Shown: piece by piece, positions 1-63,693 of the stretch
How the letters are laid out: each line of letters opens with the position of its first letter
How positions within the stretch are numbered: position 1 is the first letter of the stretch
Source: Candidatus Omnitrophota bacterium
GTDB taxonomy: Bacteria; Omnitrophota; Gorgyraeia; Aquiviventales; Aquiviventaceae
Reading direction: 5' to 3'
Assembly: GCA_016206585.1 (NCBI GenBank)
Contig: JACQRE010000158.1
Coordinates: 1 to 63,693, forward strand
Length of the DNA stretch: 63,693 nt
Program-made: the position numbers and the translations under genes
Notes under the pieces: generated by a model
Seen by the model: the letters and a program-made list of their open reading frames with translations, nothing else
The model's database searches: none
Told to the model about the DNA's origin: nothing

Positions 1-2
1 GG

Positions 3-176
3 GAGCTGGAGATCACCGACGTGAACAATGCGTACATCCAGCGCGGCCAGATGGCCTACGACATCCTGGACGGCTGGTGGACGGACGCGGGGCTGCCGGA
101 GACGCTCTACCGGGCGACGACGCTGGTGCGCGAGCGCGCCCTGCGCGAAGGCCGCGTCGTCGAGAGGGCGGGATGA
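3..176 (+). CDS. rfbA: glucose-1-phosphate thymidylyltransferase, C-terminal fragment (5' end lies outside the window)
   Basis: Frame 3 reads [57 protein letters not shown], an RmlA-type C-terminus. rfbB and rfbD follow. Confidence 0.75.
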
Positions 177-313
177 TCCCACCACCTGGCGGGTCCCGCC
201 AGAGGCGGGATGGCTCGCAGATGACCGTTTTAAACAGACTAAGCGAGCCCCGGCCGGTTGGCCTCAGGGCTCATGGGATTCGCCAACCGGCCGATCACCA
301 GGTGGTGGGATGA
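173..313 (+). repeat. ATGA-flanked intergenic element, copy 1: closing stem plus three hairpins
   Basis: The 14-bp stem 176-189 ATCCCACCACCTGG pairs perfectly with 298-311. Hairpins are 194-200/204-210, 212-218/243-249 and 251-262/282-293. ATGA occurs at 173-176 (stop of rfbA) and at 310-313 (start of rfbB). Confidence 0.8.
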
Positions 314-1347
314 CGCAGGTCTTGGTGACGGGCGGAGCCGGCTTCATCGGCTCGCACTTTATCCGGCTCTGGCTCGCAAGCCACCCGGATGACCGCGTCG
401 TCAACCTGGACCTCCTGACGTACGCCGGCTCGCGCGAGCGGCTCGCGGATCTGGAGGGCTCCTCCCGCTACCGATTTGTGCAGGGGACGATTGGCGATCC
501 CGCGGTGGTGCGGCAGGCGATGCAGGGCTGCGAGGCCGTGGTCCATTTCGCCGCGGAGACGCACGTGGACCGCTCCATCACCGACGCCGCACCGTTTCTG
601 CGCACGAACATTGAGGGGACCGACATCCTCCTGGACGCGGCGCGGGCAGGCGGTGTCGCGCGGTTCCTGCACGTGAGCACCGATGAGGTGTACGGGCCGG
701 TGCTGGAGGGGGAGGTGGATGAGCGGGCCCCCCTGTCCCCGCGCAGCCCCTACGCCGTCAGCAAGGCGGCCGGCGATCTGCTGGCCCAATCGTACTGGGC
801 GACGTACAGCCTGCCGGTGGTCGTGGCGCGGCCCACGAACATCTACGGGCCGGCGCAGTTCGTGGAGAAGTTCATCCCCCTGGCGATCATCAACAGCCTC
901 GAGGGGCTTCCGGTGCCGATCTACGGCGACGGGCAGCAGCGCCGCGCGTGGCTCTACGTCCAGGACGCCTGCGAGGCGGTCCGCACGATACTCGAGCGGG
1001 GGCAGCTGGGCGAGGTCTACAACATCGCCGGAGGCACCGAACAGCCGAACCTCGAGACGGCGCGGGCGATCGCGAAGCTGCTGGGCCGTCCGCCCGAGAG
1101 CCTGCAGCACGTGACGGACCGTCCCGGCCACGACCGGCGCTACGCGATGCACGACGCCAAGCTGCGCGCGCTGGGCTGGCGGCCGGCGACGCCATTTGAT
1201 CAGGGGCTAGCACAGACCGTGGCGTGGTACCGCGGCCAGCAGGACTGGTGGCGGCCACTGGCGAAGCGACTCCGTGAAGATCCTTATCACTGGCTCAACC
1301 GGTCTGCTCGGCCAGGCGCTGGGCGGCCATCTCGCAGCGCTCGGTGA
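310..1347 (+). CDS. rfbB: dTDP-glucose 4,6-dehydratase
   Basis: [17 protein letters not shown]..., YAVSKAAGD (YxxxK), DRPGHDRRYAMD. Typical RfbB length and motifs. Confidence 0.95.
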   Translation: MTQVLVTGGAGFIGSHFIRLWLASHPDDRVVNLDLLTYAGSRERLADLEGSSRYRFVQGTIGDPAVVRQAMQGCEAVVHFAAETHVDRSITDAAPFLRTNIEGTDILLDAARAGGVARFLHVSTDEVYGPVLEGEVDERAPLSPRSPYAVSKAAGDLLAQSYWATYSLPVVVARPTNIYGPAQFVEKFIPLAIINSLEGLPVPIYGDGQQRRAWLYVQDACEAVRTILERGQLGEVYNIAGGTEQPNLETARAIAKLLGRPPESLQHVTDRPGHDRRYAMHDAKLRALGWRPATPFDQGLAQTVAWYRGQQDWWRPLAKRLREDPYHWLNRSARPGAGRPSRSAR

Positions 1348-2233
1348 CGTGACCGGGGTCTCCAGGCGCCCACCAGCGTCGAGGGGAGGTTCTGCTCATG
1401 TCGCCTGCGACCTGCGCGACGCCGGCCGCGTGGCGGCGCTCGTTTCGCGGCTGCAGCCCGACGCCGTCATCCACTCGCAGGCGATGTCGGACGTGGACCA
1501 GTGCGAGCGGGATCCCGGCCTGGCGCGGGCGATGAACGCAAAGACCACCGCGAACCTCGTCCGGGCGCTGGGGGGCGCGCCGGCCGTGCTGCTCTACGTG
1601 AGCACCGACTACGTCTTTGACGGCGAGAAGGGACAGCCCTACAACGAGCAGGATGCGCCGCGGCCGATCAGCGTCTACGGGCAAAGCAAGCTCGAGGGCG
1701 AGCGGGAAGCGCTCCGCCATCCCCGCGCGGTGGTCGTCCGTCCCAGCACGCTCTTCGGGCCGGGACGGATGAACTTCTGCGACGCGATCGTGCGCGCCCT
1801 GCAGGAGGGGCGGACGATCGAGGCGTTCGTCGATCAGACGACCTCGCCGACGTACACCGAGGACCTGGCGGAGATGATGAAAGAGCTCATCGTGGTGTTG
1901 ACGCAATCGGGCCCTGCCCCCACACCAAACAGCGTCACCGGCGCAACAAGCCAAGCGACGCGTTTGGTGTGGGGGCGTGCCTCACGGATCGTGCACATGA
2001 GCAACGCGGGAGGGGCCAGCCGCGTGGCGTTCGCGCACCGGATCGCGGATCTCCTGGGCCGTTCCCGCGAGGCGGTGCGGCCGATCCGCATGGCCGATCA
2101 GCGCCGCCCGGCGAAGCGGCCGGCGTATTCCGCATTGACCAGCGCGGAGTTGGTGCCACTGACAGGGAGGATGATGCGACCATGGGACGACGCGCTGCAC
2201 GCCTATCTGCGCCAACGGGGCTGGCTCGGCTAG
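1274..2233 (+). CDS. rfbD: dTDP-4-dehydrorhamnose reductase
   Basis: GTG start gives MKILITGSTGLLGQAL, then STDYVFDG and YGQSKLEGE. It overlaps the rfbB 3' end by 74 nt and carries a ~20-aa in-frame insert. Confidence 0.9.
   Translation: MKILITGSTGLLGQALGGHLAALGDVTGVSRRPPASRGGSAHVACDLRDAGRVAALVSRLQPDAVIHSQAMSDVDQCERDPGLARAMNAKTTANLVRALGGAPAVLLYVSTDYVFDGEKGQPYNEQDAPRPISVYGQSKLEGEREALRHPRAVVVRPSTLFGPGRMNFCDAIVRALQEGRTIEAFVDQTTSPTYTEDLAEMMKELIVVLTQSGPAPTPNSVTGATSQATRLVWGRASRIVHMSNAGGASRVAFAHRIADLLGRSREAVRPIRMADQRRPAKRPAYSALTSAELVPLTGRMMRPWDDALHAYLRQRGWLG
1917..1975. repeat. 59-nt palindromic mini-element inserted in frame inside rfbD
   Basis: CCCCCACACCAAAC (1917-1930) pairs perfectly with GTTTGGTGTGGGGG (1962-1975). 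The loop contains GCAACAAGCCAAGCGAC. These are the same motifs as the intergenic hairpin families. Confidence 0.75.
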
Positions 2234-3519
2234 CCAAGAAGATCGCCGCCCGGCGCGCCCGCATCGGGGTGATCGGGCTCGGCTACGTGGGGCTGCCGCT
2301 GGCGGTGGAGTTCGCGAAGGAGGGGTTTTCCGTCACCGGGATCGACCTGGATCCCGCCCGGGTGCGCGGCGTCAACGCCGCGCGCTCCTACATCCTCGAC
2401 GTGCCGAGTGAGGACCTCCGCCGGCTGCGCGCCGCCAGACGGCTGCGGGCCACCGCCTCGTTCAACGTGCTCGGCGCGCAGGATGCCGTCATCATCTGCG
2501 TGCCGACCCCCTTGCGCAAGACGCGCGAGCCGGACATGTCGTACATCCTCTCCGCCACCAAGGAGATCGCGCGGCACATCCGAAAGGGGCAGCTCATCGT
2601 CCTGGAGAGCACGACCTATCCGGGCACGACCGATGAGGTGATCCTGCCGGCCCTGGAGGCGCGCGGGCTCACGGTGGGCCGGGACTTCTGCCTCGCCTTC
2701 TCGCCGGAGCGCATCGACCCGGGCAACGCCACCTACATGACCCGCACCATCCCCAAAGTCATCGGCGGCATCACGCCGCAGTGCACGAAGCTGGCGACGG
2801 TGCTGTACGGCTGCGCCATCCACCGGACCGTGCCCGTGTCCTCCTCGAAGGTCGCGGAGATGGTGAAGCTGCTGGAGAACACCTTCCGCGCGGTCAACAT
2901 TGGCTTGGTGAATGAGATCGCGCTGATCTGCGACCGGCTGGGCATTGACGTCTGGGAAGTCATCGACGCGGCGAAGACGAAGCCCTTCGGCTTCATGCCG
3001 TTCTACCCGGGACCCGGCATCGGCGGCCACTGCATCCCGTCGGATCCGATGTATCTGGCCTGGAAGGTGCGCGTGCACGGCTTCGAGGCCCGCTTCATCG
3101 AGCTGGCCACGCAGATCAACGGGGCGATGCCCGAGCACGTGGTGGAGAAGATCGGCGGCGTGCTCAATGCCCGCCGCAAGGCGCTGAAAGGCGCGCGCGT
3201 CCTCCTGCTGGGGCTCGCCTACAAGAAGGACGTCGGCGATCTGCGCGACTCGCCGGCGTTCGACGTCGCGCGCCTCCTGGAGCAGCGGGGGGCTGTGGTG
3301 GACTACCACGACCCGTTCGTGCCCTCGACCGAGCTCAACGGCCGCCGGCGCTCCTCGTCGCCGCTGACGCCCGCCACGTTGCGGCGCTCCGACTGCGCCG
3401 TGGTCCTGACGAACCACTCGAAGGTGGATTACACCCTGGTGCTGCGCTGGGCCCCGGCCGTTGTGGATACGCGGAACCAATACCAGGGGACCAGATCAAA
3501 GAAAATCGTGAAGCTATGA
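2182..3519 (+). CDS. nucleotide-sugar 6-dehydrogenase (UDP-GlcNAc/ManNAc dehydrogenase family, TviB/WbpO/WecC-like)
   Basis: RIGVIGLGYVGLPLAVEF, GGHCIPSDP (catalytic Cys), LGLAYKKDVGDLRDSP. The start is uncertain: ATG 2182 overlaps rfbD by 52 nt. Confidence 0.88.
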   Translation: MGRRAARLSAPTGLARLAKKIAARRARIGVIGLGYVGLPLAVEFAKEGFSVTGIDLDPARVRGVNAARSYILDVPSEDLRRLRAARRLRATASFNVLGAQDAVIICVPTPLRKTREPDMSYILSATKEIARHIRKGQLIVLESTTYPGTTDEVILPALEARGLTVGRDFCLAFSPERIDPGNATYMTRTIPKVIGGITPQCTKLATVLYGCAIHRTVPVSSSKVAEMVKLLENTFRAVNIGLVNEIALICDRLGIDVWEVIDAAKTKPFGFMPFYPGPGIGGHCIPSDPMYLAWKVRVHGFEARFIELATQINGAMPEHVVEKIGGVLNARRKALKGARVLLLGLAYKKDVGDLRDSPAFDVARLLEQRGAVVDYHDPFVPSTELNGRRRSSSPLTPATLRRSDCAVVLTNHSKVDYTLVLRWAPAVVDTRNQYQGTRSKKIVKL

Positions 3520-3520
3520 G

Positions 3521-3575
3521 AGCGCGGAGTGCGGAATTCGGAGTTCGGAGTGGAAGCGTCATTCCGAACTGCGTC
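3521..3575. repeat. heptamer-repeat hairpin (CGGAGTn family)
   Basis: GCGGAGT GCGGAAT TCGGAGT TCGGAGT at 3524-3551, followed by the complementary ATTCCGAACTGCG at 3561-3573. Confidence 0.6.
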
Positions 3576-3595
3576 TTCATGAGAGGTTGTCTGTG

Positions 3596-4540
3596 ATGGC
3601 GAAATACTTGGTGACGGGGGGCGCGGGGTTCATCGGGTCGCACATCGTGGACCGGCTCCTCGCGCTGGGACATCAGGTCCGCGTGATGGACGACCTCTCG
3701 TCGGGCAACCTGGAGAACCTCGCCGGGGTGCGCGCCACGATCGAGCTCGTCCAGGCGGACATCCGCGACCGGCAGGCGATGGCGAAGGCCTGCGCCGGGG
3801 TGGAGCGCATCATCCACGCGGCGGCCTGGCGCAGCGTGCCGAAGTCGATGGCCGATCCGTACGGCTACACCGATGTGAACGTCCTGGCCACGGCCAGCCT
3901 GCTGGAGCAGGCGGTCAACGCCAAGGCGAAGCGGGTCGTCTGCGTCTCGTCCAGCTCGGTCTACGGCGAGACCGACCGAGTGCCGCTGCGCGAGGACCAA
4001 CCGACGCTGCCCATCTCCCCCTACGCCGCCTCCAAGCTGATCGACGAGATCCTCTGCGGCCTCTTCTCGCGCAGCTTCGGCCTCGAGACGGTGTCGGTGC
4101 GCTACTTCAACGTGTTCGGGCCGCGCCAGAGCCTGGAGAACGACTACGCGGTCGTGATCCCCAAGTTCATCTCGTGCCTCCTGCGCAAGGAGCCGCCGCC
4201 GGTCTACGGCGACGGCAAGCAGTCGCGCGACTTCACCTACGTGGAGAACGTGGTGGAGGGCACCATCGCCGCCTCGCAAGCGCCCGGCGTCAACGGCGAG
4301 GTGTTCAACATCGCCCTCGGCGAGGAGCACACGGTGCTCGACCTCCTCAACGAGCTCAACGCGATCATGGGCTTGTCCGTTCCGCCCGCCTTCAAGCCGC
4401 CGCGGCCCGGCGACGTGCGCCGGACGCTGGCCGATCCGTCCAAGGCGATGCGGCGGCTCGGCTGGAAGGGGACGGTTCCGTTCGCCGAAGGGCTGCGCCG
4501 CACCGTCGAGTGGTTCTGCGCGCATCCGCCTGGGTCATGA
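3596..4540 (+). CDS. SDR-family NAD-dependent sugar epimerase (WbpP/TviC-like)
   Basis: [43 protein letters not shown] lies 9 nt upstream of the ATG. Confidence 0.88.
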   Translation: MAKYLVTGGAGFIGSHIVDRLLALGHQVRVMDDLSSGNLENLAGVRATIELVQADIRDRQAMAKACAGVERIIHAAAWRSVPKSMADPYGYTDVNVLATASLLEQAVNAKAKRVVCVSSSSVYGETDRVPLREDQPTLPISPYAASKLIDEILCGLFSRSFGLETVSVRYFNVFGPRQSLENDYAVVIPKFISCLLRKEPPPVYGDGKQSRDFTYVENVVEGTIAASQAPGVNGEVFNIALGEEHTVLDLLNELNAIMGLSVPPAFKPPRPGDVRRTLADPSKAMRRLGWKGTVPFAEGLRRTVEWFCAHPPGS

Positions 4541-4567
4541 CCACGCGTTGCTTCACGCTGCGGGCTC

Positions 4568-4616
4568 CAGGCTACAAGCTGCAGCTTGCGGCTTGTAGCT
4601 TGCGGCTTGCAGCCTG
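4568..4616. repeat. heptamer-repeat hairpin (GCTTGCG family)
   Basis: GCTTGCG GCTTGTA GCTTGCG GCTTGCA at 4584-4611. Segment 4568-4583 pairs with 4601-4616 (14 Watson-Crick pairs plus 1 GU out of 16). Confidence 0.65.
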
Positions 4617-4621
4617 ATCGC

Positions 4622-5737
4622 ATGCAGCACGCCCATATCCCGCTCATCGATCTTCAGGCCCAGTATCGCTCGATCCAGCGCGAGGTTGACGCCGCGATCC
4701 GGCGCGTGGTCGCGCGCGGCCAGTTCGTCTTGGGGCCGGAGGGCGACGCGCTCGAGCGGGAGCTGGCGGCCTACTGCGGGACGCGCCATGCGGTCGCACT
4801 GGCGTCGGGGACCGACGCGCTGGAGCTCTCGCTGCGAGCCCTCGGCATCGGCCCGGGAGATGAGGTGGTCACGACCGTCTTCAGCTTCTTCGCCACCGCC
4901 GAGGCGATCATCGCCGCCGGTGCCACCCCGGTCTTCGCCGACATTGAGCCGCAGAGCTACACGCTCGATCCGGAGGCCGCCGCGCGCGCCGTGACCCGAC
5001 GCACCAAGGCGATCATCCCGGTCCATCTCTACGGCCACCCCTGCGACATGGGGCGGATCGCGGCCCTCGCGCGCCACCGGCGGCTGCAGGTGATCGAGGA
5101 CTGCGCGCAGGCGATCGGTGCCACGTGGCGCGGGCGGCGCGTCGGCGGATTCGGCGCGGCCGGCTGCCTGAGCTTCTATCCGAGCAAGAACCTCGGCGGC
5201 TACGGCGACGGCGGCATGGTGGTGACCAACGACGCGCGGCTGGCCAGGGCCCTGCGGCTGCTGCGCAACCACGGCGGCCGCCAACGCTACCAGCACCTCG
5301 TCCTGGGGAAGAACAGCCGGCTCGATGAGCTGCAGGCGGCCATCCTGCGCGTCAAGCTGCGCTACCTGGACCGGTGGAACGCCGCGCGCCGCCGGCATGC
5401 GCAACGCTACGCCGCGGCGTTGACCCGGCGCGGCCTCCGCCGCGCGGGGTTGCCGAAGGAACAGCCCGGCTGCCGGCACGTCTACCACCTCTATACGATC
5501 CGCTCCTCGGCACGCGCACGCCTCATCCGCGCGCTTGGCGGGCAGGGCATTGCGACGCAGGTGGCGTATCCCTCCACGCTGGCCGCGCAGCCGGCCCTCA
5601 GGCCGCTGCGGCTGCGGGCCGGACGATTTCCCGTGGCTGAGCGGGCTGCGCGCGAGGTGCTGGCTCTGCCGATGTATCCGGAGCTGACCGGCCGCGCCAT
5701 CGATCGCATCGCGCGGGTAGTAGCACAATCCGCTTGA
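4622..5737 (+). CDS. DegT/DnrJ/EryC1/StrS-family sugar aminotransferase
   Basis: IPLIDLQAQYRSIQREVDAAI, GTDALELSL, SFYPSKNLGGYGDGG. Confidence 0.92.
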   Translation: MQHAHIPLIDLQAQYRSIQREVDAAIRRVVARGQFVLGPEGDALERELAAYCGTRHAVALASGTDALELSLRALGIGPGDEVVTTVFSFFATAEAIIAAGATPVFADIEPQSYTLDPEAAARAVTRRTKAIIPVHLYGHPCDMGRIAALARHRRLQVIEDCAQAIGATWRGRRVGGFGAAGCLSFYPSKNLGGYGDGGMVVTNDARLARALRLLRNHGGRQRYQHLVLGKNSRLDELQAAILRVKLRYLDRWNAARRRHAQRYAAALTRRGLRRAGLPKEQPGCRHVYHLYTIRSSARARLIRALGGQGIATQVAYPSTLAAQPALRPLRLRAGRFPVAERAAREVLALPMYPELTGRAIDRIARVVAQSA

Positions 5738-5813
5738 GTAGCCTATAATAAATGGCAATATTTTATAAAATTGTATCGGCGCCCTCTTCACCACCACAAC
5801 CCAGGAGCCTGCC
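5734..5813 (+). promoter_or_regulatory. AT-rich promoter/operator island upstream of the LexA-like gene
   Basis: A ~45-bp AT-rich patch in a GC-rich genome. It has TTGAGT(5734-5739)-N17-AATATT(5757-5762), a perfect TATAAT at 5744-5749, and the 12-bp palindrome ATTTTATAAAAT at 5760-5771. AGGAG lies 6 nt before the GTG at 5814. Confidence 0.5.
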
Positions 5814-6113
5814 GTGACCAAACAAGCCCTCACCCAGAAGCAGCAGGTGGTCCTCGAGTTCATTCAGCGCTTCTTCACGGAGCACCGGAAGTCGCCGCTC
5901 ATCCGGGAGATCCAAACCGGCTGCCAGATCGCCTCGTACAAATCCGCCATTGACCGGCTCAACGCGCTGGAGCGCAAAGGGTTCATCAGGCGGGCGTCCA
6001 ATAAGCACCGGGGCATCCGGTTAGTGCGCCGGCTGGCCGTTGAAGCGCCGGTGGCCGCCGGAGGGCCGCCGCCGCTGGGCGAGGGAGCGGCCGAGGGAGC
6101 CTCGGTGGTATGA
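5814..6113 (+). CDS. LexA-like winged-helix DNA-binding protein lacking the S24 peptidase domain
   Basis: [29 protein letters not shown]...[17 protein letters not shown]...RGIRLV matches the LexA N-terminal domain. A VAAG motif follows. The protein ends after 99 aa. Confidence 0.75.
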
Positions 6114-6253
6114 TCCCACCACCTGCGCCCCCTTGCCGCAGGCAAGGCACGAAGCGCGCCATGACCAGTCTTGCGGATTTTCAACCGCGCGCTTCGGCGT
6201 GGCGGCCTGCTGTGACGACCATGAGCCGCCGCGAGGCGCAGGTGGTGGAATGA
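6110..6253 (+). repeat. ATGA-flanked intergenic element, copy 2
   Basis: Stem 6113-6128 pairs with 6236-6251 (15/16). Hairpins are 6131-6137/6141-6147, 6150-6159/6187-6196 and 6199-6206/6225-6232. ATGA occurs at 6110-6113 (stop) and at 6250-6253 (start). Confidence 0.8.
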
Positions 6254-7212
6254 GAGTCCTCGTCACCGGCGGGGCGGGGTTCATCGGCTCCCATCTGTGC
6301 GACCGGTTTCTCCGGGACGGCCATGAGGTCGTCTGCGTCGATAACTTCCTGACCGGCAGCCGGACCAACATCGCGCACCTGCGTGCGCAGTCGGCGTTCC
6401 GGCTCATCGAGCACGACATCTCGAAGCCGCTCACCCTCGACGGGGCGATTGACGCGATCCTCCATTTCGCCTCGCCGGCCAGCCCGATCGACTACCTGAA
6501 GCTGCCCATCCAGACGCTGAAGGTCGGCTCGCTGGGCACGCTCAACGGCCTGGGGATCGCGAAGGCCAAGCAGGCGCGGTTCCTGCTCGCGTCGACCTCG
6601 GAGGTGTACGGCGACCCCAGCGTCCATCCGCAGCCCGAGAGCTACTGGGGGCACGTGAACCCGGTCGGGCCGCGCGGCGTCTACGATGAGGCCAAGCGGT
6701 TCGCCGAGGCGATCACGATGGCCTACCACCGGGAGCACCAGGTGGCCACGCGCATCGTGCGGATCTTCAACACGTACGGCCCGCGGATGCGCATGCAGGA
6801 CGGCCGGGCGATCCCGGCGTTCATCACGCCAGCGCTGCGGGGGGAGCCGATCACCGTGTTCGGGACGGGGGCGCAGACGCGCTCGTTCTGCTACGTGGAC
6901 GACCTCGTCGAGGGGATCGTGCGGCTGCTCCACTCCGATCACGCCGAGCCGATGAACCTGGGCAATCCGGAGGAGTACACGATCCTGCAGCTGGCCCAGC
7001 GCATCATCGAGGCCACGGGAAGCAAAAGCCGCATCGTCTACCAGACGCTGCCCCAGGACGATCCCAAGCAGCGGTGTCCCGACATCACGCTGGCAACGCG
7101 GACGCTGCAGTGGCAGGCGGCGACCCCGCTGGCCGCCGGGCTGCCGAAAACGATCGAGTGGTTCAGAACAGCCATGGGGCTGGCGTCCGCCGCAGGAGCG
7201 CGCCATGGCTGA
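6250..7212 (+). CDS. UDP-glucuronate decarboxylase (UDP-xylose synthase)
   Basis: [58 protein letters not shown]. Confidence 0.92.
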
Positions 7213-7621
7213 TCGACCTCCGCGTCCCTGGACCGCGATCGGGCTCGGCCTCGTGTTCGGCCTCTATGCCGTGCTCCTCGTCGCCGCGGTGCGCACGGGA
7301 GCACACCAGGCGTTCACCGGATGGACGGCGAAGCTGCTCACACTCGGCGGCATCGCCCTCGGGCTGCTGCCGTGGGGGGCGTGGCTACGGCCCCGGATCG
7401 TGTGGGGCCTGGGGCTTCTGGGGTGCTGGGCGCTGGTGGCGTGCTACCTCGTCCTGCTGGCACCCATCGCGCTGGTGGTCCGTCTCATCGGCGATCCGCT
7501 CAGCCGCCGGCGGCCCGCCCCCCCACCAACCAGGTTGGTGGGGGGGCCCGCCGGCTCCTCGCACTGGCTGGCGCGGCCCCCGCTGCCCAATACGCTTGAC
7601 GCTGCCCGTGTTGAGTACTGA
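7205..7621 (+). CDS. small polytopic membrane protein, SxtJ-like
   Basis: Three or four hydrophobic spans, then [13 protein letters not shown]. It lies immediately upstream of a carbamoyltransferase, as SxtJ-type genes do. Confidence 0.6.
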
Positions 7622-7752
7622 ATCACCAATGACCAAATTCCAAACACCACATAATCACCAAACATCAATGCACCAATCACCAAACCGTTTGGTGATTCGG
7701 TCATTGGTCCATTGGTCATTATGTGGTGATTGGAATGTGGTGTTTGGTTATT
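7621..7752. repeat. long imperfect hairpin, CACCAAn/TTGGTGA family, copy A1
   Basis: ~65-nt arms around centre CAAAC-C-GTTTG (7681-7691). AT-richer than the flanks. Starts at the last base of the SxtJ-like stop codon. Confidence 0.8.
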
Positions 7753-7768
7753 GCGAGCGTGCGGTGTG

Positions 7769-9595
7769 ATGCATATTCTGGGACTCTCCTGCTACTTCCA
7801 CGACGCGGCGGCGGCCCTCCTGCGCGACGGCGTGCTGATCGCCGCTGCGGAGGAGGAGCGGTTCTCCCGCACGAAGCACGACTTCGGCTTCCCGCGCCAC
7901 GCCATCGACTTCTGCCTGCGGCAAGGAGGCCTGACCGCGCAGGACCTCGACTACGTGGTGTTCTACGAGAAACCGTTCGTGAAGTTCCAGCGCATCCTCC
8001 AGTCGAACCTGCGGACGTGGCCGCGGTCCTGGCGCGCGTTTCCGGACGCGATGACCCACTGGATGCGCGAGAAGCTCTGGACGCGCACCCTCATCCAGGA
8101 AACGCTGGGGATCCCCGCGGAGCGGATCCTCTTTTCCGAGCACCACCTCTCGCATGCGGCCAGCGCCTTCTTCTGCGCGCCGTACGAGGAGGCCGCGATC
8201 ATCACGGTCGACGGGGTGGGGGAGTGGACCACGACGACGATGGGCCGCGGATCCGCCACATGGAACGGGCAGGGCCGCAACGAGATCGTCCTGTCGCACG
8301 AGATCCGCTTCCCCCACTCGCTGGGGCTGCTGTACTCCGCGTTCACCGCGTTCCTCGGCTTCGAGGTCAACGAGGGCGAGTACAAGGTGATGGGCATGGC
8401 GCCCTACGGGCAGCCGCGGTACCGCGATCGCGTGGCCCAGGTGCTGCATCTTGAACGCGACGGCAGCTTCTGGCTCGACCTCGACTACCTCAGCTACCAC
8501 TACTCCGACCGCCGCTCGTTCAGCCGCAAGCTCACGCAGCTCTTCGGCGAGCCGCGCGTGCCCGAGAGCGAGTTCTACACACGCTCGACCGGCCTGCCGG
8601 ACCGCCACGACGCGCGGAGGCTCGAGGCGAATGAGCACTACGCCGACGTCGCCGCCAGCATCCAGCAGGCGACCGAGGACGCGCTCCTGGCGATGGCGAA
8701 CCGTGTGCATGACGAAACCGGGCTCACGCGGCTGTGCCTGGCCGGCGGGGTGGCGTACAACAGCGTGGCGAACGGCCGGCTCCTGCGCGAAACGCCGTTC
8801 ACGGACATCTACATCCAGCCGGCGGCCGGCGATTCCGGCGGGGCGGTGGGGGCGGCCCTCTACGCCTACCACGTGCTGCTGCAGCGGCCCCGCGCGTTCG
8901 TGATGGACCACGCGTACTGGGGGGCCGCGTTTTCGGATGCCCAGCTCGAGGCCGCCCTGCGGGACCGGAACCTGGCCTTCGAGCGGTTCTCGGACGATGA
9001 GGAGCTGCTCGAGGAGGTCGCCGGAGCGCTCGCCGATGGGCGCGTGGTCGGGTGGTACCAGGGGCGCACCGAATGGGGCCCGCGGGCGCTGGGCAACCGC
9101 AGCATCCTCGCCGATCCGCGCCGGGCGGAGATGAAGTCGATCGTCAACGAGAAGATCAAGTTCCGGGAGCCATTCCGGCCCTTTGCCCCGTCGATTCTCA
9201 TGGACCGCGTGGCCGAGTACGTCGACTTCCAGGACAGCGACCGGCATCTCCCCGCCCAGTTCATGCTCTACGTGGCGGACGTGCGGCCCGAGCAGCGCAG
9301 CCGCATCCCCGCGGTGACGCACGCGGATGGCAGCAGCCGGCTGCAGGCGGTGTCCCCCAGGACCAATCCGCGCTACGCCCGGCTCATCGAGCGCTTCGAA
9401 GCGCGGACCGGGGTGCCCGTGGTACTCAATACCTCGTTCAACCTGCGCGGCGAGCCGATGGTCAACGCTCCGGCGGATGCGGTTACGACGTTCCTCAACA
9501 GCGGGATCGATTGGCTCGCGCTCGGGTCGTATCTCGTGCGGAAACCGGGAAGCGTCCGCGCCGACGCGCCGGCCCAGGCGGCCGCGGCAACGTGA
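7769..9595 (+). CDS. NodU/CmcH-family carbamoyltransferase
   Basis: MHILGLSCYFHDAAAALLRDG, EERFSRTKHD, LCLAGGVAYNSVANG, TSFNLRGEPMV. Confidence 0.93.
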   Translation: MHILGLSCYFHDAAAALLRDGVLIAAAEEERFSRTKHDFGFPRHAIDFCLRQGGLTAQDLDYVVFYEKPFVKFQRILQSNLRTWPRSWRAFPDAMTHWMREKLWTRTLIQETLGIPAERILFSEHHLSHAASAFFCAPYEEAAIITVDGVGEWTTTTMGRGSATWNGQGRNEIVLSHEIRFPHSLGLLYSAFTAFLGFEVNEGEYKVMGMAPYGQPRYRDRVAQVLHLERDGSFWLDLDYLSYHYSDRRSFSRKLTQLFGEPRVPESEFYTRSTGLPDRHDARRLEANEHYADVAASIQQATEDALLAMANRVHDETGLTRLCLAGGVAYNSVANGRLLRETPFTDIYIQPAAGDSGGAVGAALYAYHVLLQRPRAFVMDHAYWGAAFSDAQLEAALRDRNLAFERFSDDEELLEEVAGALADGRVVGWYQGRTEWGPRALGNRSILADPRRAEMKSIVNEKIKFREPFRPFAPSILMDRVAEYVDFQDSDRHLPAQFMLYVADVRPEQRSRIPAVTHADGSSRLQAVSPRTNPRYARLIERFEARTGVPVVLNTSFNLRGEPMVNAPADAVTTFLNSGIDWLALGSYLVRKPGSVRADAPAQAAAAT

Positions 9596-9604
9596 GGGGT
9601 GGGG

Positions 9605-9775
9605 ATGTCACGGATCGGATCGCGGGCGGGGATCGTCGGACGGTTGTTGCAGTACCTATGGCGGGAGCGGCTGTGGTGGCTGATCCCGGCGGTCATCATC
9701 TTGCTGGTCTTCGGCGGGCTGATTTTCTTCAGTCAGAGCTCGGCCGTCGCGCCTTTCGTCTACACGCTGTTTTGA
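9605..9775 (+). CDS. 56-aa hydrophobic mini-protein (DUF5989-like), absent from the supplied ORF track
   Basis: My own translation: [56 protein letters not shown]. It sits 9 nt after the carbamoyltransferase stop and 1 nt before gmd. Confidence 0.65.
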
Positions 9776-9776
9776 G

Positions 9777-11978
9777 GTGACCATGACACGCGCGCTGATT
9801 ACAGGCATCACGGGACAGGACGGCTCGTACCTGGCGGAGCTGCTGCTGCAGAAGGGCTACGAGGTGTTCGGGATCATCCGGCGCTCGAGCACCTTCAACG
9901 CCACGGTGCCCTTCAGCAAGGTGCTGCAGGAGTGGCAGGCCTCCGGCCAGCTGCACCTGGAGTACGGCGACCTCAACGATGCGAGCTCGCTCAACAAGAT
10001 CGTGCACTCCATCCGGCCGGATGAGATCTACAACCTCGCCGCCCAGAGCCACGTCCAGGTGAGCTTCGACATCCCGGAGTACACCGGCGAGATCACGGGG
10101 CTGGGCGTCGTGCGGTTGCTTGAGGCGATCCGCGAGAGCGACCTCAAGCCGCGGTTCTACCAGGCGTCCAGCTCCGAGCTGTACGGCCGGGTGCAGGAGA
10201 CGCCGCAGCGCGAGACGACCCCGTTCTACCCGCGCAGCCCCTACGCCTGCGCGAAGGCGTACGCGTTCTACATCACGCGCAACTACCGCGAGGCGTACGG
10301 CCTCTTCACCTGCAACGGAATTTTGTTCAATCACGAGACGGTAGCGTCATTTATGCCGATGTTTTGTAAGAACGTTGATGAGGATGAATTTGACATCAAA
10401 CCCATCTGTGAAATCGTCCCTTTTGATGAATCCAATACACAGTATCAAGCTCGAGAGGTTTCCGGAATTTGCGTCTGGGGAAAAGGCGCATGGGTCGATG
10501 TCTCGTATGCCTCCGCATATCCGCATGACGTGATGAGCGACAACAAGAAGCCCAGATTCATCAATGCTCGATCAGGGGCGTTCATGGCGACTTCGAGCCA
10601 TGTCGGCTTCATGGAAGGCGGCGAGGAAAGAGAAGTTGGCAGGATGAGCATTGGCGATCGTTTGGAGCAGCTCGATTTGCCGGAACCTTCCGGGCGAAAC
10701 CCCTATCCGATCTCTGAAGAGGAAGCCGAGCTCTTGGGCATGATGGTGGGGGATGGGTCCTTCACACGGTCGAGGCGGGGCATTGGCGTGCATGGAAAGT
10801 TTACCAATTCATGTCCTGAAATGCGTCAGCGCTTCAGCGACTTATGGTCAAAAGTCACAGGAGGACGCACCACCTATTACCCGACTCGTTCAGGCTTTAA
10901 TCCTGATAACATCGTGGGTCAACTCAGTCTCATAGGCCGAAATGACTGGTTGAGAAGTATAGACATTTATAACCGAGATAGAACCAAGCGCGTTCCCAAA
11001 GTCATTTTGAATTCCGGAAAAGCGATTATGCTGGCGTTCCTGCGCGGCTATAACGCGACCGACGGTCTCAAAAGTAACCCCTGCACGTACGAGTTTAGAA
11101 ACTTTAAGACAAATTCAGCCACATTGGCGATGGGGTTGTGGTATCTGATCGATCAGACCACCATGCAAGATGTCAATTTAACGGTCGAAACCAAAGCAGA
11201 TGGCCGCATCTTCTACTCACTGAACCTATTATCGACGACCGATAACCTCTCGAAGGAGCACAGCGTTCGTGAACTTGCGTTGGCAGACGTGTCTCAACGG
11301 GAAATATCACGCCGGACGGGCATCTCAAGAACCTTTATCCGTAAAATCCAGAACGGCGGTTCCGCATGCTTGACGCATCATCTGCGAAAGGAGTCCTCCG
11401 AAATCAAGAAAATCGTTGAAATGCCGAATTATCAGGGGTGGTTCTATGATCTTGAGACATCGTCGGGTGAATTTCATTGCGGCATTGGAACAATCCATGT
11501 TCACAATTCGCCCCGCCGGGGCGAGATTTTCGTCAGCCGCAAGATCACCCGGGCGGCGACCCGCATCAAGCTGGGGCTGCAGGATGCGCTGCTCCTCGGG
11601 AACCTGGAGGCGAAGCGCGACTGGGGTTACGCGCCCGAGTACGTCGAGGCGATGTGGCTCATGCTCCAGCAGGAGCGGCCGGACGACTACGTGATCGCCA
11701 CCGGCGAGACGCACTCGGTGCGCGAGTTCGTGGAGGAGGCCTTCGGCCACCTGGGCCTTCCGTGGGAGCGGTACGTGAAGACCGATCCGCAGTACCTGCG
11801 GCCCTCCGAGGTGGACGCCCTGGTGGGCGACGCCTCGAAGGCCGGGCGGCAGCTCGGGTGGCGCCCGAAAGTGAAGTTCAAGGACCTGGTGCGCATCATG
11901 GTCGATGCGGACCTGCTCGTGGCGGAACAGGAAGCGCACGCGCAGAGCTTCCAAGCGAAACCGCTCTCCGTGTCATAA
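9777..11978 (+). CDS. gmd: GDP-mannose 4,6-dehydratase interrupted by an in-frame intein (precursor 733 aa, spliced product 343 aa)
   Basis: [43 protein letters not shown] // [15 protein letters not shown]. The start may be the ATG at 9783. Confidence 0.93.
10338..11507 (+). mobile_element. 390-aa intein with a LAGLIDADG homing-endonuclease domain
   Basis: Block [19 protein letters not shown] motifs [11 protein letters not shown] and [13 protein letters not shown]. Blocks [25 protein letters not shown]|S. Visibly AT-rich compared with the flanks. Confidence 0.88.
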
Positions 11979-11980
11979 CC

Positions 11981-12062
11981 ACAGCCAGCAACAAGCAACA
12001 AGCGACACGCAGCACGTGAAGAATATTCTTTCCGTGTTGCATGTCGCATGTTGCATGTCGCG
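11981..12062. repeat. heptamer hairpin, GCGACAA/GCAACAA family, copy B1
   Basis: Left arm is ...AGCAACAAGCAACAAGCGACACGCAGCACG. The core is the palindrome AAGAATATTCTT (12019-12030). Right arm is CGTGTTGCATGTCGCATGTTGCATGTCGCG. Confidence 0.75.
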
Positions 12063-12079
12063 AATCGGATTGTTGTCCC

Positions 12080-13240
12080 ATGCACATTGGGATTGAAGGC
12101 CACGGGTTCTGGGGGGAAGGGGGCAGCCAGACCCGGTACGCCTTCCAGCTCATCAGAGCGCTCGCCCGCATCGACCGGACAAACCGCTACATCGTGTTCT
12201 TCAACTCGGCCCGTCGCCGGCTGCCCGGCCAGGGCCGGTTCAGGGAACAGCTCCAGAACGACAACTTCTCCTACGTCATGACCCGCCTGCCCAACACCGG
12301 TTCGCCCTGGCTCAAGCGGCTGCGCCGCGACGTGCTCTGGCCCTGGCGGGGCGCACAGCGCGGCATCGGGTTGTTCCACTCCACCGCCCAGCGCCGCATG
12401 TACACGAACGGGGTCGCCTCCGTGCTGACGATCCATGACCTCGCCGGGCTGGTGCACCCCGAATGGTTCCCGTCCGACTCGCTGGCGCACGAGCAGAATG
12501 CCACCGCCCTGCGGGACATCCGGCAGGCGCGCCTGACCATCGCCTCATCACGCAACACCCAACAGGACATCCAGCGCATGGCGGGCGTTGGGCTGGAACG
12601 GGTGCGGGTCGTCCTGCTGGGCGTCGACACCGGCGAGTTCCACCCCGTCGAAGATCCCGCCGCCATTGAGGCGGTGACCCGCCGGCTGGGCATCCGCGGC
12701 CCCTACCTGTTGCACGTGGGCGACCTGGTGCCGCGCAAGAACCTGGAGCGGCTCATCCGCGTCTTCGCGCGGCTGAAGGCGTCGAAGCGTCTCCCGCATC
12801 AGCTCGTGCTCGCCGGCAAGCGGAACTACGGGCCGCCCAGCCTGTTCGAGCTGCCGCGCGCGCTGGGTGTGGGCGACGACGTGCTGTTTCCCGGGTTCGT
12901 CGAGGAGGCGAATCTGCCGGCCCTCTACGCCGGGGCCGCGCTGTTCGTGTACCCCTCGTGCTACGAGGGGTTCGGGTTGCCGCTCCTGGAGGCGATGGCC
13001 TGCGGGGTGCCGGTGATCTCCTCCAACGCGGCCTCGTTGGTGGAGGTCGCCGGAGAGGCCGCCATCATCCTGGACCCCTCGGATGAAGCCGGGTGGGAGG
13101 AGACGATCGGGGATCTCCTGGACGATGACGCGACGCGGCGCGCCCTGATCGCGCGGGGGCTGGCGCACGTGCAGGGGTTCACGTGGGACAAGACGGCTAA
13201 GCAGACGCTCGCCGCGTACCGCGAGTTGGGAGCCGACTGA
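12080..13240 (+). CDS. GT4-family glycosyltransferase (paralogue of 17418..18575)
   Basis: MHIGIEGHGFWGEGG..., YPSCYEGFGLPLLEAMACGVPVISS. Confidence 0.9.
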   Translation: MHIGIEGHGFWGEGGSQTRYAFQLIRALARIDRTNRYIVFFNSARRRLPGQGRFREQLQNDNFSYVMTRLPNTGSPWLKRLRRDVLWPWRGAQRGIGLFHSTAQRRMYTNGVASVLTIHDLAGLVHPEWFPSDSLAHEQNATALRDIRQARLTIASSRNTQQDIQRMAGVGLERVRVVLLGVDTGEFHPVEDPAAIEAVTRRLGIRGPYLLHVGDLVPRKNLERLIRVFARLKASKRLPHQLVLAGKRNYGPPSLFELPRALGVGDDVLFPGFVEEANLPALYAGAALFVYPSCYEGFGLPLLEAMACGVPVISSNAASLVEVAGEAAIILDPSDEAGWEETIGDLLDDDATRRALIARGLAHVQGFTWDKTAKQTLAAYRELGAD

Positions 13241-13375
13241 GAATCACCAATGACCAAGCACCAAACACCACATAATCACCAATGGACCAATGACCGAATG
13301 ACCAAACGGTTTGGTGATTGGTGCATTGGTGTTTGGTGTTTATGTGGTGATTGGAATTTGGTGTTTGGTGATTCG
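13241..13375. repeat. CACCAAn-family hairpin, copy A2, inverted relative to A1
   Basis: It fills the whole stop-to-start gap. The centre is CAAAC-G-GTTTG, the reverse complement of the A1 centre. The reverse complement of its right arm matches the A1 left arm at 60 of 65 positions. Confidence 0.8.
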
Positions 13376-13377
13376 AA

Positions 13378-14220
13378 ATGAATATGCCGCCTGTTGTGAT
13401 CCTGTGCGGGGGCCGCGGCACCCGCCTGCGCGAGCGGACCGAGAGCATCCCGAAGGCGCTCGTCGAGATCGGCGGCCGGCCGATCCTCTGGCACATCATG
13501 AAGATCTACGCGTCGTTCGGCTGCCGGCGGTTCATCCTCTGCCTCGGATACAAGGGCGACCAGATCCGCCGGTGCTTCACGGGACGGCGAGGGGCTGTCC
13601 CTCGACTCGCCACCGTGTCTTCCGCACGGGGCTCGCTCGGGACTCCGCCCCCTGACGAGGTTCAGGGGGGCTCCGCGCGCGGTGCAGTCGGGATGGAGGA
13701 CACGGTGGAGCACCGCGAGGCGGGGCAGACGTGGACGATCACCTTCGCCGACACCGGCGTGGACACCAACAGCGGCGGGCGCCTCGCCCGCATCGTCCCG
13801 CGGCTCGAGGCCTCACTGGCCTTTGTGACGTACGGCGACGGGCTGGCGCGCATCGACCTGGAGGAGCTCCTGGCGTTCCACGAGTCGCACAGGCGGCTGG
13901 CCACGGTCACCTGCGTGCGGCCGGCGTGCCCCTTCGGCGTCGTCGAGGTGGGCGGCGAGGACCAGGTGACGGCGTTCCGGGAGAAGCCCCCGATGCGGGA
14001 CTGGGTGAACGGCGGCTTTTTCGTCTTCGATCGCCAAGCGCTCGACGGGTTCGGGGACGACGAGGTGCTCGAGCGCGAGCCGCTCGAGCGGCTGACGCGG
14101 GCGGGGCAGCTGTCCGCCTACCGGTTCGACGGGTTCTGGATGTGCATGGACACCTACAAGGACGCCCAGCAGCTCAACGTGCTGTGGGAGCGCGGGGAGG
14201 CGCCATGGAAAATCTGGTAG
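13378..14220 (+). CDS. rfbF: glucose-1-phosphate cytidylyltransferase
   Basis: VILCGGRGTRLRE, PKALVEIGGRPILWHIMKIY, GYKG, VNGGFFVF, GFWMCMDTYKD, APWKIW. About 23 aa are inserted after GYKG. Confidence 0.88.
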   Translation: MNMPPVVILCGGRGTRLRERTESIPKALVEIGGRPILWHIMKIYASFGCRRFILCLGYKGDQIRRCFTGRRGAVPRLATVSSARGSLGTPPPDEVQGGSARGAVGMEDTVEHREAGQTWTITFADTGVDTNSGGRLARIVPRLEASLAFVTYGDGLARIDLEELLAFHESHRRLATVTCVRPACPFGVVEVGGEDQVTAFREKPPMRDWVNGGFFVFDRQALDGFGDDEVLEREPLERLTRAGQLSAYRFDGFWMCMDTYKDAQQLNVLWERGEAPWKIW

Positions 14221-15233
14221 ACGGCGTCGTCGCCGCCCAGCCCGGCTGGTCCGGTCGCCGCGTGCTCGTCACCGGTGCCACGGGGTTCGTCGGGACGTGG
14301 CTGGCCAAAGCGCTGCTCGACTCCGGCGCCCAGGTCGTCTGCCTGGTGCGCGACGCCGATCCCAACGCGCTCTTCATCCGGGGCGGGATCGACGAGCAGG
14401 TGACGATCGTCGCCGGCTCGCTGCAGGACTACTTCCTCCTCGAGCGGGCCCTGAAGCAGTACGAGATCGACACGGTGTTCCACCTGGCGGCCGAGGCGAT
14501 CGTGCCGAACGCCATCGTCTCGCCGCTGTCGACCTTCGAGTCGAACATCCGCGGCACCTGGCAGCTGCTCGAAGCGGTGCGCCGGACGCCGACGGTGACA
14601 CGGACGGTCGTCGCCTCCAGCGACAAGGCGTACGGCGCGCAGCCCAGGCTGCCGTACACCGAGGAGGATCCGCTGCGCGGCCGCCACCCGTACGACGCGT
14701 CGAAGTCGTGCGCCGACCTGCTCGCGCAGGCCTACGCGTCCACCTACGAGCTGGCGGTGGGGATCACCCGGTGCGCCAACATCTACGGGCCCGGCGACAT
14801 CAACTGGAGCCGGCTCATCCCGGGCACGATCCGCTCGATCCTCCGGCGGGAGCGGCCCGTCATCCGCAGCGACGGCAAGTCCACGCGCGACTACCTCTAC
14901 ATCGCCGACGCGGTGGAGGCGTACCTGACGCTGGGGACCCGCGTGGAGGAGCCCGGCATCCGGGGCGAGCCGTTCAACTTCGGGCCGGGGCGGGCGGTCT
15001 CGGTGCTCGACCTGGCCGCGAGGCTGCTGGCCCTCGGGCCGTATCCCGAGTTGACGCTCGACATCGTCAACACGGCGAAGGCCGAGATCCGCGACCAGAG
15101 CCTCTCGAGCGAGAAGGCGAAACGGCTGCTCGGCTGGAGGCCCAGCGTCGGGCTGGATGAGGGGTTGGAGCGCGCGATGAAGTGGTACCAAGCGTTCCTG
15201 GAAGAAGACCTGGAAATTACCAGTAGAACATAG
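14205..15233 (+). CDS. SDR-family NDP-hexose 4,6-dehydratase (CDP-glucose dehydratase-like)
   Basis: RVLVTGATGFVGTWLAKAL, SSDKAYG, HPYDASKSCADL. It sits downstream of rfbF with a 16-nt overlap. Confidence 0.75.
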   Translation: MENLVDGVVAAQPGWSGRRVLVTGATGFVGTWLAKALLDSGAQVVCLVRDADPNALFIRGGIDEQVTIVAGSLQDYFLLERALKQYEIDTVFHLAAEAIVPNAIVSPLSTFESNIRGTWQLLEAVRRTPTVTRTVVASSDKAYGAQPRLPYTEEDPLRGRHPYDASKSCADLLAQAYASTYELAVGITRCANIYGPGDINWSRLIPGTIRSILRRERPVIRSDGKSTRDYLYIADAVEAYLTLGTRVEEPGIRGEPFNFGPGRAVSVLDLAARLLALGPYPELTLDIVNTAKAEIRDQSLSSEKAKRLLGWRPSVGLDEGLERAMKWYQAFLEEDLEITSRT

Positions 15234-15238
15234 GCCCT

Positions 15239-15333
15239 CAGCGACATGCGACATGCGACAAGCAACACTTCAACCGCCGATCCTTTAAGAGCTTGGTGGT
15301 TCCGTGTTGCATGTTGCTTGTCGCTTGTCGCTG
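15239..15333. repeat. GCGACAn-family hairpin, copy B2
   Basis: 30-nt arms at 15239-15268 and 15304-15333 are complementary at 26 of 30 positions. The loop is 35 nt. Confidence 0.8.
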
Positions 15334-15343
15334 ATACTCCTGT

Positions 15344-16366
15344 ATGACGCGCACCCCACTCGTGACCGTCTGCGTTCCCACCTATAACCGCGCCGGGTAC
15401 CTGCGCCAGTGCCTGGATTCGATTCTCGCGCAGACGGTGGACGCGTTCGAGCTGCTGGTGCTCGACAACGCCTCGACCGATGACACCCCTGAGGTGGTGC
15501 GGCATCTCGCGGATCCGCGCGTGCGCTGCGTCCGGCACCCGGAGAACCTGGGACAGATCCCCAACGTCAACCGGGGGCTGGAGCTGGCGAGGGGCGAATT
15601 CGTGTGCGTCTGCCACGACGACGACGTGTGGGCGCCGCGGTTCCTGGAGCGGCAGCTCGAGGTGATGCGCCGCCACCCGTCGGTCGCACTCTCGCACACC
15701 GCCGTCTGGCTCTGCACGGAGGAGGGGGTCGCGCGCGGCGTCCATCGGGTGAGTGCCCGCGACTACCTGCTCAACGGACGCGAGGCCTTTCTGCGCTACC
15801 TGGCGTTCGGGCACGACGTGGTGTTTTCCACGACGATGGTCCGCCGCGCCTGCTACCAGCAGGCCGGGCCGTTCGATGCCCGCTACCTGTGCGCCGACTT
15901 CGACATGTGGCTGCGCCTCTCGCTGCAGGGCGATGTCGCCTATGTGGCCAAGCCGCTGGCCGGATACCGGGTCCACGGGGCGAGTGCGTCGAGCGGCATG
16001 ACCGCCGTGCGGTGGTTCCAGGAGTATTTCGAGATCTTCGACCGGGCGGTCGCCCTGGGCGCTCCGCAGCTGCCGGAGTTGCCAGCACTGGCCGGTCGGC
16101 TGCGCGCCCGCGCGAAGCGCTTCCAGGCCCGGCGCGCCCGCATCGAGGCGGCCGCGTGCCTCGCGGCGGGCCACGACGCCGCCGCGCAGGAGTATCTCGA
16201 CGCGGCGGCGCGCCTGGATCGCTCACTGCCCAGTTCGCTCGCCACCGGGGCGTTGCGCCTGTGCCGCAATGCCGCTGGCCGCAGCGTGCTGAGTGGGATC
16301 AAGGCGGTACGACGTCGAGTACGCTCAGCGACAAGCGACAAGCGACAAGCAACAGTTACGCAATAG
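15344..16366 (+). CDS. GT2-family glycosyltransferase
   Basis: VTVCVPTYNRAGYLRQCLDSILAQT, LVLDNASTDDT, CHDDDVW. Confidence 0.9.
   Translation: MTRTPLVTVCVPTYNRAGYLRQCLDSILAQTVDAFELLVLDNASTDDTPEVVRHLADPRVRCVRHPENLGQIPNVNRGLELARGEFVCVCHDDDVWAPRFLERQLEVMRRHPSVALSHTAVWLCTEEGVARGVHRVSARDYLLNGREAFLRYLAFGHDVVFSTTMVRRACYQQAGPFDARYLCADFDMWLRLSLQGDVAYVAKPLAGYRVHGASASSGMTAVRWFQEYFEIFDRAVALGAPQLPELPALAGRLRARAKRFQARRARIEAAACLAAGHDAAAQEYLDAAARLDRSLPSSLATGALRLCRNAAGRSVLSGIKAVRRRVRSATSDKRQATVTQ
16326..16355. repeat. solo arm of the GCGACAA family (no partner arm)
   Basis: GCGACAA x3 at 16328-16348, then GCAACAG. It encodes the last residues (SDKRQATVTQ) of the GT2. Confidence 0.65.
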
Positions 16367-16383
16367 CCAAAAGCGGGTCATCA

Positions 16384-17358
16384 ATGAAAACGGCATTACT
16401 GGAATGGCTGGCGTGTCCCGCGTGCCGGGGCACGCTGCGCCTGGCACAGCCGGTGCACCAGGGCGAGGAGATCGTCTCCGGCGCGCTGGGCTGCGAGAGC
16501 TGCTCGCGCGCCTACCCGATCGTGCGGGGGATCCCCCGCTTCGTCGCCGACGACAGCTACGCCGGCAACTTCAGCTTCGAGTGGAACCGGTTCCAGACCA
16601 CCCAGCTCGACAGCCGGCAGCAGCGCGGCGAGTCGGAGCGGCGCTTCCGGCAGAGCCTCGACATCCCGCTGGAGCAGCTGAAGGGGCAGCTCGTCCTGGA
16701 CGCCGGCTGCGGGATGGGCCGCTTCGCCGAGATCGCCCTCCATCACGGGGCCACGGTCGTGGCGATGGACCTCAGCTTCGCGGTGGACGCGGCGGCGAAG
16801 AACCTCTCGCCGCAGCCCGACGCTCACGTGGTCCAGGCGAACCTCTTCGCCCTGCCGTTCCGCCCTGAGACGTTCGACCTGATCTACAGCCTCGGCGTGC
16901 TGCACCACACGCCCAACCCCCGGAAGGCGTTCGAGGGGCTGGTGGAGCTGCTCAAGACCGGCGGGAAGATCAGCGTGACGCTCTACAGCGGCTATAACAC
17001 CGTCTACGTGCGCTCCACGAGCTTCTGGCGGTTCGCGCTGAAGCGGCTCCCCGGCCGCTGGCTCTACCGCCTGTCGCACCTCGCCATCCCGTACTACCAC
17101 CTCTGCCGGATCCCGCTGCTCGGGTTGGGGTTTCAGGCGCTGTTTCCCATCAGCATGCACCCGGATCCCGAATGGCGGGTCCTCGACACCTTCGACTGCT
17201 ACAGCCCCACGTACCAGTCCTACCACACCCACCACGAAGTGTTCCGGTGGTTCAAGGAGGCGAACTTGACCGGCGTCGAAGTGCTGGAACCAGGCATCTC
17301 GTTAATTGGTGGAAAGCGCACAGTCAGCGACAAGCGACAAGCAACAAGCAGCACTTGA
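16384..17358 (+). CDS. class I SAM methyltransferase with an N-terminal Trm112-like zinc ribbon
   Basis: LEWLACPACRG...CESCSRAYPIVRGIPRF, then VLDAGCGMGRF and LLKTGGKI. Confidence 0.85.
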   Translation: MKTALLEWLACPACRGTLRLAQPVHQGEEIVSGALGCESCSRAYPIVRGIPRFVADDSYAGNFSFEWNRFQTTQLDSRQQRGESERRFRQSLDIPLEQLKGQLVLDAGCGMGRFAEIALHHGATVVAMDLSFAVDAAAKNLSPQPDAHVVQANLFALPFRPETFDLIYSLGVLHHTPNPRKAFEGLVELLKTGGKISVTLYSGYNTVYVRSTSFWRFALKRLPGRWLYRLSHLAIPYYHLCRIPLLGLGFQALFPISMHPDPEWRVLDTFDCYSPTYQSYHTHHEVFRWFKEANLTGVEVLEPGISLIGGKRTVSDKRQATSST

Positions 17359-17400
17359 AGAATATTCTCACGTGTTGCCTGTCGCTTGTTGCCTGTTGCT
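17321..17400. repeat. GCGACAA-family hairpin, copy B3
   Basis: Left arm CAGTCAGCGACAAGCGACAAGCAACAAGCAGCAC, core TGAAGAATATTCT, right arm CGTGTTGCCTGTCGCTTGTTGCCTGTTGCT. Confidence 0.75.
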
Positions 17401-17417
17401 AAACGGGTGGTTGTTCC

Positions 17418-18575
17418 ATGCATATTGGGATTGAGGCGCACGGGTTCTGGGGCGACGTCGAGGGGCAGGGCGCCTACATCGCCAACCTGATCCGCGCCCT
17501 GGGCCGGCTGGACCGGACCAACCGCTACACGCTCCTGTTCAACTCCTTCACCCGCACGCCGGCGCGCCGCGCGGCGGTCGCGCGGCAGCTGCCGCCGAAT
17601 TTCCAGGCGGTGTTCCTGCCACTGCCCAACGTCTACCACCCCTCGGTGCTGTTCATGAAGGAGCGGGTGGTCTGGCCGGCGGTGACCCGGCGGCTCGGGA
17701 TCGACGTGTTCCACGCGACGTCGTATCGCGGCATCTTCGCGGAGGGCATGCGGACGGTGCTCAGCGTCCACGACTTCGCCTACCACCACTGCCCGGAGAC
17801 GTTTCGCCCTGAGAGCCTCGGCTATTACCGGCGGCTGCCGCAGGATGCGGCGCGGGCTGCGCTGGTGATGACCCTCTCCGACTCCAGCCGCCAGGATGCG
17901 GTGCGCGTGCTCGGGCTGCCGCCGGAGAAGGTGCGGACGGTCTACGCCGGCGTCGACCTGGACCGGTTCAACACGCGGTCCTCCCTGCCGGAGGTCGAGG
18001 CCACGCGCTCCCGCTACGGCATCCGCTCGCCGTCCATCCTGTTTCTCGGCAACCTGAACCCGAAGAAAAACGTCGGCACGCTGATCGCGGCCCTCGGCCG
18101 GCTGCGCGCGCAGGGCCAGGACCGGTATCAGCTGGTCCTGGCCGGCAAAGCCACGGCGCACCAGGACTCGATCCGCCGGGCGATTGCCGCATGGTCGCTG
18201 GGCGCTCAGGCGGTGTGCACGGGCTTCGTGCCGGACGAGGAGCTTCCGCTCCTCTACCGCGCGGTGGACCTGTTCGCGTTCCCGTCGCTGTTCGAGGGGT
18301 TCGGCCTGCCGGTGCTGGAGGCGATGGCGTGCGGCACCCCGGTGGTGGCCTCGAACGCGACGTCGATCCCCGAAGTGGCCGGCGAGGCGGCGGTCCTGGT
18401 GGATCCGCGGGATGCGGCAGCACTCGCCGCGGCGATCCGGCGCGTGTTCGAGGACGCGGCGCTGCGCGCCTCGCTCGTCGAGCAGGGGGCAGCACAGGCG
18501 CGCCGTTTTTCCTGGGAGCAGGCGGCCGCCCGCGTGCTGGACGTCTACCGCGCGGCGGGCAACGGGGCGAGATGA
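17418..18575 (+). CDS. GT4-family glycosyltransferase
   Basis: MHIGIEAHGFWGDVEG..., FPSLFEGFGLPVLEAMACGTPVVAS. Confidence 0.9.
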   Translation: MHIGIEAHGFWGDVEGQGAYIANLIRALGRLDRTNRYTLLFNSFTRTPARRAAVARQLPPNFQAVFLPLPNVYHPSVLFMKERVVWPAVTRRLGIDVFHATSYRGIFAEGMRTVLSVHDFAYHHCPETFRPESLGYYRRLPQDAARAALVMTLSDSSRQDAVRVLGLPPEKVRTVYAGVDLDRFNTRSSLPEVEATRSRYGIRSPSILFLGNLNPKKNVGTLIAALGRLRAQGQDRYQLVLAGKATAHQDSIRRAIAAWSLGAQAVCTGFVPDEELPLLYRAVDLFAFPSLFEGFGLPVLEAMACGTPVVASNATSIPEVAGEAAVLVDPRDAAALAAAIRRVFEDAALRASLVEQGAAQARRFSWEQAAARVLDVYRAAGNGAR

Positions 18576-19372
18576 ATCCAATCTCCCAGTCGGTGTCGGT
18601 GGTGATCCCGGCGTACAACGAAGCCAAGCGGATTGGGCTCACGCTCGACCGCATCGAGCGGTTCTTCTCCGGCCAGGCCAGGCCGTTTGAGGTCATCGTG
18701 GTGGATGACGGCAGCGCCGATGAGACCTCCGCCGTGGTCGAACGCTTCTGCGCCCGGCAGCCGGACCGGTTCCGGCTGCTGCGGCAGGGGCGGAATGCCG
18801 GCAAGGGGGCGTGCGTCCGGCGCGGCATGCTGGAGGCGACGGGGCAGCTGCGCCTCTTTTCGGACGCCGACCTCTCGACGCCGATCGAGGAGCTGGGCAA
18901 GCTCATGGCCGCGCTGGGCGAGGGCTGCGACATCGCCATCGGCTCCCGCGGCCTGCCGCAGTCGGAGCTCGTGCTGCGCCAGCCCAAGTACCGCGAGCTG
19001 ATGGGGCAGGGGCTGAACCGGCTGCTGCGGCTGATGCGGCTCACGCGGTTCCACGACACGCAGTGCGGCTTCAAACTGTTCTCCCGCGAGGCGGCCCAGG
19101 CGATCTTTGCGCGGCAGACGATCGACCGTTACGGGTTCGACGTGGAGATCCTCTGGCTGGCCGAGCGGATGGGGTTTCGCATCGCCGAAGTGCCGGTGCG
19201 GTGGATCCACGACGCGGACAGCCGCGTGCAGCCCGTGCAGGACGGCCTGCGGACGCTCTCCGACGTGCTGCGGCTGTCGCTGCGCCGCGATGGCGCCGTG
19301 CTGCCGCCGGCGCGCCGGGAGACGCGCTCGCCGTCGGATGCTGCCGCGCACGAGGCGCAGGTGCGGCGATGA
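18572..19372 (+). CDS. GT2 glycosyltransferase (polyprenyl-phosphate hexosyltransferase-like)
   Basis: VSVVIPAYNEAKRIG, VIVVDDGSADET, FSDADLS, DTQCGFKLF. ATGA overlap with the upstream gene. Confidence 0.88.
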   Translation: MNPISQSVSVVIPAYNEAKRIGLTLDRIERFFSGQARPFEVIVVDDGSADETSAVVERFCARQPDRFRLLRQGRNAGKGACVRRGMLEATGQLRLFSDADLSTPIEELGKLMAALGEGCDIAIGSRGLPQSELVLRQPKYRELMGQGLNRLLRLMRLTRFHDTQCGFKLFSREAAQAIFARQTIDRYGFDVEILWLAERMGFRIAEVPVRWIHDADSRVQPVQDGLRTLSDVLRLSLRRDGAVLPPARRETRSPSDAAAHEAQVRR

Positions 19373-20091
19373 ATCCGCAGGCCCAGCAGCATCTCCACGA
19401 GCACGCCCCGCACCACTGGTGGTCGCGGGGGCAGGAAGCGCTGCTGCGGCAGGTGCTGTCGCGGTGGCTCTCGCCTGGGTCGCTGATCTTGGACGCGGGC
19501 TGCGGCTCAGGCCGTATGCTGCCGATGCTGGAGGCGTTCGGCCGTCCGGTCGGCCTCGATGAGAGCCTGGACGGCCTGCGGCTGGGCGGGTACCCGCGCC
19601 TGGCGCGCGCGTCGCTCACCGCGCTGCCGTTTTCCGCCGCCGCCTTCGATGCGGTCATCTGCCTGGATGCGATCGAGCACGTGGAGCGCGACGAGGCAGC
19701 ACTCGCGGAGCTGGTCCGGGTGCTGCGTCCCGGCGGACTCCTGGCGCTGACCGTGCCGGCCTACGGCTGGCTCTTTTCGCGCCACGACGTCGCCCTGGGC
19801 CACTACCGGCGCTATTCCGGGCGCGAGCTGAGGCGCAAGCTGCTCGCCGCCGGCGTCACCGTGCGGTACCTGAGCCCGTTCAACACGCTGCTCTTTCCCA
19901 TCGCGGCCGCCGTGCGGCTGGCGGAGAAATGGCGGCCAGCACCCCCGGAGCGCCTGCACGCCGACATCGTCCGGGTGCCGCCGCGGCCGGTGAACGCGCT
20001 GCTCGAGCAGGTCTTCCGGGCGGAGCGGCTGTGGCTCGGGCGCGGCACCGCACCGTTTGGCCTGTCGCTCCTTGGGATCGCGACGAAGTGA
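19369..20091 (+). CDS. class I SAM methyltransferase
   Basis: ILDAGCGSGRM, FDAVICLDAIEHV, LRPGGLLALTVP. Confidence 0.85.
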   Translation: MNPQAQQHLHEHAPHHWWSRGQEALLRQVLSRWLSPGSLILDAGCGSGRMLPMLEAFGRPVGLDESLDGLRLGGYPRLARASLTALPFSAAAFDAVICLDAIEHVERDEAALAELVRVLRPGGLLALTVPAYGWLFSRHDVALGHYRRYSGRELRRKLLAAGVTVRYLSPFNTLLFPIAAAVRLAEKWRPAPPERLHADIVRVPPRPVNALLEQVFRAERLWLGRGTAPFGLSLLGIATK

Positions 20092-21779
20092 TGCGGATGC
20101 GCGGGGCGCTGGCCGCGATGCTCCTGGCCGCCCTGGCCCTGCGCGCGTGGGGCATCACGACGGGGCTGCCCGGGCTCTACTGGCATGACGAGACCGGGAC
20201 GCTGATGGGCTCGCTGCGCATCGGCGTGACCGGTCTGCGGGGCGCGGGATACAGCTACTTCCACGGGTCGCTCCTCTCGCTGCTGCTCTTCGCGGCGGAA
20301 GGGGCCTACTACCTCGTCGGCCGGCTGACGGGCGCGTTTGCGAGCCTGAACGATTTCCTGCTGCACGTCGCCTCGGATCCGAGCGGCTGCGTGATCCTGG
20401 TGCGCGCCGTGCTGGTGGCGGTCAGCGTCGGCGTCGTCGCGCTCACGTACGCCCTGGGCGAGCGGCTGGTGGACCAGACGACCGGGCTGATCGCCGCGCT
20501 GGGGGCCGCGGTCTCGTTCGGCTTCGTCCAGCTGGCCTTCGGGAAGGAGGATCAGCTGTACACGCTGCTGCTCCTTACGAGCGTCTGGGCGCTGCTCCGC
20601 AGCCTGGAAGCCGGGGCGAAGCCGAGCGGCCTCTTCGCCTCCGGGGCGTTGCTGGGGCTGGCGATGGGCGTGAAATACCTGGCACTCTTGGGCGGCGTCT
20701 TCATCCTCGTCGCCTGGTGGTGGCACCGCGAGCAGCTCTCCATTAGCCGGCTCCTCGTCTGGGGGGCCGGCTTCCTGGGCGGGCTGCTCGCCGGCATCCC
20801 AGCACTCCTCGTCGACCTCGCGGCGGTCTGGCGGGACGCCTCCCAGATCTATGGGGCCAACACGTCGCACGGGTTCCTGGTGATCGAGGGGCCGAACACC
20901 TCGTGGCTGTCGTACGCCGGGCCGACGGTCAGCGACAACGTGGGGATCGTCTTGGCGGTCGCCTGCGGTGCCGGGGTGCTCCGGTGCCTCCAGCGGCGCG
21001 ATGGGCGTCTGCTGAGCTGGCTGCTGGCCTATCCCATCGTCCTCACCATCGTGCTGGCCCGCGTGGTCTGGATCGGGCAGGGCAACGCGGTGCCGTATTT
21101 TCAGCTGCCGGCGATGCCGTTTCTCCTGATCCTCGCCGCCCTGGGCATCCGGGAGGCGCTGGCGAGTTCGCACCGCGCGGCGCGCGCCGCCGGGCTGGCG
21201 GTCCTGTGCGCCGGCGTGCTGGTGAACGGGCCGCCCATCATCCGGTACAAGCGGTGGCTGGCGTCCGACGACACCCGCACGCTGGCGAAGGCCTGGCTGG
21301 AGGCGCGCGTGCCCGCCGGGAGCCGGATCGCCGTGGAGGGCGGGCTCAAGGGCTACGTCTGGGCCGGGCCGCAGCTCGCCGAGGATGAGGCGACGCTGCA
21401 GCGCGAGATCGAGCGCTCCAGGCAGGAGGGGGGGACCGGCCGGTTTTGGGAAGAGCGGGCGAGAGCGCTGCACCGCGGCGCGGCACCGCGCTATACCCTG
21501 ACCAAAGTGGTGCGGGTCAGCGAGCTGACGGAGGAGCAGCTGCGCGCGCACGACTACGTGGTGCTCTCCCGGCGGCACGACGAACCGTGGGCCGGCTTGC
21601 CGTCGTTCGAGCCGGTCGAGCGGTTCGAGCCGGCCCCGCCGATCTCCTACGACTTCGCGCCCATGCTGAGCCGGACCGACTTGCTGCGCCTGCGGGTCGT
21701 GCCCTTGTGGGGGCCGGCGCGGCTGGCCAAAGGGCCGCGCATCGTCATTCTCAGGCGCGCAGCGCCGGGGGCGGGATGA
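20091..21779 (+). CDS. polytopic GT-C-type (ArnT/PMT-like) membrane glycosyltransferase
   Basis: More than 10 hydrophobic spans and an early loop YWHDETG. A soluble C-terminal domain follows. Confidence 0.6.
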   Translation: MRMRGALAAMLLAALALRAWGITTGLPGLYWHDETGTLMGSLRIGVTGLRGAGYSYFHGSLLSLLLFAAEGAYYLVGRLTGAFASLNDFLLHVASDPSGCVILVRAVLVAVSVGVVALTYALGERLVDQTTGLIAALGAAVSFGFVQLAFGKEDQLYTLLLLTSVWALLRSLEAGAKPSGLFASGALLGLAMGVKYLALLGGVFILVAWWWHREQLSISRLLVWGAGFLGGLLAGIPALLVDLAAVWRDASQIYGANTSHGFLVIEGPNTSWLSYAGPTVSDNVGIVLAVACGAGVLRCLQRRDGRLLSWLLAYPIVLTIVLARVVWIGQGNAVPYFQLPAMPFLLILAALGIREALASSHRAARAAGLAVLCAGVLVNGPPIIRYKRWLASDDTRTLAKAWLEARVPAGSRIAVEGGLKGYVWAGPQLAEDEATLQREIERSRQEGGTGRFWEERARALHRGAAPRYTLTKVVRVSELTEEQLRAHDYVVLSRRHDEPWAGLPSFEPVERFEPAPPISYDFAPMLSRTDLLRLRVVPLWGPARLAKGPRIVILRRAAPGAG

Positions 21780-22975
21780 TCACCGTCTTGCATCTCTCGC
21801 ACTGCCTCAACCGCTACGACTATATCGACGCGGTGATCCGGCACGCGGACCCCGCGCAGTTCCGCATGCTGGCCGCGACGCTGACGGATGACGGCTCGGT
21901 GCGTCCCGGGGCGGCGCCGTATCCGGTGACCGTGTTGGGCGTGCGCGCCCGGACCCAGTGGCCGGCTGCGGCGGCGGCGCTGCGGCGCCTGTGCCGGAGC
22001 GAGCGCGTGGACGTCGTCCATACGCACAATCTCGATTCGACGGCGATCGGCGCCTTCGCCGCGCTCGGCATCCGCCGGGTGCGGCTCGTCATCGGGCGGC
22101 ACTACGCGGATGCGCTCTATCAGCTGCGCCCCGCCTGGAAGTGCCGCGCCCTCCTGGCGCTGGAAGGCTGGTGCAACCGCCGCGCGGCGCGCCTCATCGC
22201 GCCCTCCTCCATGGTGCGCGCGATCCTCGTGGAGCGTCAGCGCGTGCCGGCGCGGCGTGTCGCGCAGATTCCGTACGGGTTCGACTTCGCCAAGCATCAG
22301 GCGTCCGTGGATGCGCCGGCACGGCTGCGGCGCGAGCTGGGGCTGGAGGGGGCGGCCGTGCTGGGCAGCTTCTCGCGGTTGAACGCCGATAAAGGGCACG
22401 CCGATCTGTTGCGCGCCTTCGCCCGGCTGCAGCCGGGGCGGCCCACGCTGCGCCTGCTCCTCGTCGGGGAGGGGAACGTCAGGCCGCGCCTTGAGGCGCT
22501 GGCCCGGGAGCTCGGCGTGCAGGAGCGGGTGCGGTTCGCCGGGTGGCGCGCGGATGTCATCGACCTCATGGCGATGGCGGATGTGGTCGCGCACCCCTCG
22601 CTCCACGAGGCGTTCAGCCAGGTGATGGTGGAGGCGCTGGCCATGGGCAAGCCGCTCGTGATCACCGACGTGAGCGGTGTCGCCGATGTCGTGCGGGATG
22701 GCTGGAACGGGCTCATCGTCCCGAAGGCGGATCCGGCGGCGCTGGCGGCGGCGGTCACGCGGCTGCTCGACCATCCCGAGGAGGCCGCCGCAATGGGCGC
22801 GCGCGGGCGCGCGCGGGTGCGCCGCGAGCTGGACATCCACGTCATCATCACACAGTACGAAGCGGTCTATCGGAACGTGATGGGGCAGGAACAATCACCA
22901 AACACCAAATCTCAATCACCAAATAATCACCAAGATCCAATCACCAATGACCAAACAATTGAGGTCATCGCGTAG
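21776..22975 (+). CDS. GT4-family glycosyltransferase
   Basis: VAHPSLHEAFSQVMVEALAMGKPLVITDVSG. The last ~30 aa are a translation of the left arm of repeat A3. Confidence 0.88.
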   Translation: MITVLHLSHCLNRYDYIDAVIRHADPAQFRMLAATLTDDGSVRPGAAPYPVTVLGVRARTQWPAAAAALRRLCRSERVDVVHTHNLDSTAIGAFAALGIRRVRLVIGRHYADALYQLRPAWKCRALLALEGWCNRRAARLIAPSSMVRAILVERQRVPARRVAQIPYGFDFAKHQASVDAPARLRRELGLEGAAVLGSFSRLNADKGHADLLRAFARLQPGRPTLRLLLVGEGNVRPRLEALARELGVQERVRFAGWRADVIDLMAMADVVAHPSLHEAFSQVMVEALAMGKPLVITDVSGVADVVRDGWNGLIVPKADPAALAAAVTRLLDHPEEAAAMGARGRARVRRELDIHVIITQYEAVYRNVMGQEQSPNTKSQSPNNHQDPITNDQTIEVIA

Positions 22976-23041
22976 TTGTTTGGTGATTGGTGTTTGGTTA
23001 TTGGAGCTTATTTGGTGATTGGAATTTGGTGATTGGTGATT
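22893..23041. repeat. CACCAAn-family hairpin, copy A3
   Basis: ~66-nt arms at 22893-22958 and 22976-23041, with a 17-nt loop. The stop codon of the upstream GT4 lies in the loop. Confidence 0.8.
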
Positions 23042-23063
23042 TCATGAGCAGCGAGATGTGTTG

Positions 23064-23852
23064 ATGTCCACAGCATCCTCCATGGAACGGATCAAGCGAA
23101 TCGCCAACGTGTTCAGCCGCTACTCGCATCCCTCGGATGACTTCGCGGCGATCGTGACGTACCAGGTCGCGGTGCGCAACCCCGTGCTGCGCTTCCTCCT
23201 GCGCCAGGCCCCGGTCGCCCCCCTCGTCTTCCGGCTGCCGTCGCTGCGGCGCGCCCTCTGCGCCTACAGCACGACGGAGCGCATCGTGGAGGTCCCGTTC
23301 GTGCTGCGGCATCTGACGCTTCCTAAGGGGTCCGCCATCGCGGACTTCGGCTGCACCGAGAGCCCGCTCGCCCTCCACCTGGCCAATGCCGGCTACCAGG
23401 TGACCGGCATCGACCTGCGGCCCTACCCCTTCGATCACCCCAACCTCCGCACGATCCAAGGGGATGTGCTGGGCGGCGTCCTGCCCGGCGGGGCGTTCGA
23501 CGCCGCGATCTGTCTCTCGACCATCGAGCACGTCGGGCTGGACGCGTACGGCGGCCGGCTGATGGCGGATGGCGATCTGCGCGTGATGCGGGAGCTGCGC
23601 CGCAGCCTGCGGACGGGCGGGACGCTGCTCCTCACCGTGCCGTACGGCTGCGGTCGGCTGCCCGGTTCGCGCGTCTATGACCGGGACAGGCTGAGCGCGC
23701 TGCTCGAGGGGTTTGCGGTCGACGCAGAGGAGTACTACTACAAGCAAGCGGGACGCCACTGGATCGTCTCGGACCGCGAGACGGTCGGGGCGGTGGAGTC
23801 CCGCGTCGCCACGCAGGGGGTCGCACTCATCGCCGCCCGCAAGAGGGACTGA
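23064..23852 (+). CDS. SAM methyltransferase-fold protein (DUF268-like)
   Basis: IADFGCTESPLALHLANAGYQVTGIDL, ICLSTIEHVGLD, LRTGGTLLLTVP. Confidence 0.7.
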   Translation: MSTASSMERIKRIANVFSRYSHPSDDFAAIVTYQVAVRNPVLRFLLRQAPVAPLVFRLPSLRRALCAYSTTERIVEVPFVLRHLTLPKGSAIADFGCTESPLALHLANAGYQVTGIDLRPYPFDHPNLRTIQGDVLGGVLPGGAFDAAICLSTIEHVGLDAYGGRLMADGDLRVMRELRRSLRTGGTLLLTVPYGCGRLPGSRVYDRDRLSALLEGFAVDAEEYYYKQAGRHWIVSDRETVGAVESRVATQGVALIAARKRD

Positions 23853-25657
23853 TGCGGCATACGTTATCGGTCATCATCCCGTGCTACAACGAGGCGCGGA
23901 CCATCCGCGACGTGATCCGCCGGGTCCAGGCGGTCGACCTGGGTGAGGTGGACACAGAGATCGTCGTGGTCGACGATGGCTCGCGCGACGGCACGCGGGA
24001 CATTCTGCGCCAGCTCTCGACGGTCACCGTCATCTTCCACGAGCGCAATCAGGGCAAGGGCGGGGCGATCCGCACGGGCATCGCCGCGGCCGCCGGCGAC
24101 CTGGTCATCATCCAGGATGCGGACACCGAGTACGACCCCGGCGATTTCCAGGCGCTGATCAGGCCGATCCTCGACGGCCGGACCGAGTTCGTGATGGGCT
24201 CGCGCTTCCTCCGGGAGAAGCGGCGCTACCTCTGGGGCGGCAACTCGCCCTTTTTCACCCACTACGTCGGCAACCAAGTGGTGATCTGGCTGACCAACTT
24301 CCTGTATGGGAACAGGGCGACCGACTACGAGGGGTGCTACAAGGTGCTGACGCGCCGGCTCGCGGTCGCGCTGGACGTGCGAGCCAAGGGGTTCGAGTTC
24401 GACAACGAGCTGATCTGCAAGGCGCTGCGCCTGGGCCATCCGATCGTCGAGGTGCCGATCCGCTACACGCCGCGCAGTTATCGGGACGGGAAGAAAATCA
24501 CCTGGCGGCACGGCCTGCAGATGGTGTGGACCATTCTGCTGTGGCGGGTGCGCCCCCTGCGTCTCCCGCCAGCGGCCGCCGGAGCTGGACGCGCCGCGGC
24601 GATCGTCTCCGCCGCCGTCCCGAGGGCCGGCACGCCGCTGGTCAGCATCTGCATTCCGGTGAAGAACATGGAGCGGACCATCCGGCAGACGGTGGCCTCG
24701 GCGCTGGCGCAGACGTATCCGCACCTCGAGGTGCTCGTGGTGGACAACCGCTCCACCGACCGCACGCGCGAGGAGGCCGCCGGTTTCCAGGATCCGCGGC
24801 TGCGGGTGATCCAGAACGCCGAGGACGTGGGCGTCTACGGCAACCACAACCGGTGCGTCGAGCACGCACGCGGCGAGTTCGTCAAGTTCCTCCACGGCGA
24901 CGATCTGCTGGAGCCGGCGTGCGTGGAGCGGATGTTGGAGCCCGTCCGAGCGCCCGGCGGCGAGCGGATCGGCCTCGTCGCCTGCGGCGCCATTGAGCTG
25001 GGCCCGTCTGATGCGGAGTGCCGCCGCACGGTGATTCCGCCCGGGCCGCTGCGGATCCCGGGCGGCGAGCTGTACGAGGCGGTGCCGCGGCTGGGCAATT
25101 TCATCGGCACCCCGACGATGACGCTCCTGCGCCGGCAGACGGTGCGTGACGCCGGCGGGTTCGACGCGGCGATCCGCCACTCGGCCGATTTCGACTGCTG
25201 GCTGGCCATCGCCGAGCAGGCCGACGTCGCCTTCGTGCCGCACCACCTCGTGCGGCTGCGCACCGACCCGCCGCCCGCCGATCCGCGCCGGCGCTACAAC
25301 GCGGAGCAGATCCTCCACTACATCACGGTGCTCAAGAAGCGCTACGGCCGGACGCTGGGCCGCGAGCCGCTGTGGCGCTCGCCCTTGGGGCGATGGATCT
25401 GCCGCGAGTCCGTGCTCTACACGCTGGCCTACGGCCGCGAGGCGCTGCGCGGCCACCCGGATGCGTTCCGGCGGCTGGTGTCGGAGCTTCGCCGGGACGG
25501 CCTGCTGCCCCAGCTCTCCTGGCAGCTCATGCTCCACGGACCGGGGACGGTGTTCCGGACGGTCACCCGCTCGTCGCCGGACCCGTACCAGCGGATCTCG
25601 GCCTATTTCGGGTCGCACCGGGAACGGGCGGACGCCGTCCAGAGAGCCCGCGCATGA
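23852..25657 (+). CDS. fusion of two GT2 glycosyltransferase domains
   Basis: Domain 1: SVIIPCYNEARTI, VVVDDGSRDGT, IQDADTEYDP. Domain 2: VSICIPVKNMERTI, VVDNRSTDRT, LHGDDLLEP. Confidence 0.88.
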   Translation: MRHTLSVIIPCYNEARTIRDVIRRVQAVDLGEVDTEIVVVDDGSRDGTRDILRQLSTVTVIFHERNQGKGGAIRTGIAAAAGDLVIIQDADTEYDPGDFQALIRPILDGRTEFVMGSRFLREKRRYLWGGNSPFFTHYVGNQVVIWLTNFLYGNRATDYEGCYKVLTRRLAVALDVRAKGFEFDNELICKALRLGHPIVEVPIRYTPRSYRDGKKITWRHGLQMVWTILLWRVRPLRLPPAAAGAGRAAAIVSAAVPRAGTPLVSICIPVKNMERTIRQTVASALAQTYPHLEVLVVDNRSTDRTREEAAGFQDPRLRVIQNAEDVGVYGNHNRCVEHARGEFVKFLHGDDLLEPACVERMLEPVRAPGGERIGLVACGAIELGPSDAECRRTVIPPGPLRIPGGELYEAVPRLGNFIGTPTMTLLRRQTVRDAGGFDAAIRHSADFDCWLAIAEQADVAFVPHHLVRLRTDPPPADPRRRYNAEQILHYITVLKKRYGRTLGREPLWRSPLGRWICRESVLYTLAYGREALRGHPDAFRRLVSELRRDGLLPQLSWQLMLHGPGTVFRTVTRSSPDPYQRISAYFGSHRERADAVQRARA

Positions 25658-27966
25658 CGGAACTCGTCTCCTCGAACCGGTGGCGCTACGCGGTCTGGGC
25701 GGTGCTGGCCGCCGGCGGCGCGCTGCTAGCACTGGGCTGGCTGGATCTGTTCGGGTGGATCGCCCGCCACCTGAGCCCCGACGGCGTCCTGCAGTCCGAG
25801 ACGCTGTCGGAAATCCGCCGGTTCAACCAGGCCACCCCCGTGGTGGGCGGAGCGCTGGTGGGGGCTGCCCTCGCCGCCGCCGCGATGCGGGACCGCCTTC
25901 AGGCGTGGCTGCGCGCGTTCGACGTCCCGGAGGCGGTGACGGCCGAGTCGCCCGCGCTCCAGCTCTTCCTCGTGAGCGTCATCGGCCTGTTCCTTCAGAT
26001 GCTCATCATCCGCTGGGTGTCCTCCGAGGTGCGCATCTTCGCCTACTTCAAGAACCTAGCACTGCTGGGCTGCTTCTTCGGGTTCGGTCTCGGCACAGGC
26101 CTTGGCCGGCGCCGCATCTCGTTGCTCCTCATCTTTCTCCCGCTGCTCGCCCTGGCCCTCTATGTGCAGTTTCCCGAGTACCTCGGACCCCTGTCGCTGC
26201 CCAACCTGATCCGGTTCGTCGGCAGCTTTGATGATCTGCGCTACTGGGTCTCCGCGCCGCGCAAGGCGCTGCTTTGGAGTGCCGGCCTGATCCAGATCGC
26301 GGCGATCTTCCTGACGGTGCTGCTGCCCTTCATCCCCATCGGGCAGTGGCTTGGCCGGCTGCTGAGCACCGCGCCGCCGCTGCGCGCCTACACGATCAAC
26401 CTCCTCGGCAGCCTGGCGGGGATCTGGCTCTTCTCGGGGCTCTCCTGGGCGTGGCTGCCGCCGGTGGCGTGGTTCGTGCTGGCACTGGCGGGCCTCCTCG
26501 TCCTCCTGCGGCGCCATCGAGCCGGCTGGGCGGGCACGCTGGTCTTCGGCCTCGCCCTGCTCGCCGTGCTGGGCCTGCCGCGCGAGGGCCTCCGCGTCGT
26601 GTGGTCGCCCTACCATCAGCTCCTCGTCCATCCGGTGCCGGCGGGGGAGGGAAGCGGGCGCGTGCAGCACATCATCGAGGTCAACCACACCTTCTACCAG
26701 AACGTCGAGGATACCCGGCGGCCCGCGCCGGTGGCCCTGTCACACTATGAGGTGCCCTACCGCATCGTGCCGCAGCCCGGGCGCGTGCTGATCGTGGGGG
26801 CCGGCTCGGGCAACGACGTGGCCGCAGCACTGCGCGCGGGAGCCGGCCATGTGACCGCGGTGGAGATCGATCCGGCGATCGCCGCGCTGGGGCGCGAGCT
26901 GCACCCCGAGCATCCGTACGACTCGCCGCGCGTCCGGCTGGTCATCGACGATGCGCGCGCCTACTTCAAGCGGGCCGGGGAGCGGTACGACCTCATCGTC
27001 TTCGGGATGCTCGACTCCCATACGTTGTCCTCCACCGTGACCAACATCCGGCTGGACCACTACGTCTATACCGTGGAGAGCTTGCGCGAAGCGCGCCGCT
27101 TGCTGGGCCCGGAGGGCGTCCTGGTGCTCACCTTCGCGCCCGGCATTCCCTGGATGCACGACCGGTTGGCCGAGACGCTCCAGCAGGTCTTCGATCAGCC
27201 GCCGCTCCTCATCGGGCCGACCCTGATCGCGGGCGACCCCTCGCAGATCCAGGCCGCGCTGGCCAGGGATCCGCAGCTCGCCCAGGAGGTGCGGCCCCAT
27301 GCGTCCCACCCCGCGATCCGCGTCACCACCGATGACTGGCCCTACCTCTATCTGCCGCGGCGCGGTATTCCCCTCTTACAGTTGGCCATCACGGGGCTGG
27401 TGGGGCTGCTGTTCTGGCTCATCGCGCGCCGCAGCCTGGGATCGATGGCCCGTCTCGACGGGCAGTTCTTCTTCCTCGGGGCCGCGTTCCTGCTGATCGA
27501 GTTCCAGGGGGTCAGCCGCGCAGCCCTCCTGTTTGGGACGACGTGGCTGGTGAACGCCATCATGATCTCCGGCATCCTGCTGATGGCGCTCGCCTCGACC
27601 GGGTTCGTCGCGCGCCGCCGGATCGTCTCGACGCAGCCCTTCTACGCCGGGCTGCTGCTGTGCGTGCTGCTGGGCGCGCTCCTCCCGCTCGAGCATCTGG
27701 CGGGCGGCGGTCTCTGGTCGCGCGCCATCGGGCCGGTCGCGCTCCAGACCGCGCCGCTGTTCTTTTCAGGCGTCATCTTCGCCGCCGCATTTCGCCAGGC
27801 GCGGGACGTCCGGGCGGCGTTCAGCTCCAATCTGCTAGGGGCGGTCGCCGGCGGCCTGGTAGAGTCGGTGTCGTATCTGACCGGGATTCGCGCGTTGAGC
27901 TGGGTGATCCTCCTCTTCTATGCGCTGGCGTGGGTGAGCGGGGAGCGGGCCACCGCTCATGGCTGA
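25654..27966 (+). CDS. polytopic membrane protein fused to a spermidine-synthase-like (SAM-fold) domain
   Basis: RVLIVGAGSGNDVAAAL, VTAVEIDP, YDLIVFGMLDSHT, flanked on both sides by multi-span hydrophobic regions. Confidence 0.7.
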   Translation: MTELVSSNRWRYAVWAVLAAGGALLALGWLDLFGWIARHLSPDGVLQSETLSEIRRFNQATPVVGGALVGAALAAAAMRDRLQAWLRAFDVPEAVTAESPALQLFLVSVIGLFLQMLIIRWVSSEVRIFAYFKNLALLGCFFGFGLGTGLGRRRISLLLIFLPLLALALYVQFPEYLGPLSLPNLIRFVGSFDDLRYWVSAPRKALLWSAGLIQIAAIFLTVLLPFIPIGQWLGRLLSTAPPLRAYTINLLGSLAGIWLFSGLSWAWLPPVAWFVLALAGLLVLLRRHRAGWAGTLVFGLALLAVLGLPREGLRVVWSPYHQLLVHPVPAGEGSGRVQHIIEVNHTFYQNVEDTRRPAPVALSHYEVPYRIVPQPGRVLIVGAGSGNDVAAALRAGAGHVTAVEIDPAIAALGRELHPEHPYDSPRVRLVIDDARAYFKRAGERYDLIVFGMLDSHTLSSTVTNIRLDHYVYTVESLREARRLLGPEGVLVLTFAPGIPWMHDRLAETLQQVFDQPPLLIGPTLIAGDPSQIQAALARDPQLAQEVRPHASHPAIRVTTDDWPYLYLPRRGIPLLQLAITGLVGLLFWLIARRSLGSMARLDGQFFFLGAAFLLIEFQGVSRAALLFGTTWLVNAIMISGILLMALASTGFVARRRIVSTQPFYAGLLLCVLLGALLPLEHLAGGGLWSRAIGPVALQTAPLFFSGVIFAAAFRQARDVRAAFSSNLLGAVAGGLVESVSYLTGIRALSWVILLFYALAWVSGERATAHG

Positions 27967-29500
27967 CGCCGCAGCGCTGTCTCTCTTGGCGGCTCCGCCG
28001 GTCTCGGGCCGGGCCGAGGTGCAAGCACGGCAGCGGTTCCTCTGGCTGTGCGCGTCATTGCTCGCGGTCTATGGCGTGATCTTCTGGTGCTTCGTGCCTG
28101 GGCGGACCGACGAGTACTGGGATCACACCGCGGCGATCCGCGCCCTGACGGAGAGCTTCCTCCATCCGGTGCATCCGCTCATGCAGGTTCCGCTGGCCGG
28201 TGAGCGGTGGTTCAATCCGTACCTGCTCCTGATGGCCGGGATTGCCAAAGCGGCCGGCCTCATGCCGGTGGACGTGTTAAAGCTCGGCGGTCCGCTCAAC
28301 CTGGCCCTGCTCTTCGTGGGGCTCTACCGCTTCGCGGCGGTTTCGACGGGCCTCGGACGCGGCGTGGCGGGCTGGATGCTGATCAGCTACCTGTTCTTCT
28401 GGACGACGCGGGGGGCCATGGTGCGGGAGCTGGGCTACTCGCCGGCGGCCTTCGTCGCCAGCGGCACGCCGCTGCTCTGGTGGTTGGCGCTGCGCCTGGT
28501 GAACCGTCCGACCGCCGCGCGAATGGCCTGGGTGGTGGCCGCCGGATCGATCCTGTGGCTCTGCCATCAGCTCGCCGCCGGAGTGGCCCTCATCAATGCG
28601 GCATGGCTGATGCTGCTCGAGCCGTCCAGTCCGTGGCGCCGTCGAGCGCTCCTCGCGCTGGGCATGGCCTGCGGCATTCTGCTGCTCAGCGAATGCTGGC
28701 CGTATTTCTCGAGCGTGCGGCTGCTGCTGGGCAGCTTCCGGCAGTACGGCTATGGCAGCAGCCATATCCACCAAGCCTGGGAGGCCCGTCTGTATCTCGC
28801 ACTCCTCGGGCCGAATCTCCTGGGTCTCGTGCTGCTCACGACGCGACAGGGCCGCTCGCTGCTGGAGCGGTTTCTGCAGGTTTCCGCGGGGAGCTTCGGG
28901 GTGTTGTGGGCGGTGCTGCTCGCGGCGCGCTCCCAATACCACAGCGCGGCGATTCTGGCGGTCGGCAACGCCTTCGCCTTGCGCGTGGGGCTGGAGCTCG
29001 CGCGTCCGGCGGGTCCCGGCTGGTCCGCCATCCTGCGCACCGCCCTCATCCTGGCGATCCTGCTGCAGGTGAAATTCACGGCCGGGTGGTTCCATCAGAT
29101 GTACGGCACGCCGTCGGGCGCGGCGTACCGGCAGATGCTCCAGGACTACCGGCAGCTTCCGCGCCATGTCGGCCGGTCGGACGTCGTCCTCAGCGACCTG
29201 TGGACGTCGTGGCAGGTGCCGACGTTCGCCGGCAAGACGCTCACCCGGCCGCCCGGACACGAGGTGGATTACTCGGTGCCGTACCGGGAGCAGCAACAGC
29301 GCGCCCGGGCGCTGCAGCAGCTCCTGGACCCCGCGACGTCCGGGGCGATCCGGCAGGCGCTCCTGCAGCGCTACCACATCCGCTACGTCCTGGTCAATCG
29401 CGTGCTGGCTCCGGAGTTCGACCTGCGCCACCTCGTCCGGATGGGCGAGACCGTGTGGGAAACACCCCGCCTGACCCTGGTGAGGCTTTCCGCATCATGA
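27959..29500 (+). CDS. polytopic membrane protein, function unknown (polymerase/GT-C candidate)
   Basis: 513 aa, about 12 hydrophobic spans, no recognisable motif. Confidence 0.6.
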   Translation: MADAAALSLLAAPPVSGRAEVQARQRFLWLCASLLAVYGVIFWCFVPGRTDEYWDHTAAIRALTESFLHPVHPLMQVPLAGERWFNPYLLLMAGIAKAAGLMPVDVLKLGGPLNLALLFVGLYRFAAVSTGLGRGVAGWMLISYLFFWTTRGAMVRELGYSPAAFVASGTPLLWWLALRLVNRPTAARMAWVVAAGSILWLCHQLAAGVALINAAWLMLLEPSSPWRRRALLALGMACGILLLSECWPYFSSVRLLLGSFRQYGYGSSHIHQAWEARLYLALLGPNLLGLVLLTTRQGRSLLERFLQVSAGSFGVLWAVLLAARSQYHSAAILAVGNAFALRVGLELARPAGPGWSAILRTALILAILLQVKFTAGWFHQMYGTPSGAAYRQMLQDYRQLPRHVGRSDVVLSDLWTSWQVPTFAGKTLTRPPGHEVDYSVPYREQQQRARALQQLLDPATSGAIRQALLQRYHIRYVLVNRVLAPEFDLRHLVRMGETVWETPRLTLVRLSAS

Positions 29501-30768
29501 AGCCCGGCGCTGAGACGACGCGCGTGCCGTATCGCTGGGACTGGCTGCCGCTGGCGTGGCGGTTCCTCCGCACCGATCAACAGCTCGCACACATCCTGCA
29601 TGGCGGCCATCTCGCCTACCTCAACGCGCTCTGGCGCGACGGCGCCCCGCTCATGGTCTCCGGACGGCACTGGCCGTCCCCCTCCGTGCCGCTGACGGAC
29701 AGCCGCGCCATCGACAACGGCTACCGTCCCGCCAACGCGCCCGGGGCGGGGTTCGAGCGGCAGCCGCTGGTGGTGGGCGACGTGGAGGCGGTGCGGGAGC
29801 AGTTCCGGGACATCGCGGTGCAGGAGTGGTGGCATCTGGTGGCCCCGGGCGGGTATGTGCTCCTGCGGCTGGCCGGCCGTTCAGGGTTCGGGGGACGCGC
29901 CGTCCCATCGGCTGAGCGGGCCCTCCAGCTGTGCGCGCACGGGGTGGTGCGGTTTTGGAAGCGGTTGTATCTCGGGCGAGGGGAATTGCTCCTGATCCAG
30001 AAACAGGCCTCCGTCGAGCTGGGGCGGGCGGAGGAGTGGAGCTTCGGGATCATCAGTAACGGCCAACGCGCCGGCTGGCTGCAGGAGGCGATCGCCGCGA
30101 TCCGGGAGCAGGGCATTCCCCGCTACGAGATCATCCTCGTGGGGCCGCGCGACCGGCTGCCGGCGGAGGGCAAGGATCTGCGCGTGATCGACTTCACGCA
30201 GCACGATGACCGAGGGTGGATCAGCCGCAAGAAGAACCTGGTCGCCGAACACGCGCGCTACGAGAACCTCGCGATCCTCCACGACCGGATCCGGCTCGAC
30301 CCGGACTGGTATACGGGGATGCTGGCCTACGGCAACGCGTTCTGGCTGCTTGGCGTGCCGATCCGCTCGCAGGCGCCCCAGGCGCGGACCGTCGACTGGG
30401 TGCGGTTTGACGGGCGGCGGGGGCTGCGGCGGCTGGCGGAGATCGAGCTGCTCGACTACGCGGATTGGGATCCGTGCGTGTTCATCAACGGGGCGCTGCT
30501 GATGGCGAAACGATCCTGCTGGCTGCAGATCGGGCTGGATGAGCGGCTGTTCTGGCAGGAGGACGAGGACGTGTGGTTCTCCCGGGCGTTCATCGCCCGC
30601 GGCTGGCTGCCGCGCCTCAACGTCCTGGCCGCGGCCTGGTCGAAGACGTTCTACCCGACGCGGGTCTCCTTGCAGCTCTTGCCGGACGGCGGGCGGCGGC
30701 GCGTGGTGATCCCGTGGAGCCGCTTCTCCCGCACCCCGCAGCCGCTCCCATCCGGAGCGGCCTCATGA
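29497..30768 (+). CDS. two-domain soluble protein with a GT-A-like C-terminal half
   Basis: ATGA overlap with the upstream gene. WSFGIISNGQRAGWLQEAIAAIREQGIPRYEIILVG, WQEDEDVW. Confidence 0.6.
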   Translation: MKPGAETTRVPYRWDWLPLAWRFLRTDQQLAHILHGGHLAYLNALWRDGAPLMVSGRHWPSPSVPLTDSRAIDNGYRPANAPGAGFERQPLVVGDVEAVREQFRDIAVQEWWHLVAPGGYVLLRLAGRSGFGGRAVPSAERALQLCAHGVVRFWKRLYLGRGELLLIQKQASVELGRAEEWSFGIISNGQRAGWLQEAIAAIREQGIPRYEIILVGPRDRLPAEGKDLRVIDFTQHDDRGWISRKKNLVAEHARYENLAILHDRIRLDPDWYTGMLAYGNAFWLLGVPIRSQAPQARTVDWVRFDGRRGLRRLAEIELLDYADWDPCVFINGALLMAKRSCWLQIGLDERLFWQEDEDVWFSRAFIARGWLPRLNVLAAAWSKTFYPTRVSLQLLPDGGRRRVVIPWSRFSRTPQPLPSGAAS

Positions 30769-32153
30769 GCACGCTGGTCGTCGAGCCGGCGGTGCGCGCG
30801 GGCGGTCTGACGGAGAACGCCGTGCGGCGGGATGCGCTGATCCGGCTCAACCGGCTGTGGGGGATCGCGTCGCGGGTCGCAACGACCCTACTGGGGTTCC
30901 TGTCGGTGCACCTGGCGATCCGGTACTTCGGGGCCGAGCGCTACGGAGTGTGGCTGGCACTGTCCACCATTCCCGGATGGCTGGCACTCCTCGAGCTGGG
31001 GCTGGGTCCGCTGCTGCGCAACCGCATCGCACAGGCCTCAGCGGGCGAGGACGCCGCCCAGATCCGGCGGCTCGCGAGCGCTTCGTTCCGTTCGCTGGCT
31101 CGCGCGGCACTCGCCGCAGGAGCGATCGCCCTCCTCGTCATCCCCCGCCTGCCGTGGTCCCGGTGGGTTGGCGCGGAGGGGGTGCCGCCCGCAGCCCTCG
31201 TGGCCGCGGCGGGGTGGCTGACGGCCGCCGGCATCGCGTCGCTGCCTCTGCTGGTGGCCGGACACGTCGCCGTCGGGCTGCAGCGCGGCTACCTGATGGA
31301 GCTGTGCCAACTGGCGTCGGTGGCCGCGGTGGCCGCCGGCCTGTGGCTGCTGAACGCCGCCGCCCCGAACGGCTCATGGCTGGCAGGCGTGCTCGTGCTG
31401 GGGGTGGTCCCGCAGCTCATGTTGCTGCTGTTTTTTGCCGCGTTCTTCGCCGCGCCCGCCTTCCGCGCGCTGCGCCCCTCGTGGCAGCGCTCGGGAGCCG
31501 AGGCACTCGCCGGGACGGCGGGAGCGCGCGCGCTCTTCTTCGGGCTGCACGGCGCCTCGCTCATGGTCGCCCTGGGCGAAAGCTGGGTGATCCTGCACGT
31601 CGCCAATGCCGGCGTGGTCGCGCAGGCCGGCGTGGTGCAGCGATGGTACCTGCCGGTCGCCATGCTCCACTCGATCCTCCTGACCCCGCTGCATCCGGCC
31701 TACGCCGAGGCGATGTCGCGCGGCGATCATGCCTGGAGCCGCCGGACGCTCGCGAGATTTTCCGTCCTGTCCTGGGTGCTGATCGGCGCCTTCGGCGTGT
31801 TGCTGCTCCTCACGCAGCCGCTCTACGTGCGCCTGATCGGCCAGGGGGCGGTGGCCAGCGACGCATGGCTGGGCGTGCTCTACGGGCTGCGGATGATCGA
31901 GAACGCGGTGGGCGGTTCGTACGCGACCTTCCTCCTGGCGACCGGACGCGTCGGGCGGCTGTTGGCGTACAACCTCCTCGGAGCGATCAGCTACGTGCCG
32001 CTCGCCCTGTGGCTGGGCCGCGGGGGCGGAGCCGCCGGGGTCGTCCTGGCCGGCCTGCTCGCCTACCTGCCGGTGGCGGTCAGCAACTGGCGCCAGGCCA
32101 CGCGGATGTTGCGGCCCGCGGCTGGACAGCCCTCTACGGAACCAGTAGGATGA
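30765..32153 (+). CDS. Wzx/MOP-type polysaccharide flippase
   Basis: About 12-14 transmembrane spans. The N-terminal region LLGFLSVHLAIRYFGAERYGVWLALSTI is typical of oligosaccharide flippases. Confidence 0.65.
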   Translation: MSTLVVEPAVRAGGLTENAVRRDALIRLNRLWGIASRVATTLLGFLSVHLAIRYFGAERYGVWLALSTIPGWLALLELGLGPLLRNRIAQASAGEDAAQIRRLASASFRSLARAALAAGAIALLVIPRLPWSRWVGAEGVPPAALVAAAGWLTAAGIASLPLLVAGHVAVGLQRGYLMELCQLASVAAVAAGLWLLNAAAPNGSWLAGVLVLGVVPQLMLLLFFAAFFAAPAFRALRPSWQRSGAEALAGTAGARALFFGLHGASLMVALGESWVILHVANAGVVAQAGVVQRWYLPVAMLHSILLTPLHPAYAEAMSRGDHAWSRRTLARFSVLSWVLIGAFGVLLLLTQPLYVRLIGQGAVASDAWLGVLYGLRMIENAVGGSYATFLLATGRVGRLLAYNLLGAISYVPLALWLGRGGGAAGVVLAGLLAYLPVAVSNWRQATRMLRPAAGQPSTEPVG

Positions 32154-32782
32154 TCATCTTGGCCCATCGGGGTAACCTCGACGGCATCGCGGGTGCGCGC
32201 CGGGAAAACTCGCCCGAGGCGGTCCGCGACGCGCTAGAGGCGGGGTTCGGCGTGGAGATCGACGTGCGCGCGCAGGGCACACGGCTCTACGTGTCGCACG
32301 ATCGACGGCGCTGGGTGCGGACGCGGGCCTTCGAGCGGTATGAGCCGCTGCTGCGTCGGGCTGACGGACAAAGCATCGGCCTGGACATCAAGGATCCCGG
32401 GGCGGTCGCCCCGCTCGAGCGGCGGCTCCGGAGCCTGAAGCTGCGCCGGGCGTTCCTGTTCGATTTCGAGCTGGCGGGGGCGCGGCCCACGTCGGTGCGG
32501 CGGCACGCGGTGCGCGTCTCCGACCTGCCGGCGGAGGATTACCGGCGGCGCGACCTGGCGCGGTGGGCGTACATCTGGCTCGATGAGATGCGGCGGGAGT
32601 GGGTGACCGCAGCCCTCGTGCGCGACTTGCGGCGGCGGTCGCGCGCCAGGATCCTGTGGGTGTCCCCCGAGCTGCACGGCCGGCCGCACACGCGCCGCTG
32701 GCGCGCGGCGAGGCGCTGGCCCATCGACGGCATCTGCACCGACTATCCCCTGGAGTTCCAGCGCTGGTGGACGGACCGATGA
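32150..32782 (+). CDS. glycerophosphodiester-phosphodiesterase-like protein
   Basis: MIILAHRGN...ENSPEAVRDALEAGFGVEIDVR and ICTDYP. Confidence 0.6.
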   Translation: MIILAHRGNLDGIAGARRENSPEAVRDALEAGFGVEIDVRAQGTRLYVSHDRRRWVRTRAFERYEPLLRRADGQSIGLDIKDPGAVAPLERRLRSLKLRRAFLFDFELAGARPTSVRRHAVRVSDLPAEDYRRRDLARWAYIWLDEMRREWVTAALVRDLRRRSRARILWVSPELHGRPHTRRWRAARRWPIDGICTDYPLEFQRWWTDR

Positions 32783-33429
32783 TCAAGAGCATTCTCTTCG
32801 ATCTGGACGGCGTGCTCGTCGACGCGACGGGGTGGCACTACAAGTCCTTCAACCTTGCGCTGCGGGACACCTGCGGCTTCGAGCTGACCCCCTTGGAGCA
32901 TGAGGCCACGTTTAACGGGCTGCCCACGAAGGAGAAGCTGCGGATGCTGATCCAGCAGGGCCGGGTGCCGCTGGAGAAGGCCCGGCAGATCTTCGAGGCG
33001 AAGCAGCGGCAGACCAACCAGGTGATCGAGACCGACTGCGTGCCGCAGCCCGCGAAGGTGGCGATGATCCGGCAGCTCGCCGCCTCGTACCGGCTGGCCT
33101 GCGTGACCAACAGCATCCGGCAGACGGCGGAGCTGATGCTGCGCAAGGCCGGCTACCTGCCGCATCTGGAGTTCTTCCTCAGCAACGAGGACGTGACCCG
33201 GCCCAAGCCGCATCCGGACGGGTTCATCATCGCGATGCACAAGATGGGCGTGCGGCCGGAGGAGACCATCGTGGTTGAGGATGCGCCGAAGGGGATCGCC
33301 GCGGCCAAAGCGGCCGGCTGCCACGTGCTCGAGATTCTCGGCTATCACGATCTCGATGTGCACCGGGTGACACGGTTTCTGGAGGCTCTGGAGGCGCCTG
33401 ACGGCGCGAGGAAGGAGGCGGTGGCATGA
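32779..33429 (+). CDS. HAD-superfamily phosphatase
   Basis: ILFDLDGVLVD, VTNS, KPHPDGF, VVEDAPKGIAAAKAAG. Confidence 0.85.
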   Translation: MIKSILFDLDGVLVDATGWHYKSFNLALRDTCGFELTPLEHEATFNGLPTKEKLRMLIQQGRVPLEKARQIFEAKQRQTNQVIETDCVPQPAKVAMIRQLAASYRLACVTNSIRQTAELMLRKAGYLPHLEFFLSNEDVTRPKPHPDGFIIAMHKMGVRPEETIVVEDAPKGIAAAKAAGCHVLEILGYHDLDVHRVTRFLEALEAPDGARKEAVA

Positions 33430-34142
33430 ACATCGTGATTCCCATGGCCGGCGAGGGGGCCCGCTTCCGGGAGCGGGGGTACAGCTTTCCCAAGCCGCTC
33501 ATCCCGGTGCAGAACAAAACGATGATCCAGGTGGTCGTGGAAAACCTGGGCCTCGACGGGCACTACATCTTCCTCTCCCGGAAGGAGCACCTGCAGCAGT
33601 ACGCCATCGAGCCGATGCTGCGGCTCTTCGTCAAACGCTTCACGATCGTGGAGGTGCCGGGTCTGACCGAGGGGGCCGCCTGCACCGTCCTCTTGGCGCG
33701 GCAGCTGATCGACAACGAGGATGAGCTGGTGATCGCCAACAGCGACCAGTGGGTCCGCTGGGACCCCTCGCGGTTCCTCGCGTACCTGCGGCGGGAGCAG
33801 GCGGACGGCGGCATCGCCACGTTCCACGCCACCCACCCCAAGTGGAGCTACGCCCGGCTCGATGCGCGCGACTACGCGGTGGCGGAGGTGGCCGAGAAGG
33901 TGCCGATCAGCACGCACGCCACCGTCGGCATCTACTACTTCCGGCAGGGGCGGATGTTCGTCAGCGGCGCGGAGGAGATGATGCGCAAGAACATCCGGAC
34001 GAACAAGGAGTTCTACGTCTGCCCGGTCTACAACCAGCTCATCGGCCAGGGACTCAAGATCCTCCACTATCCGGTGGAGGAGATGTGCGGTCTCGGCACG
34101 CCGGAGGACCTCGAAGTGTTCGTCCGGCAGAAAAGCTTGTAG
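33426..34142 (+). CDS. sugar-phosphate nucleotidyltransferase (GT-A fold)
   Basis: MNIVIPMAGEGARFRERGYSFPKPLI, TEGAACTVL, GIYYF. Confidence 0.75.
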   Translation: MNIVIPMAGEGARFRERGYSFPKPLIPVQNKTMIQVVVENLGLDGHYIFLSRKEHLQQYAIEPMLRLFVKRFTIVEVPGLTEGAACTVLLARQLIDNEDELVIANSDQWVRWDPSRFLAYLRREQADGGIATFHATHPKWSYARLDARDYAVAEVAEKVPISTHATVGIYYFRQGRMFVSGAEEMMRKNIRTNKEFYVCPVYNQLIGQGLKILHYPVEEMCGLGTPEDLEVFVRQKSL

Positions 34143-34191
34143 AACCGGTTTCATCAATCCCCGCGACCGCGCAGGTAACCCCGGGGCGCTG

Positions 34192-35619
34192 ATGCCCAGC
34201 GAGACGTTGCAGGTTCCCGCACGCGCGAAGACGAGCGAGCTGCCCGACCGCAGCCTGGATGCCGTCATCCGCCTCGCCATGCTCCTGCTGGCACTCGGCA
34301 ATGTCGGAGCGGTCCTCGCGTTTTTCACCGTCCGGTGGTCCGCGCTCTGGTCCTACCGGATGGAGAAGATGGCCGTGACCGGCTATGTCGTGGTGATGGT
34401 CTTGGCGGTCCAGCTGGGATGGTGGAGCCGGCGCATCCGCCCGAGGGTGCTGCTGCTCAACGTCAGCCAGGCGCTGGTGGTGATCGCGCTGGCCTGCGCT
34501 GACGCCGTCCTGACGCGGATGCCGTCGCTCCTGCCAACGGTGCTCATCAATTTTGAGCCGCGGCTCAACCCGGCGCTGGAGCAGGCGCGTGAGACGCTGC
34601 TGGACTACCTCCCGTACAGCCCCTGGGTACGCTTCAAGCCCCACATCCTCGTGCGGACCATCGGCGACCGGCGGGACGATTTCGTCTATACGTGGACCAC
34701 CGACCGGTTCGGGTTCAAGAACGATGACGCGTTCGCGGAGCGCGCCGCCCGTGACGGGGTTGCCGCGGTGGCCATCGGCGACTCCTTCGTGGAAGCGGCT
34801 GGGGTGCCGACGGAGGAGACCTGGGTTTCACGGCTCTCCCGCCGAGGGTTTCCGACCTATAATCTGGGGGTGCAGGCCTTCGCGCCGCAGCAGATGGCGG
34901 GGGCCCTCGACCGGTTCGGCCGCCACTTCCGGGCGCGGTACGTCCTGATCGGCTACACGCCGGGCTTCGAGGGCCGCACGCTGCGCGTCAGGGATGCCGG
35001 CGCGAAGCTGGGCGACCCGGCATTCCAGTCGATGCTGGAGCCCCAGTACCTGCAGGAACGCCGGCCCAGCGACATCCCCCGATGGCGGGTGCTCAACGCC
35101 GCCTTGGAGCTGAGCAAGAGCCGGTTGCGGTACCTGCTGCGGACCCGGCGGGCGCGGTGCCACGCGGCAGCGCCCGGCTCCGTCTTCACGCCGTACTGCG
35201 CCGAGGTGCAGGATGGCGCCCGGGTGTCCTTCAATCCGTCGGGCGAACCCTGGCGCCTCACCGCCGCGTCGCTGGAGGAGACCGCGCGGATTGCCCGCGA
35301 GATGGGTGCCAGCCCCGTGATCGTGCTCTTCCACAGCCGGGCCTTCCTGTATTACCCGCGCGTGATGGGCCGCGATGCGCCGGCCGACCATTATGAGCGC
35401 CGCACGGCGCAGACGCTCCGCGCCTGGGCGCAGAGGCACGGGGTCGAGCTCATCGATACGGAGTTGGTCTTCGTGCGCTACCTAGCCGGGGTGGACGAAT
35501 CCGCGGACGTCTCCGCGCTGCCGTTCTTCTTGGCCGACGGCCACATCGGCCCCGTGGGCCAGCGGCTCGTGGCCGAGGCGGTCGCGGACACGCTGGGACG
35601 TGAGGCATTCGCTCCATGA
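34192..35619 (+). CDS. membrane-anchored SGNH/GDSL hydrolase (O-acyl esterase or transferase candidate)
   Basis: N-terminal transmembrane spans, AIGDSFVE (block I), ADGHIGPVG (block V). Confidence 0.65.
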   Translation: MPSETLQVPARAKTSELPDRSLDAVIRLAMLLLALGNVGAVLAFFTVRWSALWSYRMEKMAVTGYVVVMVLAVQLGWWSRRIRPRVLLLNVSQALVVIALACADAVLTRMPSLLPTVLINFEPRLNPALEQARETLLDYLPYSPWVRFKPHILVRTIGDRRDDFVYTWTTDRFGFKNDDAFAERAARDGVAAVAIGDSFVEAAGVPTEETWVSRLSRRGFPTYNLGVQAFAPQQMAGALDRFGRHFRARYVLIGYTPGFEGRTLRVRDAGAKLGDPAFQSMLEPQYLQERRPSDIPRWRVLNAALELSKSRLRYLLRTRRARCHAAAPGSVFTPYCAEVQDGARVSFNPSGEPWRLTAASLEETARIAREMGASPVIVLFHSRAFLYYPRVMGRDAPADHYERRTAQTLRAWAQRHGVELIDTELVFVRYLAGVDESADVSALPFFLADGHIGPVGQRLVAEAVADTLGREAFAP

Positions 35620-37208
35620 AAGACCGGATGGTCCCGTCTCGCTTGGTGCTGTTGGCCGGCGGTGCCGTACTCGCCATGGCCCTCGTCCTGCGCCTGCCGC
35701 AGCTGACCGCCATCTATCAATGGGACGAAGTGGACTACGTCCGGGCCGCGGCGCTGGGCGTGCGCGCGAATTACCTGAGCGAGCACACGATGCCCCCGGC
35801 GGTCTTCGTGCACCGCGGGCTCGTCAAGTGGCTCCATCTGGGGGACGAGATGATCCGGCTGCCCGACGGCTACGACCCCTCGCGGGATCCCGTGGCCCTC
35901 GCGCACAGCCATCCGCCGCTGTCCCTCTATCCCGTGACGGCGGCCCTTCGTCTCTTCGGTGAGCATGAATGGAGCGCGCGGCTGCCTGCACTCCTCGCCA
36001 GCCTCTTGACGCTCGTCGCCCTGGGGTTCACCGCCCGCGCGGCGTTCGGTCCATCCGGAGAGGCGACGGCCGTGTGGGCGGCCGGAGCCCTGGCGCTGAT
36101 GCCGGCCCACGTGCAGTCTAGCCACGTGGTGTCCATGCACCCGCTCTCTACGCTGCTGCTGGTGACGGCCTTGGGGTGCTGGTTCCGGTTTCGAGCGGCC
36201 CGTCGGTGGGGATGGTTCTACGGGATGGCCGCCCTGCTGGCCCTGAGCCTGTTGGCGCTTGAAACGGTCCCAGCACTCTTGGGATTTGCAGGGCTCGTGG
36301 CCTGCGATCGGGACGTCGTGCGGGTGGAACGGCGGCAGTTCCACGGATCGTGCCATCTGGTCGGGGCCTTGGCGGTCTTTCTCGTCGTGCTCGCTGCCGG
36401 CTGGCCCGGCGGGTTCCTGCGAGGCGGCTGGGTTCAACTGATCTTGCACCGGAGCTACTTGGTCGCGACCATGCTGCGCCAGGGTCCTTCGTGGCTCAGC
36501 GTCTGGGCCTCCACCGATCCCGCATGGGCCTTCCTCTCTATCGCCGGCTGTGCGGCCTGCGCCTGGTGGGCCATCCGGGAGTGCTGCTGGAGCGTGTGGG
36601 GTCCGTTGGGATGGCTGGCGGTAGTGACCGTGGCCGGATTATCGGCCAACCCGTTTCGCAATCCCGCACACGGGATCTGGCTGATGGCGCTGCTGTCGCT
36701 GCCGCTGGGCTACACCGTCACCCGGCTCTTCCGCGCACCGCCGCCAGCGCGCGTCCTGGCCGTCGGCCTGGTCGCGCTCATGGCCGCGTCGCAGACCGCC
36801 CACACGGCACGGGCGCTGCGCGCCGACGACGGCAAACGGCTCTTGCGCTACGTGGCTGAGGCAATCCCGCCCAACGCGACGATCCTCGCCGACGGGGCGC
36901 ACATCTACCGCCACTATTTCCCGGAGCGGCGGTTCGTGGACCTGACGTTTTTTGAGGGATCCCGCGGCCTGCGGCAGGCCGGGCGGTTTACCCCCGAGAC
37001 GTCCAGCCGGCTGCGCGAGACGCTGGATGTCCGCGACGGCATCCGCGAGGGGCGCTACGACTACGTGATCCTGCAGCCCGGACGCGAGGCGCTGGATCCC
37101 GATCTGGCCCGGCTCCTGCAGGAGCGCTACCGCCTGGTGCCGGAGACCTCGTCCCCCGAGTTGATGTACCACCTCGTGGGTGGCGCGGAGCCGCAGCGGC
37201 ATGGGTGA
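35616..37208 (+). CDS. polytopic GT-C-type (GT39/83-like) glycosyltransferase
   Basis: The first loop has YQWDEVDY. About 11 transmembrane spans are followed by a soluble C-terminal domain. Confidence 0.65.
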   Translation: MKDRMVPSRLVLLAGGAVLAMALVLRLPQLTAIYQWDEVDYVRAAALGVRANYLSEHTMPPAVFVHRGLVKWLHLGDEMIRLPDGYDPSRDPVALAHSHPPLSLYPVTAALRLFGEHEWSARLPALLASLLTLVALGFTARAAFGPSGEATAVWAAGALALMPAHVQSSHVVSMHPLSTLLLVTALGCWFRFRAARRWGWFYGMAALLALSLLALETVPALLGFAGLVACDRDVVRVERRQFHGSCHLVGALAVFLVVLAAGWPGGFLRGGWVQLILHRSYLVATMLRQGPSWLSVWASTDPAWAFLSIAGCAACAWWAIRECCWSVWGPLGWLAVVTVAGLSANPFRNPAHGIWLMALLSLPLGYTVTRLFRAPPPARVLAVGLVALMAASQTAHTARALRADDGKRLLRYVAEAIPPNATILADGAHIYRHYFPERRFVDLTFFEGSRGLRQAGRFTPETSSRLRETLDVRDGIREGRYDYVILQPGREALDPDLARLLQERYRLVPETSSPELMYHLVGGAEPQRHG

Positions 37209-37968
37209 CGGGATGGCACTGCGCGGACGCGCCGCACGGCCCGCCGCCGGTGCTGCGGGCGAGTTCTATGAGGGCACGCAGGGCGGCAGGGATCTGGAAG
37301 TGCTCGCGGATGCCCGCAACTATTACCGGTGGATCCTCCGGCAGTTCGCGCCGTTTCTGGGACGCCGGGTCGTGGAGATCGGCGCGGGCCTCGGCAACTT
37401 TTCCCGGGTGATCCTCTCGGATGCGGGCGTTTCGGAGGCGGTCCTGGTGGAGCCCGCCGCCAACCTGTTTCCGCGCCTGCGGGAGCGGTTCGCCGGCGAT
37501 CCCCGCGTCCAGACGCGGCACGGCCTGTTTGAGGACGTCATTCCCGAATCGATGGGAGCGGATTCGGTCGTGCTCGTCAATGTCCTGGAGCACGTCGAAG
37601 ATGATCTTGGGCTGCTGCGCCACATCCGCCAGCGGCTCATCCCGGGCGGCCACGTGCTGCTGTTCGTCCCGGCGCTGCCGGCGCTGTTTGGCTCGATCGA
37701 TGAGGTCGCCGGCCATTACCGCCGGTATCTCAAGCCCTCGCTCGCCGCGCAGCTCGCTGAAGCCGGATTCACGGTGGAGCGCCTCCGGTACGTCAACCTG
37801 CCGGGCACCATCGCGTGGTTCCTGATCGGCCGCGTGCTCAAATGGCGGGTGTTTCAGCCTGGCTCCGTGCAGCTCTACGACCGGCTGGTCATCCCGCTGA
37901 TCGCCGCGCTCGAGCGGTGGTGGGAGCCGCCGGTGGGGCAGAGCCTGATTGCCATCGCAAGGAAGTAA
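37201..37968 (+). CDS. class I SAM methyltransferase
   Basis: VVEIGAGLGNFS, VLVNVLEHVEDD, LIPGGHVLLFVP. Confidence 0.85.
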   Translation: MGDGMALRGRAARPAAGAAGEFYEGTQGGRDLEVLADARNYYRWILRQFAPFLGRRVVEIGAGLGNFSRVILSDAGVSEAVLVEPAANLFPRLRERFAGDPRVQTRHGLFEDVIPESMGADSVVLVNVLEHVEDDLGLLRHIRQRLIPGGHVLLFVPALPALFGSIDEVAGHYRRYLKPSLAAQLAEAGFTVERLRYVNLPGTIAWFLIGRVLKWRVFQPGSVQLYDRLVIPLIAALERWWEPPVGQSLIAIARK

Positions 37969-37990
37969 TACACTCAGCGACAAGCGAACA

Positions 37991-39322
37991 ATGAACATCG
38001 AAGAGCGAACAATCGACACGCTCGCTCGCGACGCGGCGGATGTTCCTCGGCGCGAGGAGGCGGCAGAGCCGGGCGCATCGCTGCGCGGGGTGCGCGCGCT
38101 CTACCTCTCCTACGACGGGCTGCTGGAACCGCTGGGACAGTCGCAGATCCTGCCGTACGTGCGCGGGCTCGCCCGGTGCGGTGCGGTGATCCGCCTGCTG
38201 ACGTTTGAGAAGCCCGAGGCGTGGCGGTCGGGCCGGGACGCGATGGCCGCATTGCGCCGCGGCCTCGAGGCCGAAGGGATCGGGTGGACCGCGCTGCGCT
38301 ACCATCGATCGCCGACGGTGCCGGCGACCGCCTACGATCTGCTCCGGGGCGTGCTCGTCGGGGTGTGGGTGGCCCTCCGGTGTTCCGTACACCTCGTGCA
38401 TGCGCGCAGCGAGGTGGCCGGCATCATGGCGTGGGTGGTGAGCCGGCTGACCGGAGCGCGCTTCCTCTTTGACATGCGCGGCTTCTGGGCGGATGAGCGC
38501 GTTGAGGCGGGCCTGTGGCCGGCCGAGGGGTGGCTCTACCGCGCCGCGAAGCGATGGGAAGGGCGCCTGCTGCGGGATGCGCAGGCGGTCGTGACGCTCA
38601 CCGAGGCCGCACGGTGCGAGGTGGAGCGGGACGCGGCCGCCCGGCCCCGCCGAGCCAAGGTCGCTGTCATCCCCACCTGCACCGACCTGGACCGGTTTCA
38701 GCCGGCACCCAAGTCCACGCGTCTGCTGCAGGCGCTGCGGCTTGAGGAGCAGTGGCTCCTGCTCTATAGTGGTGCCTTGGGCACGTGGTATCTCCTCGAG
38801 GAGATGGCCCGGTTCTTCCAGGCGATCCGCCGGCGGCAGCCCAATGCCCATTTTCTCGCGCTGACGTCCCAGGATTCCCGCGTCGTGCAGACCGCCTGGG
38901 CGCGCTGTGGCATGGACGAGACGACGATCACCGTCCGCACCGTCCCGTTTGCTAAGATGCCGGAGTGGCTCTCGCTCGCGGATGCCTCGGTCCTCTTCCG
39001 TCGGCCGGGCGCCTCCCTGGCCGGGGTGTGTCCCACGAAGATCGGAGAGTCTCTGGCCTGCGGGGTGCCTGTCGTGATCAATGCGGGCATCGGCGACTGT
39101 GATGTGATGGTCCGAGCGCGTCGCGTCGGGGTGGTGATGCCGCAGCTGCTCGGCGAGGCGTATGACGCGGCGGCCGTCGACGTCATCGCGTTATCGCGTG
39201 AGCCGGACGTGCGCGCGCGCTGCCGCGCAGCCGCAGAAGCGCTCTTCGGATTGGAGCGCGGCGTGGCCGGGTATGCGGCGGTCTACCGCCGTCTAGAAGC
39301 TGGAAGGGGAACAGACGCATGA
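37991..39322 (+). CDS. GT4-family glycosyltransferase
   Basis: LYLSYDGLLEPLGQSQILPYV, RGFWADERVE, GVCPTKIGESLACGVPVVIN. Confidence 0.8.
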   Translation: MNIEERTIDTLARDAADVPRREEAAEPGASLRGVRALYLSYDGLLEPLGQSQILPYVRGLARCGAVIRLLTFEKPEAWRSGRDAMAALRRGLEAEGIGWTALRYHRSPTVPATAYDLLRGVLVGVWVALRCSVHLVHARSEVAGIMAWVVSRLTGARFLFDMRGFWADERVEAGLWPAEGWLYRAAKRWEGRLLRDAQAVVTLTEAARCEVERDAAARPRRAKVAVIPTCTDLDRFQPAPKSTRLLQALRLEEQWLLLYSGALGTWYLLEEMARFFQAIRRRQPNAHFLALTSQDSRVVQTAWARCGMDETTITVRTVPFAKMPEWLSLADASVLFRRPGASLAGVCPTKIGESLACGVPVVINAGIGDCDVMVRARRVGVVMPQLLGEAYDAAAVDVIALSREPDVRARCRAAAEALFGLERGVAGYAAVYRRLEAGRGTDA

Positions 39323-41163
39323 TCACGGCCGTGGGGGCGTGGCTTGACCAGCCGATCCGGGTGCGCGAATTGGCGGTGATGGTGGGCGTCTGGACCGCCC
39401 TGCTGCTGATCAGCTACTCCCAGGCTCCCCATGCAGCCGCGGTGCCGTGGCTGGTCTTTGCGGCCGGGTTCGGCCTCATGCTCCTGCTCGGGCGATGGCT
39501 GAAGATCGCTCCGGCGCTTGGCCGCGTCCTGCTGGCGGTCTATGCCGTGAAAGCGACCGCGGCTGTCGTGTTCTTCGGCGTGTCATGGCACCGCCTCTCG
39601 TTTCTCTCATCCTACCAGGTGGGCCAGGGGTTCTGGAGTTTTGCGGCGGACGCCATCACCTACCACCATTACGGGCTCTCCATGCTGGAGTCCTGGCGGA
39701 CCGGTACCCCGTTCAACATTCCGATGACCAGCGTGCCGTTTCAAGTGTATTGCGGGCTGGTGTACCGGGTGATCGGGCCGCATCCGCTCGGCCTGATCCT
39801 GCTCAACAGCTGGTACGACGTCGGGACGGCGTGGATCGCCGCGGGAGTGGCGATGCGAATCGGCTCGTCCCCGCGCATCGGCCTCCTGGCCGCCGGGCTG
39901 GCGGGCTGCTGGCCGAGCACCCTCCTGTGGAGCTCGACGCTGACCAAGGACCCGCTCTTCCTGTTCCTGGAAGCGAGCGCCATCGGCCTGGTGCTCCGGC
40001 TCGCGCAGCAGATTGGGGCCGGCCGGCTCTCACGCGCCTGGTCCGCACAGCGGCCCTTCATGGGGGCGGTGGCGGGACTGTGCCTCAGCCTCTTCCTGGC
40101 CACGCAGCTGCGAGGGTATGCCGGCCAGCTCCTCACCATCGCCGGCTGGATCGTGATGGCCGGGCTGATGGGCGCTGGGCTGCTGCGCAAGGACTGGTTG
40201 CGCGTGGGGCATTCAATGGTCGCGGTGCTGTTCACCGTGCTCACCTTCTTTGCGGCTGGGTGGGTCAACCCGCTCGCACTGGTCAGCCCAAGAACTCCCG
40301 TCCAGCGTTCAGCGTTGGAGTCCAACGCTGCTGCCGATGCCGCATTGCGGGTCGCGCTGACGTCCCACGCGTTCACGCGCCATTCGCACGATCTGAGGGC
40401 CGCCACACACTCGCTCGAGGAATCCGTCCCCATGCCGAAGGGCATGCTGCAGGAGCTGGAACGGCAAGGCGTCTTAACGGATGGCGCACCGACCACCGGT
40501 CATCCGCGAACCGATCACATCATCAATGCCTCTTGCAGCAGTCTGATCAAGCAGCCCTTGCCGAACGTCGTGTATGGGCTGGTGAACGGGAACTGCCAGG
40601 TGGTGGAGGCGTACATCGCTTCAGTGATCCAGCCCTCACCGGAAGAGTTCTTCAAGCTGCCGACCAATCCGGCATCGTTTTCCTGGACCAACGTCAAGAC
40701 GCGGCGGACCGGGTTCTTGACCTCCGGCGGCACCATCGTCGGAGTGCACCTGAGCCTCGAGACCCTCCATGATGTGTTCTGGCACCTGCCCGAGATCATG
40801 GCGATCCCGGTGTTCTACCCCTTTCCCCGCGACTGGCCCGCGTTCCTGCACGGCGGGGCGAATGCGAAGTGGTATCTGCTCGAAGCGATGCTGCTCTGCG
40901 TGCTGTCTCCGCTGTGTGTGATCGGCATGGCCTGGTGCGTGTGGCGTCGGCGCTGGAATGGCTGCTTTGTGTGCGGAATCCTGCTGATGTTCCTGCTCCC
41001 GCTGGGCATCGTGGTGGCCAACTACGGGACGCTGTTCCGCCTCCGGCTGCAATGTCTCCTGCCCTTCTCCATCCTCACCGCCGTCGGGTTCGGCGCGCTG
41101 GCCTCGGTGCGCTGGCGGCTGCCCGCGCTCTTGCGGCTGGCGCCAAGCCGCTGGCGGGCCTAG
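39319..41163 (+). CDS. polytopic membrane protein with a ~190-aa extracytoplasmic loop (polymerase/GT-C candidate)
   Basis: 614 aa with many transmembrane spans. The loop region (about 40290-40800) is less GC-rich. Confidence 0.55.
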   Translation: MITAVGAWLDQPIRVRELAVMVGVWTALLLISYSQAPHAAAVPWLVFAAGFGLMLLLGRWLKIAPALGRVLLAVYAVKATAAVVFFGVSWHRLSFLSSYQVGQGFWSFAADAITYHHYGLSMLESWRTGTPFNIPMTSVPFQVYCGLVYRVIGPHPLGLILLNSWYDVGTAWIAAGVAMRIGSSPRIGLLAAGLAGCWPSTLLWSSTLTKDPLFLFLEASAIGLVLRLAQQIGAGRLSRAWSAQRPFMGAVAGLCLSLFLATQLRGYAGQLLTIAGWIVMAGLMGAGLLRKDWLRVGHSMVAVLFTVLTFFAAGWVNPLALVSPRTPVQRSALESNAAADAALRVALTSHAFTRHSHDLRAATHSLEESVPMPKGMLQELERQGVLTDGAPTTGHPRTDHIINASCSSLIKQPLPNVVYGLVNGNCQVVEAYIASVIQPSPEEFFKLPTNPASFSWTNVKTRRTGFLTSGGTIVGVHLSLETLHDVFWHLPEIMAIPVFYPFPRDWPAFLHGGANAKWYLLEAMLLCVLSPLCVIGMAWCVWRRRWNGCFVCGILLMFLLPLGIVVANYGTLFRLRLQCLLPFSILTAVGFGALASVRWRLPALLRLAPSRWRA

Positions 41164-41183
41164 AACGCCGTCTCGTAGCATCC

Positions 41184-42308
41184 ATGCGCATCCTCGCCGT
41201 TGCCACCAATCCCGAGACCGGTGCCAGTACCCGCTTCCGCGTCCTCCAATGGGCGCCGGTGCTGGAGCGCGAGGGGTTTTCGCTGGCGGTCGAGCCCTTC
41301 TACTCCCCCCGGGCCTCGGCGGTGCTGTATCGGCGCGGCCGGCCGCTGGGCAAGCTCTCGCATTTCATCCGCGGTGCCATCCGGCGCCGCGCGGTGCTCG
41401 CCCGCGCGTCCACCGAGGCCGAGATCCTCCTCATCCACCGGGAGGCGTTTCCGCTGGGTCTGCGCTGGTCGCTCGGCGCGGTCAAGCGGTTCGGCGGGCC
41501 CCTCCTCTATGATTACGACGACGCGATGTTCGTGCCGCAGCGGCAAGGGCGGGGAGTGCTCGCGCGGCTGGAGCACCTCGACACCCCGAAGGAGCTCATG
41601 GCGCTGAGCGACGTCGTGCTGGCCGGCAACGAGTTCCTCGCCGCGTACGCGCGCCGGTACGCGCGCCGCGTCGTCCTGCTGCCCACCTGCATCGACACGG
41701 CGCGGTTCAGGCCCGGACCCGCATCCGAGCCAGACGGCCGGCCCCTCACCATCGGCTGGATCGGCAGCCACTCGACGACCAAATACCTGGAGAGCGTCAA
41801 GCCGGTGCTGGAGCGGCTCGGTGCCGGCCTCCCGTTTCGCGTCTCCATCGTGGGCAGCGCAGTACCGCTGAGGCTGCGCGGCGTCGAGGTCAGCCAGACC
41901 GCCTGGGCGCTCGAGCGCGAGGCGGAGGATTTTGCGCGCTGCGACATCGGCGTCTATCCGTTGTGGGACGACCCGTGGAGCCAGGGCAAGTGCGGGTTCA
42001 AGGCGATCCAGTTCATGGCCTGCGGCGTGCCCGTCGTCGCCTCCGCGGTCGGAGCGAACCGCGAGATTATCCAGGACGGCGTCAACGGGTTCCTCGCCGC
42101 CACACGCCAGGAGTGGCTCGAGAAGCTGGGCCGGCTGCTCACCGATGCCGCCCTGCGCGCGCGGCTGGGCGAGGCGGGGCGGCGGACCATCGAGGAGCGC
42201 TATTCTCTGGCGGCACAGGCGCCACGGCTCGTTGGAGCGCTGCGCGAGGCGCTCACGAACCACAGAAGCACAGAGACAGTGCCACAGAAGCACAGAGAAG
42301 AGCAATGA
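41184..42308 (+). CDS. GT4-family glycosyltransferase
   Basis: IGWIGSHSTTKYL, KCGFKAIQFMACGVPVVASAVGANREII. The C-terminal tail (NHRSTETVPQKHREEQ) is a translation of repeat C1. Confidence 0.85.
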   Translation: MRILAVATNPETGASTRFRVLQWAPVLEREGFSLAVEPFYSPRASAVLYRRGRPLGKLSHFIRGAIRRRAVLARASTEAEILLIHREAFPLGLRWSLGAVKRFGGPLLYDYDDAMFVPQRQGRGVLARLEHLDTPKELMALSDVVLAGNEFLAAYARRYARRVVLLPTCIDTARFRPGPASEPDGRPLTIGWIGSHSTTKYLESVKPVLERLGAGLPFRVSIVGSAVPLRLRGVEVSQTAWALEREAEDFARCDIGVYPLWDDPWSQGKCGFKAIQFMACGVPVVASAVGANREIIQDGVNGFLAATRQEWLEKLGRLLTDAALRARLGEAGRRTIEERYSLAAQAPRLVGALREALTNHRSTETVPQKHREEQ

Positions 42309-42384
42309 CCAATTACCAAGGCTCCTTTTGGTGTTTGGTAATTGGCTTTCTCTGTGTTTCTGTGGGATTCTGTGGTTCTGTGGT
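42259..42384. repeat. mosaic hairpin C1 (CACAGAA outer arms, CCAAT/TTGGT inner arms)
   Basis: ACCACAGAAGCACAGAGACAGTGCCACAGAAGCACAGAG...CCAATTACCAA / TTGGTGTTTGGTAATTGG...CTCTGTGTTTCTGTGGGATTCTGTGGTTCTGTGGT. Confidence 0.8.
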
Positions 42385-42401
42385 GTCGGGAGCCGTGTGA
42401 C

Positions 42402-44321
42402 ATGTGCGGCATCGCAGGGATCGTCCGGTTCGACGGCCGCCCCGTCGAAGAAGAGCTCCTTGAGCGGATGACGCAGATGCTGGCCCACCGGGGCCCGGAT
42501 GGGCAGGGCGTCCAGGCGTTCCGGGCCGGGGCGTTCCAGGCGGGGTTCGGGCATGCGCGGCTGAAGATCATCGATCTCTCCGACGCCGCCGCGCAGCCGA
42601 TGGTGAACGAGGACGGCACGATCGCGGTCGTCTTCAACGGCGAGATCTACAACTACCGCGAACTGCGCCAGGAGCTCCTCCGGCCCGGGATCGCGTGCCG
42701 CACGAGCTCCGACACCGAAGTGATCCTGCGGCTCTACGAGGCCGAGGGGTCCCGCGGGGTGCGGCGGCTCGAGGGGATGTTCGCTTTGGCGATCTGGGAT
42801 GCCCGCACCGGATGCGTCCTCCTCGCCAGGGACCGGGTGGGGAAGAAGCCGCTCTTCTACTACGCCACCCCCGCGCTGGCCGCGTTCGCCTCGGAGATCA
42901 AAGCGCTCGTGTGCCATCCCGACGTCCCGGCCGAGGTCGATGCGGAAGCCCTCCCCGCCTTCTTCCTCTACGGGTATGTGCCCAGCCCCAGGACGGTCTA
43001 CCGCGGGATCCGCAAGCTGGGGCCGGGCGAGCTGATGACCATCCAGGCTGACGGCCGCATCACGCGCGAATCGTACTGGAACCTGGAACTGCCACCGGAG
43101 GCCGACGCCCGTCGCGCGCCCTCGGACGCCGAGGCGATCGCGCGCGTGCGCGAGCTGATGACGGCGGCGGTGCGCCGCCGGATGATCGCCGACGTGCCGC
43201 TCGGGGCCTTCCTGAGCGGCGGGATCGACTCGACGATCGTCGTCGGGCTCATGAGCCAAGCCAGCCGTCGGCCGGTCCGGACCTTCAGCATCGGATTTTC
43301 AAGCGACCCGCGGTTCGACGAGACGCGCTACGCCCGGCTCGCCTCAACCCGGTTCAACACCGCGCACACCGAGTTCGTCGTGGAGCCCTCGGCGATCGAG
43401 CTGGTCGAGCGGCTGGTGTGGCACCACGACGGGCCCTTCGCCGACTCCTCGGCGATCCCGACGTACCTGCTCGCCCAACTGACCCGGCAGCACGTGACGG
43501 TCGCCCTCACCGGCGACGGCGGCGATGAGGTCTTCGCCGGCTACCTACGGTTCTACGCGGCCATCCTCTGCGAGCGCATCCCCTCGCCGGTGCGGCAGGC
43601 GGTCCATCGGCTGCTGGGGGCTACCCCGGAGCGCGCCGCCCACCGTAGCCTCTGGCGCCGGGTGCAGAAGTTCGCCGGGAGTGCGGCCCTGCCGTTTGCG
43701 GAGCGCTTCACCCGCTGGATCTCGGTCTTCTACGAGGACTTGCCCGAGCTGGTTCCCGGCGGGCTGGGCACCGGGGTCGTGCAGGAGGCGCTGCGCCCGG
43801 TCCATGCGGCGCTCGAGGAAGCGGGCGGAGCCTCCCCCCTGTCGCGGCTGCTCGCGCTGAACCTCAAGACCTACCTCCTCGATGACCTGCTGGTCAAGAT
43901 GGATCGCTGCACGATGGCGCACGGGCTGGAGGCGCGCTCGCCGTTTCTGGACCGTGAGCTGCTGGAATACGCCTTCTCGCTGCCGGATGCGATGAAGCTG
44001 CGGTGGGGCCGCACGAAGGTGATCCTCCGCCGCGCGTTCGCCGATCTGGTGCCGCCGGAGATCCTGCAGCGCGGCAAGATGGGGTTCGGCGTGCCGTTGC
44101 AGGCGTGGTTCGCGCGCGACCTGCGCGACTATCTTCAGGATGTGCTGCTGGGTCCCGAGGCGCGGCTGCGCGCGCATGTGGACCACGCGTACGTGCGGCG
44201 GCTCTGGGACGCCCACGTGCGTGGGGAGGCGGATCACTCCCACCGGCTCTGGACGCTCCTCACCTTTGAGGTGTGGCTGCGGCAGGGGCTGCGGCAGCCT
44301 GCGGGGATGGCGCTTCGATGA
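42402..44321 (+). CDS. asparagine synthase (glutamine-hydrolysing) family amidotransferase
   Basis: MCGIAGIV, HRGPDG, FLSGGIDST. Confidence 0.92.
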   Translation: MCGIAGIVRFDGRPVEEELLERMTQMLAHRGPDGQGVQAFRAGAFQAGFGHARLKIIDLSDAAAQPMVNEDGTIAVVFNGEIYNYRELRQELLRPGIACRTSSDTEVILRLYEAEGSRGVRRLEGMFALAIWDARTGCVLLARDRVGKKPLFYYATPALAAFASEIKALVCHPDVPAEVDAEALPAFFLYGYVPSPRTVYRGIRKLGPGELMTIQADGRITRESYWNLELPPEADARRAPSDAEAIARVRELMTAAVRRRMIADVPLGAFLSGGIDSTIVVGLMSQASRRPVRTFSIGFSSDPRFDETRYARLASTRFNTAHTEFVVEPSAIELVERLVWHHDGPFADSSAIPTYLLAQLTRQHVTVALTGDGGDEVFAGYLRFYAAILCERIPSPVRQAVHRLLGATPERAAHRSLWRRVQKFAGSAALPFAERFTRWISVFYEDLPELVPGGLGTGVVQEALRPVHAALEEAGGASPLSRLLALNLKTYLLDDLLVKMDRCTMAHGLEARSPFLDRELLEYAFSLPDAMKLRWGRTKVILRRAFADLVPPEILQRGKMGFGVPLQAWFARDLRDYLQDVLLGPEARLRAHVDHAYVRRLWDAHVRGEADHSHRLWTLLTFEVWLRQGLRQPAGMALR

Positions 44322-45595
44322 TGAAACGCGTGAAGGGGTGGATGGCCGTGCAGCTCCTCGTGACCGGCACAGGCGTGGGGCTGGGGCTCTGGCTCGTGCA
44401 CGTCGGGACCCTTCGAGGGGCCGGAGGCAGCGACCGGCTGCGCGGCACGCCGGAGAGCGAGACGATCCTGGGTCTTGGCGGCGACGACGAGATTGACGGA
44501 CTCGCCGGCCGGGATTTGCTCTACGGCCACGACGGCGATGACGTCCTGAGGGGCGGCGACGGCGATGATCTCCTGGTGGGCCTCCAGGGGAGCGACCGGC
44601 TCGAAGGGGGTGCTGGGGCCGATCTGCTGAATGGGGGCGGCGGGGATGATACGCTCGATGGCGGCGCGGGCGATGACGTCCTGAGCGGGCTGGACGGCCA
44701 CGACACGCTCATCGGCGGAGGCGGCAACGACCGGCTGGAGGCGGATGCCGGCAACGACCGCTTGGAGGGCGGGCCGGGCGATGACGCGCTCTTGGCGGGA
44801 CCTGGAGACGATGTGCTCATCGGGTCGGCAGGCGACGACACGCTGAGTGCCGGCGAGGGCGATGACCGCCTCGACGGAGGGGCCGGCGATGATCAGCTGT
44901 TCGGGGACGCCGGCAACGACCGTCTCGATGGCGCAGACGGGCACGATCTCCTTGAGGGCGGCGAGGGCGCGGATCAGCTGGCGGGGGGTCCGGGGAACGA
45001 CCGCTTGGACGGCGGTTCCGGCGATGATGAGTTGGACGGCGGCGCGGGCCACGATCTCCTGGACGGCGGCGCGGGCCGCGACCGGTTGATTGGCGGATCC
45101 GGCGATGACATCGTGCGGGGGCTGGGTGGCGACGATGTCCTCGAAGGGGGCGACGGCAACGACCAGCTGCTTGATGAGGTGGGTGGCAACGATACATTGG
45201 ACGGCGGGACGGGCGATGACCGGCTCTCCGGCTACCTGGGCGATGACCATCTGCTCGGCGGGGAAGGGGATGATCGCTTGGACGGCGACAAGGGCGACGA
45301 CCGCCTCGACGGCGGGGCGGGCGATGACCAGCTCCAGTTGGGCGATGGCGATGACCATGGTTCTGACGGAACGGGCTCGGATCAGGTCGAGGGCGGGCCG
45401 GGCAGCGATACGATTGAGCTCGTGCAGGATGGCACGGCTGACCGCGTGTCCGCAGGGTCCGGCGATGACGCGATGTGGGTTCATTTCGACAGCGGGCCCG
45501 ATGAGATTGTCTGTGGGGAGGGCACGGATACGGTGGATCTCCATGGCAACACGCAGGCGCGCGTGGCGGCGGATTGCGAGCAGGTGATCCCCTGA
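44318..45595 (+). CDS. RTX-type calcium-binding repeat protein with an N-terminal hydrophobic anchor or signal
   Basis: Roughly three dozen GGxGxDxLx nonapeptides. The N-terminus is MMKRVKGWMAVQLLVTGTGVGLGLWLV. Confidence 0.88.
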   Translation: MMKRVKGWMAVQLLVTGTGVGLGLWLVHVGTLRGAGGSDRLRGTPESETILGLGGDDEIDGLAGRDLLYGHDGDDVLRGGDGDDLLVGLQGSDRLEGGAGADLLNGGGGDDTLDGGAGDDVLSGLDGHDTLIGGGGNDRLEADAGNDRLEGGPGDDALLAGPGDDVLIGSAGDDTLSAGEGDDRLDGGAGDDQLFGDAGNDRLDGADGHDLLEGGEGADQLAGGPGNDRLDGGSGDDELDGGAGHDLLDGGAGRDRLIGGSGDDIVRGLGGDDVLEGGDGNDQLLDEVGGNDTLDGGTGDDRLSGYLGDDHLLGGEGDDRLDGDKGDDRLDGGAGDDQLQLGDGDDHGSDGTGSDQVEGGPGSDTIELVQDGTADRVSAGSGDDAMWVHFDSGPDEIVCGEGTDTVDLHGNTQARVAADCEQVIP

Positions 45596-45690
45596 CACCA
45601 CAGATGACACAGAAGCCACACAGAACCACAGAGGGAGGCGGCTTATTCACACGCTTCTGTGCTTCTGTGGATTTCTGTGATTTTGTGGTG
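45596..45690. repeat. CACAGAA-family hairpin, copy C2
   Basis: CACCACAGATGACACAGAAGCCACACAGAACCACAGAG ... CTTCTGTGCTTCTGTGGATTTCTGTGATTTTGTGGTG. It starts directly after the RTX stop codon. Confidence 0.75.
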
Positions 45691-45712
45691 CGGGTGGTTC
45701 AGGGGATTCCGC

Positions 45713-45741
45713 TTGACACGATTTCGGTTGTGCGGTACGTT
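45713..45741 (+). promoter_or_regulatory. candidate sigma-70-type promoter
   Basis: TTGACA (45713-45718), a 17-nt spacer, then TACGTT (45736-45741). It lies about 55 nt upstream of the regulator ATG. Confidence 0.45.
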
Positions 45742-45796
45742 CATGCAGTGAACACCATCCTTCCGCGATGCGCCCTCCTCGGCGCTGTGGGGTGCG

Positions 45797-46423
45797 ATGA
45801 ACCCTGACGCCTATCGCGAACTCAAAGTGCTCGAAGAGCTGTCCCACAATGCCGATCACACCCAGCGGCATCTGGCCAAGCAACTTGGGGTCGCACTGGG
45901 CCTGACCAACCTCATGATCAAGCGGCTGGTCCGGAAGGGCTATGTCAAGATCGTGAACCTCCAGCGCAACCGCATTCGCTATCTGGTCACCCCCCAGGGC
46001 ATTGCCGAGAAGACCCGCCTCACCTACGAGTACCTGGAGTACTCCCTCTATCTGTATCGCCGCGTCCGCGAGGTGCTCCAGCAGCGCATGCGCGAGGTCG
46101 GCGAGCGCGGCGGGAAGGACATCGTGCTCTTCGGGGTCGGGGAGCTCGCCGAGGTCGCCTACCTGACGATCCGGGGGCAGGGGCTCAACCTCGTGGGGGT
46201 CGTGGATGACCGGGTGGCCGGCACGACGTTTCTGGGGCTGGCCGTGTCGCCCTCCGAGGCGCTGCCGGCCCTGCAGTTCGACGCCGTGATCGTCAGCTCC
46301 CTGGATAACGAGTTGGTCGGACTGAACAGGCTCCAGGAACTGGGAATCGACCGGGCACGCATCATCGTCATGGAGCAGCGCGGCTCGCAGATTCACCCGG
46401 TCCTGCCGGGAGCCAGCCGATGA
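45797..46423 (+). CDS. MarR-like winged-helix regulator fused to a Rossmann-like C-terminal domain
   Basis: TQRHLAKQLGVALGLTNLMIKRLVRKGYVKI, then DIVLFGVGELAEVAYL...VGVVDD. Confidence 0.7.
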   Translation: MNPDAYRELKVLEELSHNADHTQRHLAKQLGVALGLTNLMIKRLVRKGYVKIVNLQRNRIRYLVTPQGIAEKTRLTYEYLEYSLYLYRRVREVLQQRMREVGERGGKDIVLFGVGELAEVAYLTIRGQGLNLVGVVDDRVAGTTFLGLAVSPSEALPALQFDAVIVSSLDNELVGLNRLQELGIDRARIIVMEQRGSQIHPVLPGASR

Positions 46424-46560
46424 TCCCACCACCTGCGCCGGCCACGCCGGTGGCGTGGCCGCGAGGCGCTCGAATGAGTCGACACGTCATGAGAGTGATG
46501 CAACTACTGAACGGCCTCGCCACGGCGGCGTGCCGCCGTGGGGCGCAGGTGGTGGGATGA
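46420..46560 (+). repeat. ATGA-flanked intergenic element, copy 3
   Basis: Perfect 17-bp stem 46423-46439 / 46542-46558. Hairpins are 46440-46448/46452-46460, 46461-46467/46514-46520 and 46521-46529/46532-46540. ATGA occurs at 46420-46423 and 46557-46560. Confidence 0.85.
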
Positions 46561-47294
46561 GCCAACGCACTGGGCGTGCGAGGCGCCTTCGCTGGCTGCT
46601 CATCGGGTCGCTCGCGCTGACAGCGCTCATCGGGTCGTTGACCGCCACGCTCACGACCCGCCAGGGCGTGAACTTCCAGGTCACCGCCGCCCCGCTTCCT
46701 GCCTACGTCAAGGCGATCGATTTCCTCCATCGCGACGCGCACTACTACCTCCTTGCCCGGGAGATCACCCGGGGCCTGCCGGCGGGCCGCCGCGCGGCGG
46801 CCGACCGCGACCGCGCGCTGGCCGTCTTCCGCTGGACGCAGGAGCACCTGCGCCCGACACCGGAAGGCTGGCCCGTCGTCGATGACCACATCCTGCACAT
46901 CATCATCCGGGGACACGGTGTCGCGGATCAGTACGCGGATGTCTTCACTACCCTCTCGACATACGCTGGCGTGCCGGCCTTCTGGCAGCCGATCCGTGAG
47001 CCGGCCTCGGGCCGGACGCTCATCCTCTCCTATGCGAAGGTGGACGGCCGCTGGGCCGTCTTCGACGTGTTCCACGGGGTGGTCTTCAGCCGGCCGAGCG
47101 GGGAGCTCATCAGCGCGGAGGAATTGGCCGCGGACCCCGCGCTGGCGGATGTCGCCTCCGGAAGCCTCCCCTACCGCCAGCTCTTGACGGGTTATCGCGC
47201 CCCGGTGGTGCCGCGTCCCTTGCGCGCCGAACTGCAGATGCCGTGGCCCCGGGCGGTCCACACGTTGCATCAGATGGTTGGAGGCACCAGGTAA
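46557..47294 (+). CDS. membrane-anchored transglutaminase-like protein, probably catalytically inactive
   Basis: N-terminal transmembrane span. RGHGVADQYADVFTTLSTYAGVPA resembles the transglutaminase core but has Ala where the catalytic Cys is expected. Confidence 0.5.
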   Translation: MSQRTGRARRLRWLLIGSLALTALIGSLTATLTTRQGVNFQVTAAPLPAYVKAIDFLHRDAHYYLLAREITRGLPAGRRAAADRDRALAVFRWTQEHLRPTPEGWPVVDDHILHIIIRGHGVADQYADVFTTLSTYAGVPAFWQPIREPASGRTLILSYAKVDGRWAVFDVFHGVVFSRPSGELISAEELAADPALADVASGSLPYRQLLTGYRAPVVPRPLRAELQMPWPRAVHTLHQMVGGTR

Positions 47295-48040
47295 TGCCGC
47301 CCTCGTCGCGCGTGCTCGCGATCATTCCCGCCCGGGGCGGCTCCAAAGGGATGCCACGGAAGAACCTGCGGCTGCTGGGCGGCGAGCCGCTCATCGTGCA
47401 CACCATCCGGCACGCCCAGCAGGCGACGCAGATCGACCACATCGCGGTCTCCACCGATGATGAGGAGATTGCGGCGGTGTCGCGCACGACCGGCGCCGAC
47501 GTGATCCGCCGCCCGGCCGAGCTGGCGACCGACACCGCCTCCTCCGAGGCGTCGCTCCTCCATGCGCTGGACGTCTTGGCGCGCGAGCAGTGGATTCGCC
47601 CCGAGCTGGTCGTCTTGCTCCAGTGCACCTCGCCGCTGCGAGCGCCCGACGATATCGATCGGGCGATCGCCACCTTGCGGCGCCAACGCGCCGATTCGCT
47701 CTTCTCCGCGTGCCGAAGCCATGCCTTCGTGTGGCGTCACACCGCCCGCGGGCCGATCTGCCTGACCTATGACTTCCGCCGCCGGAAGCCCCGCCAACAG
47801 CTTCCGCCTGCATGGGTGGAGAACGGGTCCATCTACCTCACCACGTCGGCTGCGCTGCGCAAGAGCCGCAACCGCCTGAGCGGGACGATCGCGGTCCATG
47901 AGATGTCGCCGCTCGACTCGTTCCAGGTGGACACCGAGGAGGACTTTGCCCTCATCGAGCAGCTCTGGGCGCTGCGCCACCGCAGTCACCAGGAGACACC
48001 GCGGGCGGCTCGCCGTGCGGTGGCTCAAGCCAGGAGCTGA
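47294..48040 (+). CDS. acylneuraminate cytidylyltransferase family (CMP-nonulosonate synthetase)
   Basis: LAIIPARGGSKGMPRKNL, LLQCTSPLR, ENGSIY. Confidence 0.88.
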   Translation: MPPSSRVLAIIPARGGSKGMPRKNLRLLGGEPLIVHTIRHAQQATQIDHIAVSTDDEEIAAVSRTTGADVIRRPAELATDTASSEASLLHALDVLAREQWIRPELVVLLQCTSPLRAPDDIDRAIATLRRQRADSLFSACRSHAFVWRHTARGPICLTYDFRRRKPRQQLPPAWVENGSIYLTTSAALRKSRNRLSGTIAVHEMSPLDSFQVDTEEDFALIEQLWALRHRSHQETPRAARRAVAQARS

Positions 48041-48045
48041 GCGGC

Positions 48046-48924
48046 ATGGGACGCACGGTGTCGATGGCCGGCAGGCTGGTCGGGGAGGGGCAGCCCGTCT
48101 GCATCGTCGCGGAAATCGGCATCAATCACAACGGCGACGTCGAAACGGCCACACGGCTCATCGACGCGGCGGCCGAGGCCGGGTGCGACGCGGTCAAGTT
48201 CCAGAAACGCACGCCGGAGCGCTGCGTCCCGCGGGAGCAGTGGGGCGTCCCGCGTGACACGCCGTGGGGCGTCATGCCGTACATCGACTACCGCCACCGT
48301 CTGGAGTTCGGCGCGGAGGCGTACCAGGCCATCGACCGCCACTGCCGCGCGCGCGCCATCCCCTGGTTCGCCTCCTGCTGGGACGAGCCCGCGGTCGAGG
48401 CGATGGCGCCGTTCGATCTGCCGTGCTACAAGGTCGCCTCGGCTCACCTGACGAATGACGCCCTCCTGCGCGCGCTGCGCACCACCGGACGGCCGATCAT
48501 CCTCTCCACCGGCATGAGCACGCTCGAGCAGATCCGGCACGCGGTGGATGTCCTGGGGGACGAGGAGCTCGTGCTGCTCCACTGCACGAGCACGTACCCC
48601 GCGAAGCCGGAGGAGCTCAACCTGCGCATGATCGAGACGCTGCGGCGGACCTTCGCCTGCCCGGTCGGCTATTCCGGCCACGAGGTGGGGCTCCAGACGA
48701 GCCTGGCCGCGGCGGCCTTGGGGGCCTGCCTGATCGAGCGGCACATCACGCTCGACCGGGCGATGTGGGGCAGCGACCAGGCCGCGTCGGTCGAGCCGCA
48801 GGGGTTCGCGCGGCTCGTGCGCGACATCCGTGTGATCGAGTCCGCCATGGGCGACGGCGTCAAGCGCGTGTACGAGAGTGAGCGGCCGGTGATGGCGCGA
48901 CTGCGCAAGCCGGTGGCGGCGTGA
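48046..48924 (+). CDS. NeuB/SpsE-family sialic-acid-synthase-like protein without a SAF domain
   Basis: VAEIGINHNGD, DAVKFQKR, YKVASAHLTN, ILSTGMS, LHCTSTYP, GYSGHE. Confidence 0.85.
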   Translation: MGRTVSMAGRLVGEGQPVCIVAEIGINHNGDVETATRLIDAAAEAGCDAVKFQKRTPERCVPREQWGVPRDTPWGVMPYIDYRHRLEFGAEAYQAIDRHCRARAIPWFASCWDEPAVEAMAPFDLPCYKVASAHLTNDALLRALRTTGRPIILSTGMSTLEQIRHAVDVLGDEELVLLHCTSTYPAKPEELNLRMIETLRRTFACPVGYSGHEVGLQTSLAAAALGACLIERHITLDRAMWGSDQAASVEPQGFARLVRDIRVIESAMGDGVKRVYESERPVMARLRKPVAA

Positions 48925-49754
48925 TGGCGACGGCGCTGGACCGGCTCTACGCCTGGGCGCCGTGGCTCTACCGGTACGCGATGTCCCGCGGCTGGATCGC
49001 GGAGCACAAGTGGATCGACATCGGGGCGGAGCGGTTCGACGACTACCTCGCCGATTCGCATCCGGACCGTGCGTGGTTCGTCAACTGGTGCGCCGCTCAG
49101 CGCCCCTGTACGGTGCTGGAGATCGGGGCCGGCGCGATGCACGAGATCAAGCAGCTGAGGGCGCTGGGCCATCTGGCGTCGGACATCCGGTACACCGTGA
49201 TGGATATCGCCCCGCAGTTGCTGGCCGAAGGCCGGAAGCATCTGCCGGACGTCACGTTCGTGAAGGGGTCGATCAACCGGATCCCGCTGCCGGATGACGC
49301 GTTCGATCTGGTCTGCTGCCGGGCGGTGCTCGAGCACCAGCCCGGCTACCGCCGCCCGATCGAGGAGATGCTGCGGGTCAGCCGTCGGTACGTCGTGGTG
49401 AACCTGTTCCGCTGGGCGATGGACCGGGACGTGATCGCGCGGGGCAAGTACTATTCGAACGCGTATCACATTGAGCCGCTCCTGGCGTTCGCGGGGTCCG
49501 TCAGCGGCCGCGTGCTGCCCATCCTGATCCCCCGTGGGAACGAACCGGGGCTCAACCGGTACGAGGATCCGACGATCCGGCGCAACGGCGACCACTTGGT
49601 CCTCGTGATGGCCAAACGTCCGGACGATTCGCTCGACGGCGCCCTGCAGTGGCTGGAGCGGCTGGGCATCCGGCACATGGCGAACCCCGATCACCAGGTG
49701 CTCGCCGGCGGGACGGCCCACGCGGCGCGGCAGGCCGAGGAGTTGGCGACGTGA
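48921..49754 (+). CDS. class I SAM methyltransferase
   Basis: VLEIGAGAMHE, FDLVCCRAVLEH. Confidence 0.75.
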   Translation: MMATALDRLYAWAPWLYRYAMSRGWIAEHKWIDIGAERFDDYLADSHPDRAWFVNWCAAQRPCTVLEIGAGAMHEIKQLRALGHLASDIRYTVMDIAPQLLAEGRKHLPDVTFVKGSINRIPLPDDAFDLVCCRAVLEHQPGYRRPIEEMLRVSRRYVVVNLFRWAMDRDVIARGKYYSNAYHIEPLLAFAGSVSGRVLPILIPRGNEPGLNRYEDPTIRRNGDHLVLVMAKRPDDSLDGALQWLERLGIRHMANPDHQVLAGGTAHAARQAEELAT

Positions 49755-51154
49755 CGACGGCAACACGCGTACAAGCCATCAGGCACGAGCGGTCGGCTCG
49801 ATGGGCGATCGGATTGCTGCTCGCGGTGTGCCTCGTCGCGCGCACGGGGTTCGTGCTGATTGCGTACCGCCACACGCTGAAGGGGGCGGAAGCGCATCCG
49901 TGGTTGTTCGTCGAGCAGGATACGACCGGCTATATGATCCGGGCGCTGGACCTCGTCCAGGGGCGAGGCTTCATGGCCCATCCGCCGGAGAGCCGCCGGA
50001 CGCCGCTGTACCCGCTGATCCTCGCGGGCATGGTCCGGGCGTGCGGCCTGCAACACCTCGACGTGAACCGCCTGCGGCCCGAGAACGCCGGCGCGTGGCT
50101 GATCTTCCGCTCGCCACTCTGGATGCCGATGGCGCTGCTCCACCACGCCCTGGGGATGTTGACGACGCTGATGGTGTTCCTCATCGCCCGGGAGCTGACC
50201 GGTTCTGTGGCAGCCGCCTGGGCGGGGGCGATGGCCCTTGAGAGCTCACCCGTCCGGCTGGCGACCGACACGGTGATGCTGCCCTACGTCGTGATGGGCT
50301 TCTGGTTGATCCTGTGCGTGTGGACGTTCTTGCGGGCGGTTCGGATGCGGCGGCTGGGATGGCTGGCGGCGGCGGGAGCCTCGCTGTGCCTTGCGACGCT
50401 GGCTCAGCCCATGCCGCTCTATCTCTGGCCGGGCTTTCTTGCGCTCATCCTCCTGTTCTGGCGGGGTCAGCGGCTGGCACTGGCCGGGCTGATCTTCTGT
50501 GCGGCCGCCACCGCACTGCCCATGGCGTGGCTGGTCCGCAACGGATGGCTCAGCGGCGTCTACCGGTACAGCATGAACGGCGATGCGAGCCTGTTCCAGC
50601 TGAAGGTGCCTCTTGCGCTGATGGAGCGGGACCGCATCAGCTTTGCCGAGGCGGAAGAGCGGCTTGTGGCGGAATCGGAGCGGCGCATCGCGCGCGCCGA
50701 ACGGCGGCTGGGGCGCCCGCTCAACGGGTTTGAGTGGGAACGGGAGCGCGGCGCGGTGGCGGTCGACTTCATCCGGTCGCATCCGCTCAGCTATGTGTCG
50801 TCCATGGTGCGGGGCGTGCCGGGCCTGTTGTTCGATCAGGCTGGCCGGCGGACCGGCGTCTATGACCGGGGGCTGATGGCCTGCCTCCTCGCGCTGGCGG
50901 TCGTGGCGATGGCGCGCTTCGCGCGCCTTAGAGCTCCTCACAGCATACCGCGCGAGTGGCACAGCCTGTTGCTGCTTGGCGGGCTCGTGGGCTACCTCAC
51001 GGTGCTCACGGTTCCGGCGCTGCCGGGCTACGTCCGGTTCAAGGCGGTCCTGATGCCGTACCTGTGCATCCTGGCGGCGGTCGGGTTGGATCAGGTCGCG
51101 CGGTGGCGCGCCCGGTCCGCTCCGGTGACCGCCTCGGCGGTCGGGCGCGCATGA
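49751..51154 (+). CDS. polytopic GT-C-type (ArnT-like) glycosyltransferase
   Basis: GTGA overlap start. FVEQDTTGY and RTPLYPLILAG, with multiple transmembrane spans. Confidence 0.6.
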   Translation: MTTATRVQAIRHERSARWAIGLLLAVCLVARTGFVLIAYRHTLKGAEAHPWLFVEQDTTGYMIRALDLVQGRGFMAHPPESRRTPLYPLILAGMVRACGLQHLDVNRLRPENAGAWLIFRSPLWMPMALLHHALGMLTTLMVFLIARELTGSVAAAWAGAMALESSPVRLATDTVMLPYVVMGFWLILCVWTFLRAVRMRRLGWLAAAGASLCLATLAQPMPLYLWPGFLALILLFWRGQRLALAGLIFCAAATALPMAWLVRNGWLSGVYRYSMNGDASLFQLKVPLALMERDRISFAEAEERLVAESERRIARAERRLGRPLNGFEWERERGAVAVDFIRSHPLSYVSSMVRGVPGLLFDQAGRRTGVYDRGLMACLLALAVVAMARFARLRAPHSIPREWHSLLLLGGLVGYLTVLTVPALPGYVRFKAVLMPYLCILAAVGLDQVARWRARSAPVTASAVGRA

Positions 51155-51777
51155 TCCGGGCGTTCATTCAGGCGCGGATGAGCTCCTCGCGGTTTCCGGG
51201 CAAGGCGCTCGCCCCGCTGGCCGGCCGGCCGTTGATCGAGCATGTGATCGCGCGCGCCGCCGCGGCGATGCCGGCGGAGCAGATCGTCGTCGCCACGAGC
51301 ACCGACCCTGCCGACGACGCGCTGGCCGAGCATGTCCGCCGGCTGGGGATCGCGGTGTTCCGCGGTTCGCTCGGCAACCTCGTGGAGCGGTTCCAGGGCT
51401 GCCTGGGCGCGCATCCGTGCGACTGGTTCTTCCGCATCTGCGCCGACAGCCCGTTCCTGGATGAGACGCTCTTTGCACGCATGATGGCGTACGCGGATGA
51501 TTCGGAGGCCGACCTCGTGACGAACCTCTTTCCCCGGACCTTCCCACACGGGCAGAGCCTGGAGATGGTCCGCGCCGAGACGTTCGCGGCGCTGGACTCC
51601 TCGCAATTGAGCGCGGAGGAGCAGGAGCACGCGACCCGGGTGTTCTATGCGCATCCGGAGGCGTTCCAGATCGTCAACCTCGAGCCGTCGGAGCCGGTGT
51701 CGCTCGATGTGCGCCTCGCCGTGGACACGCCGGAGGACATCCCGCGGCTGGAGCAGCGGATGGCGACGGTGCGATGA
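51151..51777 (+). CDS. SpsF-like cytidylyltransferase
   Basis: MIRAFIQARMSSSRFPGKALAPLAGRPLIEHVI. Confidence 0.8.
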   Translation: MIRAFIQARMSSSRFPGKALAPLAGRPLIEHVIARAAAAMPAEQIVVATSTDPADDALAEHVRRLGIAVFRGSLGNLVERFQGCLGAHPCDWFFRICADSPFLDETLFARMMAYADDSEADLVTNLFPRTFPHGQSLEMVRAETFAALDSSQLSAEEQEHATRVFYAHPEAFQIVNLEPSEPVSLDVRLAVDTPEDIPRLEQRMATVR

Positions 51778-52793
51778 GCACGCTGAGCGCGAAGCGTCGA
51801 GTCCTGGGCGTGGCCGTCGCGGGGCTGGGGGTCGGCGCACAGCACGCCAGGGCGTACGCGGCGACCGGGCGGTGCGACGTGCGCTACCTCTATGACGTGG
51901 ATTCGGCGAAGAGCCGCGAGCTCAGCGAGCGGCTGGGGACCGGGCGCGCGGCGGAGCGATTCGAGCAGCTCCTGGAGGATCCGGAGGTCGACGTCGTGTC
52001 CATCGCCTCGTATGACGATGCGCATGTCGGGCAGGTGATCGCGGCACTCCGGGCGGGGAAGAGCGTCTTCGTGGAGAAACCGCTGTGCCGCTCCATGGCG
52101 GAGCTCGAGACGATTCAGCGGACGTGGGAGGCCCATGGCTGCCGTCCGCTGGCGTCCAACCTCGTGCTGCGCGCGGCCCCGCTCTATCAGCGGCTGCGCG
52201 CGCGGATCGAGGCGGGTGAGCTCGGGTCGCTCTACGCCTTCGACGGCGAGTACCTGTATGGCCGGTTGTCCAAGATCACCGACGGCTGGCGCAAGGATGT
52301 GCCGGACTACTCCGTGATGCAGGGCGGCGGCGTGCACCTGGTCGACCTCATGCTCTGGCTCACCGGCCAGCGGCCGGTGGCGGTGACCGCGCGAGGCAAC
52401 CGGATCTGCACAGCAGGCAGCGCCTTCCGCTACCACGACTACGTGGCGGCGGCCTATGAGTTCCCGTCCGGGCTGATCGGCCGGATCACGGCAAACTTCG
52501 GCTGCGTCCACCCGCACCAACACGTCGTCCGGGTCTTCGGCACCGCAGCGACCTTCCTCTACGACGATGCCGGGGCCCGGCTGCACACCAACCGCGACTC
52601 CTCTGTGCCGTCGACCCGGCTCGCCGAGGCGGCGCTGCCCGAGTCCAAGGGCGATCTCATCCCGGCCTTCGTCCGGGCGGTTGCGCAGGGTGAGGACCTG
52701 CGGGTGCAGACCCAGCAGGAGTTCGATGTGATGCGGGTGACACTCGCCGCCGATGAGGCGCTGGCGGCGGGCCAGCGGGTGACGATTTCCTAG
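51774..52793 (+). CDS. Gfo/Idh/MocA-family oxidoreductase
   Basis: GVAVAGLGVGAQHA, VFVEKPLCRS. Confidence 0.85.
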   Translation: MSTLSAKRRVLGVAVAGLGVGAQHARAYAATGRCDVRYLYDVDSAKSRELSERLGTGRAAERFEQLLEDPEVDVVSIASYDDAHVGQVIAALRAGKSVFVEKPLCRSMAELETIQRTWEAHGCRPLASNLVLRAAPLYQRLRARIEAGELGSLYAFDGEYLYGRLSKITDGWRKDVPDYSVMQGGGVHLVDLMLWLTGQRPVAVTARGNRICTAGSAFRYHDYVAAAYEFPSGLIGRITANFGCVHPHQHVVRVFGTAATFLYDDAGARLHTNRDSSVPSTRLAEAALPESKGDLIPAFVRAVAQGEDLRVQTQQEFDVMRVTLAADEALAAGQRVTIS

Positions 52794-52795
52794 TC

Positions 52796-53959
52796 ATGTC
52801 GATCGCCGCGCCAGCACGCGTCATCCCATTCGCCAGGCCGTGGATCACCGAGGAGGACCGCCGCGCGGTCGCGGAGGTGCTGGAGGGGCACATCCTCACG
52901 CACGGGCCGCAGGGCCAGTCGTTCGAAGCGGAGTTCGCGGCCTTCCTCGGGCCGGAGGTCTCGTGCGTGACGGTTAGCTCCTGCATGGCCGCCCTCCACC
53001 TCGCCTACCTCCACTTCGGGATCGGGCCGGGCGATGAGGTGATCGTGCCGGCGCAGACGCACGCCGCTACGGTCCACGCGGTCGAGTGGGTCGGGGCCAC
53101 GCCGGTGTTCGTCGACTGCGATCCGGCGACTGGCAACGTGACGGCGGAGGGGATCGCCGCGGCGGTGACCCCGCGCACCAAAGCGATCGGGCTGGTGCAT
53201 TTTATCGGCATCCCATGCGACATGCCGCGGATCATGGCGCTGGCACAGCGGCACGACCTCAAGGTCATCGAAGACTGCGCGATTGCGCTGGGCGCCCGGC
53301 ACGGGGGGCGCCACGTCGGCCTCTTCGGCGACGCGGGCTGCTTTTCGTTCTATCCCGTCAAGCACCTGACGACGGGGGAGGGCGGGATGTTCGTGAGCCG
53401 CCACCCCGCGGTCGCCGGGGCGGTGGCGCGCCTGCGGGCCTTCGGGGTGGACCGCTCGCACACGGAGCGCGCCGTGCCCGGGCTCTACGACGTGCCCTCG
53501 CTCGGGCTCAACTACCGGATGAGCGAACTGCAGGCCGCCTTGGGCCGCTCGCAGCTGCGGCGGATCGATGAGAATCTCGCGCGGCGGCGCGCGCACTTCA
53601 CGATCCTGCGAGCGTCGCTGCGGGCGGTGCCGGACGTGCGCATCCTGGAGGCGACGGAGCCGGACGCCGCCACCAGCCACTACTGCCTGAGCGTCGTGCT
53701 CGAGGGGCCGCTCGCCGCGCGGCGGAACGCGATCCTCGCGGCACTCACGGCCGCCGGCGTCGGGACGAGCGTCTACTACCCGCACCCGGTGCCGCGACTG
53801 CAGTACTACCGGGCCCGCTACGGATACGACGCGTCCCGCTGGACGCAGGCGCAGCGCATCAGCGATCAGTCGATCGCCCTGCCGGTGGGGCCCCATCTGG
53901 CCGACGACGACGTCGAGTACGTGGCGCAGCGATTCATCCATGCCGTGGAGGAGAGCTGA
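52796..53959 (+). CDS. DegT/DnrJ/EryC1-family aminotransferase
   Basis: IPFARPWITEED, SFYPVKHLTTGEGGM. Confidence 0.9.
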   Translation: MSIAAPARVIPFARPWITEEDRRAVAEVLEGHILTHGPQGQSFEAEFAAFLGPEVSCVTVSSCMAALHLAYLHFGIGPGDEVIVPAQTHAATVHAVEWVGATPVFVDCDPATGNVTAEGIAAAVTPRTKAIGLVHFIGIPCDMPRIMALAQRHDLKVIEDCAIALGARHGGRHVGLFGDAGCFSFYPVKHLTTGEGGMFVSRHPAVAGAVARLRAFGVDRSHTERAVPGLYDVPSLGLNYRMSELQAALGRSQLRRIDENLARRRAHFTILRASLRAVPDVRILEATEPDAATSHYCLSVVLEGPLAARRNAILAALTAAGVGTSVYYPHPVPRLQYYRARYGYDASRWTQAQRISDQSIALPVGPHLADDDVEYVAQRFIHAVEES

Positions 53960-53961
53960 GG

Positions 53962-55005
53962 ATGAGCACGGAACTCCGGGGACGACGGATTGCCCTGATC
54001 GGCGGGGCCGGGTTCATTGGCCACAACCTGGCGCTGGAGCTGGCCCGGCAGGGCGCCAAGGTGGACGTGATCGACAGCCTGCAGGTGAACAACCTGCTGA
54101 CGTTCTCCGCGAAGATGCCCGACCTGGTCAACCGGGAGCTGTACCTGCGCATCATCCATCAGCGGCTCGACCTGCTGCATGAGGCCGGCATCCCGCTGCA
54201 CGTGCAGGACGCGCGGGACTACCACGCGCTGGGCAAGCTGCTCAACCAGCAGATCAAGCCGCAGGTGATCGTGCATCTCGCGGCGGTGGCGCACGCGGGC
54301 CATTCCAACAAGGATCCGTACAGCACGTTCGACCACAGCCTGCGCACGCTCGAGAACGCCCTGGACTGCGCGCGCGATTCCATCGAGCAGTTCATCTTCC
54401 TCTCCTCCAGCATGGTGTATGGGAATTTCAAGGCCGACGAGGTCGACGAGGAGCACCCGCTCGAGCCGATCGGCATCTACGGCGCGCTCAAGGTGGCGGG
54501 CGAGAAGCTGGTGATCGCCTATCACCAGGTGTTCGACCTGCCGTATACCATCATCCGGCCCTCGGCGCTGTACGGCCCGCGGTGCGTGAGCCGGCGCGTC
54601 GGGCAGATCTTCATCGAGAGCGCCCTGAGCGGGTCCACCCTGAGAGTCGACGGCGATGGCAGCGAGCGGCTGGATTTCACCTACGTCGACGACCTGGTGG
54701 ATGGGATCTGCCTGGCGATCCGGCATCCCGCGGCCCGGAACCAGATCTTCAACATGACGTATGGCGGCTCCCGGTCGATCCAGGAGCTCGTCGAGATCGT
54801 GCGCCAACACTTCCCGCGCGTCGAGGTCCAGCGCGTTCCGCGCGACGCCCTGATGCCGTTCCGCGGCACGCTGAGCACGCGCAAGGTGGTGGCACAGCTG
54901 GGGTATGCGCCAACGCATCCGCTCGAGGCGGGCTTCGCCAAGTACGTCGAGTGGTACCGCGCGCTGGTGGGCGAGCCCTCGGCGACGGCGGAGGTCCAAG
55001 CGTGA
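53962..55005 (+). CDS. SDR-family NAD-dependent epimerase/dehydratase
   Basis: IALIGGAGFIGHNL, YGALKVAGE. Confidence 0.85.
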   Translation: MSTELRGRRIALIGGAGFIGHNLALELARQGAKVDVIDSLQVNNLLTFSAKMPDLVNRELYLRIIHQRLDLLHEAGIPLHVQDARDYHALGKLLNQQIKPQVIVHLAAVAHAGHSNKDPYSTFDHSLRTLENALDCARDSIEQFIFLSSSMVYGNFKADEVDEEHPLEPIGIYGALKVAGEKLVIAYHQVFDLPYTIIRPSALYGPRCVSRRVGQIFIESALSGSTLRVDGDGSERLDFTYVDDLVDGICLAIRHPAARNQIFNMTYGGSRSIQELVEIVRQHFPRVEVQRVPRDALMPFRGTLSTRKVVAQLGYAPTHPLEAGFAKYVEWYRALVGEPSATAEVQA

Positions 55006-55952
55006 ACATTCTCTTCGCCGGCAACAAATCTCGCGGAACGCTCTGCCTGCGCGCGCTCCACGAGCGGGAACACCGCATCGTCGGCGTCCTGGCGCACCCG
55101 GCACCCGGCGAGCCCGCCGCGGGCAGCGTGGCAGCGGCGGCGCGGGAGCTGAGCGTGCCGCTGTGGCAGCCCGAGGACGTCAACGCGCCGGCGATGCTGG
55201 CGTCGCTGCGCGCCCTGCGGCCCGACCTGATCGTGATGGTCGGCTACAGCCCGATCGTCGGGCGCGCGTTCTTGGAGCTGGCACCCCGCGGCGGCCTCAA
55301 CCTGCATGGGGGCAAGCTGCCGCAGTACCGCGGCTCCTCGCCGATGAACTGGGCGCTGATCAACGGCGAGCGGGAGTTCACGATCTCCGTCGTGCGCGCC
55401 GACACCGGCGTGGACACGGGCGAGGTGCTCAGCGAGCGGACGTTTCCCATCGGCCTCCACGACACAATCGCCGACGTGCAGCGCCTCGCCGATGACGCGT
55501 TCCCCGGCCTGTTGCTGGACGTCGTCGAGCGGCTGGCGCGCGGGCCGGTGCGCGGGCGCGCGCAGGATGGCTCGCAGGCGGGCTACTATCCGCTGCGGTT
55601 TCCCGAGGATGGACTGATCTTGTGGGATCTGTATACCGCGGAGCAGGCCCACAACCGCATCCGCGCATTGACCGATCCCTATCCCGGCGCCTTCACCTGG
55701 TGGAAGGGACGCCGGGTCAAGTTGCGGCGCTCCGCGTTGGCGAAGCAACGGCGCTACGGCGAGGCGGGACGGGTCTACCTCAACAGCGAGCGCGGCGTGC
55801 TCATCTGCGCCAAGGATCGGTGCCTCTGGATCGAGCAGGCGGTGGTGGAGGACACCGGCGAGCCGCTGCGAGAGGTAGTCGCCCGGTACGACCAGATGGC
55901 CACACTGCGCCAGCTGGCCGTGAGCGCGCTGAATGCCGGAGTGGCCCTATGA
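55002..55952 (+). CDS. formyltransferase (Fmt/ArnA N-terminal-domain-like)
   Basis: GLNLHGGKLPQYRGSSPMNWALING, VDTGEV. Confidence 0.85.
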   Translation: MNILFAGNKSRGTLCLRALHEREHRIVGVLAHPAPGEPAAGSVAAAARELSVPLWQPEDVNAPAMLASLRALRPDLIVMVGYSPIVGRAFLELAPRGGLNLHGGKLPQYRGSSPMNWALINGEREFTISVVRADTGVDTGEVLSERTFPIGLHDTIADVQRLADDAFPGLLLDVVERLARGPVRGRAQDGSQAGYYPLRFPEDGLILWDLYTAEQAHNRIRALTDPYPGAFTWWKGRRVKLRRSALAKQRRYGEAGRVYLNSERGVLICAKDRCLWIEQAVVEDTGEPLREVVARYDQMATLRQLAVSALNAGVAL

Positions 55953-56968
55953 AGATCGGCGCGCACGACACGGCGATCCGTCCGCTGATCGTGGCCGAGA
56001 TCGGCAACAACCATGAGGGCCGGTTCAAGGTCGCTCAGGAGCTGGTGCTGGCCGCCGCCTCGTGCGGGGCGGACGCGGTGAAGTTCCAGACGTTTCAGGC
56101 GGAACGGTTCGTGAGCCGCGCCGATGCGGCGCGGTTCCAGCGGTTGAAAGGCTTCGAGCTGGCCCCGGCGCAGTTCACGCAGCTCGCCGAGCTGGCCCGC
56201 TCACGGGGCCTGATTGTTCTGTCCACGCCATTGGATTTGGAGAGCGCGGCGTTCCTGGAGCCGCTGGTCGACGCGTTCAAGATCGCCTCCGGCGACAACA
56301 CCTTCTATCCGCTCATCGAGCGGGTGGTGCGCAGCGGCAAGCCGTTGATCGTGTCCACAGGGCTCAGCGATACCGAGCAGGTGCGGCGCACCGTGGAATT
56401 TATCCGGACGCGGCAGCGGACCCAGGGGTATTCGGCCGCGTGGGCGCTGCTGCACTGCGTGAGCAGCTATCCGGTGGAGCCGGCCCAGGCGAACCTGCGC
56501 TCGATCCCGTTCCTCGCCAAGACCTTCGGCGTGCCGGTGGGTTACTCCGACCATACGGTGGGCATCGAGGCCGCCGTGCTGGCGGCCGCCCTGGGGGCGG
56601 AGATCATCGAAAAGCACGTGACGCTTGACCACGACTACTCGAAGTTCCGCGACCACCAGCTCTCCGCGAATCCGGAGCAGTTGCAGCAGCTGGTGCGGCG
56701 TGTGCGCGAGGTCACCGCCATGCTCGGCCGGTTTGACAAGAGGGTCCAACCCTGCGAGCAATCCGCCACACGGCAGCTGCGCCGCTCGATCGCCGCCGCC
56801 GCGGACCTGCCGGTCGGCGCGCAGCTGCGATGGGAGGATCTCGTCTGGCTGCGTCCGGCCGCCGGCCTCGCCCCGGGCGAGGAAGGGCAGCTGGTCGGCA
56901 AAGTCCTCAAGCGGGCGGTGGGAAGCGGAGAGCTCATCGGCCTCTCGGACGTGGAGCCGACGCGCTGA
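55949..56968 (+). CDS. NeuB-family nonulosonic acid synthase with a C-terminal SAF domain
   Basis: VAEIGNNHEG, DAVKFQTF, FKIASGDNT, VSTGLS, LHCVSSYP, GYSDHT, then a SAF-like tail. Confidence 0.88.
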   Translation: MKIGAHDTAIRPLIVAEIGNNHEGRFKVAQELVLAAASCGADAVKFQTFQAERFVSRADAARFQRLKGFELAPAQFTQLAELARSRGLIVLSTPLDLESAAFLEPLVDAFKIASGDNTFYPLIERVVRSGKPLIVSTGLSDTEQVRRTVEFIRTRQRTQGYSAAWALLHCVSSYPVEPAQANLRSIPFLAKTFGVPVGYSDHTVGIEAAVLAAALGAEIIEKHVTLDHDYSKFRDHQLSANPEQLQQLVRRVREVTAMLGRFDKRVQPCEQSATRQLRRSIAAAADLPVGAQLRWEDLVWLRPAAGLAPGEEGQLVGKVLKRAVGSGELIGLSDVEPTR

Positions 56969-58800
56969 TGTGCGGCATCGCCGGCTACCTCGGATCCCGG
57001 ACGATCGACGAGGCGCATCTCACCGAGTGTCTTGCCCTCATGGGTCGCCGCGGCCCGGACTACGCCGCCGCGAAGTCCTGGGCGCTGCCGGGTGGCCGGT
57101 CGCTCACCCTCCTGCACACGCGGTTGAACATCATCGACCTGCACGATCGGGCCAACCAGCCGCTGCGCGTCGGATCGAAATGGATCGCCTACAACGGCGA
57201 GCTGTACAACTACGTGGAGCTGCGCGAGCAGCTGGCGGCGGAGGGCATCGAGTTCACCACGACGTCGGACACCGAGGTGCTGCTGCGGGCGATCGACCGC
57301 TGGGGCTGGGAGGCGCTGGACCGCTGCGAGGGGATGTGGGCGCTGGCGGTCTACGATGAGGCCGAGCGGTCGCTCACGGTCTGCCGGGACCGGTTCGGCG
57401 AAAAGCCGCTCTACGTGGTGCGGGATGGTGACGGGCTCTACTTCGGATCGGAGGTCAAGTTCCTCGTTGCGCTGCGGGGCCGGCCGCTGACCGTGAACGC
57501 CGCCCAGCTCCAGCGCTACCTCGTGAACGGCTACAAATCGCTCTACAAGTCCGGGCAGACGTTCTTCAACGAGCTGACTGAGCTGCCTCCGGCCACCCGC
57601 CTGTGCATCGACGCCGAGGGCCGGGAATCGAGCGAGGCCTACTGGGAGCTCCGGGCGCGCCCGGAGGCCGGCATGTCGTACGAGGAGGCGGTCGCCGGGG
57701 TCCGGGAGCGGCTGATCCGGTCGGTGGAGCTGCGGCTGCGCTCCGACGTGCCGCTGGCCTTCTGCCTGAGCGGCGGGGTGGACTCGAATGCGCTGATTGG
57801 CATTGCGCGGCGCGTCCTCGGTGCGGACGTCCGTGGGTTTACGATCCGCAACACCGACGCGCGCTACGACGAGGGGCCGCTGGTCGATCACGCGGTACGC
57901 GAGCTGGGGATCCGCCACACGTGGGTGCCGACCCAGACCGAGGAGTTCTTGCCAAGGCTGCAAGCGCTGGTCAACCACCATGATGCGCCGGTCTATACGA
58001 TCACCTATTACGCCCACTGGCTCCTGATGGAACAGATCGCATCCTACGGCTACCGGATCGCAATCAGCGGCACCGCAGCCGATGAGCTGTTCACCGGCTA
58101 CTACGACCACCATCTCGCCTACCTCTATGAGGTGCGCGGGGAGCCCGCACTGCATGCGGCGTCGCGCGAGGCCTGGCGGACGCACGTGCAGCCGGTCGTG
58201 CGCAACCCCTACCTGCGGGACCCGGACCTCTTTCTGCACGATCCGGCGTTCCGCCGGCACATCTTCCTGGATGCGGAGGGCTTTGCGCAGTATCTCGCAG
58301 CACCCCGGGCGGAGCCGTTCACCGAGACGGCGTTCTCGGACAGCCTGCTGCGCAACCGGATGCTCAACGAGCTCTTTGTCGAGAACGTCCCCGTCATCCT
58401 GCATGAGGATGACCTGAACGCGATGTCGTGCTCGATCGAAAACCGCTCACCGTATCTCGACCGAGCGCTCGTCGAGTTCGCCTACCGGATCCCCTCGCGG
58501 CACCTCGTGCGGGACGGCTTCGCGAAAGCGGTCCTGCGGGATGCGATGGAGGGCCTTGTGCCGGAGCCGATCCGACGGGCGCACCGGAAGGTCGGGTTTA
58601 ACGCGCCGATCCATGCCTTCCTGGACGTCCGCGATCCTCACGTGCGGCGCCACATCCTGAGCGAGAGCCCCATCTTCGAGTTCGTCAAGCGCGACCGCGT
58701 CGCCGCACTCATGGACAAGGCGGATCTGCCAAACAGCGAGAGCAAATTTCTGTTCTACGTCCTCAGCAGCAAGTACTTCCTGGAGCGGTTCGGCTCATGA
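56968..58800 (+). CDS. asparagine synthase family amidotransferase (second copy)
   Basis: MCGIAGYLG, GRRGPDY, CLSGGVDSN. Confidence 0.9.
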   Translation: MCGIAGYLGSRTIDEAHLTECLALMGRRGPDYAAAKSWALPGGRSLTLLHTRLNIIDLHDRANQPLRVGSKWIAYNGELYNYVELREQLAAEGIEFTTTSDTEVLLRAIDRWGWEALDRCEGMWALAVYDEAERSLTVCRDRFGEKPLYVVRDGDGLYFGSEVKFLVALRGRPLTVNAAQLQRYLVNGYKSLYKSGQTFFNELTELPPATRLCIDAEGRESSEAYWELRARPEAGMSYEEAVAGVRERLIRSVELRLRSDVPLAFCLSGGVDSNALIGIARRVLGADVRGFTIRNTDARYDEGPLVDHAVRELGIRHTWVPTQTEEFLPRLQALVNHHDAPVYTITYYAHWLLMEQIASYGYRIAISGTAADELFTGYYDHHLAYLYEVRGEPALHAASREAWRTHVQPVVRNPYLRDPDLFLHDPAFRRHIFLDAEGFAQYLAAPRAEPFTETAFSDSLLRNRMLNELFVENVPVILHEDDLNAMSCSIENRSPYLDRALVEFAYRIPSRHLVRDGFAKAVLRDAMEGLVPEPIRRAHRKVGFNAPIHAFLDVRDPHVRRHILSESPIFEFVKRDRVAALMDKADLPNSESKFLFYVLSSKYFLERFGS

Positions 58801-59798
58801 GCGCTCGGTCGATGTCCCCGATGCCATTGGAGGCGGGAATCGGCTCGCCACCGCTCCTCCGGCCCGTCGACGAGGAGGAGGCCGCCCGGCTGTCGCCCTG
58901 GCCGTTCCGATTGGCGGGCCGCGAGGCCTGGCAGCCGTCTGCAAAGCGCTCCGGCAGCGCCCGGGCGGAATACGACAGCGGCTGGTACGCGGATCTGCTG
59001 GATGCGTGGCAGCGGTTTCTGGAGGCCGCCCCTCCGGCGCCTCGGCATCCCGGGATGGCGTTCCGGTTCTTTGATGCGCTGCGGCGCGCCAACAACGCGG
59101 CGATGCAGCGCCACCCGGAGATCTACGGGGACGTGAGCCTGGACGCGTACCTGGTCAGCGCGGCGGATCAGCTCTACGCGGCGGACCTCAACGTGTTCGA
59201 GGCGTGGTGGCGGAACCTCCTCGTCGAGCGGGTCGCCTGGGCGCACGAGGCCGCGCCCTTCGGGACGCTGGCGGAGATCGGCTGCGGCAGCGGGGTGAAC
59301 CTCCTGACGATGTATTCCAGGCTGCCGGTGAATCGGATCGCCGGATGCGACATCTCCCCGAATGCCGTGGACGCGGTGCGGCGCATCGCGTCGGATCTGG
59401 CGATCCCTGCGGCGATGCGCGTGGGAGATTTCCTGCAGCCGGAGACGCTGCAAGCCCTCGTGCCTGCGTCAGGGTCCTGGGCGCTGCTGTCGGTGCACGC
59501 CCTGGAGCAGGTCGCCCGGCTGGGGATGGAATGGTTTGAGCGGGTGGTGGCACTCCAGCCGCCGCCGGCCATTGCCGTGCACTGTGAGCCAATCCAGTGG
59601 GGTGATGGTTCCCCCTTTGCGATGTCGTGCGCGCGGTACGCGGCCCTCAACGGCTACAACCAGGATCTCGCGGCGGCATCCCGCGCGGCCGAGTCCGCCG
59701 GGCTGATTCGGACCATCCGGACGGAGCGGCGCGTCCTGGGCCATTCGGCGTACAACCCCACATCGATCCTCATGTGGGTGCCAGCGAGGAGCGCGTGA
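58797..59798 (+). CDS. SAM methyltransferase-fold protein
   Basis: LAEIGCGSGVNLL, ATGA overlap. Confidence 0.65.
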   Translation: MSARSMSPMPLEAGIGSPPLLRPVDEEEAARLSPWPFRLAGREAWQPSAKRSGSARAEYDSGWYADLLDAWQRFLEAAPPAPRHPGMAFRFFDALRRANNAAMQRHPEIYGDVSLDAYLVSAADQLYAADLNVFEAWWRNLLVERVAWAHEAAPFGTLAEIGCGSGVNLLTMYSRLPVNRIAGCDISPNAVDAVRRIASDLAIPAAMRVGDFLQPETLQALVPASGSWALLSVHALEQVARLGMEWFERVVALQPPPAIAVHCEPIQWGDGSPFAMSCARYAALNGYNQDLAAASRAAESAGLIRTIRTERRVLGHSAYNPTSILMWVPARSA

Positions 59799-60949
59799 TG
59801 CGGTACTGCAGCCGGTGCATCGTGCCCGACACCCGGCCGGACGTTCGCTTCGATGCGCAGGACGTGTGCTCGGCGTGCCGCGCCCATGACGAAAAACAGC
59901 ACCAGGTGGACTGGAGCGCCCGCCGGCAGGCCTTCGAAGCGCTGGTGGATCGCGTCAAGCGGCTCAAGCGGCGCTACGACTGCCTGATCCCTGTCAGCGG
60001 CGGCAAGGATAGCACCTGGCAGGTGGTCACCTGCCTGCAGCACGGCTTGCATCCCCTGACGGTGACGTGGAAGCCGCCCGCCCAGACCGCGATCGGCGCC
60101 GCGAACCTCGAGAACCTCGTCAGCTTGGGCGTGGACCACCTGGCGTTCCAGATCAACCCGCAGGTGGAGAAAAAGTTCCTCTACCAATCGTTGGTCCGGT
60201 ACGGGGCGACCGCGATTCCCATGCACATGGCGATGTTCAACATCCCGCTGACTCTGGCGGCGGCGCTCGACATCCCGCTCCTGGTCTGGGGGGAGAACTC
60301 GGCCGACGAGTACGGCGGGGTCGGCGATGAGAGCCGAGGCCACCGGATGGACGGCCGCTGGCTGAAGCGCTACGGCGTCACCCATGGGACGACCGCCCGC
60401 GACTGGATCTCCAAGGAGCTGACCGAACAGGAGCTGGCCCCCTACTTCGGGCCGGGGGACGAGGCGTTGGCCCGCAAGGACATCCATGCGGTGTTCCTCG
60501 GCTACTACTTCAACTGGGATCCGGTGGCCACGTACGCGGTGGCCGCCGCCCACGGGTTCCGGGCGCGCCCCGAAGGGCCGAAGGTCGGCTATTACCCCTT
60601 TGCGGACATCGACGACGAGTTCATCTCGATCCACCACTACCTCAAGTGGTACAAGTTCGGCTTCACGCGGCTGTTTGACAACCTGTCGTTGGAGATCCGC
60701 AACGGCCGCATGGCCCGCGACGAGGCGATTGCGCTGGTCCGCGAGCGGGGTGTCGAGGTGCCGCACGAGGACATCGAGCGGTTCTGCGCCTTCACCGGCA
60801 TGCCGACCGGCCGGTTCTTCGAGATCATCGAGCGGTTCCGCAACCCGGCGGTCTGGACGCGCCGGGACGGCACCTGGAGGATCGAAGGGTTCCTGGTTCC
60901 GGACTGGAAGTGGGAAGAGGAGGTGTCCCGTGCAGCTCACACCCGTTGA
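59798..60949 (+). CDS. N-acetyl sugar amidotransferase (PP-loop, WbpG/PseA-like)
   Basis: MRYCSRCIVPDTRPDVRFD..VCSAC, IPVSGGKDST. Confidence 0.88.
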   Translation: MRYCSRCIVPDTRPDVRFDAQDVCSACRAHDEKQHQVDWSARRQAFEALVDRVKRLKRRYDCLIPVSGGKDSTWQVVTCLQHGLHPLTVTWKPPAQTAIGAANLENLVSLGVDHLAFQINPQVEKKFLYQSLVRYGATAIPMHMAMFNIPLTLAAALDIPLLVWGENSADEYGGVGDESRGHRMDGRWLKRYGVTHGTTARDWISKELTEQELAPYFGPGDEALARKDIHAVFLGYYFNWDPVATYAVAAAHGFRARPEGPKVGYYPFADIDDEFISIHHYLKWYKFGFTRLFDNLSLEIRNGRMARDEAIALVRERGVEVPHEDIERFCAFTGMPTGRFFEIIERFRNPAVWTRRDGTWRIEGFLVPDWKWEEEVSRAAHTR

Positions 60950-61316
60950 TCCGCCGCGCGTCTTCGACGTCGGCTGCCTCGTCAAGATCCAGCTGAAGGA
61001 CTGCGGCCGCGTGGCCCTCGAGGCGGATGAGCAGGTCACATTCGTGACGGAAACCGGCGGTGAATTTGATGTGGTCAGAAAGTCGTGGGGGTTCTACGCC
61101 ACCCCCTCGCTGAACCAGCGGCTGCCCCGGTTCGGTCTCCGGGCGGTGCTCGTGAAGAGCCCGGACGGCAAGTACTACGTCTGGCTCGTGGAGCGGGGCA
61201 AGGAGCCGGACTTCCAGCGGTACCTGGAGGCGGAGCGGCAGGCGGTCGTCTCGTGGCTGGATACCGACCAGGCCCTGGAGCGGCTCGCCAAACAGATGGA
61301 GCGCGCCCCGGCATGA
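60930..61316 (+). CDS. 128-aa hypothetical protein
   Basis: GTG start 7 nt after GGAAGAGGAGG. It overlaps the upstream gene by 20 nt. No motif recognised. Confidence 0.55.
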   Translation: MQLTPVDPPRVFDVGCLVKIQLKDCGRVALEADEQVTFVTETGGEFDVVRKSWGFYATPSLNQRLPRFGLRAVLVKSPDGKYYVWLVERGKEPDFQRYLEAERQAVVSWLDTDQALERLAKQMERAPA

Positions 61317-62155
61317 CGGTGGCTGCGGCCAAAGGGTTGGCGTGCGTGTGCGGCGGGGAGCCGTTCGCGCCGCTCTTTACCTATGCGTCCCCGCCGCCCG
61401 GCGAGCCGCGGTACGCCTTTGCCCTTGGCGCCTATCGCCGCGAGGTCTGGCGGTGCCAGCGGTGCGGCCATTGCCGCGCGGTGCACGACCTCGATGCCAG
61501 CGCGCTCTACTCCGGCGACTACGTCAACACCGCGTATGCGGGCGACGGGATCCTCCGGGCGTACGACCGGATCATGGCGCTGCCTCCGTCCCAGTCGGAT
61601 AACGCGGGGCGGGTCGCGCGCGTGGTGGCGTGGGCCGAACGGTTGCCGCTTCCACCCGGGCGCGCGCGCACGATCCTCGACGTCGGTTCCGGGCTGTGCG
61701 TGTTCCTGAGCCGGATGAAGGCTGCGGGCTGGGCGTGCACCGCGCTCGATCCGGATGCGCGCGCGGTGACGCACGCCCGCGAGGTGGTGGGGGTGGACGC
61801 CATCCAGGGGGCGTTCCTCGATGTGAGCGGCCTGGGCCGATTCGACCTCATCGCGTTCAACAAAGTGCTGGAGCACGTCCAGGAGCCTGCGGCGATGCTG
61901 ATCAAGGCGGCGAAGCATCTGGCGCCGCGCGGCGGCCTCTATGTCGAAGTGCCGGACGGCGAGATGGCCGCCCGCGCCGGCGCGCAGCGCGAGGAGTTCT
62001 TCATCGACCACTGGCACGTCTTTTCGGCCGCGTCGCTGACGCTGCTGGCCAGCCGGGCCGGCTATGCGATCCAAGCGCTCGAACGGCTGCAGGAGCCCAG
62101 CGGCAAGTACACGCTGCGGGCCCTGCTCGTATCCATCAGCGAGGAGGCGCGCTGA
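61313..62155 (+). CDS. class I SAM methyltransferase with an N-terminal Cys cluster
   Basis: CVCGG...CQRCGHC, ILDVGSGLCVF, FNKVLEHV. Confidence 0.85.
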   Translation: MTVAAAKGLACVCGGEPFAPLFTYASPPPGEPRYAFALGAYRREVWRCQRCGHCRAVHDLDASALYSGDYVNTAYAGDGILRAYDRIMALPPSQSDNAGRVARVVAWAERLPLPPGRARTILDVGSGLCVFLSRMKAAGWACTALDPDARAVTHAREVVGVDAIQGAFLDVSGLGRFDLIAFNKVLEHVQEPAAMLIKAAKHLAPRGGLYVEVPDGEMAARAGAQREEFFIDHWHVFSAASLTLLASRAGYAIQALERLQEPSGKYTLRALLVSISEEAR

Positions 62156-62910
62156 TGCCGGTTCAGCCCCAGGCGGCCTCGGCGCGGCAGCAATGGGAGG
62201 CCTCGTTCGCTGCCCAGATCGCGGAGGGCGCCTACAACACCGCACCGGTCGAGCCGGTGGTGCGGATGGTCGCCTACTACCTGCGGCACCATGTGGTGCG
62301 CGAGCGCATCAGCTCGCTGAAGTTCCTCGAGCTGGGCTGCGGCGCGGGTCCCACCCTCGTCTGGCTGGCCCAGAAGGGCATCGAGGTCAGCGGAGTGGAC
62401 ATCTCCCCCACGGCGCTGCAGCTGGCACGCCAGCAGCTTGAGCGCGCGGGGTGTGCTGCCCGCATCGGCACGCTGACGGAGTGCTCCGTGATCTCGGTGC
62501 CGCATGAGGACGGCGCGTTCGACGGGGTCATCGAATCGTGCGTTTTCCAGCATCTGCCGAAGGCGGAGCGCGCCGCGGCGTTCCGGGAGGCCGGCCGGCT
62601 GCTGCGGCCCGGCGGGCTGTTTGTCGGCTACCTGCTCGACGTCGGGCACACGATCTTCGCGGCGAAGCGCGCGGAGCAGCTTCCGGAGGATCCCGGCACG
62701 CTGATCCTGTCCGACCAGAAGAGCCGCGTCCAGCTGGAGAACCTCGGACTGTGCCACTTTTACCGCCGGGAGGAGCTGCCGCAGCTGCTCCGCGGCTTTT
62801 CGGCCGTCGATCCGTGCTTGACCACCTACGCGCTTCCGCGCGAAGAGGCGAAGCGGCGCGGCTACGACGAATATGTCCAGAGCATGTGGACGGTGTATGC
62901 CATCAAATGA
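62155..62910 (+). CDS. class I SAM methyltransferase
   Basis: FLELGCGAGPTLVWL, VIESCVFQHL, LRPGGLF. Confidence 0.85.
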   Translation: MPVQPQAASARQQWEASFAAQIAEGAYNTAPVEPVVRMVAYYLRHHVVRERISSLKFLELGCGAGPTLVWLAQKGIEVSGVDISPTALQLARQQLERAGCAARIGTLTECSVISVPHEDGAFDGVIESCVFQHLPKAERAAAFREAGRLLRPGGLFVGYLLDVGHTIFAAKRAEQLPEDPGTLILSDQKSRVQLENLGLCHFYRREELPQLLRGFSAVDPCLTTYALPREEAKRRGYDEYVQSMWTVYAIK

Positions 62911-62917
62911 TCACGGC

Positions 62918-63685
62918 ATGAGTGCCGGGACACGATCCTTCAAAGATTACGTGGACGATGCGGGCCACATGGCCCTGTACCGCGCGTACCAGCAGCGATA
63001 CGCGCGTTCCATCCGCGAGAGCGACCGCGTCCTGATCGAGATCATCCGCGCGCTGGTCGCGAAGCGCCCACGCCCGGGCCGGCCGCTGAGGCTGCTCGAT
63101 GTCGGGTGCTCGACCGGGAATTTGTTGGGGCATCTCAAGCAAGCGCTTCCAGGCCTTGCGCTGTCTGGAGCCGACATCGTCTCCGAGGTGATCGCGGAGT
63201 GCCGGGCCAATCCGGATCTGGCCGGCATCCAGTTCGATGAGATGAACGTGCTCAACCCGCCTGCGGCGGGGTCATCGTTTGACCTGGTGGTGACCAATGC
63301 CGCGCTCATGTTCTTTGACGATGACGAATTGGGCGTGGCCCTGCGCCATCTCGGCGCCCTGGCGGCTCCCGGCGGCTGGTTCGTGGCGTTCGACTATTTC
63401 CACCCCTTCGAGCAGCGCGTGGCGCTGACCGAAACCAGCCGGCTCCATCCTCACGGGCTCACGTTCCACCTGCGGCCGTATGGAGTGATGCAACGGTTGC
63501 TGGAGGAGGCGGGGTTTGAATCGCCAGCCTTCAGGCCGTTTCACCTGCCCATTGATCTGCCGCCACCCAGCGATCCCGGCCAGATCAGCAGCTATACCGT
63601 GAGCCAACAGGATGGCGGGCGACTCTGTTTCCGTGGGACGCTGTACCAGCCGTGGTGCCACCTGACCGCGCAACGCAGGCGCTGA
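62918..63685 (+). CDS. class I SAM methyltransferase
   Basis: LLDVGCSTGNLL, FDLVVTNAALMF, APGGWF. Confidence 0.82.
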   Translation: MSAGTRSFKDYVDDAGHMALYRAYQQRYARSIRESDRVLIEIIRALVAKRPRPGRPLRLLDVGCSTGNLLGHLKQALPGLALSGADIVSEVIAECRANPDLAGIQFDEMNVLNPPAAGSSFDLVVTNAALMFFDDDELGVALRHLGALAAPGGWFVAFDYFHPFEQRVALTETSRLHPHGLTFHLRPYGVMQRLLEEAGFESPAFRPFHLPIDLPPPSDPGQISSYTVSQQDGGRLCFRGTLYQPWCHLTAQRRR

Positions 63686-63693
63686 AGCGTCCA

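Follow-up and report, generated by a model that had tools for sequence, protein, structure and literature searches.

An undescribed MITE family of Omnitrophota lies on start codons and is probably tolerated because its relay ORF preserves translational coupling

MIRUs are direct tandem units of 46–101 bp, without terminal inverted repeats or cloverleaf, found only in mycobacteria, and we know of no TGA duplication described for them. The IS5 family and PIF-Harbinger-type elements (IS1031 group) are characterized by 3-bp TNA duplications and short perfect terminal inverted repeats, and a DDE transposase is typical of the IS1031 type. MIRUs insert at start codons with a coupled ORF of −4-nt spacing, and a minimal impact on expression has been proposed for them (Supply et al., 1997, as summarized in PMC12548453). 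Rickettsia palindromic elements (RPE), ERIC, YPAL and the 107-bp Correia elements are palindromic mobile repeats of ~100–170 bp with stable stem-loops, and MITEs of this type contain stop-free frames and are hence translatable; ORF-bearing bacterial MITEs are tolerated via in-frame fusion inside host proteins (PMC2229807).

The locus analyzed here belongs to a window (the whole stretch of DNA under analysis, 63,693 nt; contig locus tag HY599_06375) from a Candidatus Omnitrophica genome. The second of three copies of a repeated element in this window, copy 2, lies exactly between a stop codon and a start codon, which is the layout expected for translational linkage. The upstream gene (5814–6113, + strand) encodes a full-length 99-aa protein with only a LexA DNA-binding domain. 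The TGA at 6111–6113 had been proposed as the end of this gene, and the ORF 5814–6113 agrees. In the earlier note the gene was also regarded as truncated, which is incorrect, as its homologues (the best 120 of 231) are all 84–130 aa long and consist of the LexA DNA-binding domain only. The downstream gene (6250–7212, + strand) codes for an NAD-dependent epimerase/dehydratase that is UDP-glucuronate decarboxylase-like (UXS-like). Its proposed start at ATG 6250 is supported by a Pfam match from residue 3 and by a 71%-identical orthologue that opens with the identical 15 residues. No record was obtained by exact-sequence look-up of the UXS and LexA-like proteins of the window.

Together with both flanking ATGA motifs, copy 2 spans 6110–6253 (+ strand) and reads ATGA-TCCCACCACCTGCGCC...GGCGCAGGTGGTGGAA-TGA. 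The inserted element proper comprises 137 nt (6114–6250, + strand), with a left repeat TCCCACCACCTG..., three hairpins and a right repeat ...CAGGTGGTGGAA that carries one G-to-A change with respect to the family consensus GGGA. A TGA target-site duplication flanks it on the + strand; its left copy (6111–6113) serves the LexA-like gene as stop codon, and its right copy lies at 6251–6253. Since the last base of the element is A and the duplicated triplet provides TG, the ATG of the downstream gene is rebuilt. The stretch 6110–6253 is also a mini-ORF of 47 codons, from ATG 6110 to the right-hand TGA, its stop codon, giving a 4-nt overlap (ATGA) with the downstream ATG. This in-phase frame, which connects the two ATGA motifs, had been overlooked in the earlier note. 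Its 47-aa product had no Pfam match.

The two ends of copy 2 pair with each other. A closing stem between 6113–6128 and 6236–6251 had been described, and its 15 pairs out of 16, with a mismatch C6115/A6249, were found again together with one extra pair (C6129–G6235) that extends it to 17 bp. The 5′ arm (6113–6129, + strand) codes for I-P-P-P-A-P of the mini-ORF. The 3′ arm (6235–6251, + strand) holds a Shine-Dalgarno-like GGUGG and includes the AT (6250–6251) of the regenerated ATG (6250–6252). The three hairpins, all on the + strand, were found at the coordinates originally assigned to them: H1 (6131–6147) has 7 bp and a GCA loop (CCTTGCC-gca-GGCAAGG; arms 6131–6137 and 6141–6147); H2 (6150–6196) has 10 bp (arms 6150–6159 and 6187–6196) and a 27-nt loop starting with CATGACC; and H3 (6198–6233; arms 6198–6206 and 6225–6233) has 9 bp in the minimum-free-energy (MFE) fold, one more than the 8 bp previously counted. 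The MFE fold of copy 2 consists of the closing stem and H1, H2 and H3, with an energy of −83.9 kcal/mol compared with −56.7 ± 3.7 kcal/mol in 200 dinucleotide shuffles (z = −7.45), none of which was as good.

The other two copies in the window are also on the + strand and have ends identical to those of copy 2. Copy 1 (173–313; element 177–310, TGA duplications at 174–176 and 311–313) is located between the C-terminus of an NTP-transferase (RmlA-like) and an RmlB-like dehydratase, and copy 3 (46420–46560; element 46424–46557, TGA duplications at 46421–46423 and 46558–46560) has a MarR/winged-helix gene on one side and a transglutaminase-like gene on the other. Each of them contains an open mini-ORF of 46 codons, so that all three mini-ORFs of the window are open. 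The fold z-scores of copies 1 and 3 were −6.9 and −7.7, respectively. The earlier claim of a common architecture with differing helix sequences was borne out, the ends and the stem-plus-three-hairpin fold being the same in all three copies. When these were folded jointly with RNAalifold, the closing stem and the three hairpins were recovered with 43 consensus pairs, 10 of them with compensatory changes. The joint energy (−60.9 kcal/mol) was lower than that of controls in which only the interiors (−36.3 ± 3.4 kcal/mol) or the whole sequences (−10.2 ± 3.0 kcal/mol) had been shuffled, and none of the 40 controls of either kind was as low; the proposal of a common structure thus withstood comparison with shuffled sequences. 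A family covariance model run on the window matched the three known copies only. The three look unrelated because each represents a different subfamily within a single mobile family, and clear relatives of copy 2 are present in other genomes.

To define this family, 185,579 species-representative genomes were scanned with an exact two-arm pattern, TCCCACCACCTG followed after 95–125 nt by CAGGTGGTGG. This yielded 89 stretches, nearly all of them in ~20 metagenome-assembled genomes, with hosts labelled Candidatus Omnitrophota/Omnitrophica or Planctomycetales. Two further matches of the genome scan were found on one strand only and are chance-like. At least 120 stretches were obtained from metagenomes, and the two-arm pattern had no match in the viral contigs scanned. 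In total the family comprises at least ~230 copies from ~20 Omnitrophota genomes plus metagenomes, and so far it has been seen almost only in Omnitrophota. A pattern of a single arm has only 14 specified bases, for which thousands of chance matches are expected in large collections. In full-text searches of the literature, no earlier account of an element like this one in Omnitrophota came up.

The elements are about 110–161 nt long, and their sole frame is an unconserved ORF of 41–52 codons without a Pfam match. Arms with up to 1–2 mismatches, unpaired or far apart, were searched for in all loci. Within ~1.4 Mb of loci, no arm pair 0.3–4 kb apart around a long ORF was detected, nor any transposase gene or full-length element whose ends are TCCCACCACCTG. 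The candidates for an autonomous partner were discarded, since L151 consists of tandem or degenerate copies and L112 has no long ORF between the arms. The family shows the traits of a MITE, namely a small size without transposase, terminal inverted repeats, a target duplication, and dispersed copies with empty sites. Copy 2 is therefore assigned to a previously undescribed, non-autonomous MITE family of Omnitrophota.

The mobility of the family was deduced from its flanks and from empty sites. The 3-nt direct repeats next to the 12-nt arms matched on both flanks in 88/92 genome copies (TGA/TCA 82, TAA/TTA 3, TGG/CCA 2 and CGA 1) and in 118/135 metagenome copies among the matches listed, and matched TAG, TGG and TGT repeats were found in variant subfamilies. 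Since triplets that are not stop codons also match on both sides, these repeats represent a target-site duplication rather than just a pair of functional stop codons. Additionally, simulated empty sites aligned without a break to seven loci in other genomes, the cleanest filled/empty pair being L018, CCATGA[element]TGAGCG, and L056, TCATGAGCG. The empty site of copy 2 was found in the contig L090, which reads GGTGGAGGGATGAGAGTCCTCGTGACCGG, while the window reads GGTGGTATGA[137 nt]TGAGAGTCCTCGTCACCGG. L090 is a 172-kb metagenome contig with the gene order of the window (UDP-glucose dehydrogenase, epimerase, DegT aminotransferase, LexA-domain protein, epimerase); there, a single ATGA joins the LexA-like and UXS-like genes in a 4-nt overlap, and the UXS orthologue of L090 is 71% identical to that of the window from residue 1. 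A second contig, judged from gene calls alone, has a LexA-like gene that overlaps the next gene by the identical 4 nt.

The elements are located at a TGA within N-TG-A, that is, on a start codon with A next to it, and very often at the ATGA overlap of two co-directional genes. In tandem copies, the insertion took place in the ATGA made by an earlier element and one TGA is held in common. When 11 bases of the target were compared with the right end of the element, occupied sites matched at 4.27 and 272 unoccupied ATGA overlaps at 3.65; this difference includes tandem insertions and is therefore no strong signal beyond (A)TGA. Since any extended target preference is only weak, targeting of ATGA and survival at ATGA are not separable.

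These results modify the interpretation given in the earlier note, according to which kept pairing with changed helix sequences argued for selection on structure rather than recent copying. The first half stands: in the family alignment, 97.1% of the cells were standard pairs, compared with 69.4% in shuffles and 34–55% with slid partners, and double changes were observed throughout the inner helices, at every pair of the three. These counts lean towards structure, since both strands entered the alignment, which was itself fitted to the model. The opposition to copying fails, because an element with a target-site duplication and empty sites makes structure versus copying a false choice.

The structure was then followed across the family with a covariance model that was built from the subfamily of copy 2 and recovers the family on both strands; copy 2 itself scored 113 bits on the + strand and 40 bits on the − strand with this model (R1). 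The closing stem has exactly 17 bp, 13 of them nearly invariant and 4 freely covarying. The 13 nearly invariant terminal bases are TCCCACCACCTG plus the flanking A/T pair, and 12 of these 13 stem pairs were fixed by the search pattern itself. Position 14 of the stem is C-G in 25 copies, G-C in 24 and T-A in 23, and position 18, just past the stem, is unpaired in 83/85 copies. Variants of the terminal repeat alter both arms together, as in TCCCCCCACCTG/CAGGTGGGGGGA. The stem plus three hairpins were obtained as a stand-alone fold in 57/85 copies. Within subfamilies the sequence of the stems is conserved, and the 20–25-nt loops are hypervariable and saturated with change.

A fold of this strength, kept family-wide by compensatory changes and with a closing stem that buries the downstream start codon and the GGUGG motif, could suggest a structured RNA of the host (an attenuator, a thermometer, or a protein- or ligand-binding leader) that controls the downstream sugar gene in cis. 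We disfavor this explanation as very unlikely. No conserved nucleotides were found in the loops and junctions, and the neighbor genes are functionally unrelated among copies. No match at the gathering threshold was obtained when the whole window was compared with Rfam 15, and the best hit in a permissive scan of 6080–6280 had an E-value of 0.16, far below the gathering score. The target-site duplications and empty sites make insertion evident, and the codon-phase constraint described below is needless for a pure RNA switch. Moreover, both strands fold equally well: the sense minus antisense MFE was −0.04 ± 5.5 kcal/mol, with 225 versus 219 G-U pairs, and no sense-strand RNA signature, either as an excess of G-U pairs or as a higher stability of the transcribed strand, was found. 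The pairing constraint is therefore real, but with such symmetry between strands it is not assignable specifically to sense-strand RNA; it could operate at the level of DNA or of both transcripts in the course of evolution, or in part reflect palindrome-correcting mutation. Readings as attC, retron or riboswitch were dropped because the target duplication and the copy number do not fit them.

The equivalence of both strands would also agree with a once mobile element now domesticated for a host function at the DNA level (a binding site, a cruciform, or a role in recombination or supercoiling, as for REP/BIME), for which the ORF constraint would be a side condition. The 13 terminal bases speak in the same direction, as they are nearly invariant in elements whose G+C content ranges from 42 to 80% across genomes. 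However, the position of the elements follows start codons and not operon ends or other intergenic positions examined, and the insertion polymorphism between related genomes indicates that the sites are dispensable. To our knowledge no binding protein exists for them, and we consider domestication highly improbable.

The interior of the elements is also oriented. Two architecture classes were observed, which are mirror images relative to gene direction and give model scores on opposite strands. Within subfamilies, the orientation of the interior is almost fixed (9:0, 7:1, 5:3, 4:0 and 3:0), and of the nine copies that form the 9:0 cluster, seven would stay open if flipped. Since the bias is present even where a flipped copy stays open, insertion in random orientation followed by selection on the ORF is not a full explanation. 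The fact that, within subfamilies, the interior keeps a nearly fixed orientation to the TGA strand would fit a mover of single-stranded DNA, similar to the IS200/IS605-derived palindromic elements or REP/RAYT, whose hairpins would be transposase recognition sites; the left ATGA would then be a fixed target tetranucleotide and the right ATGA the element's own cleavage site instead of a duplication. The subterminal position of H1 and H3, just inside the ends, the maintenance of stem sequence while loops drift, and the symmetry of the structure between strands are in line with such a mover. Nevertheless, elements of the IS200/IS605 type lack terminal inverted repeats and target duplications, both of which are present here, and the rare TAA, TGG, CGA, TAG and TGT flanks match on both sides, a pattern that a staggered cut followed by fill-in explains better. 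An unsystematic look next to the copies revealed no Y1/HUH gene. This mechanism is therefore given only a small chance.

The reading frame was analyzed in 188 copies (83 from genomes and 105 from metagenomes, the latter among the matches listed), each taken in the orientation that gives the duplication as TGA. Immediately 5′ of the left TGA, 161 copies have A, 17 have G, 3 have T and 7 have C, so that ATG, GTG or TTG is present in 96%, a distribution close to bacterial start-codon usage. A Shine-Dalgarno-like motif was found 4–18 nt 5′ of the left start in 88/175 copies, compared with 23/175 in a control window, and this enrichment fits the left NTG being the original start codon of the gene. 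GGAG/GAGG predominates among the native ribosome-binding sites of these genomes, with only a mild enrichment of GGTG, and the GGUGG of the element is therefore no more than Shine-Dalgarno-like.

The left NTG is in phase with the right TGA in 71/83 genome copies and in 86/105 metagenome copies among the matches listed, and 71/83 and 84/105, respectively, combine this phase with a stop-free frame (155/188 together, with the same scope). By contrast, the other five frames are open in 38–44 of the 83 genome copies and 35–50 of the 105 metagenome copies listed, or ~33–53%. The metagenome set was analyzed after the hypothesis had been formed and therefore represents an independent replication. When the genome set was collapsed to 28 lineages without interior similarity, 22 were in phase (binomial p = 1.2e-6); in these, frame 0 was open in 21 and the other sense frames in 9 and 5 (Fisher p = 7e-7). 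About 18% of the copies are out of phase or closed and still persist.

A long ORF begins exactly at the right-hand ATG in 79/85 genome copies and in 86/97 metagenome copies, and a long ORF stops at the left TGA in 66/85 and 59/100, the metagenome values being those among the matches listed. The copies without a long ORF ending at the left TGA either follow another element or occupy a start codon that no upstream gene overlaps. Copy 2, like most copies, has an in-frame stop on either side; the TGG-flanked copies in L042 and L088 are rare and look like in-frame N-terminal fusions.

An open in-phase frame, with a start codon and a Shine-Dalgarno-like motif upstream, is what a functional family of small proteins (41–52 aa, MIPPP...QVVG) with incidental inverted repeats would show. 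Nevertheless, the only part that the peptides have in common, M-I-P-P-P...Q-V-V-G, is encoded by the terminal repeats, and their interior is unrelated between subfamilies, hypervariable within them and without a Pfam match. Furthermore, a 29-nt deletion derivative (L023, 4138–4173; ATG ATC CCA CCA CCT GTT TTG CAG GTG GTG GGA TGA) retains the ends only and is still an in-phase ORF, of 11 codons. A functional small protein is thus extremely improbable.

Taking these results together, we consider it likely that the element is a selfish MITE that is tolerated at start codons because its relay ORF preserves translational coupling. The sequences show that the original start codon now opens a frame across the whole element, terminated by the TGA that overlaps the recreated ATG. 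In the proposed mechanism, ribosomes arriving from the upstream gene, or recruited by the original ribosome-binding site of the gene, would translate the relay ORF and would melt the 17-bp stem that buries the downstream GGUGG and AUG; after termination at AUGA, re-initiation on the downstream gene would follow. The insertion would hence be cheap for the host, and only copies that keep the frame would persist. The cloverleaf, formed by the closing stem and the three hairpins, would be kept for a transposase, or to insulate the insert from the neighboring mRNA. The presence of a very stable stem 3 nt past the start codon of the mini-ORF might hinder initiation.

The family might be more than a tolerated parasite, namely a portable translational coupler or regulator, with a possible undescribed structure-guided transposition that differs from classical DDE cut-and-paste; this extension we regard as unlikely. 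The mini-ORF of every copy begins with I-P-P-P, which the closing stem encodes in its 5′ arm. Polyproline is a stall motif whose translation depends on the elongation factor EF-P. A ribosome paused on PPP would hold the stem open, and if the family does act as a coupler, many unrelated operons, including those with surface-sugar genes in the window, could respond to upstream translation and to EF-P status. Hints of a structure-guided transposition may lie in the conserved cloverleaf, in loops that are hypervariable and in an orientation fixed within each subfamily.

If the preferred explanation of a tolerated MITE with a relay ORF holds, the family shows how a transposon can colonize compact, operon-rich genomes with little apparent harm to operon expression. 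It also represents a natural and modular ‘bicistronic coupler’ with readable rules (ATGA at both ends, phase kept and a 17-bp clamp), and raises testable questions on termination-reinitiation through highly structured RNA. For the annotation of Omnitrophota and other uncultured genomes, it accounts for recurrent hypothetical proteins of ~45 aa and for apparent intergenic gaps of 140 nt.

In comparison with known systems, the family is reminiscent of IS5/IS1031 elements in its 3-bp TNA-type duplication (TGA/TCA, TAA/TTA), and differs from them in that TGG, CGA and TGT duplications also occur. With the IS200/IS605-derived elements and REP/REPIN-RAYT it shares subterminal hairpins, a high copy number, a consistent orientation, conserved stems and free loops. 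However, those elements have no terminal inverted repeats, target duplication or codon-phase constraint, and they are located mostly at the 3′ ends of genes, whereas the Omnitrophota element lies on start codons. Elements of the RPE type are fused in frame or located in untranslated intergenic DNA, most of them with a TA duplication, while the Omnitrophota element is a separate cistron bounded by overlapping stop and start codons.

The closest likeness in the relay ORF itself is to MIRUs, which are also short repeats at start codons or between cistrons whose small ORF forms 4-nt overlaps with the preceding stop and the following start, and there, too, the ORF has been proposed to maintain coupled translation and so to make the insertion nearly harmless; an ORF overlapping stop and start at gene starts was found in 155/188 of the copies analyzed here (the metagenome part among the matches listed). 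Unlike MIRUs, the Omnitrophota element is usually single and palindromic, with 17-bp inverted ends and a 3-bp duplication, and its own terminal A rebuilds the ATG. After the mycobacterial MIRUs, this is a second independent and statistically clean natural example of mobile DNA on start codons that supplies a relay frame of its own, with ~190 copies in two data sets. The MITE family is new, and MIRUs provide a precedent in principle for its start-codon relay ORF; what sets the family apart is the addition of inverted termini, of a TGA duplication and of a cloverleaf that is conserved.

At copy 2 of the ATGA element (window positions 6110-6253), which lies between the LexA-like gene and the UXS gene, the UXS reading frame was found to contain no upstream stop across the entire element, back to a TTG at 6040 (6040..7212). 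Because this frame is open, gene callers could report a falsely extended UXS protein of 390 aa. The orthologue on a metagenome contig with the same gene order and no element between the two genes (L090) shows the true start to be the ATG at 6250.

Copies flanked by a TGG duplication were detected at 4566-4698 of locus L042 and at 1312-1459 of locus L088, and further TGG/CCA-flanked copies were found among the metagenome set. The TGG-duplication copies are located at ATGG starts. The length of the two copies examined, L042 and L088, is a multiple of three, and therefore the frame of the element continues into the host gene; the element could form an N-terminal extension of the host protein at these two loci.

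Tandem or nested elements were observed in L057 (1037-1163), L151 (2188-2480), L001 (3824-4109), L116 and L145, with one TGA common to neighbouring elements and, frequently, a variant terminal repeat such as ...GGTGGTGCGGATGA. Each inserted element makes a new ATGA, which is usable as a target again. In the subfamily alignments of paralogous copies from one genome (e.g., L024/L032/L046/L049/L066/L072/L077), the hairpin stems were near-identical, whereas the two loops of 20-25 nt did not share any similarity.

Additionally, a perfect hairpin, CCCCCCCACCAACC-A-GGTTGGTGGGGGGG, was located at 7523-7552 of the window, within ORF 7205..7621, where it encodes the residues ...PPP..LVGG.... In sequence and frame it resembles the minimal derivative of the element in L023, a 29-nt deletion form with the 11-codon ORF MIPPPVLQVVG, and this hairpin may be an in-frame relic of the ATGA element.

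Three AT-rich, long imperfect palindromes of about 130 nt (7620-7752, 13242-13374 and 22893-23041) are a distinct repeat family with no relation to the ATGA element. Their units are degenerate ATCACCAA/TTGGTGAT motifs, in contrast with the rest of the genome (around 65% G+C), and the left end of the palindrome at 7620-7752 lies directly at a stop codon. Another intergenic palindrome family (11980-12061, 15237-15331, 16320-16369 and 17319-17400) consists of runs of the heptamers GCGACAA/GCAACAA opposite their own complements. Low-complexity intergenic hairpins were also found between sugar-pathway genes, at 4550-4613 and 3519-3575, with the motifs GCTTGCGGCTTGTAGC... and CGGAGT/GGAATTCGGA..., and several of the examined spacers in this gene cluster carry a palindromic repeat of some kind. 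Finally, at least 18 tandem repeats of 27 nt (9 aa) were detected at 44479-45381; these are of the GGxGxD type, characteristic of RTX calcium-binding proteins.

Follow-up and report, generated by a model that had tools for sequence, protein, structure and literature searches.

The two CACCAA-type heptamer fold-back elements of the sugar operon described here, A1 (positions 7621-7752, with the start at 7620 or 7621) and A2 (13241-13375), are most probably sister copies of a dispersed REP/MITE-like fold-back repeat located at gene junctions. This repeat makes up one family of heptamer hairpins, of which the genome has at least ten. The window, that is, the whole stretch of 63,693 nt that was analyzed, belongs to a 1.39-Mb, 74%-complete MAG of an uncultured groundwater Omnitrophota bacterium; hairpin coordinates are given without strand. 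Both elements are imperfect palindromes of about 132 nt in gaps of a single + strand sugar operon, each set exactly between the stop codon of one gene and the gene that follows. A1 begins with the final A of the stop codon (TGA, 7619-7621) of a 138-aa, weakly SxtJ-like ORF (7205-7621, +; Pfam SxtJ 13.3 bits, below cut-off) and ends 19 nt ahead of the ATG of a NodU/CmcH-type carbamoyltransferase gene (7772-9595, +; Carbam_trans_N 276 bits, Carbam_trans_C 235 bits). Downstream are the genes coding for a 56-aa DUF5989 small membrane protein, previously listed as a mini-ORF (9605-9775, +; PF19451, 64.7 bits), a GDP-mannose 4,6-dehydratase (gmd, 9777-11978, +) and a GT4 glycosyltransferase (12041-13240, +; Glycos_transf_1, 116 bits). 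The gmd translation matches GDP_Man_Dehyd (445 bits) in two stretches and LAGLIDADG_3, and the LAGLIDADG intein that interrupts it has a low G+C content (47-54% over 10250-11450). A2 follows directly on the TGA (13238-13240) that closes the GT4 gene and leaves 2-3 nt to a sugar-phosphate nucleotidyltransferase gene (13378-14220, +; NTP_transferase 69 bits), whose ATG is 5 nt past the terminal GGTGATT of A2.

Each element is predicted to fold into a single long imperfect stem-loop (-65.6 kcal/mol, z -8.75 for A1; -74.4 kcal/mol, z -10.3 for A2), and 0 of 200 shuffled sequences were as stable in either case. Sequence and folds bear out the initial annotation of A1 and A2 as long imperfect palindromes. 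There are five mismatches in the first 65 columns of A1 aligned to the reverse complement of A2, which agrees with the 60 of 65 positions claimed to match across the elements; self-complementarity is 80% in A1 and 78% in A2, where 75-80% had been estimated; and the centers, first read as CCG and CGG, differ as C versus G (AAAC-C-GTTT in A1, AAAC-G-GTTT in A2). The 16-nt word AATCACCAATGACCAA, with up to three mismatches, occurs 19 times in the window as compared to 0.11 expected. A1 and A2 have a TGACCAA unit in their arms and share a derived change, CACAT/ATGTG, in both arms.

The claim that the two copies are in opposite orientation stands for the inner 50 nt and fails for the outer arms. 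Global alignment gave 120/138 identities between A1 and the reverse complement of A2 and 117/139 in the direct sense. Orientation differs between modules, the outer arms being direct and the inner core inverted. The inner core of A1, consisting of arm beta, loop and arm alpha' (7662-7711), matches that of A2 (about 13283-13332) at 48/50 positions when inverted versus 40/52 when direct, while the two outer 41-nt arms match at 75/82 positions directly versus 71/84 inverted. The asymmetric marks common to the outer arms (TG/AC in heptamer 2, A/T at position 24) coincide when the arms are compared directly. The alpha arm, TGGACCAATGACCGAAT, is found on the 3' side in A1, whereas in A2 it is on the 5' side. 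The longest exact identities are 28 nt inverted and 22 nt direct. When a flipped inner core is allowed A1 and A2 are the closest pair in the genome (93.2%), followed by A1 and C34 (90.4%), which supports the claim that they are homologous copies of one element and not hairpins that evolved independently. Both linkage phases of outer mark and inner arm are found among the family copies. From 11 copies compared across loci, as opposed to polymorphism at one locus, the opposite cores of A1 and A2 would be due to inversion of a segment within the palindrome and not to an event involving the 5.5-kb block; the two arms of an element could have recombined with each other or served for template switching, or the core module could have been re-inserted. 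Since A1 and A2 are the closest relatives yet are only 5.6 kb apart, a local interaction between them, such as local copying or gene conversion, is likely.

Mapping the copies throughout the genome, as had been proposed, identified at least 14 CACCAA loci in 1.39 Mb, which marks the family as dispersed. Identical non-periodic landmarks are present throughout, and their order (ATTCCAA, ATAAT, TGGACCAATGACCGAAT and a conserved TG/AC mismatch) is constant across contigs and genera. The consensus of the element is AATCACCAA-NNACCAA-ATTCCAA-NNACCAA-ATAAT-...core...-ATTAT-...-TTGGAAT-...-TTGGTGATT, with arms made of degenerate CACCAAn heptamers. In the order, 14 of 37 genomes (14 of 33 genera) have the word pattern, a reversed control pattern being near zero in most of them, and G032, from another genus, has the same element architecture. 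The k-mer depth in the source metagenome was about 895 inside A1 versus 14 in its flanks, and the unitigs were short, breaking inside the repeat. Neither a target-site duplication nor a conserved flank was visible across the aligned family copies, and a search of Rfam yielded no family matches.

The CACCAA family is part of a wider class. Comparison of periods 4 to 12 revealed 190 period-7 tracts versus 0-26 for the other periods, and about 184 clusters of heptamer-hairpin loci were found genome-wide, 87 of them strong palindromes, with mismatches that recur once per heptamer. The window includes a third full-length CACCAA element, A3 (22893-23041; -81.8 kcal/mol, z -12.9), and a composite (42251-42393) in which a short CACCAA hairpin (42300-42345) is nested in the loop of a CACAGAA-type hairpin; nesting of this kind was also seen in G032. 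The 5.5-kb block is not set off by A1 and A2 alone: a GCAACAA/GCGACAA-type hairpin with one mismatch per heptamer (11988-12061) occupies the gmd/GT4 gap inside the block and others occupy neighboring gaps. A GCGACAT/GCGACAA-type hairpin (15238-15334) is found in the next gap downstream, and a GCGACAA-type hairpin (17326-17400) has the GAAGAATATTCT core in common with that at 11988-12061. Including those at 15238, 17326 and 22893, and others at 3520, 4553 and 16321, hairpins are denser in the glycan cluster (9 in 3.5-23 kb versus 1 in 23-63.7 kb). The flanking genes are co-directional in 38 cases, convergent in 2 and divergent in 5; in the co-directional cases the upstream stop codon is within 25 nt in 29/38 and the downstream start within 25 nt in 24/38.

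The SxtJ-like ORF also adjoins the carbamoyltransferase gene in G009 and G007 (tblastn 41-43% identity; L095, L096), which represent other genera with 77% amino-acid identity and not close strains; no close relative of this genome was found. The site occupied by A1 reads ...GAGTATTGATGCAC... in G009, where stop and start overlap (TGATG), and the spacer is 5 nt in G007 as compared to 150 nt in this genome. Because the flanking genes overlap or nearly abut in these two sister genera, A1 can be considered an insertion in a conserved SxtJ-like/carbamoyltransferase/DUF5989 triad, so that the synteny of the block shows an interrupted triad and not a module boundary. G009 has a different 4 kb between the carbamoyltransferase gene and an intein-less gmd, and glycan clusters vary among genera.

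Copies sit right after stop codons and right ahead of start codons. A plausible course is that new copies are made from existing ones, leaving no target duplication, and that they persist at operon junctions because such junctions tolerate them. The hairpins would then be part of the operon transcript, forming long stems in which mismatches recur regularly, and the A1/A2 pair would lack a block-specific role, recombination between the two being rare and accidental. Arm pairing is inherited rather than selected: outer arms pair at 85.1% within copies versus 87.1% for shuffled partners, only 2 double changes were seen in pairs versus 5.6 expected, so that there is no excess of covariation, and certain mismatches are conserved. 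The sense strand has a weak excess of G-U pairs (64 versus 44, p = 0.067) and of stability (24/38, p = 0.08), which leaves room for a role at the RNA level.

Such a role, in which the hairpins would shield the upstream message against 3' exonucleases, mark sites of processing or couple translation, has an appreciable though lesser chance of being the explanation, and would not conflict with a selfish origin. For coupling, the 5' terminal AAUCACCAA would be paired to the Shine-Dalgarno-like 3' terminal UUGGUGAUU, and a ribosome halting at the stop codon of the upstream gene would open the lowest part of the stem, freeing the site of the next gene. The usual 16S tail, AUCACC, can pair with GGUGAU, the host 16S tail being absent from the MAG. 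The tight spacing to stop and start codons is consistent with this role, and five CACCAA copies (A2, C139, C98, C152, C89) have an ATG 5-7 nt after the terminal GGTGATT. In addition, the transcript reads CACCAA first and TTGGTG last in either insertion orientation of the palindrome, no terminator-like T-runs follow the hairpins, and A1 occupies a junction that in relatives is overlapping, i.e., coupled. However, the sense-strand bias, though in the right direction, is not significant (p about 0.07), compensatory covariation is absent, and the hairpin is missing at the same junction in relatives. A1 ends in a degenerate GGTTATT 19 nt from the ATG and therefore cannot mask the carbamoyltransferase start; the other heptamer families have no Shine-Dalgarno-like word at the 3' end, and GGTGA precedes just 3% of confident ATG starts.

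There is a small chance that the hairpins arose in place, a 7-nt seed having expanded by slippage before fold-back copying, their likeness reflecting only favored words. Among the long simple-sequence repeats of bacteria, those with 7-nt units are the most frequent, and slippage of the polymerase has been put forward to explain them (Mrazek 2007, as cited in PMC4679880 and PMC4692102). The many different heptamer words of this genome agree with such an origin, as do G031, in which arrays of differing, non-complementary words are side by side, and the one mismatch per heptamer, which is expected if arms were homogenized separately. On the other hand, the CACCAA copies share ordered non-periodic landmarks across contigs and genera, and A1 and A2 are 93% identical module by module. 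Slippage may thus account for the birth of a family, not for A1 and A2.

It is very unlikely that the hairpins are non-autonomous, REPIN-like elements that depend for their movement on RAYT-like Y1 (IS200/IS605-type) transposases acting in trans, enzymes whose substrates are hairpins of single-stranded DNA. The genome has two Y1_Tnp genes (PF01797 50.5 and 45.7 bits; NCBIfam REP_Tyr_transpos 70.7 and 67 bits), both flanked by inverted repeats as RAYT genes are, and the absence of target duplications fits Y1 transposition. The REP_Tyr_transpos scores are, however, below the 80-bit cut-off, the flanking repeats (AATGGTACCGGTTCT and GGGGACAGTATA) differ from heptamer hairpins and occur in only 3-7 copies, and two Y1 genes face at least ten hairpin families. 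No Y1_Tnp match was obtained in G031 (93% complete), G004 or G043, all of them rich in CACCAA, whereas many CACCAA-free genomes have several.

That A1 and A2 invert, delete or exchange the carbamoyltransferase/DUF5989/gmd/GT4 module to vary a surface-glycan decoration, as initially suggested, is highly improbable, and programmed inversion of the block is unlikely: the element has many other copies and related families, one hairpin is within the block, A1 splits a gene triad at a point where there is no module boundary, the outer arms are direct, no recombinase gene was found in the window and no serine recombinase or invertase gene in the genome, and the only two tyrosine-recombinase matches are on other contigs. 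The inverted, nearly identical cores, the direct outer arms, the closeness of the pair, the density of hairpins in the glycan cluster and the differences in this cluster among genera would suit recombination, but the exact runs just reach, or fall short of, the shortest length at which RecA recombines DNA efficiently, about 23-27 bp in E. coli. No promoter-like site was found inside the block, and therefore inversion would leave the block antisense to its operon. An alternative arrangement was not seen in the retrievable data, which consist of short unitigs breaking inside the repeat and include no close relative.

A dispersed fold-back repeat, the preferred explanation, has partial counterparts in other systems. 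Chloroplast non-coding DNA undergoes small hairpin-associated inversions, and palindromic termini exist as flip/flop isomers; in A1 versus A2 an arm-enclosed segment is likewise found in both orientations with the outer stem fixed, the analogy being mechanistic only. STRR2 of the cyanobacterial STRR heptamers is reportedly TTGGTCA, the reverse complement of the TGACCAA unit found in the arms of A1 and A2. The REP/BIME and REPIN-RAYT elements of enterobacteria and Pseudomonas are also multicopy extragenic palindromes, mostly between co-transcribed genes and folding in mRNA, that lack target duplications and coexist with RAYT-like genes; REPs, however, are stem-loops of about 20-40 nt and not heptamer arrays, and the RAYT-like genes here are flanked by different repeats and are not distributed in line with the hairpins. 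The 7-nt excess and the intergenic location resemble the heptamer-dominated long simple-sequence repeats (Mrazek et al. 2007, as cited in PMC4679880), but these and the STRR are described as direct arrays, whereas here an inverted pair of degenerate NNACCAA arrays makes one hairpin. TAACTGA direct repeats are found in Beggiatoaceae, cyanobacteria and Bacteroidetes, with one indirect repeat in 170 sets (PMC4679880); they too are heptamer arrays a few nt from start codons, shared by distant lineages and suspected of acting post-transcriptionally, but they are direct and of a single word, while the hairpins are inverted, draw on many words and adjoin the preceding stop codon as well. The intergenic heptameric repeats GGGAATC of Xanthomonas and GGGGAYT of Nostoc are similar in being tandem 7-nt units in the intergenic spacers of a GC-rich genome; 70-75 Xanthomonas sites are convergent pairs able to form stem-loops, and most of the repeats are transcribed, differ in length among relatives and are of unknown function (PMC4692102). 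In Xanthomonas one G-rich, quadruplex-forming word dominates, whereas the small-genome Omnitrophota host has at least ten unrelated words, and its CACCAA element, which has no G-tract, is a defined palindrome of about 132 nt whose non-periodic landmarks have been copied faithfully between loci and genera.

Elements A1 (7621-7752) and A2 (13241-13375) are AT-richer islands, with a GC content of about 0.40-0.43 versus about 67-70% in the window. Their arms consist of NNACCAA units, the two arms of each element differing by indels, and the CACCAA element has AATCACCAA termini. With as many as 3 mismatches tolerated, the window has 19 occurrences of the 16-nt sequence AATCACCAATGACCAA, versus 0.11 expected. 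The RNA fold of each element is a single long imperfect stem-loop, with an energy of -65.6 kcal/mol for A1 (z -8.75) and -74.4 kcal/mol for A2 (z -10.3), and in both cases none of 200 shuffled sequences was equally stable. Element boundaries based on the fold ran too far into the GC-rich flanks and were dropped. Global alignment of A1 with the reverse complement of A2 resulted in 120 identities over 138 columns, and the direct alignment in 117 over 139. The coordinates and figures of the initial annotation were reproduced: the 60 matches in 65 positions correspond to the 5 mismatches found in columns 1-65 of the alignment of A1 with the reverse complement of A2, the arm complementarity of about 75-80% corresponds to matches of 80% (A1) and 78% (A2) to their own reverse complements, and the unpaired centers differ as described, being C in A1 (AAAC-C-GTTT) and G in A2 (AAAC-G-GTTT).

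The orientation of the two elements with respect to each other is modular. When they were divided at the ATAAT/ATTAT landmarks, the inner 50 nt matched at 48/50 positions in inverted and 40/52 in direct orientation, while the two outer 41-nt arms matched at 75/82 positions in direct and 71/84 in inverted orientation. The opposite orientation originally proposed therefore holds for the inner core but not for the outer arms. The second heptamer has TG in the 5′ arm and AC in the reverse-complemented 3′ arm of A1, A2 and the copies in contigs C34, C116 and C139, an arrangement that is reversed in those of C70, C152 and C162, and position 24 is A|T in A1 as it is in A2. Since the asymmetric marks of the outer arms agree, A1 and A2 are direct repeats by those marks. 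On the other hand, the inner asymmetric arm, named alpha (...TGGACCAATGACCGAAT...), is found on the 3′ side in A1, C34 and C116, and on the 5′ side in A2, C89, C70 and C152, so that both linkage phases of outer marks and alpha arm are present among the copies.

If each module is left free to orient, the closest pair in the genome is A1/A2 (93.2% when the inner core is inverted and the outer arms are kept direct), followed by A1/C34 (90.4%). A1 and A2 also have in common a derived variant, CACAT/ATGTG, on both arms. That they are copies of one element is supported, and from their sequences we read them as sister copies differing by a core flip. The two arms of a single palindrome could have produced this flip by recombining or by template switching with each other, a process for which hairpin-associated inversions are an analogue; alternatively, a core module could have been re-inserted into the loop. 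Direct instances of one hairpin nested in another are found at 42251-42393 and in G032, another genus of the order. At 42251-42393 the loop of a CACAGAA-type heptamer hairpin encloses a short CACCAA hairpin, and a 639-aa ORF follows closely downstream.

A1 and A2 belong to a large population of such structures. The metagenome-assembled genome (MAG; 1.385 Mb, 178 contigs, 67% GC, 74% complete) is from groundwater. The closest relative bearing a name, a Candidatus Omnitrophota MAG, has 77% identity in carbamoyltransferase. The genome includes CACCAA/TTGGTG clusters at 14 loci, and across the full-length copies the non-periodic landmarks appear in identical order. A four-unit ACCAANN pattern was found in 14 of 37 genomes of the order, which represent 14 of 33 genera, and the reversed control pattern had hardly any matches in most of these 14 genomes. 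Twenty loci from one pattern-bearing genus had the same architecture as those described here. In the source metagenome the k-mer depth is about 895 inside A1 versus 14 in the unique flanks, and the unitigs covering 7200-8200 break inside the repeat. In practice, the hairpins fragment short-read assemblies and make gene starts difficult to assign.

The CACCAA family is one of many. Hairpins were detected by a combination of period-7 tracts and local self-alignment. The genome includes 190 period-7 tracts, versus 0-26 for any other period from 4 to 12, which group into 184 clusters; 87 are strong palindromes. The heptamer words include GAGTKCG, GCRACAA, ACGTGTN, GATGTTC, GAGTGAC, CAGGCTG, GCGCGTT and AAGTCAA. 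Many hairpins have one mismatch per heptamer (GAGTTCG opposite GAGTGCG, or GCAACAA opposite GCAACAT), and the same mismatch recurs in many copies of a family, such as T opposite C in 12 GAGTTCG/GAGTGCG hairpins. The GCGACAA-type hairpins 11988-12061 and 17326-17400 have a common non-repeat apical core, GAAGAATATTCT, indicating that this second family also has a defined, copied center. Heptamer arrays are not invariably hairpins: in locus L100 (contig C4 of genus G031, 1440-3026) arrays of different, non-complementary words adjoin each other (GAGACAG x4 and TTGGTGC x4, with TGCTGAG, CTTGTCT and CACTGGT in addition). They lie ahead of, and in part within, the leaders of a run of three prepilin-like genes with ..FTLVELI.. 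motifs. Six CACCAA elements of G032 (L129, L134, L135, L139, L142 and L145) carry small GC-rich inserts in loops, arms or ends (TGTCCGCCATACAGCATGGCGGATCCGCCAAT...GGCGGAGA and GGCGGGCAAG...TTGTCCGCC), which look like a second, tiny repeat family that may use the hairpins as landing sites. A search of Rfam revealed no family match in the window.

The hairpins are located with precision between genes. Of those not overlapping a called gene, 38 have same-strand neighbors, 2 have convergent and 5 have divergent ones, counts that are approximate because gene calling was rough (a gene at 13378-14220 was missed). The upstream stop codon is at most 25 nt away in 29 of the 38 (median 12) and the downstream start at most 25 nt away in 24. 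Another 31 of the 87 strong hairpins lie inside ORFs of the rough gene finder and may be in-frame insertions or the consequence of miscalled starts. The first base of A1 is also the final base of the TGA that closes a weakly SxtJ-like ORF of 138 aa; A2 starts one base after the stop codon of the GT4 gene, and 2-3 nt separate its end from the ATG of a nucleotidyltransferase gene. Between 3.5 and 23 kb most gaps of at least 60 nt include a heptamer hairpin, at 3520, 4553, 7621, 11988, 13241, 15238, 16321, 17326 and 22893. Hairpin density is about 9 per 19.5 kb in the sugar/glycan cluster (3500-23100) versus 1 per 40 kb at 23100-63693, the genome average being about 1 per 7.5 kb. A1 and A2 had been described as bracketing the 5.5-kb block; since hairpin 11988-12061 lies inside the block and others occupy neighboring gaps, they are neither its only nor its natural boundaries. 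The original observation is therefore partly confirmed: orientation is modular and the pair is not a unique bracket.

The junction at A1 shows what such an element interrupts. The block starts with the carbamoyltransferase gene followed by that of a DUF5989 mini-protein (64.7 bits). Homologs of the 138-aa ORF and the carbamoyltransferase gene adjoin in two other genera, with the start overlapping the stop in G009 (...GAG TAT TGATG CAC...) and a 5-nt spacer in G007, while in this genome they are separated by 150 nt, with the same end (VEY*) and start (MHILG) residues. This difference indicates that A1 was inserted at a translationally coupled junction, where it splits a conserved triad, the opposite of marking a cassette border. 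A GC-rich, perfect-looking palindrome at 7506-7555 (GCCGGCGGCCCGCCCCCCCACCAACC A GGTTGGTGGGGGGGCCCGCCGGC; 21-nt arms, 90% complementary) is located inside the 138-aa ORF, toward its 3′ end and 65 nt before A1, and its metagenome k-mer depth is also raised (141 versus 14). Further into the block, gmd (9777-11978) includes a LAGLIDADG intein at 10338-11420, between FNHE and SPRRG, with a GC content of about 47-54% versus 67% for the genome, an apparent first residue Thr (TVASFMPMF...) and an apparent end ...HVHN. The gmd of G009 has no intein.

The best-supported reading, resting on sequence comparison, is that A1/A2-type elements are REP/MITE-like fold-back repeats that spread by copying, as suggested by the landmarks and derived variants shared across loci and genera; copies would survive at operon junctions. 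Among 11 copies, 85.1% of the outer-arm cells pair, versus 87.1% with partners shuffled, double changes were found in 2 pairs versus 5.6 expected, and certain mismatches are conserved; the pairing thus seems to have been inherited and not selected. Neither a target-site duplication nor a common target word was seen in the flanks of 14 copies. A carrier was sought in two RAYT-like Y1 transposase genes, located at C66:311-1110 (locus L093) and C120:1560-2345 (L094), which are 246-aa open frames with HxH and YVELNP motifs and score under the NCBIfam cut-off. The repeats next to them are of the AATGGTACCGGTTCT and GGGGACAGTATA types instead of heptamer hairpins; each lies between its own inverted repeats, AGAAAAATGGTACCGGTTCT... 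and GAATTC(C/A)GGGGACAGTATA, which have only 3-7 copies in the genome. Among 37 genomes, Y1_Tnp had no match in the CACCAA-rich G031, G004 and G043 and up to 9 in CACCAA-free genomes, a test weakened by MAG incompleteness. Spread of the CACCAA hairpins by RAYT is therefore not supported, as the flanking repeats are different and the distribution of the gene does not track the arrays.

A role of the hairpins at the RNA level, which is compatible with a selfish origin, is possible but doubtful. The transcript of the element has AAUCACC first and GGUGAUU last in either insertion orientation, GGUGAU is complementary to the usual 16S tail, and in five copies, A2 among them, an ATG is found 5-7 nt past the GGUGAUU end. 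When a ribosome terminated at the neighboring stop codon, it would unwind the stem at its base, and the element could then act as a translational-coupling device. On the other hand, the A1 spacing to the ATG does not fit this model, the other hairpin families have no Shine-Dalgarno-like words, and the 16S 3′ tail is missing from the MAG, which leaves the Shine-Dalgarno idea unanchored. The comparison of sense G-U with A·C loops looked highly significant in its asymmetric form, but the symmetric test resulted in p = 0.067 for the sense-strand G-U excess; this and sense-strand stability (p = 0.08) are trends only.

A broader proposal, which we consider unlikely, is that heptamer-built fold-back elements are copied into stop/start junctions by a hairpin-directed process, which would also invert their inner modules in vivo. 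The A1/A2 flip/flop pair and the nested hairpins would then be footprints of extruded hairpins that were cut and resealed or re-copied, and the elements could also be translational-coupling switches in which an anti-Shine-Dalgarno-like 5′ end masks a Shine-Dalgarno-like 3′ end. Such a process in this Omnitrophota family, if real, may be undescribed.

The initial annotation had suggested that A1 and A2 could be substrates for inversion or cassette exchange, which, if true, would mean phase-variable glycan decoration in an uncultured nanobacterium. Programmed or recurrent rearrangement of the block is very improbable: no Resolvase-family gene was found in this 74% complete genome and the only two Phage_integrase (tyrosine-recombinase) matches are outside the window, in contigs C167 and C176; the longest exact match shared by A1 and A2 is 28 nt in inverted and 22 nt in direct orientation, which does not exceed the minimum required for efficient recombination by RecA; A1 lies within the SxtJ-like/carbamoyltransferase/DUF5989 triad and not at a module border; and an inverted block would run antisense to its operon. 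No terminator-like site was found at the hairpins. There were no exact-protein records for the 138-aa ORF, the GT4 or the carbamoyltransferase, and a metagenome scan with GT4 yielded no relative above 40% identity. That the evidence does not support the phase-variable reading avoids a wrong annotation.

The genome-wide hairpin phenomenon is of more interest than the A1/A2 pair. In a genome of 1-2 Mb, heptamer-built hairpins occur about once every 7.5 kb, are positioned between stop and start codons almost to the nucleotide, and belong to families common to several genera. To our knowledge, no function or origin of bacterial heptamer repeats has gained acceptance since 1990, and we know of no established mechanism for those of Xanthomonas, Beggiatoaceae and cyanobacteria, or Nostoc. 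Our literature search found no paper on such elements in Omnitrophota. With its numerous families, its clear-cut empty sites and its variants in which modules are flipped, this clade is a good system to ask whether heptamer repeats are selfish DNA, replication by-products or punctuation of operon mRNA.

A target-site duplication is expected for MITEs, and none was found at the 14 CACCAA copies. An inverton or shufflon has a recombinase near the segment, inverted repeats at both ends, and a promoter or alternative gene ends inside; here there is no such gene in the window (from a 74% complete genome), the outer arms are direct with only the 50-nt core inverted, and no promoter-like site was found in 3000-18000. 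In REPIN-RAYT systems the RAYT gene is flanked by its own repeat family and co-occurs with it, and the REP stem-loops are about 20-40 nt, often in inverted doublets, whereas here the C66 and C120 genes have non-heptamer flanking repeats, there is no co-occurrence among the 37 genomes (incomplete MAGs), and the element is one heptamer palindrome of about 132 nt. An excess of heptamer repeats occurs in many bacteria and polymerase slippage has been proposed (Mrazek 2007, as cited in PMC4679880 and PMC4692102). In Xanthomonas, 70-75 GGGAATC pairs are convergent and could fold into stem-loops (PMC4692102), TAACTGA arrays adjoin start codons in Beggiatoaceae and cyanobacteria (PMC4679880), and Nostoc heptamer arrays have an effect on recF and recO expression (bioRxiv 10.1101/2022.06.06.494920). 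The Xanthomonas/Nostoc family has a G-quadruplex-capable G-tract unit (GGGAATC/GGGGAYT), while the unit here is CACCAAn/TTGGTGn, with no G3 tract. Since each class fails a tested defining feature, the elements are not members of the G-rich Xanthomonas family, REPIN-RAYT or invertons. As it is the case for heptameric long simple-sequence repeats, the CACCAA arms consist of tandem 7-nt units with a period-7 excess (190 versus 0-26), and like inverted heptamer arrays the hairpins are intergenic, convergent pairs able to form a stem-loop. They differ from the published heptamer repeats in the presence of many word families in one small genome, in being long palindromes with a defined, copied consensus, and in their precise stop/start placement and modular orientation.

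Follow-up and report, generated by a model that had tools for sequence, protein, structure and literature searches.

A probable class 1 intein with threonine as its first residue in the GDP-mannose 4,6-dehydratase of a Candidatus Omnitrophota bacterium

A contig of Candidatus Omnitrophota bacterium (JACQRE010000158.1, from the metagenome-assembled genome GCA_016206585.1), analysed here over a window of 63,693 nt, contains a gene for GDP-mannose 4,6-dehydratase (GMD) interrupted in frame by 390 codons, and the insert begins with Thr (ACG) instead of Cys or Ser. This raises the question of whether the insert is an intein that can splice and, if so, whether threonine acts as its first nucleophile. 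The precursor ORF (coordinates 9,777–11,978, on the forward strand, as are all features below) encodes 733 aa plus the stop codon, and matches the TIGR01472 gmd model (484.6 bits; cutoff 415) in two stretches at either side of the insert, and Pfam GDP_Man_Dehyd (E = 2.5e-133), also in two stretches. Judged by its score above the trusted cutoff of the TIGR01472 equivalog model, the host protein is GMD. The N-extein (9,777–10,337) comprises GMD residues 1–187 and ends in GILFNHE, whereas the C-extein (11,508–11,975; 156 aa) starts with Ser+1 (TCG) of SPRRG. The limits given for the insert in an earlier note (10,338–11,507) are exact to the base, with residue 188 (ACG, Thr) beginning at nt 10,338 and residue 577 (AAT, Asn) finishing at nt 11,507; deleting these nucleotides joined CNGILFNHE to SPRRG and reproduced the 343-aa GMD that the note had described.

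By motif, the insertion site is the conserved NHE/SPRRG active-site motif of GMD, 3–4 residues ahead of an Arg that orients substrate and cofactor: the Arg pair of the C-extein is found 3–4 residues past the junction, and the conserved Arg190 (BceN numbering) positions GDP-mannose and NADP+ (PMC3584063). We also considered SPRRG as the GMD "RR loop" and rejected it, since that name corresponds to the N-terminal GXXRR motif and the relevant residue here is the conserved Arg190. The location of gmd within glycan-synthesis gene cluster(s), together with an insertion so close to the orienting Arg, suggests that the host gene is needed. The public gene call on the contig (P0010, 316 aa) starts inside the insert, and its shortening can be ascribed to the shift in composition and to an internal Met; likewise, genes of other members of the family appear in public records truncated or labelled "XRE family transcriptional regulator".

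The earlier note had proposed searching the insert with models of both intein domains, and had taken a missing splicing-domain match as grounds for rejecting an intein. The endonuclease part of this prediction stood, with Pfam LAGLIDADG_3 (PF14528) matching the window sequence (24.0 bits; cutoff 22.5) and ten of 12 relatives, whereas Pfam Intein_splicing (PF14890) did not match the window sequence at E ≤ 1 and matched two of the 12 relatives weakly (best E = 0.0085). The Pfam and NCBIfam scans also returned faint matches of the insert to intein-containing DnaB, V-ATPase and RFC models. Since these scans gave no match to a splicing domain, we used a structure model and profile searches. The AF2 model of the insert (pLDDT 91.4, pTM 0.88) was aligned by Foldseek to the TliVMA intein (E = 6e-19), PI-PkoII (2.7e-15) and PI-SceI (1e-9), with other matches to mini-inteins (TM about 0.5 over the splicing region) and to I-SceI, I-DmoI, I-AniI and the PI-SceI endonuclease domain on the endonuclease part. 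A profile of the family retrieved TliVMA (2e-11) and PI-PkoII (5e-10) from PDB, and the phmmer alignment with PI-PkoII runs through the terminal HN. The endonuclease region additionally resembles Staphylococcus phage helicase inteins, and distant phmmer homologs of the insert occur in PolB, a DNA ligase, RadA, a subtilase and a GT2; the relatives outside GMD all have Ser1 with Ser or Thr at position +1. Two of these homologs (P0273 and P0282) score above the Intein_splicing cutoff (36.2 and 37.2 bits, respectively, against 35.8), which connects the window sequence to this model in a transitive way only. We consider that this more sensitive fold and profile evidence overrides the missing Pfam match.

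The residues expected for splicing are in place and nearly invariant among the 72 GMD-site inteins included in our tree, over which conservation was counted. The N-terminal splicing (HINT) region (residues 1–115; 10,338–10,682), which is formed by beta-strands in the AF2 model, includes block A, the His63 (10,524–10,526; conserved in 70/72) of the NX motif defined in PMC10189870, and block B (10,590–10,601), whose Thr85 (B:7) and His88 (B:10) are each present in all 72 sequences. The C-terminal splicing region (11,373–11,507), which aligns with the C-terminus of PI-PkoII, contains block F (11,439–11,477), with F:4 Asp371 (72/72) and F:13 His380 (65/72), and block G (11,481–11,507), with the penultimate His389 (G:6; 71/72) and the C-terminal Asn390 (72/72). 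The residue at +1 was Ser in every junction parsed. The motifs quoted in the earlier note (block B, both LAGLIDADG motifs, the HTH-like segment and GTIHVHN followed by Ser) are all present as written; however, in presenting these as the expected features of an intein it overlooked the atypical Thr at the start of the insert.

Between the two splicing regions lies a LAGLIDADG homing-endonuclease domain (residues 116–302; 10,683–11,243), supported by Pfam, Foldseek and conserved residues. Asp139 of motif 1 (10,731–10,763) is conserved in 72/72 sequences and Asp242 of motif 2 (11,031–11,069) in 70/72, and the domain carries an invariant NFKTNS stretch (Lys257, 72/72) that, with GYNxxDGLK, is the most conserved of the family. 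Both catalytic acidic residues, the family model and the fold are those of a two-motif LAGLIDADG enzyme. The domain is predicted to cleave the intein-less allele site-specifically, with indirect support from the foreign GC, an intein-free ortholog and the distribution across domains. A small module of about residues 303–345 (11,244–11,372), located between this domain and block F, forms three helices in the AF2 model and was matched weakly by Pfam HTH_19, HTH_3 and HTH_28 in the window sequence (E 0.009–0.04; best among relatives, 1.9e-4). This HTH module was found in the clade of Thr1 sequences near the window sequence, whereas an alignment indel shows it to be missing in a clade of Ser1/Cys1 sequences of about 348 aa. 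The order of a LAGLIDADG fold followed by an HTH is also seen in the transcription factor WhiA (Foldseek E = 5e-6), although this protein is free-standing, without splicing domains, and has lost its nuclease residues, while the GMD insert keeps both catalytic Asp.

The family is under purifying selection, with dN/dS of 0.05–0.17 in unsaturated pairs and values far under 1 in each of the splicing, endonuclease and HTH segments; these ratios come from closer pairs elsewhere in the family, because synonymous sites are saturated between the window sequence and its nearest relatives (pN about 0.15; pS 0.78–0.87). Additionally, 390 codons would remain open at about 50% GC by chance with a probability of roughly (61/64)^390, or about 7e-9 (calculated by hand). 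The same GMD site is filled in more than 100 species-representative genomes of Bacteria and Archaea, and more than 70 genomes carry an intact copy of the element, in some cases on Mb-scale contigs as the gmd of a gmd-fcl-like operon. The restoration of the host upon removal of the insert, the identity of residue 1, blocks B, F and G and the HINT fold all place the element in class 1, and fold, profile matches, residues and same-site homologs agree with the earlier proposal of a LAGLIDADG intein with an HTH segment at this site. Therefore, the element is with good probability a bona fide class 1 intein with a nested LAGLIDADG endonuclease and an HTH module, and would probably be competent for splicing. 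We rejected an assignment to class 3, because the WCT triplet is missing, with Gly at B:12 (TSSHVG), Asp at F:4 and Val at G:5, and the intein starts with Thr. Class 2 (KlbA type) was rejected as well, because all relatives examined have T, S or C in the first position.

The first residue is what sets this intein apart. Threonine was considered able to act as the first nucleophile, yet no natural intein was known to start with it (PMC2807308, 2010), and only Cys1 and Ser1 were later given as nucleophiles for the first step (PMC4031507, 2014), although the formal definition of class 1 admits Thr1 (PMC5222942). Our own search of the literature retrieved no natural Thr1 intein, an absence that is not proof that none is described. 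Since Thr is beta-branched and was absent from this position in surveys up to 2010 and 2014, efficient splicing is not assured. [quoted passage not shown] The Thr1 codons comprise all four possibilities (ACA 13, ACG 11, ACC 5 and ACT 1), and in two near-identical pairs (P0053/P0006 and P0005/P0024) the change between T and S is the only difference. In a simple neighbour-joining tree all 30 Thr1 sequences group into a single clade, so that part of the conservation of Thr could be due to inheritance instead of independent selection. Two other positions covary with Thr1: F:14 is Cys in 29/30 sequences of the Thr1 clade and Ala in all Ser1/Cys1 members, and the position ahead of the NX His holds Pro in all 30 Thr1 sequences (Pro62 in the window sequence), against R/K in 33/38 Ser1 and 4/4 Cys1 sequences. 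These covariations are not obligatory, because there are Thr1 members with Ala at F:14 (P0015, P0016, P0018 and P0021) and Ser1 members with a YPH motif (P0006 and P0024). On balance, we favour, by a modest degree of confidence, that the window intein belongs to the first recognised clade of natural Thr1 inteins, in which Thr would be a selected and functional first nucleophile, of an allele that also exists in Ser1 and Cys1 forms.

In the mechanism that we propose, the 733-aa precursor would fold first, and the hydroxyl of Thr1 would then attack the carbonyl of Glu187 in an N-O acyl shift, helped by Thr85 and His88, the NX His63 and F:4 Asp371. The N-extein would be passed to Ser+1 by transesterification, cyclisation of Asn390, aided by His389 and His380, would free the 390-aa intein, and an O-N shift would render native 343-aa GMD. 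The freed intein would be expected to cut intein-less gmd alleles site-specifically and to copy itself into them via double-strand-break repair.

Thr1 might alternatively be merely tolerated in a real intein, with splicing starting by direct attack of Ser+1, in a class 2-like manner, or through a nucleophile inside the intein, for instance the Cys at F:14. The lack of natural Thr1 inteins in the surveys up to 2010 and 2014 fits this idea, as do the Cys at F:14 and the Pro before the NX His, which suggest a re-tuned active site; nevertheless, we regard it as unlikely, because position 1 is restricted to T, S and C over 78 loci, the class 3 triplet is missing, and the exceptions among both Thr1 and Ser1 members show that the covariation is not obligatory. 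Even less probable is that the insert is a splicing-dead remnant and this gmd copy a pseudogene, or a permanently interrupted and inactive enzyme. The atypical residue 1, the shortened public gene call and the lack of a Pfam splicing-domain match in the window sequence could be read in that way, but the gene call is accounted for by the composition shift and the internal Met, the 733-codon frame is unbroken despite its AT-rich region, and all splicing residues are conserved; moreover, dN/dS is well below 1 in all parts of the intein, and the element is intact in many genomes, including those where it occupies the gmd of a gmd-fcl-like operon.

We give the least credence to a co-opted intein, acting as a conditional-splicing switch on GMD and/or, through its HTH and LAGLIDADG parts, as a WhiA-like DNA-binding regulator instead of a nuclease. 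An insertion adjoining the orienting Arg, the WhiA-like fold, the location of the most conserved stretches in the endonuclease domain and the long retention of the element in Eremiobacterota, where its GC is host-like, would suit such a role. However, the catalytic Asp residues are kept, unlike in degenerate WhiA-type domains, the patchy distribution across domains and the foreign GC in the window fit active mobility, and we found no evidence for any splicing trigger.

The composition of the window locus and its empty counterparts bear on when the intein arrived. The insert has a G+C content of 49.5% (GC3 0.567), against 64.5% for the N-extein (GC3 0.947), 68.2% for the C-extein (GC3 0.923) and 68.4% for the window, in agreement with the visual estimate of the earlier note (under 50% in surroundings of about 68%), and is the lowest-GC 1,170-nt stretch of the window, about 6 sd under the mean. 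The best 120 extein homologs are all intein-free (335–391 aa), and the closest ortholog (P0056), 90% identical and sharing the DUF5989-gmd synteny, contains an uninterrupted NHESPRRG; intein-free orthologs P0056 to P0058 read FNHESPRRGE. The GC3 contrast and this syntenic, intein-free ortholog, of the kind that the earlier note had suggested looking for, support its view of a recent horizontal acquisition, and the intein looks recently acquired by the window gmd. The closest intein in the sample shares only 77% identity, and synonymous sites between the two are saturated; the donor is unsampled, and "recent" is relative. An intein-free allele (L082; 82% aa identity, 47% GC) was too diverged for occupied and unoccupied sites to be compared base by base.

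The last seven codons of the N-extein (10,317–10,337; GGA, ATT, TTG, TTC, AAT, CAC and GAG) are the presumed 5′ half of the homing site, and the joined site in an intein-less gmd would read AACGGAATTTTGTTCAATCACGAG followed directly by TCGCCCCGCCGGGGCGAGATTTTC. Three of these seven codons end in A or T, against 10 of 187 over the whole N-extein, and the final 24 nt of the N-extein (AACGGAATTTTGTTCAATCACGAG, which adds the AAC codon ahead of the tract) match exactly the flank of the intein in another Omnitrophota locus (L004). The tract may possibly be a short co-conversion tract, with a short and weak signal (hypergeometric P = 0.0035).

We regard the element as one more class 1 intein, with an unusual putative nucleophile. 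Its best sequence and fold matches, PI-PkoII (PI-TkoII, from Pol-2 of Thermococcus kodakarensis; PDB 2cw7) and TliVMA (7qss/7qsu), share a HINT domain interrupted by a LAGLIDADG endonuclease with two motifs, plus an extra DNA-binding element, and PI-TkoII is also an oxyester intein (Ser1, Ser/Thr+1) (PMC10189870). However, sequence identity is only 15–17%, their hosts are a polymerase and an ATPase instead of a sugar-nucleotide dehydratase, the extra module of the GMD intein is a small three-helix HTH ahead of block F, and this intein starts with Thr. Cysteine-independent class 1 inteins that have an NX motif, such as PolB16 OarG (Pasch et al., 2023, PMC10189870), similarly use hydroxyl nucleophiles at both junctions and have the NX His, but they start with Ser, whereas the window intein has Thr1 and retains non-catalytic cysteines; moreover, Arg or Lys is said to stand invariably ahead of the NX His (PMC10189870), whereas all Thr1 members have Pro there. 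The Tli pol-2 intein with an S1T change, cited in PMC2807308 as able to splice, shows that the chemistry is feasible with Thr at position 1, although that protein is an engineered mutant, whereas Thr1 occurs here naturally and is conserved throughout a clade. The earlier note considered sugar-nucleotide enzymes unusual as intein hosts; nonetheless, there is a precedent in the ten inteins of UDP-glucose/GDP-mannose dehydrogenase (UDP-GlcDH) of Euryarchaeota tabulated by Novikova et al. (2016, PMC4760082), whose host is also a nucleotide-sugar enzyme and not a replication protein, although the enzyme family, the insertion site and the taxa are other ones. The literature searched, this paper included, yielded no GMD intein, which does not prove its absence.

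At least 30 species-level genomes maintain Thr1 beside Ser1 and Cys1 versions of the same allele, so that the reasons why inteins avoid Thr become testable in a natural setting. If our reading is true, the family would offer an evolutionary series for the tuning of the active site to each nucleophile (e.g., from Arg/Lys to Pro at NX-1 and from Ala to Cys at F:14), and would be a source of new cysteine-independent inteins; such hydroxyl-only inteins are wanted as tools for protein engineering (PMC10189870). The element also crosses the boundary between Bacteria and Archaea, which makes it usable as a marker of gene exchange among ultra-small groundwater microbes. Likewise, GMD is mis-scored in genomes of Omnitrophota, CPR and DPANN, and with it their capacity for fucose and rhamnose glycans.

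The ORF at 9777..11978 (+) encodes 733 aa, of which residues 1–187 and 578–733 match, in two stretches, the GMD equivalog model TIGR01472 (484.6 bits; cutoff 415) as well as Pfam GDP_Man_Dehyd (E=2.5e-133). The ends of the insert are exact: it begins with Thr (ACG) at nt 10338 and ends with Asn (AAT) at nt 11507, and its excision in silico joins ...GILFNHE to SPRRGEIF...; the junction is unambiguous, because only one parse yields both the native NHESPRRG and a His-Asn end followed by Ser. The earlier note had described a LAGLIDADG intein with these limits and this rejoined motif, which our analysis bears out, and every motif quoted there is present in the insert. Its estimate of an AT-rich insert, with less than 50% G+C, was also accurate (49.5%, vs. 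68.4% for the window). GC3 is 0.567 in the insert vs. 0.947 and 0.923 in the exteins, the insert being the lowest-GC 1,170-nt interval of the 63.7-kb window, and an open frame of 390 codons at this composition has a probability of around 7e-9 by chance (hand estimate).

The only matches of the insert to curated Pfam models were to LAGLIDADG_3 (24.0 bits; cutoff 22.5), in agreement with the endonuclease previously proposed, and to HTH models below threshold. The Pfam model Intein_splicing did not match the window sequence, although this was the least sensitive test for a splicing domain, which is otherwise supported by structure, profile and homolog links. A phmmer comparison with the PDB retrieved the intein PI-PkoII, in an alignment that extends across block F/G as far as the terminal His-Asn. 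Among 5.8 billion proteins, 55 relatives were recovered, nearly all of which combine GMD extein sequence with a homologous insert at this position; the few others are short fragments. With these relatives as input alignment, AlphaFold2 produced a confident model of the insert (pLDDT 91.4, pTM 0.88), whose best structural matches in the PDB are all endonuclease-containing inteins (TliVMA, 6e-19; PI-PkoII, 2.7e-15; PI-SceI, 1e-9), followed by free LAGLIDADG enzymes, mini-inteins and WhiA. By sequence, a profile of 12 trimmed inteins likewise retrieved TliVMA (2e-11) and PI-PkoII (5e-10). A phmmer search that was exhaustive over 1.84 billion representatives yielded 418 relatives; beyond GMD, the hosts of distant homologs are family-B DNA polymerases, a DNA ligase, RadA, a subtilase and a glycosyltransferase, and two of these homologs exceed the Intein_splicing cutoff. 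The agreement of these lines of evidence, together with the conserved residues described below, places the insert, as judged from sequence and model, in the intein superfamily, and the original interpretation holds.

The N-terminal splicing region (residues 1–115) contains block A, His63 and block B (T85-S-S-H88), and is followed by the endonuclease domain (residues 116–302), with LLGMMVGD139, a second motif with Asp242 (242GL) and an invariant NFK257TNS, by a three-helix HTH module (about residues 303–345) and by the C-terminal splicing region, with block F (W368-F-Y-D371...H380) and block G (...H389-N390) preceding Ser+1. Among 72 complete GMD inteins from species-representative genomes, T85, H88, D371, N390, D139 and K257 are invariant, and conservation is also high for H389 (71/72), D242 and H63 (70/72 each) and H380 (65/72). 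[quoted passage not shown] The HTH module is an indel, present in the clade of ~390 aa that includes the window intein and missing from another of ~348 aa, which is typical of Eremiobacterota. The element is therefore best described as an intein of class 1 type, equipped with an accessory HTH and with a LAGLIDADG endonuclease that appears to be active, and located at what we call site b of GMD, and would be expected both to splice and to cleave DNA.

Other members of the family depart from this organization. P0016, a metagenome GMD intein of 450 aa, carries an extra insertion of ~60 aa with a C2H2-like zinc-finger motif (CCYCNHIFARKSNYDKHIDKC), located after block B and ahead of the first LAGLIDADG motif; this would be another type of accessory module for DNA binding in the family. 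In the Cys1 subclade, from DPANN/Paceibacterota (loci L031, L032, L035, L036, L059, L075 and L034), the penultimate His is replaced by Ser or Ala (...ISN|S, ...IAN|S), a second deviation from canonical block G within the same allele. In locus L068 (Eremiobacterota contig CAWGMX010000010.1), the reading frame differs between the N-terminal and the C-terminal junction of the intein, which points either to a decaying copy with a frameshift or to an error in the assembly.

The first residue of the window intein is Thr. Among loci with both junctions intact, residue 1 is Thr in 30, counting the window (ACA 13, ACG 11, ACC 5, ACT 1), Ser in 38, using both TCN and AGY codons, and Cys in four (TGC, TGT); additional DPANN/Paceibacterota loci contributed six Cys1 and one more Thr1, and no other residue was found in either set. 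A neighbour-joining tree groups the Thr1 sequences in a single deep clade that divides into two subclades, one from Omnitrophota, Planctomycetia, CPR and DPANN, and another from Saprospiraceae/Bacteroidota with just 41–45% identity to the window intein. Among metagenome proteins, Ser1 variants are nested beside Thr1 ones, and the pairs P0006/P0053 and P0024/P0005 are near-identical apart from residue 1. For unsaturated pairs dN/dS is 0.05–0.17; between the window intein and its closest relatives pN is ~0.15, with synonymous sites saturated. Taken together, the residue counts, codons, Thr/Ser pairs and dN/dS suggest that Thr1 is maintained by selection as one of three nucleophiles that can replace each other, and it would participate in splicing. 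Two residues co-vary with Thr1: Pro precedes the NX His in 30/30 Thr1 sequences vs. Arg/Lys in 37/42 of the others, and F:14 is Cys in 29/30 vs. Ala in all others; nevertheless, metagenome proteins include counter-examples to both, and clade structure confounds this signal. The non-GMD relatives are all Ser1 with Ser/Thr+1, and therefore Ser1 oxyester chemistry is probably the ancestral state.

The 120 best database matches to the spliced extein are all intein-less (335–391 aa). The best of them, P0056, is 90% identical and uninterrupted across the insertion site, and its gene order is that of the window: a cut gene, whose counterpart is the carbamoyltransferase at 7730..9595, DUF5989 (9599..9775) and gmd. 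Conversely, the closest relatives of the intein (73–77% identity) are from other Omnitrophota and a Planctomycetia MAG, with homologs in CPR bacteria, DPANN archaea, Bacteroidota, Eremiobacterota, Acidobacteriota and Chloroflexota. Intein and host GC are far apart in the window but close in Eremiobacterota, which suggests a long residence there. A/T-ending codons are enriched in the last N-extein codons (3/7 vs. 10/187; P=0.0035), and the Omnitrophota locus L004 has an identical flank over the 24 nt that precede the junction; this flank signal is weakly compatible with either a short co-conversion tract or a target-site constraint. The GC3 contrast and the intein-less, syntenic P0056 make recent horizontal homing, as first proposed, the best reading, from an unsampled donor.

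Inteins typically sit at conserved active-site locations. Here the insertion lies 3–4 residues ahead of a conserved Arg, corresponding to BceN Arg190, which orients GDP-mannose and NADP+ (PMC3584063), and the unspliced precursor should be inactive. Public GMD data contain at least two further insertion sites: site a, in the catalytic motif YQAS|SSE (window equivalent ~nt 10170), in P0203 (Cys1) and P0208 (Ser1), which are double-intein GMDs of 1,043 and 1,087 aa; and site c, in RDWG..DY|C (~nt 11642/11643, Y622|V623), in P0049. Only site b is occupied in the window gmd. Its neighbors form a glycan-synthesis cluster (SDR epimerase, carbamoyltransferase, GT4, nucleotidyltransferase and GT2), and one Eremiobacterota genome has an fcl-like epimerase after its intein-bearing gmd. 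Two genes upstream of the window gmd, a second SDR of the GDP_Man_Dehyd/Epimerase superfamily (6040..7212 (+); Pfam Epimerase, E=6e-51) may consume the GMD product in an fcl/rmd-like step. Separately, the window contains near-perfect, long intergenic hairpins of CACCAAN/TTGGTGN heptamers (7624..7683, 13241..13376, 22893..23042 and about 42328), with RNA MFE values of -74.1 kcal/mol at 13238–13380 (z=-9.5) and -84 kcal/mol at 22885–23050 (z=-12.7); the pattern TTGGTGNTTGGTG occurs 15 times vs. 0.1 expected, and they look like a REP-like family of palindromic repeats.

The intein is hidden in public records by gene-calling artefacts: P0010, the NCBI protein from this contig, is a 316-aa 'GDP-mannose 4,6-dehydratase' (11028..11978) starting at Met231, within the intein, and relatives are cut at the same Met or, because of the HTH, named 'XRE family transcriptional regulator' (P0027, P0045). 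According to a 2010 review, Thr could act as the first nucleophile, and the S1T mutant of the Tli pol-2 intein splices, but no natural intein with Thr at residue 1 had been observed (PMC2807308); a 2014 review names Cys1 and Ser1 alone as nucleophiles of step 1 (PMC4031507), and the formal definition of class 1 takes in Thr1 (PMC5222942). In the literature searched we found no report of a GMD intein, nor a later one of a natural Thr1 intein, which does not prove their absence. The interest of this element resides in its putative natural Thr1 nucleophile, in the natural Thr/Ser/Cys series within a single allele and in its spread across domains.
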